This document shows, piece after piece, positions 1 to 45,812 of a stretch of DNA of 45,812 bases. The stretch is taken from assembly GCA_963764715.1 (NCBI GenBank), contig CAVXTP010000020.1:1-45812 (forward strand), written 5' to 3'. The notes below the pieces were generated by a model. It had not been told where the DNA came from and did not search any database. It was given only the letters and a program-made list of their open reading frames with translations. Position 1 is the first letter of the stretch, and each line of letters begins with the position of its first letter. The stretch is from an uncultured Acidobacteriota bacterium. GTDB taxonomy: Bacteria; Acidobacteriota; Thermoanaerobaculia; UBA5066; Gp7-AA6. The translations under genes were made by a program, and so were the position numbers.

Positions 1-693
1 CGAAGGAGCTGCTGCCGTTCCTGCTCGACACCGCTCCCGCCGACGCCGCGTCGCGCGAGGCCCTCGGGCGGCTCGCCCGGTGGAACGGCGAAATGGCTCC
101 CGACTCCGTTCCGGCCGCCATCTACGCCGCGTGGTTCGTCGAGCTCGCGAAGATGCCGGAGGACGAGCTCCGGGACGTCCCCCGCGGCCGGACGCGCGGA
201 CGGTTCCTGATCGACGTCTTCCGCCGCGACTCATCCTGGTGCGACGACGTCCGCACACCGGCGTCGAGACGTGGGCGTTTCCAGAAGGCGGGGCGCTCGA
301 CGGGCGATGGCCAAGCTCGCGCGCCGCCTCGGGCGGAATCGTCCGGCTGGCGGTGGGACCGGCTGCACAGGCCGTTTTCCCGCACGACGTCGTTCATGGA
401 GGTGCCGGTGCGTCGACGCTTCTCGATCTCGAAGTCGGCGGAGGCGGCGATGGCACCACGCCCAACGTCGGCTCCGTCGCGCAGGACGGCTTCTTCGCGA
501 TGGACGACGGGCCGAGTTACCGCCAGACGTGGACTCGCCGCGCCGTCGCGCAGCCTGTACGTCCACACCACGGGACATCGGGCAACGTGTTCGACCGCCG
601 CTACCGGGACCTGCTGCCGGAGTGGCGCGCCGGCCGCTATTTCGAGATCGGAACCGCGCCGGCGGCGGACGTCCTCACCTGCAGTCGCCGTGA
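1..693 (+). CDS. Penicillin acylase (Ntn-hydrolase) family protein, C-terminal part; runs off the window; frameshifted
   Basis: Pieces across frames: LARWNGEMAPDSVPAAIYAAW, WRWDRLH, GGDGTTPN, GPSYRQ, TGxSGNVFDRRYRDLLPEWRAGRY, all typical of the penicillin amidase beta-chain C-terminus. Confidence 0.8.
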
Positions 694-1367
694 GCGGCCG
701 AGGACGCCCGTCCAGAGACGCCCGTCCGTCCGGTAGCGGTCGCCGCCGCCGTTGCGGCCTTCGATCGCGCCTCGCTCGGCCGGGCGCACGTCGACCCGCG
801 CGATCCGCCCGGCGCGGCGCAGGTCCTCGAACAGCGTCCGGCGCTCGCTGTCGATGTCCGGTTCGATGTGGTGCATGACCTCGCCGGTGAAGCGCGAAAC
901 GCCGACCGAGCGGTCGAAGGTCGCCGCCCCGATCCAGGTGGACCCGCCGGACTGCCACAGCCGGACGTGGTGGCGGCGCCGGGGGCTCGGCCCTCGGACC
1001 GCTCGAAGGCGAGGTCCTGCGGGCGGCCGAAGAGAAACTGCGTGCTCATCGGGCGCGGAGGGGTACGGTCGGTCGAGGAGGACGCTGGCGGCGTCGCGCC
1101 AGCCCGAGGCGAGCGTGATCCGGTCGGCGGCGTGCCAGCCGGCCGACGCCATCGCGGCGACGACTGCCGCGCGAGCCGGTGAAAGCGACGTTGAGCGGGT
1201 CGCCGGGGATCCCTTCGGCCGTCCCCGTGCAGCCGGCCAGCGTCCGTCGGCGGGCGATTCTCTGGTAGCCGCGCCAGGACAGGGGGAGGACGACGTAGGC
1301 GAGGCTCGCGTACGCCGGCAGGAGGAGTAGGGCGGCGGCGCGGACGGTCCCGGGTGACGGGGCTCAT
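637..1367 (-). CDS. LssY C-terminal domain protein; frameshifted
   Basis: Pieces GDPLNVAF, AMASAGWHAAD, YPSAPMSTQFLFGRPQDLAFE, RRHHVRLW, WIGAATFDRSVG, HHIEPDIDSER, GRNGGGDRYRTDG; proposed ATG at 1367 overlaps the HDAC stop (ATGA). Confidence 0.75.
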
Positions 1368-2461
1368 CGGGAGGGCCATCCTGCCGTGGGAGGTCGATGA
1401 ACGGAAGATGAATGGGCTCGGAGCGGATCATCGCATGCCTCGAGGCCGGGCCAGAAGGGCCTCTGCGCGGCGAGGACGGCGTCGAGGACCCGCGCGGCCG
1501 CGGGCGAAGGGTTCCCCGGCTCGCTTCCCTCGACGGGTTCGCCGAGCAGCATGCGCAGGCAGGCGGCCGCCGAGGCCGCGATCGCCTCCAGGTTGTAGCC
1601 GCCCTCGAGCGCGAGCGCCAGGCGCCCGCCGGCGAGCGTCTGGAGCCGCGCGGTCAGCCGCGCGTACCCGGCGGGGGACACGTGCATGTCGCCGAGCGGA
1701 TCGCCGTCCGCCGCGTCGAAGCCCGCCGAGACCAGGACGAAGTCCGGGGCGAAGAGCCGGGCGATCGGCAGGAGCACGCGGTCGAACGCCGCGAGGTGCT
1801 CGGCGTCGCCCATGCCGCCGCCCCACGGCACGTTGACGGTGAAGCCGCGGCCCGGACCGCCGCCGACCTCCTCGAGTGCGCCCGAGCCCGGGTAGAAGGG
1901 GAACTGGTGCGTCGAGAAGTACAGGACGGTCGGGTCCTCCCAGAAGGTGTGCTGCGTGCCGTTGCCGTGGTGGAGGTCCCAGTCGACGATGAGGACCCGC
2001 TCGGCGGCGCCGGAGGCCTGGAGAGCGCGTGCCGCCATGGCGACGTTGTTGAAGAGGCAGAAGCCCATGGCCCGCCCGGCTTCCGCGTGGTGGCCGGGAG
2101 GCCGGACGAGCGCGAACCCGTTCGAGAGGCGGCCCGCGGCGATCCCCGCCGCGAGATCGATCAGGCCCCCCGCGGCCAGGCGCGCCGCGCGCGCGGAGTC
2201 GCGGCAGGTGTAGGTGTCGGGATCGAGCTGGAGGTGCGCGGCCTCGGCCGTCCGCGCGATGCGGGCGAGGTGGACGGGCGAGTGAACGCGCAGCAGCTCC
2301 TCGTTCCCGGCCTCTCGCGCGGGCACGCGGACGCAGCGCGCGGCGAGGCCGTCGGACTCGAGGCGGCGCCGGATCCACTCGAGACGGCCCGGGTTCTCGG
2401 GGTGGTCGTAGGGCGCCCGGTGAAGGAGGAAGGCGTCGTCGTCGAGGAGCCCGGTCGTCAT
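1364..2461 (-). CDS. Histone deacetylase family / acetylpolyamine amidohydrolase-like protein
   Basis: HPENPGRL, RPPGHHAE, GFCLFNNVA, DWDLHHGNGTQ, SAGFDA, LEGGY motifs. Confidence 0.93.
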   Translation of the reverse strand: MTTGLLDDDAFLLHRAPYDHPENPGRLEWIRRRLESDGLAARCVRVPAREAGNEELLRVHSPVHLARIARTAEAAHLQLDPDTYTCRDSARAARLAAGGLIDLAAGIAAGRLSNGFALVRPPGHHAEAGRAMGFCLFNNVAMAARALQASGAAERVLIVDWDLHHGNGTQHTFWEDPTVLYFSTHQFPFYPGSGALEEVGGGPGRGFTVNVPWGGGMGDAEHLAAFDRVLLPIARLFAPDFVLVSAGFDAADGDPLGDMHVSPAGYARLTARLQTLAGGRLALALEGGYNLEAIAASAAACLRMLLGEPVEGSEPGNPSPAAARVLDAVLAAQRPFWPGLEACDDPLRAHSSSVHRPPTAGWPSR

Positions 2462-2554
2462 CGGCCGCGCATCCAGAGAAGCGCGGCGAGGAAGAGCAGC
2501 CCGTAGAGAAGCACCAGGATCACCGCGAGGCCGGGTCCCCGCCGCCGGCGGCCC

Positions 2555-2562
<8 letters not shown>
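2458..2562 (-). CDS. Unannotated 34-aa single-TM microprotein
   Basis: Hand translation [34 protein letters not shown]; start overlaps the YyaL stop and stop overlaps the HDAC start (ATGA). Confidence 0.55.
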
Positions 2563-4597
<2,035 letters not shown>

Positions 4598-4629
4598 GCC
4601 CAGAGCTTAACCCGCGGGTGCCGCCGCGT

Positions 4630-5214
4630 TCAGGAGATCCGCAGCCCGCGGCGCGGCTCGGCGGTGATCGTGATCTCGTCGTCCCGGTCGCGGATCGTCA
4701 CGAGGTCGCCCGGGTCGAGCTCGTCGAGGTGGCGGAGCAGGTCGCGCGCCGAAATCGGGTGGTCGGCGGAGAAGACCTCGACGAGCGAGCGCGGCAGGCG
4801 GATGTGGACCCGCTTGTCCCAGTCGTCCTTGACGTCGATCTGGATGGCGTCGCCGTCGGAACGGACTTCGATCGTCTGGTCGTCCTTCTGGATGATCCCG
4901 GGCTTCTCGGGCGTGCTCGCGTCGGCGGCGTCGAGGATCTGGCGCGGCGTCACGTCGCTCTTGTCCCAGGCCGTGCGGATGTCGCCGTCGAGGGCGTCGT
5001 CGATGTGGGCGAGCCGCGTCAGCTGCGCGATGAGCGCGACCGGGACGTGGACCGAGAACTTGCGCGTCTCGTCGCCTTCCGTCTTCTTGACCTCGACCCG
5101 GAAGCCGCGGATCCGGTGGAAGTCGCGCGCCGGCCCGCGCCAGAAGGCCAGACCCAGGGCGAAGACGACGACCACGAAGAGCCCCAGGACGATGGCCCGC
5201 GTTTCCTTGTTCAT
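4630..5214 (-). CDS. Hypothetical membrane-anchored protein
   Basis: Coherent 194-aa ORF with an N-terminal hydrophobic helix and two similar V(H)xxxPxxL segments (FSVHVPVALI, VHIRLPRSLV). Confidence 0.7.
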   Translation of the reverse strand: MNKETRAIVLGLFVVVVFALGLAFWRGPARDFHRIRGFRVEVKKTEGDETRKFSVHVPVALIAQLTRLAHIDDALDGDIRTAWDKSDVTPRQILDAADASTPEKPGIIQKDDQTIEVRSDGDAIQIDVKDDWDKRVHIRLPRSLVEVFSADHPISARDLLRHLDELDPGDLVTIRDRDDEITITAEPRRGLRIS

Positions 5215-5345
5215 CTCGCGTAGTCTCCCACCGGTTCCTAACGCACGCTGTCCCCGAAAGTTCGCGGGCGGGCTTCGGCGACGCGGCCCCTTGTGGTAGT
5301 TTGCCCCGTGGGAGCGCCCCGCAAGGGGTTGTTGCGGCGAGCTTT

Positions 5346-5792
5346 ATGCCTCATTTCATCACCGAGACGTGCATCGGGTGCGGGGTGTGCGAGATCAAGT
5401 GCCCCACGCACACGATCACGGGCGACAAGAACGAGAAGTACGTGATCCACCACGACCGGTGCATCGACTGCTCGGTCTGCGCCCGGTACTGCCCCGTCTC
5501 CTGCATCCAGGACCAGAAGGGGGAGCTCGTCGAGAAGGTCCGGCCGAAGGACATCCCCAAGGCGATCGTGGACCGGGACCTCTGCACGGGCTGCGAGTTC
5601 TGCATCGACATCTGCCCGTTCGACTGCATCTACCTGATCGACGACCCGCTCCACGAGACCTTCCACAAGATCGCCGAGGTCGACGCCGGGCCCTGCGTCT
5701 CCTGCCGGCTCTGCGAAACCGTCTGCGAGAAGGACGCCATCTTCGTCCCCAACCCGATCACGCAGGCGAAGCGGTACCTCCCGGTCCTGTGA
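5346..5792 (+). CDS. Polyferredoxin with four [4Fe-4S] motifs
   Basis: CIGCGVCEIKCP, CIDCSVCARYCP, CTGCEFCIDICP, CVSCRLCETVC; ATG at 5346. Confidence 0.92.
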   Translation: MPHFITETCIGCGVCEIKCPTHTITGDKNEKYVIHHDRCIDCSVCARYCPVSCIQDQKGELVEKVRPKDIPKAIVDRDLCTGCEFCIDICPFDCIYLIDDPLHETFHKIAEVDAGPCVSCRLCETVCEKDAIFVPNPITQAKRYLPVL

Positions 5793-6728
5793 CCGAGACG
5801 CCGCGGGACGCCGCGCCCCCCGACGACGACGAAGACGCGGCGGGGGAGCCCCGCGGCGCGGCGCGCCTGATCGCACGCTTCTTCCTCCTGCCGCTGCTCG
5901 TGGTCGGCGCGGCGGTCGGGATCTTTCTCGTCTTCAACCTCATGACCTTCGAGCGGCGCAGCCCCCGCGACTACCTCCAGGAGGTCCGGGGCGGGACGGC
6001 GAACCGCCGCTGGCAGGCGGCCTTCGAGCTGTCCCGCTCGCTCGGGAACCTGCCTCCCGAGGAGCGCGCCGCGCTGACCGCGGAGACGCTGCGGATCTTC
6101 GAGGGTCTCTCGGGCAGGCGGCCGGACGACGTGCCCGTGCGCCGGTACCTCGTGCTCGTTCTCGGCCGGCTCGGCGAGCGCTCGGCCGTGCCCGCGCTCC
6201 AGGCGGCGGCGACGGACCCGGACCCGGACACGCGGCTCTACGCGGTCTGGGCGCTCGGCCGGATCGGGGACCCCGGCGCGTCGACACGGTGCTCGCGTCG
6301 TCCCAATCCGAGGACGCCGGCGCGCGGAAGATGGCGGCCTACGTGCTCGGGCAGCTCGGGACCCGCGCGCCATCCCGCGGTTGCAGGTCCTCGCCGAGGA
6401 CAAGGTCGCCGACGTGCGCTGGAACGCGGCGATCGCGCTCGCGGAGCTCGGCGACCGCTCCGGCCTCCCGGTGCTGCGCTCGATGATCGACCGGGACGCG
6501 CTCGCGCGCCAGGCCACGATCTCGAGCGAGCAGGCGGAGGCGGCGATGGTCAACGCGCTGAAGGCGCTCGCCCTGCTGAGGGACCCCGAGACGCTGCCGC
6601 AGATCGAGGCGCTCGCGAAGAGCGACCCGAACCTGCGCGTGCGCGACGCGGCCCGCCGCGCGGCCGAGGCGACGCGCGGCCCGGGAGCGAAACGTCTTGA
6701 GGGTTCCGACACCCTTTTGGTAGGCTGA
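5789..6728 (+). CDS. Membrane-anchored HEAT-repeat protein; frameshifted near 6280 and 6370
   Basis: GTG overlaps the ferredoxin stop; TM segment FFLLPLLVVGAAVGIFLVF; HEAT units VRRYLVLVLGRLG, TRLYAVWALGRIG, ARKMAAYVLGQLG, VRWNAAIALAELG. Confidence 0.8.
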
Positions 6729-6742
6729 GGCCCCGAGAATCG

Positions 6743-7285
6743 ATGTCTACGGCCCCGAACAGCGTCCCCACGCCACCGCCCGACGTCACCCTCGACGGGG
6801 TCACCCGGCGCTCCACCCTGAAGTGGATGACCCTCGCCTGGACGGGTTTCGCGGCCGCGACGGCCGCGGGCCTGACGGCCACGGTCCGCTTCCTCTTTCC
6901 CAACGTCCTCTTCGAGCCGCCCACGCGGTTCAAGGCGGGCGACCCCTCGACCTACGCCCTGGGCGTGGACGAGCGGTGGAAGGAGAAGTACGGGGTCTGG
7001 ATCGTCCGGGACACCAACTCGATCTACGCCCTGGTGGCCGTCTGCGTGCACCTCGGCTGCACGCCCAACTGGCTCGCGGCGCAGAACAAGTTCAAGTGCC
7101 CGTGCCACGGCTCGGGCTACTACGTCTCCGGCATCAACTTCGAGGGCCCGGCCCCGCGGCCGCTGGAGCGGGCGGAGATCGGGGTCTCGGCCGAGGACGG
7201 CCAGATCATCGTCGACAAGGCGACGCGCTACCTCTACGAGCGCGGCCAGTGGAGCGACCCCAAGGCATTCGTCAAGATGGCTTAG
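6743..7285 (+). CDS. qcrA: Rieske [2Fe-2S] subunit of a cytochrome bc/b6f-type complex
   Basis: CVHLGC and CPCHGS boxes, GPAPRPL; twin-arginine-like TRRSTL followed by a TM helix. Confidence 0.93.
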
Positions 7286-7325
7286 GCCGCGTCTCGAAAC
7301 CACCAGACAGGCAGCGGAGGTTCGA

Positions 7326-8114
7326 TTGGGTTCTCGTTGGCGTGACATCCAGCAAGCGATCGTCTCGAGCCAGCTCTGGAAATCCATCTTCCGCGTCGGG
7401 ATCCCGGACACCAATCGCAAGCGCGTGCTGGCGATGCTCGGCAACGTCGTCCTGCACCTGCACCCGGTCAAGACCCGCAAGTCCGGCGTCAAGATGCGCT
7501 ACACGTGGTGCGCGGGCGGCGTGACCTTCTTCCTCTTCCTCGTCCTGACGTTCACCGGCCTCCTGCTGATGTTCTACTACCGGCCGACCGTCGAGTACGC
7601 CTTCGTCGACATCCTCGACCTGCGCGAGCAGGTCCCGTTCGGCATCATGCGCGAGGTCCACCGCTGGGGCGCGCACGCGATGGTCATCTCGGTCTGGATC
7701 CACATGTTCCGCGTGTTCATGACCGGCTCGTACAAGCCGCCCCGCGAGTTCAACTGGGTCATCGGCGTGATCCTGCTCGTGCTGACGCTGCTGCTCTCGT
7801 TCACCGGCTACCTGCTGCCGTGGGACCAGCTCGCCATCTGGGCCATCACGGTCGGCTCCAACATGGCCTCGGCGACGCCGCTGCTCGGCATCCAGGGCCC
7901 GGGCACGTCGCTGCTCAAGATCGGCGACATCCAGCTCGTCACCTCGACCAACGACGCGCGGTTCGGCCTGCTCGGCGGCCGCTTCGTCGGCGCCGGCGCG
8001 CTCCTGCGGTTCTACGTCCTCCACTGCGTCGGGATTCCGCTGATCGCCGCGTTCCTCATGGCCGTCCACTTCTGGCGCGTCCGCAAGGACGGCGGGATCT
8101 CCGGTCCTGTCTAG
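7326..8114 (+). CDS. qcrB: Cytochrome b6-type (N-terminal half of a split cytochrome b)
   Basis: TWCAGG (Cys at the heme ci position of b6), HRWGAH...[10 protein letters not shown]-x14-H in helix D; GGAGG upstream of the TTG start. Confidence 0.92.
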
Positions 8115-8140
8115 ATGACGACGAGACGGTTGGCCATGGT

Positions 8141-8194
8141 CGTAGGGGCGGCCCTTGCGGCCGCCCTCGGGCGGGGACAAGCCCCGCCCCTACG
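8141..8194. repeat. GTAG-type REP doublet inside the bc operon
   Basis: cGTAG-gggcggcc-cttgc-ggccgccc-tc-gggcgggg-acaag-ccccgccc-CTACg: two inverted hairpins with GTAG/CTAC feet. Confidence 0.75.
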
Positions 8195-8212
8195 CCGGAG
8201 GCGTGAGCTCCC

Positions 8213-9298
8213 GTGTTCCTCGTCCAGTTCGTCAAGAACGCGATCGACTTCCTGTCGGCGCCGCAGTACCTCGTCAGCGGCGCGCTGATCGGCTTGATCC
8301 TGCTGATTCACTGGGCGAAGCCCTGGTCGCCCAAGGGCGGGCTCGTCATGCTCGCGATCGTGGCGGGCGGCATCGGCCTCTCGTACCTCGATCCCAACTT
8401 CAACAAGGTCGCGACCCTGCCCGACAACGTGCCGATCGTCGGGATGATCTTCCTCGTCGGCTTCTTCTTCTGGTTCGCGATGAGCCAGGCCTACGAGAAC
8501 GACCGGCGGATCGCGCAGGGCCGGCCGCCGATCGAGGGGGAGGACTCGGCGCAGAAGGTCTTCTCGTGGCCGGACCTCGTCTACGTCGAGCTCATCTGCC
8601 TCGTCGTGGTCATGGCCGTGATGATCGTCTGGTCGATCGCCCTGAAGGCGCCCCTCGAGGAGCCGGCCAACCCCACCGACTCGCCCAACCCGGCCAAGGC
8701 GCCGTGGTACTTCCTGGGCCTCCAGGAGATGCTGGTCTACTTCGACCCGTGGCTCGCGGGCGTCGTCCTGCCGTCGCTCATCATCGTCGGCCTGATGGCG
8801 ATCCCGTACATCGACACCAATCCCAAGGGCAACGGCTACTTCACGTTCAAGGAGCGCCGCTTCGAGATCACGATCTTCCTCGTCGGGTTCCTGGTGCTCT
8901 GGTGCGTCCTGATCGTCCTGGGGACCTTCCTGCGGGGGCCCAACTGGAACTTCTTCGGCCCCTACGAGTTCTGGGACATCAACAAGCTCGTGCCCCTGAA
9001 CAACATCAACCTCTCGGAGATCATCTGGATCAAGCTCCTGAAGCGAAGCATGCCGAACTTCTGGCTCTTCCGGGAGATCTTCGGGCTGGCGCTCGTGGGG
9101 TTCTACATCGCGGTTCTGCCGCTCGTTCTCTCGAAGACGCTGCTGCGCCGGTTCTTCGAGAAGATGGACATGCCCCGCTACTTCATCGGCGTGTCGCTCG
9201 CGCTGATGATGATGTCGCTGCCGATCAAGATGTACCTGCGCTGGATCTTCAACCTCAAGTACATCGTGTCGATCCCCGAGTTCGCCTTCAACATATGA
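8213..9298 (+). CDS. Cytochrome b subunit IV (PetD-like) with extra N- and C-terminal TM helices
   Basis: FSWPDLVYVELI, APLEEPANPTDSPNPAKAPWYFLGLQEML, AIPYIDTNP; highly hydrophobic. Confidence 0.85.
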   Translation: MFLVQFVKNAIDFLSAPQYLVSGALIGLILLIHWAKPWSPKGGLVMLAIVAGGIGLSYLDPNFNKVATLPDNVPIVGMIFLVGFFFWFAMSQAYENDRRIAQGRPPIEGEDSAQKVFSWPDLVYVELICLVVVMAVMIVWSIALKAPLEEPANPTDSPNPAKAPWYFLGLQEMLVYFDPWLAGVVLPSLIIVGLMAIPYIDTNPKGNGYFTFKERRFEITIFLVGFLVLWCVLIVLGTFLRGPNWNFFGPYEFWDINKLVPLNNINLSEIIWIKLLKRSMPNFWLFREIFGLALVGFYIAVLPLVLSKTLLRRFFEKMDMPRYFIGVSLALMMMSLPIKMYLRWIFNLKYIVSIPEFAFNI

Positions 9299-9302
9299 GG
9301 AT

Positions 9303-9381
9303 CAGGAGGCAGAAGGCAGGAAGCAGGAGGCAGGGCTCACTGGTCCGGGCCGGCCTCCTGACGTCTGCCGCCTGCCTCCTG
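9303..9381. repeat. Inverted heptamer tandem-repeat element
   Basis: CAGGAGG-CAGAAGG-CAGGAAG-CAGGAGG on the left; complementary CTCCTGA-CGTCTGC-CGCCTGC-CTCCTG on the right; terminal 10-bp IR CAGGAGGCAG/CTGCCTCCTG. Confidence 0.65.
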
Positions 9382-9388
9382 TAGAGCC

Positions 9389-12300
9389 ATGCCGCGCAAG
9401 CCGCCCGCCGAGCCGATCGATCACCACTACGACATCCCGCGGCTGAACCGCGCGTTCACGTGGACGGCGGTCGCGCTGACGGCGGTCTTCATCTGGATGG
9501 TGATCCAGGACTACTCGCGCGACTGGAAGAACATCCAGCGCACGTTCATGCGCCTCGACGCGAAGCTGACCCGCGAGGCGGCGATCGCGGCGCGGCGCAA
9601 GGCGCTCGACGCCGAGCACACGAAGCTCATCGCGGATCTGAAGGCCGCGCGCGCCGAAGTCGCGCAGCAGGCGGGCAACCTGCGCCGGGCCCAGGCGAAG
9701 CTCAAGGCGCTCGACCCCCGGATCTACGGCGCGGACCAGGAGTACAAGTTCACCAAGGCCGCCTTCGACGCCGCGCTCTACAAGTACGAGGACGCCCTCG
9801 CGAACCGCCCGAAGGCGGCGTCGTCGGCCAAGAAGGACCTCGACGCCCTCCGCAAGCAGCTCGACGAGCGCACGGTCCGGCTGGCGAAGCTGAAGAGCGA
9901 GGAGACGGCGGCGCAGGCCGAGATCGACCTCATCAACACCCGCAAGAAGGACATCGAGAACACGCTCGAGAAGAAATCGGCGGACTTCCGCATTACCCGC
10001 CAGAAGTACGCGGGCCTCAAGCAGGACACGCTCTTCAACCTGCGCAACTCGCCGATCCTCGACATGATCAACCCGTCCCTGCGGGTGCAGCAGGTCCAGC
10101 TGCCGGACCACTTCATCAACGTCAACTTCATGCAGATCCCGCGGGTCGACCGCTGCACCACCTGCCACGTGGCCGCCGACCGGAAGGGTTTCGAGGACCC
10201 GAAGATCCGCGAGGTCTTCCGGACGCACCCCCGGATCCACCGCATGGTCGGGAGCGAGTCGATGCACCCGGCCAACTCCTTCGGCTGCACGCCCTGCCAC
10301 GGCGGCCGCGACCGCGCGACGTCCTTCTGGTCGGCCGGACACTCGCCGGAGACCGAAGCCCAGAAGGCCGCCTGGACGAAGAAGTACGACTGGGAGTTCG
10401 ACCGCTTCAACGAGAACCCGGTCCTCCCGCTCAAGTACGCCGAGGCCGGCTGCTACCGCTGCCACGCGAAGGAGGCCGGGTTCCCCGAGGCCCCGACGCT
10501 CGACTCGGGAATGCGGGTCGTCGAGTCGCTCGGCTGCTGGGGCTGCCACCGGATCGACGGCCTCGAGAAGCAGGGCCTGCCGAAGGTCGGGCCCTCGCTC
10601 GAGCGGGTCGCCGCGAAGGTCCCGCGGGAGTGGACGACGCGCTGGGTGATGGACCCGGCGTCCTTCCGGCGCCAACACGAGGATGCCGACCTTCTTCTAC
10701 CACGAGAACTTCGTCGACGTGTCCGGCCCGCGTCCGCCCGATCCGGCGCAGAAGGCGATGAACGAGCGGGGCCGGACCGAGAACGACACGATGGTCAACG
10801 CGATCGTGGCGTACCTGTACGACAAGTCGAAGCCCGCCGACGTGCCCCCGGTCGCGGGGCAGGGCGACGCGGCGCGGGGCGCGAAGCTCCTCGCCGACCG
10901 CGGCTGCTACGGCTGTCACCTCGCGGACCCGAAGGCGGAGCGCGACCTGACCGGAACCTGGCGGCAGTTCGGCCCCAACCTCGCGGGCGTCGGTTCGAAG
11001 GCGTCGCGGGACTGGATCTATCACTGGATCCTGAACCCGAAGGAGTGGAATCCCGACACGAAGATGCCGAACCTGCGGCTGACGGAGGCCGAGGCGCTCG
11101 ACATCGCGGAGTACCTCTCGACCCTCAAGGCGCCGGCGGGCTTCGACGATGTCGCGCTCCCGAAGACCGACGAGAAGGTCCTCGACTCGATCGCCCTGTA
11201 CTTCGAGATGTCGACGAAGACGCTCTTCGACGCGAAGGCCGAGCTCGCGAAGATGGACCTCCACGCGCGCGAGGTCTACACGGGCAAGAGCCTGATCGCC
11301 CATTACGGCTGCTACGCCTGCCACGCGATCCCGGGCTTCGAGGACGCCAAGCCGATCGGCACGGAGCTTTCCGAAGAGGGCTCCAAGGCCGTCCACCGCC
11401 TCGACTTCGGCTTCATCCACATTCCGCACACGCGCCACGACTGGTTCCGCCAGAAGCTCCACGAGCCGCGGATCTTCGACCGCGACCGCGCGCGCGGCTG
11501 GGAGGAGAAGCTGCGGATGCCGAACTTCCGGCTGTCGCCGCGCGAGCTCGACCAGGTCGTGACGGCGGTTCTCGGCTTCCAGCAGCTCAACGCGGCGCCC
11601 CAGGTCGTCAAGCAGCTTTCGCCCCGGGAGGCGGCCGTCGAGCGCGGCCGGCGGATCGTCAAGAACCACAACTGCCAGGGCTGCCACGTCATCGAGGGCG
11701 TCGGCGGCTCGTACCGGTCCGTCGTCGCCGACGTGTCGCTCGCGCCGCCGATCATCCAGGGCGAGGGCGCGAAGGTCCAGAGCGACTGGCTCTTCTCCTT
11801 CCTCCAGGCGCCGAAGACCGGGCAGATCCGCCCGTGGCTCGAGGCGCACATGCCGACCTTCGGGTTCACGGACGCGGAGCTGAACGACCTGACGCAGTAC
11901 TTCGCGTCGCTCGACCGCGCGTCCTACCCGTTCCTCGTCGCCGACTACGCGACGAACCCGGCGAGCTGGGCCGCGGGCAAGAAGACCTTCGAGCTCCTGA
12001 AGTGCGCGCAGTGCCACCCCCGGTCGGCCGAGGACTTCAACCGTCCCGGCGTCGACCGCGCGAGCCTCGCCCCGAACCTCCAGATGGCCTCGACGCGGCT
12101 GCGGCACGACTGGATCCCCGACTGGATCCGGCGGCCCGACGAGTGGATGCCGGGCACGCGGATGCCGACCAACTTCCCCAAGGCCGACGACGGCCATCGC
12201 TTCTCGCCGCTCGGCCAGCAGTTCGACGCCCCGAGCTTCGCGGCCGAACGCGCGGAGTACGCGCGCATCCTCGGCGGCGACGAGCAGGCGAAGGCGTTCC

Positions 12301-12500
12301 TCTCGAACCCGGACGCCGTCACGCGCGCGCTCGGCGACTACGTCTGGTCGATCGGCGTCAACGGGGGCACCGCCCCGGTGGACCCGACGCGGCCGGCGGG
12401 GCAGCGCGCGGAGGCCCGCTTCGGCGCCCCGCCGGCGCCGTCCGGCGCCGCGGCCGCTCCGGCGGCAGCGCCGTCGGGGGCGGCGGGCGGAACGCGCTAG
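9389..12500 (+). CDS. Octaheme c-type cytochrome with N-terminal TM and coiled coil; one frameshift near 10670
   Basis: CxxCH motifs CTTCH, CTPCH, CYRCH, CWGCH (first ORF) and CYGCH, CYACH, CQGCH, CAQCH (10683..12500); the junction reads SFR..NTRMPTFF. Confidence 0.88.
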
Positions 12501-12512
12501 GCGGCGCCGCCG

Positions 12513-12635
12513 GTGCTGCGGTCCCTCGACGTCGCGCTCTTCTACGGCAGTCTCGGGATCGCGGCGGCGGCGATCGTGCTCTTCCTCTGGCTGACCCGGG
12601 AGCGCGGCCCGCGCCGGCCGCCGGGCCCCCGCTGA
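12513..12635 (+). CDS. Unannotated 40-aa single-TM microprotein
   Basis: Hand translation (GTG) MLRSLDVALFYGSLGIAAAAIVLFLWLTRERGPRRPPGPR, starting 12 nt after the cytochrome stop. Confidence 0.45.
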   Translation: MLRSLDVALFYGSLGIAAAAIVLFLWLTRERGPRRPPGPR

Positions 12636-12716
12636 GCCCCTCGTCCGCGACCTTCGCGAGACGGAGACGCTCGTTCGCCGGACCGTTGACGACGCGGCCG
12701 AGCGGCGGAGCGGCCG

Positions 12717-13253
12717 CTAGGAGGCGAGCATCTGCTCGAGGCGGCTGCGAAACTCCTGGCTCGACCAGTCGACGGCGCCCTGGACGCGGAAGAGGACCCG
12801 GCCCGCCTTGTTGACGATGTAGGTCTCGGGGTACTGGGTCGTGCCGAACCGGCGCGCGGTCGACTCGCCCGGGTCCTGGTAGAGCGGCAGATCGCTCGGC
12901 GTCTTCTTCAGGAAGTCGTCGACGATCTTCCAGTTCTTGTCGACCGAGACGGCGTAGAGGGCGAGGTCGCCGCGGTTCTTGTACTGCTGCCAGAACTTCG
13001 TGAGGGCCGGGATTTCCTCGACGCACGGCGGGCACCACGTCGCCCAGAAGTGGACGATGATGAGCTGGTCCTTCTGGTCCGCCAGGTTCGTCTTCTTTCC
13101 GGCGCGGTCGAAGATCGGCAGCTCCGGCGCCGCCGAGAGAAACTGCAGCGAGCCCGAGGGCGAGGCCGGCGGCTCGAGGGACTTGATCCAGACCGTCCCC
13201 GCGGAGGCGGCGGCGACGGCGAAGACGAGCGTCAGGAGCGATCGGGTCTTCAT
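12717..13253 (-). CDS. TlpA/ResA-like thiol-disulfide oxidoreductase
   Basis: HFWATWCPPCVEEIP, YPETYIVNK, N-terminal anchor. Confidence 0.9.
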   Translation of the reverse strand: MKTRSLLTLVFAVAAASAGTVWIKSLEPPASPSGSLQFLSAAPELPIFDRAGKKTNLADQKDQLIIVHFWATWCPPCVEEIPALTKFWQQYKNRGDLALYAVSVDKNWKIVDDFLKKTPSDLPLYQDPGESTARRFGTTQYPETYIVNKAGRVLFRVQGAVDWSSQEFRSRLEQMLAS

Positions 13254-13268
13254 GCGCAGGTCGGTAGT

Positions 13269-14203
13269 TTAACGCCCCCGGCCGCCGCCGCTCGGAGGAC
13301 TCCCGCGGCGGGACGGCGGACGATCGCCCCGGCTGCGCCCGGCCCGGCACCCGTCCCGCACGGCGCACTCGGGGCAGCGGCTCTCGGACAGGCGGGGCCG
13401 GCAGATGTCGAGGATGCCGATGCGGCACAGCGCGTAGTCGAATCGAACGGGGTCGACGGGATCGAATCGAGCGAGAGAATCGGTGATCTCCCGCGCGGTC
13501 GCCCAACCGGCGGTCCGGCGCCGCGTCAGGCCGAGGCGCCGCGCGATGCGGTGGATGTGGGTGTCGGTGGGGACGACGAGCCGGTCGGTCGGGATCCCGG
13601 TCCAGAGGCCGAAGTCGAGGGCGTCGCGGCGGACCATCCAGCGCAGGTAGAGGTTCCAGCGCTTGCAGGCCGAGCCCGAGGCCGGGTCGGGGAAGAAGAA
13701 GCGGACGGGGGAGCCCGCCGGGATGCGCCGGGTTCCCAGGGCCGGCCGGTAGTCGAAGGCCTCGATGCGCGCGACGACGCGGGAGAGGAGCGCGCCCGCG
13801 TCCCGGTCCTCCGACCGGAGCTCGCCTTCGAAGAAGCGCGCGCAGCGTTCCCCCGCCTGCTTCCCGCGCCCGGGCGATCGCGAGAAGGAGCGCCGCCGCG
13901 TCGCGCGCGCCGTGAAAGCGGTGGCGGAAGCCCGGGAAGGCGTCCGAGGCGAAGCGGCGGAAGTCGCCGTATCGCGTCGAGCGCCGTCGCGGGCCTCGGG
14001 CCGAGCGCGCCGAGGAGCGTCGCGACCGACGCCTGGATCGTACGCACCTGGCCGTAGGCGAAGGCGGTCGCGATCCAGCCCACGACCTCGCGGTCCTCCG
14101 CCGACGCGTAGCGGCCGACGAAGAGGATCGGATCGGTCGAGACGGTCTCGGGACCGTAGAGCCGGTAGAGCGACTCGAGGCGATCGCCGAGGAGACGGTG
14201 CAT
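13269..14203 (-). CDS. TIGR02757 (DUF2400) family protein; frameshifted
   Basis: DPILFV..Y...EDREV...AFAYGQV, SACKRWNLYLRWMVR, DFGLW, PTDTHIHR, DPVRFDYAL, C-terminal Cys cluster. Confidence 0.85.
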
Positions 14204-14242
14204 CCCGGCTAGAAATACCACAGAGGCCGTTACAATGGGGCG

Positions 14243-15487
14243 ATGCCACCGGCCGGCCGCGAACGCGTCCTCATCGTCGGCGTGGCACCCAAGGGCGGGC
14301 TCCCGCGTGCGGTGGCGGAGGACCATCTCGACGAGCTCGAGCGGCTCGTCGACACCGCCGGCGGCGCGGTCGTCGCGCGGTTCGTGAAGGAGCGCGCGGC
14401 GCCCGATCCGGCGACGTACATCGGCAAGGGCGCGGTCGAGGAGATCGGCCGGGCCGCGAAGGCCGAGCGCGCCGGCCTCGTCGTGTTCGACGACGAGCTT
14501 TCGCCGGGCCAGGTCCGCAACCTCGCGAAGGCCTGGGGCGACGAGGTCCGCGTGCTCGACCGCCCGGGCCTGATCCTCGACGTCTTCGCCCTGCACGCGC
14601 GCTCGCGCGAGGCGCGCACGCAGGTCGAGCTCGCGCAGCTCCAGTACCTTCTGCCGCGCCTGGCGGGGGCCTACGGCCACCTCTCGCGCCTCGGCGGCGG
14701 GATCGGCGGCCGCGGCGCCGGCGAGCAGAAGCTCGAGCTCGACCGCCGCAAGATCCGCGACCGCATCGCGCGGCTGCGCCGCGACCTCGAGAAGATCGAG
14801 GTCGCCCGCCTCGTCCGACGCCGCGGGCGGCGCCGCCACCGGCAGGTGGCGATCGCCGGCTACACCAACGCCGGCAAGACGACGCTCTTCAACCGGCTGG
14901 CGAGCGACTCGGCCTACGCCGCGGACCGCCTCTTCGCGACACTCGACGCGCGGGCGGGCCGGGGCTCGTCGTCGCGGCTCGCCGACGTGATCTTCGTCGA
15001 CACGGTCGGCTTCGTCCGGAAGCTGCCGACGTCGCTCGTCGCCTCGTTCCGCTCGACGCTGTCCGAGATCCGCGACGCCGATCTCGTCCTCCACGTCGTC
15101 GACGCCTCTTCGCCGCGGGCCGACGAGGAGGAGAAGATCGCGACCGAGACCTTCGAGGAGCTCGGCGTTGCGCCCGAGCGGGTCCTCGTCGTCGCCAACA
15201 AGATCGACCAGGGGGGAGGGGGGCGCCGGCCGGGCGTCATCCGCGTCTCCGCGAAGACGAGCGAGGGCCTGCCGAGGCTCGAGGCCGAGATCCTCCGCCG
15301 CCTCTCTCCGGACGCCGAGGAATTCCGTGTCCGGATTCCCTACACCAGCCCCCGCGCGATCGCCGCGGCCCGCGCCTCCTTCCGCGTTCTCGACGAGAAA
15401 GACCAGGGCGACTCCCTCTCCATGCGACTCTCGGGCGAACGCCGCTACCTCCGACCCCTCGCCCCCTTCGTCGAGCCGCGTGGTTGA
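14243..15487 (+). CDS. hflX: GTPase HflX
   Basis: QVELAQLQYLLPRL, GAGEQKLELDRR, GYTNAGKTTL, LFATLD, DTVGF, NKID. Confidence 0.96.
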   Translation: MPPAGRERVLIVGVAPKGGLPRAVAEDHLDELERLVDTAGGAVVARFVKERAAPDPATYIGKGAVEEIGRAAKAERAGLVVFDDELSPGQVRNLAKAWGDEVRVLDRPGLILDVFALHARSREARTQVELAQLQYLLPRLAGAYGHLSRLGGGIGGRGAGEQKLELDRRKIRDRIARLRRDLEKIEVARLVRRRGRRRHRQVAIAGYTNAGKTTLFNRLASDSAYAADRLFATLDARAGRGSSSRLADVIFVDTVGFVRKLPTSLVASFRSTLSEIRDADLVLHVVDASSPRADEEEKIATETFEELGVAPERVLVVANKIDQGGGGRRPGVIRVSAKTSEGLPRLEAEILRRLSPDAEEFRVRIPYTSPRAIAAARASFRVLDEKDQGDSLSMRLSGERRYLRPLAPFVEPRG

Positions 15488-15513
15488 AGTTTCGCGGGCA
15501 GGCAACATCGGTT

Positions 15514-15666
15514 CGCGGCGCGAGTAGTCTCCCGACCGAAGGGAGGGAGGAGGTTCGCGCCGCGGGAGCGAGAGCGCAGTCGAGGGGTCAGGCTCGCGGT
15601 CGAGCCCGCATCCGGGCGAGCCGCGAGCCGGTGCGCCGCAGGCGCAGACCCCTCGCAAGCTCTCGC
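15514..15666. repeat. Multi-branched palindromic element (repeat or structured RNA)
   Basis: Perfect stems 15514-23/15555-64, 15568-75/15659-66, 15581-89/15647-55, 15591-99/15621-29, plus small hairpins. Confidence 0.55.
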
Positions 15667-15673
15667 GACGTGC

Positions 15674-15706
15674 AAAACGAAGGGGGGAATCGGCCGATTC
15701 CCCCCT
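15674..15706 (-). terminator. Intrinsic terminator (minus strand)
   Basis: Perfect 26-nt palindrome AGGGGGGAATCGGCCGATTCCCCCCT (15681-15706) followed by TCGTTTT on the minus strand. Confidence 0.7.
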
Positions 15707-15747
15707 CTCCCGTCATGCCGGAACTCCCATGCCGGCACTCTTCTTGG
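15674..15747 (-). ncRNA. Candidate ~75-nt sigma54-dependent small RNA
   Basis: Lies between a -24/-12 motif and the terminator; internal hairpin TGCCGG-catgggagtt-CCGGCA; no credible ORF. Confidence 0.5.
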
Positions 15748-15757
15748 CGATCGTGAT

Positions 15758-15773
15758 TACAAGACCCGTACCA
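15758..15773 (-). promoter_or_regulatory. Sigma54 -24/-12 promoter (variant)
   Basis: TGGTACG-GGTC-TTGTA versus consensus TGGCACG-N4-TTGCW; IHF-like CTTCAAGGACTTG at 15803-15815 and palindrome CGACAAAATTTGTCG at 15871-15885 upstream. Confidence 0.55.
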
Positions 15774-15927
15774 GTAGATCGTGTGAAGCGCAGCGCTTGA
15801 TTCTTCAAGGACTTGCGCGAGACGGCGAACGACCGGCCCGCCAAACCGCGGCGCGTCGAGCGCCGACGGCCGACAAAATTTGTCGACGCGCGGTTAGAAT
15901 CCCGGCGCCCGTGGAGGTGGAGATCGC

Positions 15928-16143
15928 ATGAAGCTCGCGCGCTGGGTCGGTCTGTCGCTCGCCGTCGTCGTGGTCGCGGCCTCCGCCTGCGGCAAGAAGT
16001 CGTCGCACGGCGCCGGCCACGCCGCCGAGCCGGCCACGACGCCCGCTCCGCCGCCCACTCCCGACACGACGCCGATCGAGGCCCTGCGCACCCCGGCGGG
16101 CCTGGTCTTGAAGATCACGCCGGCGCCGACGATGGCGCCGTGA
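15928..16143 (+). CDS. Small Pro-rich lipoprotein
   Basis: Signal peptide with lipobox-like ASAC; GGAG RBS; TAGAAT -10 at 15895-15900. Confidence 0.65.
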
Positions 16144-16354
16144 AGAGCCCCGAACAGTCCGTCGTTTCCCCGAAGCCGGCCGCGCCCGAGCCTCCGAGAC
16201 GCGCGCCCCGGCGCGAACGCGCCGGCACGCTTCGGACGCCGAACCGTCCCGGACCTGCCCCAACTGCGGCGCCCCGCTCTTCGAGCAGAAGTGCAAGCTG
16301 CTCTGCCCGAACCGCGCCTGCGGCTACTACCTGAGCTGCTCGGACTTCTACTAG
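16140..16354 (+). CDS. Small CPxCG zinc-ribbon protein; start uncertain, probable frameshift
   Basis: Hand translation of the C-terminus: [34 protein letters not shown]; no in-frame start, and GTG 16140 overlaps the upstream stop in another frame. Confidence 0.6.
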
Positions 16355-16363
16355 GCTGCCGCC

Positions 16364-20747
<4,384 letters not shown>

Positions 20748-20847
20748 TTAAGTGTGTCTGGCTCAGCATTATGCCTGAAACCTGACGCTCGTCGGGACGG
20801 TTTCTGCGTCGGACGCCGCCGTGCTATCCTGCGCGCCTCTTTCGCGT

Positions 20848-20924
20848 GGGGCTGTAGCTCAGTTTGGGAGAGCGCCTGAATGGCATTCAGGAGGTCGACG
20901 GTTCGATCCCGTTCAGCTCCACCA
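20848..20924 (+). tRNA. tRNA-Ala (GGC)
   Basis: GGGGCTGTAGCTCAG...CCTGA-ATGGCAT-TCAGG...GGTTCGATCCC..CAGCTCCACCA; G3-U70 pair; encoded CCA. Confidence 0.97.
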
Positions 20925-21255
20925 ATTCTTGCCACCTCACGGTTCCCTAGCACCTGCGTGACTCGAAGCGACGGTTGGATCGAACCGTCGACCTCCGTGG
21001 GGGGCTCGGGGGGCGCCGTGCGCCCCCCGCCAGGGACGCCGACGGAACCGTCACCCGAGCGCAGCGAGGCGTGACGGTTCGATCCCGTTCAGCTCCACCA
21101 ATTCTTGCCACCTCACGGTTCCCTAGCACCTGCGTGACTCGAAGCGACGGTTGGATCGAGCCGTCGACCTCCGTGGGGGGTTCGGGGGGCGCCGTGCGCC
21201 CCCCGCCAGGGATGCCGACGGAACCGTCACCCGAGCGCAGCGAGGCGTGACGGTT
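20897..21255 (+). repeat. Tandem duplication of a 176-bp unit that begins with the tRNA-Ala 3' end
   Basis: GACGGTT recurs at 20897, 21073 and 21249; the two units differ at only a few positions. Confidence 0.92.
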
Positions 21256-21336
21256 TCAGCCGACCACCAGAGGCAAACCGCCGGCAGTAGGCAACGCCGG
21301 CCGCAGGCCGGCGGTCATCCCGTTCAGCTCCACCAA
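21190..21336 (+). repeat. ~146-bp direct repeat (left copy), ending in the tRNA-Ala 3' end
   Basis: CGCCGTGCGCCCC...AACCGTCACCCGAGCGCAGCGAGGCGTGACGGTTTCAGCCGACCACCAGAGGC...GGTCATCCCGTTCAGCTCCACCAA; near-identical to 22359-22504. Confidence 0.9.
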
Positions 21337-21540
21337 TCACCTCACTAAGACTTCAACCCGGGAACAAACGTGAGCCGACGTCTACCTGAATCGAACGCCT
21401 GCCGAGCGTGAGCGAGGCAGAGACGGTTTCAGCCGGCCACTGGAGGCAAACCCGCGCTTGGAGGGGCGCGACGTGGAAGATTCCGTCCACGACTTCGTTT
21501 GATGTTGCGGACCCGACCCTGGCGGGCCCAGGGCGTCTCG

Positions 21541-22308
21541 TTACCTCGTTTCCCGAACGACCCTGTCGTACAAAGGCTGCGTGGGGCGTGCGTCGTGGCG
21601 GTACAGTTTCGAGAACTGTGCAAGCTCGTCGGCTGAGATCGGAATGGGCTGTTTGAGGATGAACCAGGTCACGTTTTCGGTGCAGGGCGGAGTTGTGAGC
21701 GACCCTTCGAAGGTGTAGTAACCGCGGTCGCCGGGCAACAGATCGACGGCGTTGACCTTCACAGAATCGAAAAGGGCCTCCTTTTCTTTCTCTTTCGGGA
21801 TGTCCTTCCAAAGCTCGCGGACGAGCGGGTTCTCCTTGCCGAGCTCCAGAAGGATGGCGACGACTGCGAGGTGGCCGGCTTCATTCGCGTGCACCAGGTG
21901 AATGACCATGTCGTAAGTCTTGCCGTGGATCTTCTCCTCGCTCGGCCGATGAAAGTGGAACTGTTTCAACTGATACTGCGCGTCGCCCACACGGATGGAG
22001 CTCCCCGCCTCGTAGGTGACCATGATTGTGTGGCCGTTGTCGATGATCCGCAGTGGCGACGGCTTGTAGTCGAACTGGATGGCGGGCAGGTCGGCCTTTT
22101 CCGCCTCCTGGATATTGATCGGCGATTGGTGGTGGCCTTGTTTGCAGGGTGTGAACTCCGGCTTTAGGTCGCCCCAGTGCTGCGGACCAAGATCCTGTCC
22201 ATAATCCCATTCGTGCTTTTCGGCCGGTTTCGCCTCATGGGCTTGCGCGCGGGCGAAGGTCGCGGCCAGAGCAACGAAGAGCACGATTCGTGACACCAGT
22301 CGTGGCAT
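21541..22308 (-). CDS. cah: Alpha-class carbonic anhydrase, secreted
   Basis: Signal peptide; QSPINI, NGHTI, QFHFHRPSEE, HLVH, GSLTTPPCTENVTW, ARPTQPL; visibly more AT-rich than neighbouring genes. Confidence 0.95.
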   Translation of the reverse strand: MPRLVSRIVLFVALAATFARAQAHEAKPAEKHEWDYGQDLGPQHWGDLKPEFTPCKQGHHQSPINIQEAEKADLPAIQFDYKPSPLRIIDNGHTIMVTYEAGSSIRVGDAQYQLKQFHFHRPSEEKIHGKTYDMVIHLVHANEAGHLAVVAILLELGKENPLVRELWKDIPKEKEKEALFDSVKVNAVDLLPGDRGYYTFEGSLTTPPCTENVTWFILKQPIPISADELAQFSKLYRHDARPTQPLYDRVVRETR

Positions 22309-22358
22309 GGCCGTCCCCCAGTGGCTCTTAGCTTACCAATCCCATCGCATCGTTGGGA

Positions 22359-22504
22359 CGCCGTGCGCCCCCGCCGGGGACGCCGACGGAACCGTCACCC
22401 GAGCGCAGCGAGGCGTGACGGTTTCAGCCGACCACCAGAGGCAGACCCCCGGCAGTAGGCAACGCCGGCCGCAGGCCGGCGGTCATCCCGTTCAGCTCCA
22501 CCAA
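22359..22504 (+). repeat. ~146-bp direct repeat (right copy), ending in the tRNA-Ala 3' end
   Basis: Matches 21190-21336; ATCCCGTTCAGCTCCACCAA at 22485-22504; further partial copies at about 22505-22560 and 22591-22644. Confidence 0.9.
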
Positions 22505-23530
22505 GCCGACCACCGAAAGGCAGACCCCCGGCAGTAGGCAACGCCAGCCAGAGGCCGGCGGTAACTCGAAGGAAGCTCGAAGCCACCTTTGGCGCCGTGC
22601 GCCCCCCGCCAGGGACGCCCGACGGAAGCGTCACCCGAGCGCAGAGGTCCGTGTTCCCGTCCCCAAGTCGAACGACGCGGAGCAGGTGGTTCGACCGGCC
22701 GACGGCCGACCGCCCGTGCCCGCCAGCGGCCGCCCCGCCGGGCTGGCACAGGCCGCGCGGCGCGCGCGGTGGGATCGTCTCGGCCGCCAGGCTTCCTCGG
22801 CGCGGCCCGGAGCGCCTCGAGACGCACTGGATTCGGCCGGTGGGCGGCGGCGCGGACTTCCGGGTCATTTCAGCCGGTCCACAGGTCGACAGCGCCTGCC
22901 TCTCGAGGCTGCCGTTGGAGGCGCCTGGGTCTCGGACATACGGTGCGCTGACCCGATCCGCGCGGAGCCTGGAAGTGCCAGTACGCGATTCGGAGGGTTC
23001 GCGCGACCGAGCGCGGCAACACGGTCTCGGCGGCTCGCGCCTTCCACGATTTCGCCGGAGGCGGAGAGACGGCGGCGGGGGACTGCGCCGGCAGAGCCGC
23101 CGCCCCGGAGTCGGGAACCCCAAAGCCGCGACAGTGGCTGCCGCGGCGCTGCATGTGATTCGCCCCGACACCATCGACGATCCCGCTTCCGGCTCTCCGG
23201 TGAGATTTTCGTGGCTTCAGCCCGGGGCGGATGACCGCGTCGTCCGCCGCCGAGATCCTGTCGGATGTCACCCCGTCTGTCGATGGAGACCGTCTCTCAC
23301 CAGCGCCGCAGCAATATCGCGCCGTCAGTCCGCGCCCGCTATGCCACCCTTATACCGACCGGCCGATGAAGGGAATCCTTCCGTGCTTCAGCCCATCGAA
23401 ATCCTTCGGGCAGGGAGGCCGCGGCAATCGAAAAGCCCCCACGCGGCGCTGACGCGCAGGGCTGCACCTCACCCGCGAACAGGAAAATCGAACCGCGACC
23501 CTCCCGCGGAGCTCTGCCCGGAATTCGGCG

Positions 23531-23926
23531 CTACTCCGTCGTCTTGCCGGCGAAGTGCTCCCTGGCCGCCAGGGCATCGGCCTTGGTGGCGTGCACCGTG
23601 CCGTCCGCATGCTCGGGGGGCCCGTAGAGCGTGTAGAGCTTGAGCGGTCTTTCACCGGTGTTCTTGACGTTGTGCCGCGCGCCGGCGGGGACGAGGATGG
23701 CGGAGTCGCTCTCGATCTGCGTCTCCCGGCCGTCGATCCAGACCTCTCCCTTGCCCTCCTCGATCCGGAAGAACTGATCGCGGTCCGGGTGGACCTCCTC
23801 GCCGATGTCCTGGCCCGGCGCGAGCGCCATCAGAACGAGCTGCAGGTTCTTGCCCGTATACAGCACCCGGCGGAAATCCGAATTGTGCCCGGTGATTTCT
23901 TCGATGTCGTCGACGAACCCCTTCAT
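23531..23926 (-). CDS. Cupin domain protein
   Basis: NSDFRRVLYTG, IGEEVH..DQFFRIEEG, VPAGARHNV, LKLYTLYGPPEH; AAGGAG RBS. Confidence 0.9.
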   Translation of the reverse strand: MKGFVDDIEEITGHNSDFRRVLYTGKNLQLVLMALAPGQDIGEEVHPDRDQFFRIEEGKGEVWIDGRETQIESDSAILVPAGARHNVKNTGERPLKLYTLYGPPEHADGTVHATKADALAAREHFAGKTTE

Positions 23927-24086
23927 GGCAACTCCTTTCGACCGTCGAGATCAACCGTCAGCCTCACGATAAGCGGGCCGCGCCCGCAGCGCTTGATCCA
24001 AGTGGATCAAAAGCGCGGGTTCCGTTTCGGGTCGGCGGCCTCGGCCGCGGTTCGGCGGATTGACATATATTCAGCAAGATGGCTGA

Positions 24087-24431
24087 ATGTCTCCGATGGC
24101 TTCCCGCCGCCGGCCGACCGCTTTCGGTCTCTCCGGACGCGCATCGAGCGGCCACCCCGACGCGTACGAAGCGGTCTTCGACGCGCTCGCGCACCCGGCG
24201 AGGCGGCGGATCCTGATGACGGTGCACTTCGAGGGCGGATCGATGACCGCCGGGCAGATCGCCGCCGTCTTCACGCACACCTGGCAGACCACGACGCGGC
24301 ACCTTCAGGTCCTGGAAGAGGCCGGCCTTCTCGTGCACGAGAAGCGCGGACGTCTGCGGATCTATCGCATCGAACCCAAACGCCTCGAGCTAGTGCGGGA
24401 TTGGCTGGCCTGGTTCTCCCGGAACCCCTGA
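24087..24431 (+). CDS. ArsR/SmtB family transcriptional regulator
   Basis: VFDALAHPARRRIL, MTAGQIA, TRHLQVLEEAGLL, GRLRIYRI. Confidence 0.88.
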   Translation: MSPMASRRRPTAFGLSGRASSGHPDAYEAVFDALAHPARRRILMTVHFEGGSMTAGQIAAVFTHTWQTTTRHLQVLEEAGLLVHEKRGRLRIYRIEPKRLELVRDWLAWFSRNP

Positions 24432-24453
24432 CGAAGAACGAAGGAGGAATCGC

Positions 24454-24939
24454 ATGACGGGAAAAGCGAAAAAGCGGCAGACGATGGCGGGTCCGGCCTC
24501 GAAGTCCCGCCCGAGGATGAAACGCCCGGCGAGGAAGCGCGCAAGCGCCGATGTCCCGCAGTTCTTCCGTCTCAACGTCGAGGTCGGCTCGCTCGACGCC
24601 GCCGCGGCGTTCTACGAGCGGCTCCTCGCCCTGCCGGGGCGGAGGCAGGCCGGATCCCGCTGCTACTTCCGGTGCGGCCCGGTCACCGTCTCGGTTCTCG
24701 ACGTGTCGTCGTCGGGCCCGCCGCATCCGGCGGCCAAGGCGCTTTATTTCACGGTCCGGGACCTCGAGGCGGCGTTCGAGCGGGCGAAGGCCCTCGGCTG
24801 TTTGTCGCGGGAAAGCGTTCACGACGCTCCGGGCGGCGGGATCGTCGTGCGTCCGTGGGGGGAGCGGTCGTTCTATTGCGAGGACCCGTGGAAGAATCCG
24901 CTGTGCTTCGTCGAAGAGGGGACGATCTATGCCGGATAG
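24454..24939 (+). CDS. VOC/glyoxalase family protein
   Basis: LDAAAAFYERLL, LYFTVRDLEA, RPWGERSFYCEDPWKN; AGGAGG RBS. Confidence 0.88.
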   Translation: MTGKAKKRQTMAGPASKSRPRMKRPARKRASADVPQFFRLNVEVGSLDAAAAFYERLLALPGRRQAGSRCYFRCGPVTVSVLDVSSSGPPHPAAKALYFTVRDLEAAFERAKALGCLSRESVHDAPGGGIVVRPWGERSFYCEDPWKNPLCFVEEGTIYAG

Positions 24940-25023
24940 TCGGACATCGACTGTCGACGCTCATGGGAGGAACCACCTCGACCGTCACCTGCGGCAGTTC
25001 GGCGGCTGACGCCGCCGCTGCGC

Positions 25024-25215
25024 TCAGCCGGCGCTGTCTGGGTCCGATGAGTGGGGCCGGGGTTCGGCCGGGGATCCTCCGCTTCCGGCCGCCTCCGACG
25101 ACGGCCAGAGGGCGTGGATCGCGCACTCGAAGCTGTCGAAAAGGTGGCTCTTTCCCCCCACCACGATCTCGAAAATCACGGCTTGGGCGTTCTGACAAAC
25201 CTCACAAACCGGCAT
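25024..25215 (-). CDS. Small Cys-containing protein (N-terminal half of a metallothionein-like family)
   Basis: MPVCEVCQN..FEIVVGGKSHLFDSFECAIHAL; GGAGG RBS; C-terminus low complexity. Confidence 0.55.
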   Translation of the reverse strand: MPVCEVCQNAQAVIFEIVVGGKSHLFDSFECAIHALWPSSEAAGSGGSPAEPRPHSSDPDSAG

Positions 25216-25324
25216 CGGGACCTCCCGCCGCGGGCGCGTAGAACCGACCGCAGCAAGCCATCGAACCCCCAGCTAGACTCGAGTCAGGCTCCTTGCAAGA
25301 CTCGCGCCGCCCCTCCGGCGGCTT

Positions 25325-26300
25325 CTATTCGTGAGCCCGCGGAGGGTTCCCTTTGAGTCGGTAGACGACGCCTGTCTTCGTCGCCCCGAGGGCGATCCAG
25401 TCCTTGACGGCGTCCTGGAGAGTCAGAAAAGAAGTCTCGGCGCGCTTCATCGCCCTGGCGTTGAGCTCCTCGCGGCGTTTGAACTTGATCTGATACGCGA
25501 ACTCCCCGACGAGAGGACGATGATCGCCGCGCGACCGCCAGAGCGCGACGTTGGCCATGGCCGTGACGCCCTTGCCGAAATCCAGGACCGCGACGTCCTG
25601 CAGCACTTCCTCGACGATGGTACCGCAGACGAGCTCGACTTTCTCGCCCCGGCGGAGCGCTTGAGCGAGCCCAGCAGCGGCAGCAGGTTCACGAGGGTGT
25701 CCATCGAGTTGGCGGTCTCCCTCGTGGATGGCGCTCAGCCCGAATTCCACGTTGTGCGAGTAGAGCAGGCGCATGCCGCCGAGGCCGTCCTTCAGCGGGA
25801 GGGCCTCCGCCTTGAACTTGATCCGGTAGTCACCCAGGATCTGTGGCCGCACGTCGGTCTGCGCAGCCTTCTGGATGTCGGGGTGGCGGAACTTGAAGAC
25901 GATCTCGGGATCTCCGATCGGGAAACCCTCCGAGTACGCGGACACGCCTCCGCAGGATGAAGGCGTTGTTGTAGAGGCGAAAGTCGTCCGTGTCGAGGAA
26001 CAGAACTTCCCGGATCTGGAGCGGCTGATTCGCGAAGTCGCAGGGCTCGAACCCGACGCCCGCCTGACGCGCCGGACGCCGGAGCAGCTTGCCGAAGTTT
26101 TCGAGACTCTTGCGGGAGGTGAAGCCGTTCGGCCGCAGGATGATCTTGCTCTCGAGGTACTGGACCTCGTGGAGGGGGAGGCCGTCGGCGTACTTGCCCG
26201 GCTTTATGGCGGGCACGCGTCCGCCCGGGCCCTTCGGCGCGACGTCCGGCTTCGCCGGCGCAACCCTGCGGGCGGATTTCGACTCGGGCTTCTTGGACAT
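25325..26300 (-). CDS. Conserved hypothetical protein, possibly CYTH-like fold; frameshifted near 25945 and 25660
   Basis: Joined frames: YLESKIILRP, REVLFLDTDDFRLYNNAFILRRR, EIVFKFRHPD, IKFKAE, VGEFAYQIKF, ATKTGVVY; GAGGAG RBS before ATG 26300. Confidence 0.7.
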
Positions 26301-26404
26301 GTACTCCTCGACGGCGTGCAAGCCGCTGCGTGTCGGTGAATGGAAGCAGCCATGATAGACCCTGTTCGGAAACGCCGCCCGGGAGCTGCCGGTCGCCGAG
26401 GCCC

Positions 26405-27310
26405 TCAGAGAAACTTCAGCAGCGCTTCTGTCGTCCCCTTGGGATCTTCCTCGAGCACCCAGTGCCCGGTATTCTGCAGAACCACGACGGTCACGTCCGG
26501 CGCGACGAGCTTCGTCTGGTCGCCGAGCACCCGGCCGAGCGACTTCTCGCCGCCGATCGTGAGGACGGGCATCGCCAGCCGGGTTTTCGCGAGCTCGGCG
26601 AAATCCTTGGCGGCCCGAGGAAAGGACACGAAGTAGGACCAGCCGGCCTTCATGCGTCCCGGGCGCGAGTAGGCCGCCGTGTACGCGCGGCGGTCCGCCT
26701 CGGGGAGCGAGCGGTTCCTGTCGGCGGCGAATTCGTTCCAGTAGTAGTCGAAGTAGATTCGCTCGCGGCCCTTCACCGAGGGCCTCGGCGTCGGACCGCA
26801 GAACCGGAAGTGCCAGAGCCCCGGATTGTCGTAGACGGCCTCCCAGCCCTCGACTCCCGGCAGGAAGGCGTCCATGAGGACGAGCTTCTCGACCTCCGCG
26901 GGGAACTGCGCGGCATAAGCGTAGGCCACCATCAGGCCGATGTCGTGGCCCACCACGCGAGCCTTCTCGACGCCGAGCGAGCGCACGAGCGCATGGACGC
27001 GCGCCGCCGCGGTCTTCATGTCGAGGCCGTCGGCCGGAACCGACGAATCGCCGATGCCGGGAAGGTCCGGCGCGATGACCGTGAACTTCTCGGCGAGCTT
27101 CGGAATGATCGGCCGCCACATGCGGGACGTCTCGGCGTAGCCGTGAAGCAGGACGAGCGCCGGACCATGCCCGGCCGAGAGGTAGTGGAAGTCGACGCCG
27201 GCGATCGAGGCGGTGCGGGAGGCGATGTCGGCGCCTTCGGCCGGCCTCGCCGCCGCGAGGGCGAACAGGAGGCCGAGCGCTCGAATGCGCGATCCGGGTG
27301 GGATCTTCAA
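26405..27310 (-). CDS. Alpha/beta hydrolase (epoxide hydrolase/dehalogenase-like) with signal peptide
   Basis: LLHGYAET, APDLPGIGDS, VGHDIG (Asp nucleophile), GHWVLEE. Confidence 0.88.
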   Translation of the reverse strand: MKIPPGSRIRALGLLFALAAARPAEGADIASRTASIAGVDFHYLSAGHGPALVLLHGYAETSRMWRPIIPKLAEKFTVIAPDLPGIGDSSVPADGLDMKTAAARVHALVRSLGVEKARVVGHDIGLMVAYAYAAQFPAEVEKLVLMDAFLPGVEGWEAVYDNPGLWHFRFCGPTPRPSVKGRERIYFDYYWNEFAADRNRSLPEADRRAYTAAYSRPGRMKAGWSYFVSFPRAAKDFAELAKTRLAMPVLTIGGEKSLGRVLGDQTKLVAPDVTVVVLQNTGHWVLEEDPKGTTEALLKFL

Positions 27311-27341
27311 TGTTTTCTCGCTTTCTCGTGAGTACTCGTCT

Positions 27342-28172
27342 TCATCGGAGGAACTCGACCAGCTCGCGATTGACTTCTTCCGCGTGAGTCCAGGTGAAGC
27401 CGTGGGGCGCGTCCTTCAGCACCACGAGCCGGCTGCCGCGGACGGCCTCGTGCGTGCGTCTTCCCGAGACTTCCAGAGGGACGATGCGGTCGGAGTCGCC
27501 GTGGACGACGAGGGTCGGAACGTCGATCTTCGCGAGATCCTCCCGGAAATCGGTCAGCCACGCCGACACGCAGTCGAGAGTGCCGACGGCGGAAGCTCCG
27601 GCGGCGATCGTCCAGCTCAACCGGACGAGATCGTCCGAGACGCGCTTGCCGCCGAGAGCGTCCACGTTGTAGAAATTCTGGAGGAACCCGGCGAGGAACG
27701 CCGGACGGTCGGCGGCGAGGCCCTTTTGAATCCCGTCGAAGATCGCGCGGTCGACGCCCGCGGGGTTGTCGGGTGTCTTCAGGAGAAACGGCGGGATCGC
27801 GCCGAGGAACGCCGCCTTCCGCGCGCGCTCGGAGCCATATCGTCCGAAGTATCGCGCGACCTCGCCGCCGCCCATCGAGAAGCCCACGAGCGCGATGTCG
27901 GAGAGGTCGAGCTTCGTGACGAGCGCGTGCAGGTCGGCGGCCAGGGTGTCGTAGTCGTAGCCGAAGGTCGGCTTGCTCGATTCGCCGAAGCCGCGGCGGT
28001 CGTACGTGACGACGCGGTAACCGGCCTCGAGCAGCGCCGTCGTCTGTTTCTCCCACGAGCGCCCCGAGAGGGGCCACCCGTGGATGAGGACGACCGGCTT
28101 TCCGCGGCCGTGGTCCTCGTAATAGAGGTCGATGTTCCCGGAGTTTTCCTTTCCGACGGTGACGAAGGGCAT
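27342..28172 (-). CDS. Non-heme haloperoxidase/perhydrolase (alpha/beta hydrolase)
   Basis: LYYEDHG, IHGWPLSG, YDRRGFG, GFSMGGGE, HGDSDRIVP, APHG. Confidence 0.92.
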   Translation of the reverse strand: MPFVTVGKENSGNIDLYYEDHGRGKPVVLIHGWPLSGRSWEKQTTALLEAGYRVVTYDRRGFGESSKPTFGYDYDTLAADLHALVTKLDLSDIALVGFSMGGGEVARYFGRYGSERARKAAFLGAIPPFLLKTPDNPAGVDRAIFDGIQKGLAADRPAFLAGFLQNFYNVDALGGKRVSDDLVRLSWTIAAGASAVGTLDCVSAWLTDFREDLAKIDVPTLVVHGDSDRIVPLEVSGRRTHEAVRGSRLVVLKDAPHGFTWTHAEEVNRELVEFLR

Positions 28173-28264
28173 CGCGTCCTCCCGTGCTTTTTTCTATCAC
28201 GCGGACGTGAGATCCCAGCGCACCCCGGCTGCGCATAGGATTACCGCCCAGAGGAGACATCGCC

Positions 28265-30067
28265 ATGCCGCAGTCCCGCCGGAAGTTCCTCGCCCGCACC
28301 GCCGCCGGGGTCGTGGGAGCCGCCGCCGCCCGGCGCGTCGCCGGATCGCCCGATCCGACCGTCACGCCGGTCGAGGGCACGCCGCCCGCCTTCGGGACCG
28401 CACCGCCCGTGGGGCCCGACATTTCGACGGCGACCGTCGCCGAAGCGCAGAAGTTCGTGCGCATCGAGTTCACGCCCGCGCAGCAGGCCCAGATCGCGGG
28501 CAGCTGGCCGCGGGCGATGGCCTCGACGATGGAGCGGCGGACGGGGCCGCGCAAGCTGGCCCTCGGGACCGACGTCGTCCCGGCGACGCTCTGGAATCCG
28601 ATGATCCCGGGGGTCGCGCCGGGGCCGACGCGCGACCGGTTCGTCGCGACCGCCGCCGATCCCGGCCCGCTCCCGAAGAAGGACGACGACATCGCCTTCG
28701 CGCCGATCGCCGCGCAGGGGCAGTGGATCAAGTCGCGGGCGCTGACCTCCGAGCGGTTGACACGCATCTACCTCGATCGGGTCGCGCGCTTCGACGGAAA
28801 GCTCCACTGCATCATCACGCTGACGACGGAGACGGCGCTCGCACAGGCCAGGCGCGCCGACGCCGAGATCGCGGCCGGCAGGTACCGGGGGCCGCTGCAC
28901 GGCATTCCGTTCGGCGTGAAGGACCTCATGGACACGAAGGGGATCCTCACGACCTACGGCGCCGAGCCCTACCGCAACCGGGTGCCCGAGGCGGACTCGG
29001 CCGTGGTCGACCGGCTGCAGAAGGCGGGCGCGGTCCTCATGGCGAAGCTCTCGCTCGGCGCCCTGGCCTTGAACGACATCTGGTTCGGCGGCCAGACGAT
29101 GAACCCGTGGCTCCTCGAGGAGGGCTCCGGGGGCTCGAGCGCGGGCCCCGGCGCCGCCACGGCCGCGGCGCTCGTCGGGTTCTCGGTCGGCAGCGAAACC
29201 GGCGGTTCCATCATCGACCCGGCCGTCCGCTGCGGAGTGACGGGCCTTCGGCCGACCTTCGGCCGGGTGCCGCGGACCGGCGCGATGGCGCTCTGCTGGT
29301 CCCTCGACAAGCTCGGTCCCATGACCCGCGGCGTCGAGGACACGATGCTCGTCCTCCAGGCGATCACGGGCCCCGACCCCGGCGACCTCTCGAGCGTGCC
29401 GAGTCACCTCGATTTCGACGCGAAGGCGCCGGTGAAAGGCCTCAAGCTCGGCTACGTCAAGGCCTGGATGAACGAGAGCCCGGCGACGGAGGTCGACCGC
29501 GCGGCGCTCGAAACGTGCCGGAAGCTCGGCATGGTTCCGGTCGAGGTTCAGCTTCCGGACTGGCCGTACGGGTCGCTCAACACCATCCTCTTCGCCGAGG
29601 CGGCCGCGTCCTTCGAGGAGCTGACGCTTTCGAACGGCCTCGACCAGCTGAAGGCGCAGGTTCCCGACGCGTGGCCCAACCTCTTCCGGCAGGCCCGTTT
29701 CCTGTCCGCCGTCGACTTCGTCCAGGCGGACCGCATGCGCCGCAAGGTCGCGCAGGAGATGGAGAGGATCTTTCGGCAGGTCGACGTCTTCCTCTCGCCG
29801 CCCCTGCGGGACGAGATCCTGACGATCACGAACTTCACCGGCCACCCCGCGATCGTTCTGCGGACGGGCTTCCTGCAGGTCACCCAGGCTCGCAGCGACT
29901 GGGCCCCGGACCCGAAGAACCCCATGCCGACTTTCGCGAAACCGCGGCGCGTTCCGCACGGGGTCTCGTTCATCGGGCGGATGTTCGACGAAGGAACGAT
30001 CGCGACCGCGGCGATCGCCCTCGAAAAGGCCTCGGGAGTCGCGGGGGAGCGTCCGCCGGGGTTCTGA
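28265..30067 (+). CDS. Amidase signature family protein with Tat signal
   Basis: SRRKFL; GPLHGIPFGVKDL; GSGGSSAG; GSETGGSI; GLRPTFGRV. Confidence 0.93.
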   Translation: MPQSRRKFLARTAAGVVGAAAARRVAGSPDPTVTPVEGTPPAFGTAPPVGPDISTATVAEAQKFVRIEFTPAQQAQIAGSWPRAMASTMERRTGPRKLALGTDVVPATLWNPMIPGVAPGPTRDRFVATAADPGPLPKKDDDIAFAPIAAQGQWIKSRALTSERLTRIYLDRVARFDGKLHCIITLTTETALAQARRADAEIAAGRYRGPLHGIPFGVKDLMDTKGILTTYGAEPYRNRVPEADSAVVDRLQKAGAVLMAKLSLGALALNDIWFGGQTMNPWLLEEGSGGSSAGPGAATAAALVGFSVGSETGGSIIDPAVRCGVTGLRPTFGRVPRTGAMALCWSLDKLGPMTRGVEDTMLVLQAITGPDPGDLSSVPSHLDFDAKAPVKGLKLGYVKAWMNESPATEVDRAALETCRKLGMVPVEVQLPDWPYGSLNTILFAEAAASFEELTLSNGLDQLKAQVPDAWPNLFRQARFLSAVDFVQADRMRRKVAQEMERIFRQVDVFLSPPLRDEILTITNFTGHPAIVLRTGFLQVTQARSDWAPDPKNPMPTFAKPRRVPHGVSFIGRMFDEGTIATAAIALEKASGVAGERPPGF

Positions 30068-30236
30068 CCCCCAGGCCCGCGCGTTAGGCGGTCAGCTCGG
30101 CGTTTGCGACCCGGACGCGCGCGGTCCTGCACGCCGTGCGGGCCGGATACCTGGCCTGGGCTTCCCTTCGCGCCCTCGGGATAGAGTAGGTGGCACACTC
30201 GACCACCCTCGGTCCGAGTCGTCAGAGGAGGAATCA

Positions 30237-30850
30237 ATGAAACGCGCGTCCTGGATTCGTCCTGGCTGTCATCGCAATGTGTCTTGCCGTCGCGGCGTCC
30301 GCCTCGGCCCAGGCGGTCAACAAGAAGGCCCCGGAGCCCGGCAACGTCCCGGTCGAGACCTTCACCGGATTCGCCGTCAGCGTGACGAGCGGCCAGTCCG
30401 GCGTCGTCGAGATCGTGATCAACCGCTGGTCGACCGACGGCGAGCGCGCGCTGCTCGAGAACGTGCTCAAGGCCTCGGGCTCGCAGGCGATGGTCAACAT
30501 CATGCAGGACCTGCCGCAGGTCGGCTACATCAAGGGCTCGGAGACGATGGGCGACGCGCTGTTCTACGCCCGCTCGACCGACCTGCCGGACGGCACGCGC
30601 CAGGTCGTCATCGCGACGAATCGGCCGATCTCGGCCGCGGCGCGATGCTCTCGCCCGGCGCCGCGAACAAGTACGACGCGACCGTCATCGAGATGCGGTT
30701 CCCGAAGGGCTCGAAGAAGGGCGAGGGCAAGATCGTCGTCGCGGGCAAGGCCTCGATCGACCCGAAGACCGGGAAGCTCAAGCTCACCAACTACTCGGGC
30801 GAGCCGGTGCGGCTCGAGAACATCACGGTCGAAGACCAAGTCGTGTCCGG
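30237..30850 (+). CDS. Hypothetical secreted protein; frameshifted, end uncertain
   Basis: GAGGAG RBS; signal peptide; IVINRWSTDGER, RQVVIATNRPI, IEMRF..GEGKI..LTNYSGEPVRL across frames. Confidence 0.6.
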
Positions 30851-30911
30851 ACGAAGTTTCGGGCTCCAGGCAGCCCGCGCGTCGAGGGCCACCCGGGCCC
30901 GGCGCGCGGGC

Positions 30912-31619
30912 TTACTTCTTCTGGAGCCGTCCTTCGAGTCGATCCGGCGGCGCTCCCGTCCGAGATCTCCATCGAGACCAGGCGCGCGATCAGGATCGGC
31001 CGGGAAGAGCTGGCCGACGAGGGCTTCGCACTCGGCGAGGCTGCGCGCGAGCCGTCGCCACCGGCGTGATGTCGCCGTAGCCGACGGTCGTCAGCGTCAC
31101 GAAGCTGAAGTAGACGAGAGCGATCCGCGATCCATCCGGTGATCCGTGACCTCGGCAAAGCGAATCGCGTCGGGAACGCGCGACAGCACGAGCTCGTAGG
31201 CGAAGGCCCAGGTGAAGCCGAGCAGCAGGTACGCGGCGATCGCGCCCGGCGATCCGGTGCCGGTCGTGATCGGGCCGCGCACGGAACACCTGCGCCAGCG
31301 TCAGGACCGTCAGGATGAGCAGCGACAGCATCCCGAGCCAGAGGCTGAGCTGCGAGAGTCCGGCGACGGGCTGAACGAGGCCCGCGACGCGAGTCGCCAT
31401 GGCGAGGACCGCAACGAGCGCGGCGAGGACCGTCGCTCCGCGTCGGGCAAGGGCCGCGACGCCGCTGACGAGGACGAGCCCGAAGAAGACGTCGAAGACG
31501 AGCGGGCCGAGGATCCCCGCCGTCATCAGCGGCGGCGCCACGAAGAGCGTCGCCACCAGGCAGAGGAGCAGGGCCGTCAGACCCTTGTCGTCTCGCCAGA
31601 AGCTCGGGAGCGGCCGCAT
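30912..31619 (-). CDS. Potassium channel family protein; frameshifted, end approximate
   Basis: Several TM helices; YFSFVTLTTVGYGDITP selectivity filter; ILIARLVS. Confidence 0.85.
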
Positions 31620-31698
31620 CGGGCTGGCCGATTGTACACGGGCGCGGAACCGGATGCGTTCCGGTGCGTAAGAGATAGGAGAGGCGGGAGGCGAGCTG

Positions 31699-33493
31699 AT
31701 GCGGTTTCTGCGAATCGCCCTGTGCGCGGCCGCGCTGGCTCCCGTCGTGGCCGCCGGCGAGCCGCCGTCGCGGGCCGGCCGCCCGATCGCCTTCGTGCAC
31801 GCGAACGTCGTGCCGATGGACGCGGACCGGGTCCTCCGCGACCAGACGGTCGTCGTGTCCGGCGGCCGCATCGCCGCCGTCGGACCGACCGGAAAGACGC
31901 CGGTGCCGCCGGGAGCGCGGGTCATCGACGCCGCCGGGCGCGGTACCTTTCCCCGGGCCTCGCCGACATGCACGTTCACGTCTACGCGCCGCAGGAGCTG
32001 ACGCTGTACGTCGTCAACGGCGTCACGACGATCTTCAACCTGAACGGCCGACCGGCGTACCTCGACTGGCGACGGCGGATCGCCGCGGGCGAGCTTCTCG
32101 GGCCGACGATCTATTCCGCCGGGCCGACGTTCGACCATCCGCGGACGCCCGCGGAGGCGGTCGCGGAGGTCGACCGGCAGGCCGCCGCGGGCTGGGACGC
32201 CGTCAAGATCTACAACCAGGTCAGCGCGGCCGAGTACCCGGCGCTGACCGCCGAGGCGAAGGCGAAGGGCCTCGTCCTCGTCGGGCACGTGGCCCGCGAG
32301 CCGGGCTTCGCGGCGACGCTTTCGGCGGGGCAGTCGATCGCCCACGCCGAGGAGTACGTCTACACGTTCTTCAACGACGATCCGGATCCGAAGAACGAGG
32401 TCGTCCACCCGCTCGACACGGCGAAGATCCCGAAGGCCGTCGCCCTGACGCGCGAGGCGGGGATCTCGGTCATTCCGACGCTCGTCGCGTTCCACAACAT
32501 CGTGCGCCAGGCGACGGACGTGAAGGCCTACCTGCGCAATCCGGATCTCGCCTCCATGGCCGCCCTTCATGCGCGCGCAGCTCGAGCCGGCCGTCAACAC
32601 CTACGCCAACCGCTGGACGAGCGACAAGCTCTCCGGGCCTCGCCGTCAGCTACGAATTCCAGAGGCAGCTCGTCAAGGCGCCTCCACGACGGAGGCGTTC
32701 CGATCCTCGCCGGGACCGACGCGTCGTGGCTCGGCGTGCCGGGTTTCTGTCTGCTCGAGGAGATCGAGAACTTCCAGGACCTCGGCTTCACGCCCTACGC
32801 GGCCTTGAAGACGGCGACCGTGGATCCCGCGAAGCTCCTGAGGCGGGAAGGCGAGTTCGGAACGATCGCGGTCGGCATGCGCGCGGACCTGATCCTGACG
32901 CGGGAGAACCCGCTCGAGGACGTGCGCCGCCTCCGCCGGCCGGACGGCGTGATGGCGAACGGGCGTTGGATCGACGCCGCCGAGCGGCGGCGCCTTCTCG
33001 AGGGCCTTCCGGCCTCGTACCGCGAGACGCTCGGCGAGGCTCACGCGCGACGCGCGCGAGAATCCCCCGCGCGCTCGACGCGTACCTCGAGGCGAACGAT
33101 CCATGGGGGGAGATCGGCGGCGCGGTGCTCGCGTCGATCGCGTCGGACCGGGGAGCCGCAGGCCTCGTCGGCCTGCTCCGGGACATCCGCCGGACCGATC
33201 CGAAGTCGCCCCTGCTCGGCGAAGAGGCGATCAACCAGCTCGGCTACGGGCTCGCCCGCCAGAAGGAGACCGGCGCCGCGATCGAAGTCTTCAAGCTCAA
33301 TACCGAGCTCTACCCGTCGTCGGGCAACGCCTGGGACAGCCTCGCGGAAACCTGTCTCGGCGCAGGCAACGAGGAGCTGGCCCGGAAGTACTACGCACGC
33401 GCCCTGGAGGTCCAGCCGGACTATCCGAACGCGAAGGCCGCCCGCGAGCTCCTCGAGACGAAGCTGGCCGGTCCCGCCGCGGCCGCCCACTGA
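31699..33493 (+). CDS. Amidohydrolase family protein with C-terminal TPR; frameshifted
   Basis: Signal peptide; PGLADMHVH, NGVTT, GHV, IAHAEE, ILAGTDA, GTIAVGMRADLIL; TPR INQLGY..NAWDSLAE. Confidence 0.85.
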
Positions 33494-33606
33494 GGCGGGC
33501 CCGGAGCCGGCGGGCCTTCGGGGAGAGCCGCGACAGCGCGCCGTGCGGGTGAAAATGTTGAAAAGTCCCGCCGCCCCGTGCCGCGACTCCGCCCGGAGGC
33601 CCGGCG

Positions 33607-34050
33607 TCAGCCGCCGGTGCGGCGAGCGGGGCTCGCGCGCGGGCGCCCGGGCCGACGACCCGGAGGGACCGCCCGGCGAAGCTCGCCGATCCGGGCGTAG
33701 TGCTCCCGGACGAGCCGGGTCAGGATCGCTGCTCCCCGGGACGTCAGGCGGACGCGGACGCGCCGGGCGTCCTGCCGGTCGCGCTCCCGGGCGACGAGCC
33801 TGGCCGCCTCGGAGCGATCGATCAGCCCCACGGCGCTGTGATGGCTGACCTGGAGGCGCTCGGCCAGGTCGGCGATCGAGGGCGGCGCCTCCCGGGCGAA
33901 GCTCCGGACGAAGAGCATGAGCTGGTACTGCGCCGGCGAGATCCCGGCCCGCCGGGCCGCGTCCTCGGAGAACCTGAGGAACCGGCGCAGCGCGAACCGA
34001 AACCGGGCGAGCCGCTGGAAGTCGCCGTCGGTGAGGTCCTCGCGGCCCAT
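33607..34050 (-). CDS. MarR family transcriptional regulator
   Basis: FRFALRRFL, GISPAQYQLML, IADLAERLQVSHHSAVGLIDR, DARRVRVRLT. Confidence 0.9.
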   Translation of the reverse strand: MGREDLTDGDFQRLARFRFALRRFLRFSEDAARRAGISPAQYQLMLFVRSFAREAPPSIADLAERLQVSHHSAVGLIDRSEAARLVARERDRQDARRVRVRLTSRGAAILTRLVREHYARIGELRRAVPPGRRPGRPRASPARRTGG

Positions 34051-34127
34051 GCGCGTCGGATTCTATCGCACGACGATATGATCGCGGCGATGGGGCGCTC
34101 CCTCTTCGGTTTCGCCGGATCCGGCCC

Positions 34128-35567
34128 GTGAGCGGCGCAGCCGGCCCCCCGGCCGGCGGCGAGCCCGAAACGCCGGCCCTCGCCGACGAAGCGCCGTGGT
34201 ACTCGGAGCACGCGGCCCTTCTCGTCAGCACGGTCAAGTGGGCGCTCCTCGGCGCCGGGGCGGGAATCTGCGTGGGACTCGGGACCCGCTTCTTTCTGTG
34301 GGCCCTGGCCGCGACATCGCAGTCGGCGCGGCGCATGGTGCCGGGCGGCTGGCCGTTCTACGTTCTCCTGCCGGCCGCGATGCCGATCTGCGTCTGGCTC
34401 GTGCGCCGTTTCGCGCCCACGGCGAAGGGCCACGGGACCGAGGCCGTCATCGCGGCGATTCACACGCGCTCCGGCCGGATCGACTGGAAGGTCGCGCCGA
34501 TCAAGCTCGGGGCGACGGTCCTGACGATCGCCGCGGGGGGCTCCGTCGGCAAGGAGGGCCCATGCGCCCAGATCGGCGCGTCGCTGACGAGCCTCTTCGC
34601 CGACCTCCTGCGCCTGAACGACCAGGACCGCCGCCGCCTCGTCATCTGCGGAATCAGCGCCGGGTTCGCGGCCGTTTTCGGGACGCCCGTCTCGGGCGCG
34701 CTCTTCGGGATCGAGGTTCTCTATCTCGGGCGCATCGAGTACGAGGTCCTGTTTCCCTGCCTGATCGCAGGCATCGTCTCGCACCTGGTTTGCGGCGTCG
34801 CGCCCCCCGTGACCGGCCTGCACGAATCGCTCGGCACGCTCGGCCAGACGACGCTCGTGGGGCTGGCGGTGGCCTTCGGCGCGGCCTTCGGCCTGATGGC
34901 CCTGGCGCTCATCGAGACGATGCGGGCGCTCGAGAAGGCCCTGCGGCGGTTCGAGGGGCATCCCTATCTTCTGGCCGCCGGCGGCGGTCTGTTCCTCGCG
35001 GCGTTCTACGCGGCGGCCGGCGACGTTTACGCGGGGCTCGGAACGCCCACGATCGAGGGCGCGCTCGCGGGGACGGTCCGGATCGCGGCCCTCGCTTTCG
35101 CCGCCAAGATCGTCGCGACCGCCGTGACGCTCGAAACCGGCGGAAGCGGCGGAATCGTGACTCCGATCTTCTTCATTGGCGCGACGGGAGGGGCGGCGCT
35201 GGCGAGCCTCGTGGGTCTTCCCCCGGGCGCCTTCGCGGCCTTCGGTCTCGTGGCGGTGCTGGCGGCGGCGGCGAACACCCCACTGGCGGCGGCGGTCATG
35301 GGCATGGAGCTGCTGCCCGGCCCCGTCGGCGTCTTCGCGGCGCTCTGCGGGGGCACCGCCTATCTCATCGTCGGCCACCGGAGCGTCTACGCCAGCCAGA
35401 AGCTGGGCTTCTCGAAGTCCGCCGGGCTCGATATCCGGCTCGACGTGCCGATCGGCGAGATCGACCGTAGGGCCCTCCGGGTGCGGCCCGGGAGCCTGAC
35501 GGAGCGCGCCCTGAGCCTCGGACGCTTCTTGGGAGGGCGGAAGAGCCGGAAACCTCCCGAGGATTGA
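34128..35567 (+). CDS. CLC (EriC) family chloride channel/transporter
   Basis: GHGTE, GGSVGKEGP, GFAAVFGTPVSGALFGIE, GGSGGIVTP, AANTPLA. Confidence 0.92.
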   Translation: MSGAAGPPAGGEPETPALADEAPWYSEHAALLVSTVKWALLGAGAGICVGLGTRFFLWALAATSQSARRMVPGGWPFYVLLPAAMPICVWLVRRFAPTAKGHGTEAVIAAIHTRSGRIDWKVAPIKLGATVLTIAAGGSVGKEGPCAQIGASLTSLFADLLRLNDQDRRRLVICGISAGFAAVFGTPVSGALFGIEVLYLGRIEYEVLFPCLIAGIVSHLVCGVAPPVTGLHESLGTLGQTTLVGLAVAFGAAFGLMALALIETMRALEKALRRFEGHPYLLAAGGGLFLAAFYAAAGDVYAGLGTPTIEGALAGTVRIAALAFAAKIVATAVTLETGGSGGIVTPIFFIGATGGAALASLVGLPPGAFAAFGLVAVLAAAANTPLAAAVMGMELLPGPVGVFAALCGGTAYLIVGHRSVYASQKLGFSKSAGLDIRLDVPIGEIDRRALRVRPGSLTERALSLGRFLGGRKSRKPPED

Positions 35568-35573
35568 TCGGTC

Positions 35574-36152
35574 CTACGGCGCCAGCGTCTCGAGGAGCGT
35601 CTTCAGGTCGTCCGCGTGCTCCTCCTCGACGGCGAGGATCGACTCCATCAGCCGCCGGGTCGTCGGGTCGTCGTTGCCGAGGTAGCGGACGATCTCGGAG
35701 TACGACTCGATCGCCACCCGCTCGGCGACGAGGTCCTCGTTGAGCATGTCGACGAGGGTCGTCCCCTCGACGTACTCGGAATGGCTCCGGGACGACAGCC
35801 CGTCGGGCGAAAAGTTCGGCTCGCCGCCGAGCTGGACGATCCGCGCCGCGATCGAGTCCGCGTGCTGCTGCTCCTCGTTGGCGTGCTCGAGGAACTCCTG
35901 GGCCACCGCCTGGGCGTGGATCCCGGCGGCCATGTAGTGGTGCCGCTTGTAGCGAAGGACGCAAACGATCTCGGTCGCGAGGGCTTCGTTGAGGACGCGG
36001 ACCACGGTGTCGCGATCGGCGCGGTAGCCCTCGGTCACGGCCCCCTTGTCCATGTGCTTTCGCGCGCGGGCACGGAGAGTCTGGATGTCGGAAAGGAACG
36101 GACGCTTCTCCGGCTTCGGGCCCTCCGCCTTCGTGTTGGGACGTTGTTTCAT
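35574..36152 (-). CDS. Bacterioferritin-like (ferritin-like) protein
   Basis: LNEALATEIVCVLRYKRH, EEQQHAD, EDLVAERVAIESY, EEEHADD; AAAGGA RBS before ATG 36152. Confidence 0.9.
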   Translation of the reverse strand: MKQRPNTKAEGPKPEKRPFLSDIQTLRARARKHMDKGAVTEGYRADRDTVVRVLNEALATEIVCVLRYKRHHYMAAGIHAQAVAQEFLEHANEEQQHADSIAARIVQLGGEPNFSPDGLSSRSHSEYVEGTTLVDMLNEDLVAERVAIESYSEIVRYLGNDDPTTRRLMESILAVEEEHADDLKTLLETLAP

Positions 36153-36206
36153 CTGTTGGTGTCCTTTCGGCCCGAATGTAATGCAATTCGCGGGCCGGCC
36201 TCTTTC

Positions 36207-36221
36207 TGGCACGGTCGTTGC
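36207..36221 (+). promoter_or_regulatory. Sigma54 -24/-12 promoter
   Basis: TGGCACG-GTCG-TTGC, a perfect consensus match just upstream of the DUF748 gene. Confidence 0.7.
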
Positions 36222-36234
36222 CTTCAGGGTTCCC

Positions 36235-37875
36235 ATGGCGCGCCCGATGCTCGCCTCCCGTCCGGAATGGCAGACGAGGCCCCGCCTCGTCGGCCCGGGG
36301 CCGCGGCGTGCCCGCACGGTCTTTCTCGTCCTGACGGGCATTCTCGTCCTCTTCATCGTTTCCCTGTTCTTCGTCGACGAGCCGCTCCGCCGCTCGATGG
36401 AGAGCCGCATGAACCGGAGCCTCAAGGGCTATTCCGTGCGGATCGAGCGCCTGCGCTTCAACCCCGTCAACGTGTCCCTGACCCTCGAGAACCTGGTGCT
36501 GCGCCAGGAGGCCAACCCCGACCCGCCCGTGCTCGAGCTCCCGCGACTCCACGCGAGCGTCCAGTGGAAGGAGCTCTTCGCCCTCAAGCTCGTCGCGGAC
36601 TTCGTCCTCGACCGGCCGCGCGTCTATTTCAACCTCCCGCAGCTGCGCGCGGAGGCGGCGGATCCGACGCCGCTCAAGGAGCGGGGCTGGCAGCAGGCGG
36701 TGGAGGAAATCTATCCCCTCAAGATCAACCGCCTCCTCGTCCGGGACGCGACGGTGACGTACGTCGACACGGACGCGGACCACCCCCTCGAGCTGACCGA
36801 CCTCGACATGGAGGCAGAGAACATCCGTAACATCCACTCGAAGGACCGCGTCTACCCCTCGCCGATCCACGCGACCGCCCGCATCTTCGAAAGCGGCCGC
36901 GGGTCGATCGACGGCCACGCGGATTTCCTCGCGGAGCCGTTTCCCGGCGTCCACGCCGTGGTGAAGCTGCAGGAGGTCCCGCTCGAGTCCTTCCGCCCGG
37001 TCGTGGCGCGGTCGAACCTCGCCCTGAAGGGGGGCATCCTGTCGCTCGCCGGCCGCATCGAGTACGGTCCCCGGATCCAGGGCGTCGACCTCGCCGATCT
37101 CACGATCCGAGGGATGAAAATCGACTACGTGCACAGCGCGCCGACCGCCGCCGCGGAATCCCGGCGCGCGAAGGACGTGTCACAGGCCGCGCGCAAGGTC
37201 ACGCGCGACCCCCGTTCGGCCCTCCACGTCGCCCGTTTCCGGCTGCTCGACACGGAGGCCGGCTTCGTCAACCGGGCCCACGACCCCGGCTACCGCGTCT
37301 TCCTCTCGCACGGGGACCTCGAGATCCTCAATTACTCGAACGATTTCCGCACCGGCGACGCGAAATTCAAGCTGTCGGGCAAGTTCATGGGCTCCGGCGC
37401 CGCGCGTGCGTCGGGCACGATGCGCAAGGAGAGCTCCGGCGGTCCGGACTTCGACCTCGATGCCGCGATCGAGGACACGCCGGTCACGGCGTTGAACGAT
37501 CTCTTCCGCTCCTACGGGAAGTTCGACGTCGCCGCGGGAATCTTTTCCTTCTACACCGAGCTCAAAGTCGCCCGCGGGCACATCGACGGCTACGTCAAGC
37601 CGCTCTTCCGCGACATGAAGGTTTACGACGAGCGCCAGGACGCCGAGAAGAGCGTCTTCAAGAAGCTCTACGAGAAGATCGTCGGCGGCGTCGCCGGCCT
37701 TCTCGAGAACCGTAAGACGGACGAGGTGGCGACCAAGGCCGACATCTCGGGGCCGGTCGGGAACGCCGGCGCGAGCACGCTGCAGGTCATCGGCCGGCTG
37801 ATCGAGAACGCGTTTTTCCGCGCGATCCTCCCGGGGTTCGAGGAGCAGGTCACGCGACGAAGCGCGAGGCGCTGA
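36235..37875 (+). CDS. DUF748 (AsmA-like) domain protein
   Basis: N-terminal TM; YPLKINRL, NDLFRSYGKFDVAAG, GYVKPLF, NAFFRAILPGF; start approximate. Confidence 0.8.
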   Translation: MARPMLASRPEWQTRPRLVGPGPRRARTVFLVLTGILVLFIVSLFFVDEPLRRSMESRMNRSLKGYSVRIERLRFNPVNVSLTLENLVLRQEANPDPPVLELPRLHASVQWKELFALKLVADFVLDRPRVYFNLPQLRAEAADPTPLKERGWQQAVEEIYPLKINRLLVRDATVTYVDTDADHPLELTDLDMEAENIRNIHSKDRVYPSPIHATARIFESGRGSIDGHADFLAEPFPGVHAVVKLQEVPLESFRPVVARSNLALKGGILSLAGRIEYGPRIQGVDLADLTIRGMKIDYVHSAPTAAAESRRAKDVSQAARKVTRDPRSALHVARFRLLDTEAGFVNRAHDPGYRVFLSHGDLEILNYSNDFRTGDAKFKLSGKFMGSGAARASGTMRKESSGGPDFDLDAAIEDTPVTALNDLFRSYGKFDVAAGIFSFYTELKVARGHIDGYVKPLFRDMKVYDERQDAEKSVFKKLYEKIVGGVAGLLENRKTDEVATKADISGPVGNAGASTLQVIGRLIENAFFRAILPGFEEQVTRRSARR

Positions 37876-37884
37876 GACCCCGCC

Positions 37885-39057
37885 GTGGTCTTCATTCAGG
37901 CGCTCGTCGAGCTCGGCCGGCGCTCTCTCGGGAAGGTCTTCCAGTCGATCTTCGGCTGGTCCGTCAACGTCATCTTCGGGGCCGTCGGCAAGGACGAGAA
38001 GACCCTGCTCTCGGCAGCCGTGGCGGGCGCCGCGTTCTGGCCCGTGCTGCTTGCCGGGACCGTGTTTCCGCGGATCGCGGCCTTCGTCCTGGCGTTCATT
38101 CCGATGCGCAAGTCGATTCCGGACGGCGTCCTGCGCGCAGGGTGGATCGCGCTGGCCGTGGCGGTGCCGCTCTTCGTCGGCTGGGTGGTCGAGCGACGCC
38201 GGGAAGGCGGCTGGTCCGTTCGGCGCATCCTCTCGGGGTTTCCCGTCACGCTCGGGATCGCGGCCGCATTTCTCGTCGCCTTCGTCGTGGTTCCGATCCA
38301 GAAGCTCGCTGCCTTCGTCCGAGGGGAGAGGTCGGAGCACGTCCCGCTCATCGTCGAGGACTCCGACGCGGAGCCGGTGTCACGAAGGTTGCGTGAGACT
38401 CTCGCCGCGGCCCGCTTCACGCTCGCCGTCGCGGAGCCCCCGCGCCTCCAGAAGCTGATCTCGGCGATCCTGCGCGCTACGTCGGTCGCGGCGGGACGGG
38501 GAGACGCCGCGCCGCCCCGTTACTACGCCGGCGAAAGGCTCAGTTTGTCCTTCAGCGCCAACGGCGTCGATCTTCGCGGCCGCCCCTCGGACGTCCTCCG
38601 CGCGCACTCCCTGATCGCCGAGCGCGCGACGGAGCTGCCCGCGCTGCAGACGACCGATCCGGAGGCCCAGGAGCTCGAGCGGCGCATCCGCCGGGCGTGG
38701 ACCCGGAGACGTGACGCGACGGGCGCGTTTCCCCGGGAGCTGCGCGCCCTCGCCCGGGAGCTCTCGGTGCTGGATTGCCCGTACGACGAGTGGCAGATCG
38801 TGTATCGCGAGGTGCTGCAGCTCCATCTTGACGTGAGCGGCGAGAAGCAGCTCCTTTCGAGCACTCTCGGCGCCGAAAGCCGGCGGATGCGCGCCGAATC
38901 GTCGCGTCTGGCGGCCCTGCGGCGCCGCGCGGCGCGGCAGGCCCGGGCCGGCGGGTTCCGCGCGCTCGAGAAGGCCACCGGCGCGATGGGAGTGTTCGCG
39001 CGCCGCCTGGCGCGCCAGCTGCCGGGCGCGGCCGTCCGACTCCTGCGCCGCCGCTGA
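37885..39057 (+). CDS. Hypothetical membrane protein
   Basis: 390-aa ORF with N-terminal TM helices, 10 nt downstream of the DUF748 gene. Confidence 0.65.
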   Translation: MVFIQALVELGRRSLGKVFQSIFGWSVNVIFGAVGKDEKTLLSAAVAGAAFWPVLLAGTVFPRIAAFVLAFIPMRKSIPDGVLRAGWIALAVAVPLFVGWVVERRREGGWSVRRILSGFPVTLGIAAAFLVAFVVVPIQKLAAFVRGERSEHVPLIVEDSDAEPVSRRLRETLAAARFTLAVAEPPRLQKLISAILRATSVAAGRGDAAPPRYYAGERLSLSFSANGVDLRGRPSDVLRAHSLIAERATELPALQTTDPEAQELERRIRRAWTRRRDATGAFPRELRALARELSVLDCPYDEWQIVYREVLQLHLDVSGEKQLLSSTLGAESRRMRAESSRLAALRRRAARQARAGGFRALEKATGAMGVFARRLARQLPGAAVRLLRRR

Positions 39058-39089
39058 GCCGTCTTCGGGCGCTGGTCCATAATGCGCCC

Positions 39090-39189
39090 GGAAGCGCACG
39101 GGGTCCGGTGACCCTCGCGGACTTCAAATCCGTCGGCGTCGCGGCCTCGCGCCGGGACGGGTGGGTTCGACTCCCACACGCTTCCGCCA
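39090..39189 (+). tRNA. selC: tRNA-Sec (UCA)
   Basis: GGAAGCGC acceptor stem; GCGGA-CTTCAAA-TCCGT anticodon arm; long variable arm; GTGGG-TTCGACT-CCCAC; ends GCCA; CATAAT -10 upstream. Confidence 0.93.
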
Positions 39190-39247
39190 ATCCATGTCGC
39201 CCGCCAGGGCGGCTTGGACCGCCGTGGCGGGAAGAGTCGGACGCGGG

Positions 39248-40423
39248 TCACTGGACCACGATGGTTCCGGTCATGGACGCGCCGTGCGGCGTGCAGTGAT
39301 ACGGGAACGATCCGGCCTGGGTGAACTTCCGCTCGAACGTCATCCCGGATCCGGTCCCCGAGTCCCAGAGCCCGTCCGGGCGGCAGCCGCCCGAGCAGGA
39401 TCCCGAGGTCGTCGAGTGAGATCCGCCGACCCAGACCCAGCGCACCGTGTCGCCGACGTGGATCGTCGTCGTGTCGGAGCCGCTCCTCTGGTCGATGAAG
39501 TTGAGCCCTCCCTGGCCGACGTTGACGACCGCCGTCTGGCCCTGCGGAGCCGGAGTCGGCGTCGGCGTTGGCCTCGGCGTGGTCTGGGGGGTCGGGGTGA
39601 GCGTGGGCGCTGGCGGCGGAAGGTGGTCCGGAGGCGCCGGAACGTCCTGCGCGCCGATCACCAGGAACGGATCGGTGGTCTCGTTGTCGATGACCGCCGC
39701 GTAGCTGAAAACCTCGGCGGTGGCGGTCACGACGATGACGGCGTCGTTGATCGAATCCGACCCGCGGCCGATCGCGCTGAAGATGTTGTTGATCTGGACG
39801 CCGGAATGCGCGGCGATCGGTCGCGTCTGGCTCCCGAGAATCTGCCCGGCGGCGTTGAACACATCGAAGCGCGCGGAGATCGCAGCGTCGCCGGGATTGA
39901 AGGCGCCCGCATTCGTCCGGAAGCCGCGGCCCGGCCCGCCGTTGGCGATCTGCGCGAGGAACGTCACCGGCTGCGCCGCCGACGTGAGGAGGCCGGGGAT
40001 GAACATGCCGACCGTCGGCTCCGGGGACGTCGAGTAGAGCCGGCTCGTAATCCCGATGTCCACCGCGCTGCCGCCTCCGGTCACCTCGAACTCGACACCG
40101 CCCGCGGAGTTCGGCGCCGAGAACGCCACGCCGATCATGTCGTCGTAGGCCCTGGCCTCCCGCGGCCCGACCACGATCTGCAGCCCGCGATCCACCGTGG
40201 GACAGTCGCCGATGAAGCAGCGGTACGTCGCCTCGAGCGAGATCGTCGCATCGTAGGACGTGTTGAAGACGCGCACGTCCGAGAAGAAGGGCGCCGCGCC
40301 CACGATCGACGCCGCCGTCGGCAGCGTGATCCGGTTCGGATCGTCGAGAGCGGTCGCCCGACCGCCGACACCGAGGAGAGTGACGAGCGCGAGGAACGCG
40401 AAACGAGACAACCGAATCTTCAT
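39248..40423 (-). CDS. Secreted protein with a C-terminal plastocyanin/azurin-type cupredoxin domain
   Basis: Signal peptide; Pro/Thr linker; GDTVRW..HSTT and YHCTPHGASM type-1 Cu ligands. Confidence 0.85.
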   Translation of the reverse strand: MKIRLSRFAFLALVTLLGVGGRATALDDPNRITLPTAASIVGAAPFFSDVRVFNTSYDATISLEATYRCFIGDCPTVDRGLQIVVGPREARAYDDMIGVAFSAPNSAGGVEFEVTGGGSAVDIGITSRLYSTSPEPTVGMFIPGLLTSAAQPVTFLAQIANGGPGRGFRTNAGAFNPGDAAISARFDVFNAAGQILGSQTRPIAAHSGVQINNIFSAIGRGSDSINDAVIVVTATAEVFSYAAVIDNETTDPFLVIGAQDVPAPPDHLPPPAPTLTPTPQTTPRPTPTPTPAPQGQTAVVNVGQGGLNFIDQRSGSDTTTIHVGDTVRWVWVGGSHSTTSGSCSGGCRPDGLWDSGTGSGMTFERKFTQAGSFPYHCTPHGASMTGTIVVQ

Positions 40424-40765
40424 GGCCGTCCTCCATTCACCATTCGCCGTTGTGGGTCCACGGCGAGCAACGTTTCGCGAGCGGCCGCTCATCCCGTTTA
40501 ACCCGACGCTAAGACGCACTCACACGCGGCGCCGTGGCGCGACTCTCAAGAGTTTCTAAGTATCGCGACGCCGCGCCTCGCGATGAGATTGGGCGCGGCC
40601 GGGACGCGCGAGCGGCGAATGCAGGGTCCGTCGCGTGGCACTTCTCCGAGGACGCTGCGCGGTCGCCGAAGCAGGAATTGCGACTCGCGATCGGAAACCG
40701 CGACTCCGCGGACGGTACCGCGCCGTGCCGCTGCAGGCGGGTCGCGCGCTCGTGCGCGCTCGACG

Positions 40766-42265
40766 TCAGCGCGGCGTTTTCGCGGCCGCGACGAGCTCGA
40801 GGAGCTTCTCCCAGGGCGTCGGGTCGCTGTGCATCGCGAAGACGGTCCGGACCCGCAGCTTCTCGCGCCGCGCGACCTCGGCGACCTCCCAGGCGTACTC
40901 CGGCGGTCCGCCCCGGCCGGCCTGGAAGAGATCGCTCGCGTAGAGGAGGCCGTGCTCGGGCAGGAAGGCGAGCATCATGCGCTCTCCGGTCTCGACGCGG
41001 GCGGGAAAGAGCTCGATCCGGTTCGGGCCGTCGCCGATCACGGTGCGCCGGGACACGGGATGGAGGATCGGCTTGCGGGGCGCGCGGGCGAGCGCGTCGG
41101 GGTGGAAGCGATGCGGGCTTTCGAGGGCGCGGCGGATCTGCGGAACGTTGTGGTCGAGAAGGTAGACGGGGATTCCGCGGGCCGCGTACTCCCGGATGCC
41201 GCCGAAATGGGGCCAGGAATCCGACGTTGTCACGACGGCCTTGACGGCCGTGCCGGGGAACCGGCGCCCCGCCTCTTCGAGCACGCGGGCAGAGTAACCG
41301 GCGGAGATCGGAGCCTCGAGCACGACGACACCGTCCTTCTGACGGACGAGCGCCACGCCCCAGGAGCCCGGCACGTAGACGACGCCGGGCGCGAGCTCCA
41401 CGGCGGGACGCGACGGGTCCCCGAACGCGGGGTCCTCCAGCGAGCGACTCGAGCGCGTGGCGAACGCTTGCTTCGCGGCGTCGGGTATGACGAAGGCGTC
41501 GGCCGGCGGCATCGCGCCGGGCTCGATCTTCGTGATCGTGAGCGAGCGCCAGTGCCGCCCCCCGCGCTCGACGTCCCACTGTAAAGGGTAGAAGAGGCCG
41601 CCCGGCCGGATGTCCCAGTACGAATACGCGACGCGGGTGGTCACGTCGCCCCAGATCTGCCAGTAGAGGCTCTCCGGATACGGCCGCCGGATCTCGACCG
41701 CTGTGAGGAAGCCGGTCTCGCTGTTCAGAAATACTCGCTTCCGGCCTTCGCCCGAACCGAACGAGACGGCATGGTGAGGTACGCCCTGCAGGGTCGTGTC
41801 GGGTTCCCGCCGCAGGTCGGGGGCCGCGGCGGCATAGAGGAGGAGCTGCTGCGGCGCCAGCGCCATCCACTCCTGCGCCTCGACGATGTCGGCCTTGCTC
41901 GCGGGCCCCCACGATTCCCCGAACCGCCGCGCAGCCGCTCCGTCGGCGACGATTGTCCGCATCGAGTAGGTCGTGTCGGCGATCGCCGCTTCGGTCGTCT
42001 CGTCCCACCGCCCGGCCCGAGCGTCCCAGAGCTCCGTCGTCCGCTCGATCTGGGGGATCCAGGGGCCCTCCGGCCGCTCGGACTGCTCGAGCAGGTTGCG
42101 ATAGCCGACCCATTCGAGGCGCATCGTCGCGAGCGATGAGAGCGCGTCCTGTCCGCCCATGCGCTCGACGGCGATCTCGACCAGCCGGAGCGCGGAGGGG
42201 TCGGGCCCGCCCGTGGCGACCGTGGCGTGTGCCGCGGCTGCGGCGAGAAGCAGGGTATTCAGCAC
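40766..42265 (-). CDS. Secreted MBL-fold protein with an atypical metal motif
   Basis: Signal peptide; VVVLEAP, AVVTTSDSWPHFGGIREY, LLYASDLF, AMH. Confidence 0.75.
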   Translation of the reverse strand: MLNTLLLAAAAAHATVATGGPDPSALRLVEIAVERMGGQDALSSLATMRLEWVGYRNLLEQSERPEGPWIPQIERTTELWDARAGRWDETTEAAIADTTYSMRTIVADGAAARRFGESWGPASKADIVEAQEWMALAPQQLLLYAAAAPDLRREPDTTLQGVPHHAVSFGSGEGRKRVFLNSETGFLTAVEIRRPYPESLYWQIWGDVTTRVAYSYWDIRPGGLFYPLQWDVERGGRHWRSLTITKIEPGAMPPADAFVIPDAAKQAFATRSSRSLEDPAFGDPSRPAVELAPGVVYVPGSWGVALVRQKDGVVVLEAPISAGYSARVLEEAGRRFPGTAVKAVVTTSDSWPHFGGIREYAARGIPVYLLDHNVPQIRRALESPHRFHPDALARAPRKPILHPVSRRTVIGDGPNRIELFPARVETGERMMLAFLPEHGLLYASDLFQAGRGGPPEYAWEVAEVARREKLRVRTVFAMHSDPTPWEKLLELVAAAKTPR

Positions 42266-42436
42266 GGATGGTTCTCCTTGCGGATGCCTACGAAGCTCCC
42301 GCCGCCAAGGTTCTGCCGAGCCCGGATCGCCAGGAGGAAGGCGTCGAGAGCCAGTGGAGACCCAGGGCCGGCCGCCCCGGACGGTGAGCGACCGGGGCGA
42401 GCCGACGCCGAGGTGGGTTTCGGCGGCCGTGACGCC

Positions 42437-43609
42437 TCAGGCTCCGACTTTCGGCGCCCGTCGTTCGGCCGGGCTCGTCGGCTGACCGCGAAGCACCCGC
42501 TCCACGGTCCTCGGGCCGGCGTCGGCGTGCTCGAGCGCGGAATGGTCGGTGAGCACCTCGTCGCTCAGATATGAGGCGAGCCAGATGCGCTCGATGATCG
42601 GATATGCCGCGACTATCGGCAGCGCGAGGATGGCGCCCGCAACGCCGAAGAGCTCGCCCCCGACGATGAGCGCCGTGAGCACGACCAGGCTCGACAGGCG
42701 GAGGCGATTCCCGTAAACGCGGGGGATGATCACGTAGTTCTCGAGCACGTGATAGGCCGCATACAGGCCGAGAACGATCAGCGCCGTCCCGGGCGACACG
42801 GACAGCGCGATCGCCACGGGCAGCACGGTCGCGATGATGATGCCGAGCACCGGGATGACGTCACAGAGAGCGGCGACAAGCGCCATCGGCATGGCGGCGG
42901 GGACGTGGAGCAGGCTCAACACCGTGAACGCGAAGAGCCCGAAGAGCGCCGAAGTCAGGAGCTGGCCCTGGACGTAGGCCGTGATGACGCGCGAGACCTC
43001 CAGCGTGGTCTCGCCCATGCGGTGCCGGTGCCGTCGCGGCACGTAGGCGAGCAGCCAGGCATAGGCGCGGCGTCCGTCGACGAGCAGATAGATGACCAGG
43101 GCGAGCCCGACGATCGCCGCGGTGACGCCGACGACGGCGAGCTGCCCCCAGGCGAGCGGCCGCTTCAGCGACGCGGCCACTTCCGGCGATGACGGCAGCG
43201 CGAGCGCCTGGACCACGATCCCGCGGACGAAGGCGGGCTGGCCGGCCAGCCGCTGCTCGGCGTTCGTCCGGTAGGTCCGATAGTTGTCGACGAGCGTCGA
43301 AAGCTGGGCGAAGAGCTCGGGAAGGACGAGCCAGACCACGGCGGCGCCGCAGGCGACGAACAGACCCGCCACCAGCATCACCGCGACCCCTCGCTTCAGT
43401 CCTCGCTTCTCAAGCGCCTCGATGGCCGGGGCCAGGGCCAGTGCGAGGAGGGTCGCGATGAGGAACAGGAGGATCGCCGAACCGAGCTCCAGCAGAGCCC
43501 AGACGAGAGCCGCCGCGATCAAGACCTTGAGGATCGTCGAGACGGGAACACGCAACTCGACGGACGAGCGCGTCTCGTCCGGGATCACGCTCCGCGGGTT
43601 GCCCGCCAC
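42437..43609 (-). CDS. AI-2E family transporter
   Basis: Multi-TM; YVQGQLL, IPVLG, LENYVIIPRVYG, GGELFGVAGAILALP. Confidence 0.9.
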   Translation of the reverse strand: MAGNPRSVIPDETRSSVELRVPVSTILKVLIAAALVWALLELGSAILLFLIATLLALALAPAIEALEKRGLKRGVAVMLVAGLFVACGAAVVWLVLPELFAQLSTLVDNYRTYRTNAEQRLAGQPAFVRGIVVQALALPSSPEVAASLKRPLAWGQLAVVGVTAAIVGLALVIYLLVDGRRAYAWLLAYVPRRHRHRMGETTLEVSRVITAYVQGQLLTSALFGLFAFTVLSLLHVPAAMPMALVAALCDVIPVLGIIIATVLPVAIALSVSPGTALIVLGLYAAYHVLENYVIIPRVYGNRLRLSSLVVLTALIVGGELFGVAGAILALPIVAAYPIIERIWLASYLSDEVLTDHSALEHADAGPRTVERVLRGQPTSPAERRAPKVGA

Positions 43610-43741
43610 TCAGTCCATCCCCGTCTTCGCATGAGGTTCCCGGACTTCCCTGGACCGGGGGGAACCCACCTGGCGCAACGCGGTCGTCAAGGCGTTCTCG
43701 CGAAGGAACCGACGCATGACAGGCTCTCGCCGGGTTTTCAT
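43610..43741 (-). pseudogene. 43-aa ORF resembling an internally deleted DUF6766-type membrane protein
   Basis: MKTRREPVMRRFLRENALTTALRQVGSPRSREVREPHAKTGMD*; both ends resemble the family termini as I recall them, with the TM core absent. Confidence 0.4.
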
Positions 43742-43837
43742 GTGAATGGGTGCCCTTGAATGAAGACCGGCCCCGTCGGGCAGGGGTCCTGATTTCGAAC
43801 GGCCCTCTCCCGGAGGGAGGGTTCGAAGATCCCGAAG

Positions 43838-43853
43838 TGCATGCCGTGTGCCA
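43838..43853 (-). promoter_or_regulatory. Sigma54 -24/-12-like promoter
   Basis: TGGCAC-ACGGC-ATGCA upstream of the 43741 ORF and the AI-2E gene. Confidence 0.55.
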
Positions 43854-43914
43854 TCCCGGGCGAACGACCCGGGCAGACGCCGACATCGCGGGGACCCGCG
43901 CGGACGAGGAGGAC

Positions 43915-45760
43915 TCAGGCCGGCGGGCCGGGCTGCAGGCCCGACGCCGGAGGCAGGAGAGCCGTTCGGGTCCGGGTCTCACGCTTGTGGGCGCTTTTCG
44001 CCGGCAGGCGGACGGTGAAGGTGATCCGCCCGTCGCCGCACGCGACCCGGATCGAGCCGCCGTGGGCCCGGACGATCTCGCGGCTGATGTAGAGGCCGAG
44101 GCCCAGGCCGCGGGACGGCCGGCGCTGCTCGCCGGTTCCCCGGCGGAAGGGCTCGAAGATGGCGTCCCGCGTGGCCTCCGGGATCTCCGGGCCCCGGTTG
44201 GAGACCTCGAGGACGGCGTCGTCGCCGTCGCGGGACGTCGTGATCTCGACGGGCTCGGCCGCCGAGCCGTGGTCGAGGGCATTGACGACCAGATTCGAGA
44301 CGACCTGCGCGAGGCGGTCGGCGTCCCACTCCCCGGACAGATCCTCCCCCTGGCCGAACCGGAATCGGCCGGGGGACTGCGCCTCGATCTCGCCGAGGAC
44401 GGTCCGGCAGACCGCCCGCAGGTCGCAGGGGTGGGGGGAGATCTCGATCCCGCCCCCGAGGCGGGTCCGCGTGAAGTCGAGGAGCTGGCCGATCATGCGG
44501 GTCATCCGGTCGCCGCTGCCGGCCATCCGCGTGACGACGTGCTGGAGGGACTCGGGAGCGTGGCGCCGGAGGTAGAAGAGCGAGGCGGTGATCGCGTTCA
44601 GCGGGTTCCGCAGGTCGTGACCGAGCGTGGCCAGGAACATCTCGCGCGTCCGTTCGCGGTCGCGCTCGATCTCGCGCCAGACGCTGAGGTCGCGCGCCGT
44701 CTTCGAGACGGCGATGATCTTCCCCGTCTCGTCGCGGACCGGCGAGGCGGTGACGGAGACCTCGATCAGCGTTCCGTCCTTGCGGCGCCGGATCGTCTCG
44801 TAGTGCTCGACGCGCTCCCCGCGCGCGATTCGCGAGATGATCCCGAGGTAATCCTCGCTGCGCTCGAGCGGCATGAGGATCTGGATCGACCGGCCGATCA
44901 TCTCGTCGGCGCTGTATCCGAAGAGCCGCTCGGCCGCCGAGTTCCAGGAGAGAACGCGGCCTTCGAGATCCTTGGAGATGATCGCGTCGTCGCTCGAGCT
45001 CACGATGGCCGCGAGCTGGCGCGCGGCCTGCTCGCCGACGCGGCGATCGGTGACGTTCGCGGCGACGCCGGTCACCTGGAAGACCCGGCCGCCCTTCGAG
45101 ATCGCGCGTCCCTGGGCATTGATCCACTGGACGGAACCGACGGGCGGCTGGATGCGAAAGCTCAGGTCGAAGTCGGCGCCCTCGCGCACCGCGCGATCCA
45201 GGGCGTCTTCCACGCGGGGAGCATCATCCGGGCAAACGAATCGCAGGAATCCGCGGATGCCGTCGCCCAAGGATCCGCGCGCCAGCCCGAGAACGGCCTC
45301 GAAGTTCGAGGACCAGGTCGCCTTGCCGGAGGCGACGTCCACAGTCCAGTAGCCCATGTGCGCCGCGTCGAGAGCCTGGTCGAGGGTCTCCTTTCGGGCA
45401 TCCGCCAGCTCCCGGGCGCGTCGCGCCTGTTCGATCGCGACCACAATGGTGGCGCCGACCGGGGAGAAAGAGCGCGTACGCGGCCCAGTCCGCTCGGCCC
45501 CGACATCCACCATCGGATGCGCGGCTCGAAAACGAGCCCCCCGAGAATGGAGGAAGCCGCGAGCGCGAAGAACCCGGGCCCGAGCCCGCCGAGCCAGCTC
45601 GCGACCATGATCGCGGGAAAGAAGTAGAGGAACGGCAAGAACGCGCGCCTCCGAGGGGAATCGTGACGACGCGGAGAAACTGGGCGAGCAGGACCGCCGC
45701 GAACGCAACCGCGTAACGGCTCGCGGTCGAGGAGAGGAAGCTGCGCGACGTGAAATTCAT
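43915..45760 (-). CDS. Sensor histidine kinase: DUF4118-like TM domain, 2 PAS, HisKA, HATPase; frameshifted
   Basis: PFLYFFPAIMVASWLGGLGPG; AAIVSSSDDAIISK; LGHDLRNPL; NLVVNALDHG; GLGLGLYI; GGAGG RBS. Confidence 0.88.
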
Positions 45761-45812
45761 TGACCTCCTACCTTCGGAGACTCTCCACCAGGGCGAGAAG
45801 GCGGGCGTAGTT

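Follow-up and report, generated by a model that had tools for sequence, protein, structure and literature searches.

Repeats of 178 bp behind the tyrT gene of E. coli have been known for decades, and the older primary papers on them are reportedly those of Egan and Landy 1978, Rossi 1981, Bosl and Kersten 1991, and Rudd 1999. At the tyrT-tyrV locus of E. coli K-12, three tandem units of this length extend into the final ~19 nt of tyrV, and their annotation is that of a small RNA, RttR. According to a recent report, RttR plays a part in the stringent response and in how the tyrT transcript is processed, by a mode of action that is unknown (10.1101/2024.07.17.603846). Two further bodies of work describe elements that accumulate at tRNA genes. 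For the ICESt1 family of Streptococcus, the definition of a CIME and a model of accretion in three steps have been given (PMC5704250), and the tycheposons of Prochlorococcus are tandem islands with pile-ups of partial tRNAs (10.1101/2020.12.28.424599).

The array described here stands behind a tRNA-Ala(GGC) gene of an uncultured Acidobacteriota bacterium of soil, in a window (the whole stretch of DNA analysed, 45,812 nucleotides in length) on contig C20 of its assembly; its features are collected in Table 1. A preliminary description of the window had noted that the 3' end of the tRNA recurs three times downstream, each time after the same structured module, and both observations were borne out. 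The 20-nt tRNA tail has four exact matches (20906, 21082, 21317 and 22485, the last three downstream of the gene) against 0.00 expected from 100 shuffles, and a 34-nt hairpin module has three exact copies (21046, 21222 and 22390; 0 expected) together with a diverged copy at ~21397-21428. The first two repeats are in tandem with a period of 176 bp, close to the 178 bp of the E. coli units (20897-21072 and 21073-21248, 98% identical), and they begin exactly with the first T-stem base. The partial modules that had been proposed at 21400-21452 and 22591-22644 exist, the former diverged and the latter truncated, whereas that at 22505-22560 proved to be a copy of a dispersed element, Y, which is discussed below. 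The worn unit (21337..21456) aligns with units behind the tRNA-Ala of three other genomes (G048, G063 and G070); it is made up of a leader, a degenerate anti-T-arm (~21387-21399) and a variant capped hairpin (~21397-21422), and ends in the start of a tail copy followed by a fragment of Y. A scan of 20600-22800 returned 0 promoter-like sequences and 2 terminator-like ones (2.0 expected). The notion that a unit is a tRNA pseudogene was rejected, since neither ARAGORN nor Rfam calls a tRNA in the units.

Table 1. Features of the tRNA-Ala(GGC) array, with positions in the window
Feature	Position	Strand	Remarks
tRNA-Ala(GGC), anchor of the array	20848..20924	+	ARAGORN; Rfam RF00005, 62 bits
Unit 1: 148-bp body plus 28-nt copy of the tRNA from T-stem to CCA (21073-21100)	20925..21100	+	Tandem repeat family D1
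Anti-T-arm (inverted copy of tRNA positions 43-62)	20977..20996	+	Inverted repeat I2; 100% complementary, 67 nt between arms
G/C hairpin of unit 1	21007..21029	+	Hairpin of unit 2 at 21183-21205
Capped hairpin, its stem using the T-stem of the tail copy	21046..21079	+	Also 21222-21255 and 22390-22423
Unit 2, tail copy (21249-21255, 21317-21336) split in the T-loop by REP-like element Y	21101..21336	+	
Second copy of the anti-T-arm	21153-21172		Inverted repeat I4
REP-like element Y in the T-loop of a tail copy	21256..21316	+	Further 22424-22484 and 22505-22562; fragment 21429-21456
Worn unit with second type of leader	21337..21456	+	Repeat family D5
Captured segment with alpha-carbonic anhydrase gene	21496..22341	-	846 bp; CDS 21541-22308, 255 aa
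3' half of a unit: half G/C hairpin, capped hairpin and Y-split tail copy; second 146-bp module	22355..22504	+	
Truncated last unit: G/C hairpin and left part of capped hairpin	22591..22644	+	

A tRNA-linked unit of ~176 bp contains, in this order, a variable leader, an inverted copy of the T-arm (the anti-T-arm), a G/C hairpin, a capped hairpin and a copy of the tRNA from the T-stem to the CCA end. Over 34 units, the G/C hairpin is paired in 96.7% of the cells of the alignment, and the stem of the capped hairpin in 81.8%, 2 of its pairs having been altered on both sides. The capped hairpin ends in a mini stem-loop, CGAGC-GNA-GCGAG, and the 15-nt tip is invariant in all 34 units. The anti-T-arm and the tail copy could in addition join in a long-range stem of 13 bp. 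Across the 34 units 97.3% of its cells are paired, and one position is changed on both sides in 14 units; the covariation consists of few independent changes, namely one pair in the long-range stem and the two in the capped hairpin, and this small number counts against the explanation preferred below. Towards the resident tRNA itself, the anti-T-arm is complementary at 16-20 of its 20 positions in 30 of 31 tRNA-unit pairs, and units at different tRNAs have a common body combined with the local T-arm. An acceptor-like stem formed by a run of G residues and the tail copy was also considered and was rejected, as the run varies without compensation and is identical at the Ala and Pro units.

The layout of these units is much like that of the E. 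coli repeats, which are likewise in register with the 3' end of the tRNA and each of which ends in a tRNA tail with CCA. The E. coli units also include an inverted copy of the T-arm (86% complementary over 22 nt), and the distance between its arms, 67 nt, is the same as in the acidobacterial units; they carry a motif, CGAGC-N4-GCGAG, whose counterpart here is the CGAGC-GNA-GCGAG of the capped hairpin. The two differ in the length of the tail copy (~19 nt in E. coli and 28 nt, the whole T-arm, here), in the sequence in which T-stem half and capped hairpin follow one another, and in that the acidobacterial family serves three tRNA species in several genera and has captured genes. A search of the whole window with Rfam at the gathering threshold, and of 20000-23500 at E values up to 1, returned only tRNA and tRNA-Sec, and the RtT family (RF00391) is matched nowhere in the genome, although it is in the E. 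coli control. R1, a covariance model built from the 34 acidobacterial units, gives unit 1 136.7 bits and finds the units of the window and those of tRNA-Pro(TGG); the E. coli units reach 8-9 bits (E ~5-8), and the likeness is therefore one of layout and a short motif, with homology to RttR not demonstrated. These two outcomes, the lack of an RF00391 match in this genome and the lack of an R1 match of the E. coli units, count against the explanation that we prefer below.

Among the relatives of the organism, the arrangement of tRNA, unit and tail copy is present in at least 13 of 24 genomes of the same genus, at 72-97% identity. The pattern of capped hairpin plus T-arm, for which a reversed control gave 1 match, was sought in 175 genomes of the order and detected in 28, which all belong to one family; by family, the counts are 27 of 104 in this family versus 0 of 70 in the other two. 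The units lie at a distance of 110-182 nt behind the genes for tRNA-Ala(GGC), tRNA-Ala(CGC) and tRNA-Pro(TGG) in several genera of this one acidobacterial family. Their copy number ranges from 1 to 6, with a single unit in most genomes and six, at a period of 157 bp, in one (G059). A comparison of the tRNA-Ala(GGC) locus among relatives for variable cargo had been proposed as a check, and at the same tRNA the relatives do have differing cargo, or none, between the tail copies; the ten cargo ORFs tested in relatives are all (10/10) ordinary metabolic or transport genes. A PadR cassette found in two genomes (G006 and G021, ~90% identical) starts in both exactly at the end of the tRNA or of a tail copy, and this start at the core is better accommodated by site-specific insertion than by the random capture of our preferred explanation. 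The tRNA-Ala(GGC) gene is a hotspot in the order, with relatives that have tRNA copies of 45-52 nt at distances of 0.6-9 kb downstream, and the island of one relative at this hotspot includes an integrase-like gene.

The preliminary description had left room for the module to be a repeat dispersed throughout the genome, and the answer is divided: ~60 nt of the 146-bp module are the dispersed element Y, which has 68 BLAST matches in the genome on many contigs, and the rest of the unit is tRNA-linked. Tail copies at tRNA-Ser(CGA), tRNA-Ser(GCT) and tRNA-Pro(TGG) also have element Y in their T-loop, and in 23 of 44 copies it lies inside a stem formed by GGGCGGGG and CCCCGCCC. It resembles REP/REPIN sequences, which RAYT transposases mobilise, in being short, GC-rich and dispersed and in having a GTAG motif followed by a hairpin; the genome has 5 matches to the Y1-transposase family (PF01797), which are candidates for a RAYT. 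Unlike REPINs, its copies are single instead of forming inverted pairs, have a conserved 5' part of ~27 nt and sit in hairpin loops, including the T-loops of tail copies at 4 tRNAs.

Two copies of the module, of 146/147 bp (21190-21336 and 22359-22504), are 96.6% identical and flank an inverted, more AT-rich carbonic anhydrase gene, as had been reported: the gene is on the minus strand, and its GC content is 0.589 compared with 0.699 for the window. Its product matches the Carb_anhydrase family (PF00194) with 160 bits (cut-off 27; E 1.1e-46) over profile positions 2-252 of 254. The proposal that this gene, with its module, is a cassette bounded by att sites was not supported by closer analysis. 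The closest homologue (locus L027) has 89% nucleotide identity over exactly 21496-22341, and the ends of this homology lie in the Y fragment or spacer (21496) and just before the half G/C hairpin (22341), that is, away from the tail copies with their att-like core. Both flanking modules have the same Y-split T-loop, which indicates that one was copied from the other and that they do not represent two integrations. The closest relative (G023, 97% identical at the locus) has the array without the 1168-bp stretch that bears the gene. L027 has no tRNA nearby, and another homologue (L032) lies beside ordinary 47-nt copies of tRNA-Ala, at the far end of a ~34-kb stretch without the unit motifs; from these contexts it follows that the same cassette was not found elsewhere.

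With some reserve, we favor the explanation that the array consists of tRNA-linked repeats of the E. coli tyrT-tyrV kind, which have been expanded, have been invaded by a small repeat and have captured one gene. Arrays of 2 to 6 units might have grown or shrunk by unequal homologous recombination, or by slippage, between tails and bodies. Element Y, with its preference for hairpin loops, has inserted into the T-loop of tail copies, here the second one, as its positions at four tRNAs in all show. The 846-bp carbonic anhydrase segment now lies between worn units, and a Campbell-type single crossover within the 146-bp module may have left the direct repeats on either side of it. None of these steps would require a dedicated recombinase. 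If rttR of E. coli is a guide, transcripts of the tRNA probably extend through the units and are cleaved at the tRNA-like ends. The empty units had been regarded as cassettes stacked in sequence at the tRNA, a view at odds with a family that is mostly single-copy, is conserved in several genera and has the layout of the E. coli tyrT repeats.

Of the alternatives, the one to be taken most seriously, although we consider it doubtful, is that the units are non-autonomous elements of the CIME kind, most of them minicircles with nothing but an attP and one a unit with cargo, stacked one at a time at the T-arm by a tyrosine integrase encoded elsewhere, so as to form an integron-like array. The preliminary description had reached a similar view, from which the variable cargo, the lack of a recombinase in any unit and the bracketing of units by tail copies can be retained, but not the stacking by a recombinase. 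T-loop-type tyrosine integrases cross over at the T-stem, and the start of the repeats at the first T-stem base is what such an enzyme would leave, an observation that sits uneasily with our preferred explanation. Direct repeats of the tRNA end, all starting at the T-stem, bracket every unit; the cargo at the same tRNA is variable and integrase-less in the relatives; and the left junction of the PadR cassette is exactly at the core in two genomes. The studied genome offers a parallel at tRNA-Pro(CGG), where an island of 14 kb encodes an integrase (PF00589, E 6e-14), and at the paralogous locus, which has three integrase-less islets between 47-nt tRNA copies. Accretion of CIMEs (PMC5704250) and the tycheposons (10.1101/2020.12.28.424599) provide precedents.

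A cognate integrase nevertheless did not come to light. In agreement with the earlier statement that no integrase is present, the tyrosine recombinase family PF00589 has no match on contig C20 and the serine recombinase family PF00239 has 0 matches in the whole genome. The 6 matches to PF00589 in the genome are on contigs C22 and C17, where they either adjoin tRNA-Pro(CGG) or tRNA-Leu(CAA) or resemble Xer, as two of the encoded recombinases do; tRNA-Ala has none. It had been suggested that a tyrosine recombinase might be found to co-occur with the module, but there is none at the tRNA-Ala or tRNA-Pro(TGG) core in the genome, nor beside the units in 70 other fetched loci. When the 5 recombinases of the genome were compared by tblastn with 72 fetched loci (535 kb; a set that leaves out L071, the locus of the integrase island of G000 itself, and L074, the E. 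coli locus), 1 locus was matched, and that locus, a classical island of 9 kb from a different family, has no unit. In L065 a gene next to an orphan tail copy had been considered as a possible integrase, but its product is a DUF2238 protein.

Other properties of the array likewise argue against stacking by an integrase. A single-copy unit is conserved across genera with invariant internal motifs; the ends of the carbonic anhydrase segment are away from the cores; the cores that flank it are both split by Y in the T-loop, the presumed region of crossover; and a circle of 176 bp would be very small for integrase synapsis. With CIMEs the array shares units and cargo that are enclosed by direct repeats of the 3' end of a tRNA and have no genes for integration or transfer, and a content that varies at the same tRNA among relatives. 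It differs from them in that neither an autonomous relative nor a cognate integrase was found in the genome and the fetched loci, that the ends of the carbonic anhydrase segment do not coincide with att-like cores, and that its smallest units, of 176 bp, are conserved across genera and have an inverted T-arm copy, features that do not belong to the CIME description. The likeness to integrons lies in an anchored array of non-autonomous units, each of which ends in a structured, partly palindromic site and is empty or carries one gene. In integrons, an intI gene and attI stand next to the array, and each cassette combines one promoterless ORF with an attC, all in a single orientation. Here, by contrast, no intI-like gene is beside the anchor (no PF00589 match on C20), the sole ORF is on the strand opposite to that of the tRNA and tail copies, and what is repeated is a tRNA tail together with a hairpin instead of an attC.

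We regard it as quite unlikely that the units are neutral, functionless scars of islands that have decayed at an integration hotspot, even though tRNA-Ala(GGC) is such a hotspot in the order and tail copies also occur behind several other tRNAs of the studied genome. Neutral DNA would not be expected to keep the 15-nt tip in 34 of 34 units or the pairing of the G/C hairpin at 97%. Nor would scars account for an inverted T-arm whose complementarity to the tRNA is kept up in several genera and at three species of tRNA, or for a common body joined to the local T-arm at different tRNAs.

It appears less probable still that the unit is a folded, single-stranded site in which the anti-T-arm and the tail copy form a duplex resembling a T-arm for a recombinase of the host, for example Xer. 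The attP(+) of phage CTX and the attC of integrons are folded single-stranded sites of this type, in which a duplex is rebuilt by pairing. The long-range stem, with its position changed on both sides, is consistent with this explanation, as are the two Xer-like recombinases encoded in the genome and the combination of arrays with integrase-less cargo. Against it, the match of the anti-T-arm to the real tRNA, and not that to the tail copy, extends 7 nt further, and in the 7 cases where tRNA and tail copy differ the anti-T-arm is nearer the tRNA in 4, nearer the tail copy in 1 and equally near in 2; circular or single-stranded forms were not seen.

The array arrangement is not an assembly artefact: that the duplications were generated by long-read metagenome assembly is hardly credible, despite overlaps of contig ends in the studied assembly at 96-99.6% identity (C3/C20 and C20/C9) and a contig (C19) that is a diverged copy of 15500-31954 of the window, given the same arrangement in a separate assembly and the short-read contigs that bridge the junctions. 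The independent assembly of G023 has the succession of tRNA, unit, unit and Y at 97% identity, together with a paralogous locus, and the junction of the last unit (22591-22644) to the flank is exactly the same in it. Contigs from short-read metagenomes bridge 21418-21650, 22243-22479 and 22426-22624 with 2-6 differing letters, and one covers 20897-21079 with 0 differing letters; these contigs come from 4 runs, are fragmentary and of low depth, and include no piece across the tandem units and no listed joints. The duplications noted at the outset are thus real. The sequencing runs listed as containing the locus are 20 of DNA (wetland and soil metagenomes) and 0 of RNA.

It might be speculated that the E. 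coli tyrT repeats and the acidobacterial units belong to one class of recombination sites across phyla, which would mimic the T-arm in folded form for a host enzyme and, like integrons but without an integrase of their own, would collect and swap single genes, with ordinary tRNA genes as their anchor; we consider this improbable. With the layout of the E. coli repeats, several genera and three tRNA species, the acidobacterial family gives comparative data beyond those from E. coli alone. The comparison separates the invariant parts of the unit, which are the tip of the capped hairpin and the G/C hairpin, from the part that follows the tRNA, which is the inverted copy of the T-arm, and it also reveals that the number of units in an array changes and that arrays are able to acquire genes. 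Transcription, if it occurs, would turn each unit into an RNA of ~176 nt that has a tRNA-like end and includes a 20-nt antisense stretch against its own tRNA, a candidate for a regulator or a decoy. If they are recombination sites, they would account for gene cassettes at tRNA genes that have no integrase.

The window makes up an entire contig of an assembly of 4.36 Mb in 26 contigs (70% GC), and the repeat array noticed in the preliminary description stands: the 20-nt tail (3' end) of tRNA-Ala(GGC) is present in four copies and a 34-nt hairpin in three, each with zero expected from 100 shuffles, and two 146/147-bp modules surround a carbonic anhydrase gene. The tandem repeat begins at the first T-stem base of the tRNA, so that in each unit a 148-bp body is followed by 28 nt that duplicate the tRNA from T-stem to CCA. 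The minus-strand ORF between the modules encodes an alpha-carbonic anhydrase (CA; PF00194, E 1.1e-46) and has a GC content of 0.589, versus 0.699 for the window. Ordinary chromosomal genes neighbor the array: a PAS/GAF sensor upstream and a cupin, an ArsR-type regulator, a glyoxalase, hydrolases and an amidase downstream. The gene remnant listed below comes from the 5' end of what on contig C19 is a 484-aa ORF (78% identity, 113 nt), and the window lacks ~1 kb that the relative G023 has between array and cupin gene. Two relatives (loci L039 and L067) also have a tRNA-Sec gene, a few kb at most from tRNA-Ala and its unit.

Positions of features in the window, elsewhere in its genome (contigs C6, C11 and C22) and in E. 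coli
Feature	Position	Remarks
~150-nt dispersed repeat	15504-15670	about 40 genome copies
tRNA-Ala(GGC)	20848-20924	ARAGORN and Rfam
176-bp tandem repeat	20897-21072 and 21073-21248	98% identical copies
146/147-bp module copies	21190-21336 and 22359-22504	96.6% identity
Gene remnant	22645-23230
tRNA-Sec	39090-39189	ARAGORN; Rfam RF01852, 66 bits
Locus L070, tRNA-Pro(TGG)	C11:8782-14161
Locus L071, tRNA-Pro(CGG)	C22:40744-55264
Locus L072, paralogous tRNA-Pro(CGG)	C6:96-8788
E. coli K-12 locus L074	NC_000913:1286700-1287330	rttR units, tRNA-Tyr T-arm

The whole of C19 (23.5 kb) is a diverged copy of window positions 15500-31954 (86-95% identity), with an identical tRNA-Ala(GGC) and a unit of its own, the tRNA segment being inverted relative to its flanks. 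It carries DoxX, a HAD hydrolase and the 484-aa ORF, with no CA gene, and it terminates in a copy of the ~150-nt dispersed repeat. The duplication looks real, because G023 holds both loci. Window positions 1-7771 overlap contig C3 (96.2% over 7.8 kb) and positions 40336-45812 overlap C9 (99.6% over 5.5 kb); several other contig pairs of the assembly overlap as well, C6 and C22 for ~40 kb at ~90%. Several stems of the ~150-nt repeat change on both sides between copies, and the tip of its first hairpin shares the mini stem-loop CGA(N)C-GAA-G(N)GAG with the tRNA-linked units; at the gathering threshold, Rfam gave no match to the repeat.

The unit belongs to a family that is conserved among relatives. 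A query of tRNA, unit and tail copy aligned from position 1 to ~254 with at least 13 of the 24 genomes from the same genus (72-97% identity), and in 16 genomes of other families little beyond the tRNA aligned among the matches listed. Among 175 genomes of the order, 28 contained the pattern of a capped hairpin followed by a T-arm start, the reversed control giving one match; the window's own family accounted for 27 of 104 genomes and two others for none of 70. (The tallies of both searches include G030, a genome flagged unpublished, where only the tRNA matched and on which no conclusion depends.) Matches lie 110-182 nt behind genes for tRNA-Ala(GGC), tRNA-Ala(CGC) and tRNA-Pro(TGG) in several genera. 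Common to the units are a G/C hairpin and the invariant tip CCGAGCGNAGCGAGG, readable as C-C, two G-A pairs, G-C, C-G and a GNA loop, while the leader is variable and the T-arm-derived parts track the local tRNA. In 31 pairs, the 20-nt inverted T-arm copy agreed with positions 43-62 of the resident tRNA at 20 of 20 positions in 11 pairs, 19 in seven, 18 in six, 17 in five, and 16 and 13 in one each. In seven cases the T-arms of tRNA and tail copy are not identical; the inverted copy is closer to the tRNA in four of these, tied in two and closer to the tail copy in one, a lean too slight to carry weight. An alignment of 34 units has 97.3% paired cells in the long-range stem between inverted and tail copies, 96.7% in the G/C hairpin and 81.8% in the capped hairpin stem, with zero variation in the capped hairpin tip; two-sided changes are few (one pair in the long-range stem, two in the capped hairpin). 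A folded structure, which might form in RNA or in DNA, is plausible.

A counterpart exists in E. coli K-12, where three 178-bp tandem units follow tyrV, reaching into the terminal ~19 nt of the tRNA. The first is annotated as the small RNA RttR and encloses the tiny tpr ORF. In each unit an inverted T-arm copy spans 22 nt at 86% complementarity, with a 10-nt part that pairs perfectly with the next tail copy, and each contains a CGAGC-N4-GCGAG motif and the tRNA tail at its end; the 67 nt between T-arm and inverted copy are identical spacing to that in the window. The acidobacterial and the E. coli tyrT units thus have the same layout. Homology in sequence is unsupported: a covariance model from the 34 acidobacterial units scored the E. 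coli units at 8-9 bits (E 5-8), and RF00391 (RtT) had no match in the acidobacterial locus and genome. According to a 2024 preprint (10.1101/2024.07.17.603846), rtT RNA takes part in tyrT transcript processing and probably in the stringent response, by a mode of action that the preprint calls unknown. A literature search for an inverted T-arm copy in rttR returned only a passing mention of rttR.

BLAST against the whole genome splits the 146-bp module into three layers. The left part (G/C hairpin and capped hairpin) occurs only at the array, on C19 and at C11; the middle ~60 nt are a dispersed REP-like element, Y, with 68 matches across many contigs. Dispersal of the module across the genome was among the grounds for refutation given in the preliminary description, and for this middle part it is borne out. 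The final 20 nt are the tRNA tail. Two halves of a complete T-arm flank Y, the tail copy being interrupted in the T-loop after the fifth-to-seventh loop-side base, and Y is likewise inserted in T-loops in the tail copies of tRNA-Ser(CGA), tRNA-Ser(GCT) and tRNA-Pro(TGG) of the same genome. Of 44 dispersed Y copies located by motif search, 23 are enclosed in a GGGCGGGG/CCCCGCCC inverted repeat. Given these positions, Y is a small element of hairpin loops and a secondary arrival in the array.

Arrays hold from one to six units (six at tRNA-Pro(TGG) in G059, with a 157-bp period), and comparison of the tRNA-Ala locus across relatives bore out the suggestion that its cargo varies. The orthologous locus of G023 (97% identity) reads tRNA, unit, tail, unit, Y-split tail and a third, truncated unit, with the same flank junction, and lacks the 1168-bp stretch 21337-22504. 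This stretch comprises a worn unit whose leader is of a second type (also found behind tRNA-Ala in G048, G063 and G070), the CA segment and the 3' half of a unit with a Y-split tail. Both modules flanking CA carry the identical Y insertion, so that one is a copy of the other; a single crossover inside the 146-bp module would give exactly the picture observed, as would unequal exchange. The CA segment is 89% identical to its closest relative (L027), in whose genome the homologue is not near a tRNA, and homology spans exactly 21496-22341, which takes in the gene together with 33 bp on its upstream side and about 45 bp on its downstream side. The CA borders are thus not at the tail copies: one falls within a Y fragment or spacer, the other at a half G/C hairpin.

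These borders misfit the alternative put forward in the preliminary description, that an integrase acting in trans built an integron-like array at the tRNA, which we regard as possible though unlikely. In its favor are variable cargoes: PadR and two further ORFs between tail copies of the same tRNA in G006 and G021; a cupin, a GH15 hydrolase and a split CLC channel in G011; a P-type ATPase and a CarboxypepD_reg protein in G053; two ORFs without a clear family in G001; and other contents in further relatives, with no recombinase domain among 10 cargo ORFs scanned. The PadR cassette, ~90% identical between G006 and G021, starts exactly at the tRNA end or a tail copy in both, with differing far ends, and this start is the best single point for site-specific insertion. 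Against it, the tyrosine recombinase expected to accompany the module did not appear in the searches made. PF00589 had six matches in the window's genome (96.8% complete), on C22 and C17 and none on the window or C19; two are strong and Xer-like, one lies beside tRNA-Pro(CGG) and one near tRNA-Leu(CAA). PF00239 had none in the whole genome. In tblastn, five recombinase ORFs of this genome, run against 72 loci (535 kb, a set that left out this genome's own integrase island, L071, and the E. coli locus), matched only L024, a 9-kb island in another family with no units.

Other tRNA loci of the same genome also carry cargo. At L070 the same unit family, with the T-arm of its own tRNA, has 4.9 kb between tail copies, encoding a 1086-aa FG-GAP/TIG/SLH protein, and Y in the last T-loop. 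L071 is a 14-kb classical island with an adjacent integrase (PF00589, E 6e-14), and in L072 three islets of 2.6-3.3 kb, none of which matched PF00589, are delimited by tRNA copies of 47 nt.

Less likely than either a tyrT-type array or an integrase in trans are readings of the units as scars only, which seems improbable, and as folded single-strand sites, which seems slightly more so. Metagenome contigs bridge 21418-21650, 22243-22479 and 22426-22624, and an assembly artefact is scarcely credible. On balance we lean, with somewhat more confidence than doubt, towards an array of tRNA-linked repeats of the kind found at E. coli tyrT, in which recombination between repeats would have expanded the array, the REP-like element Y would have colonized it and one gene, that for CA, would have been captured.
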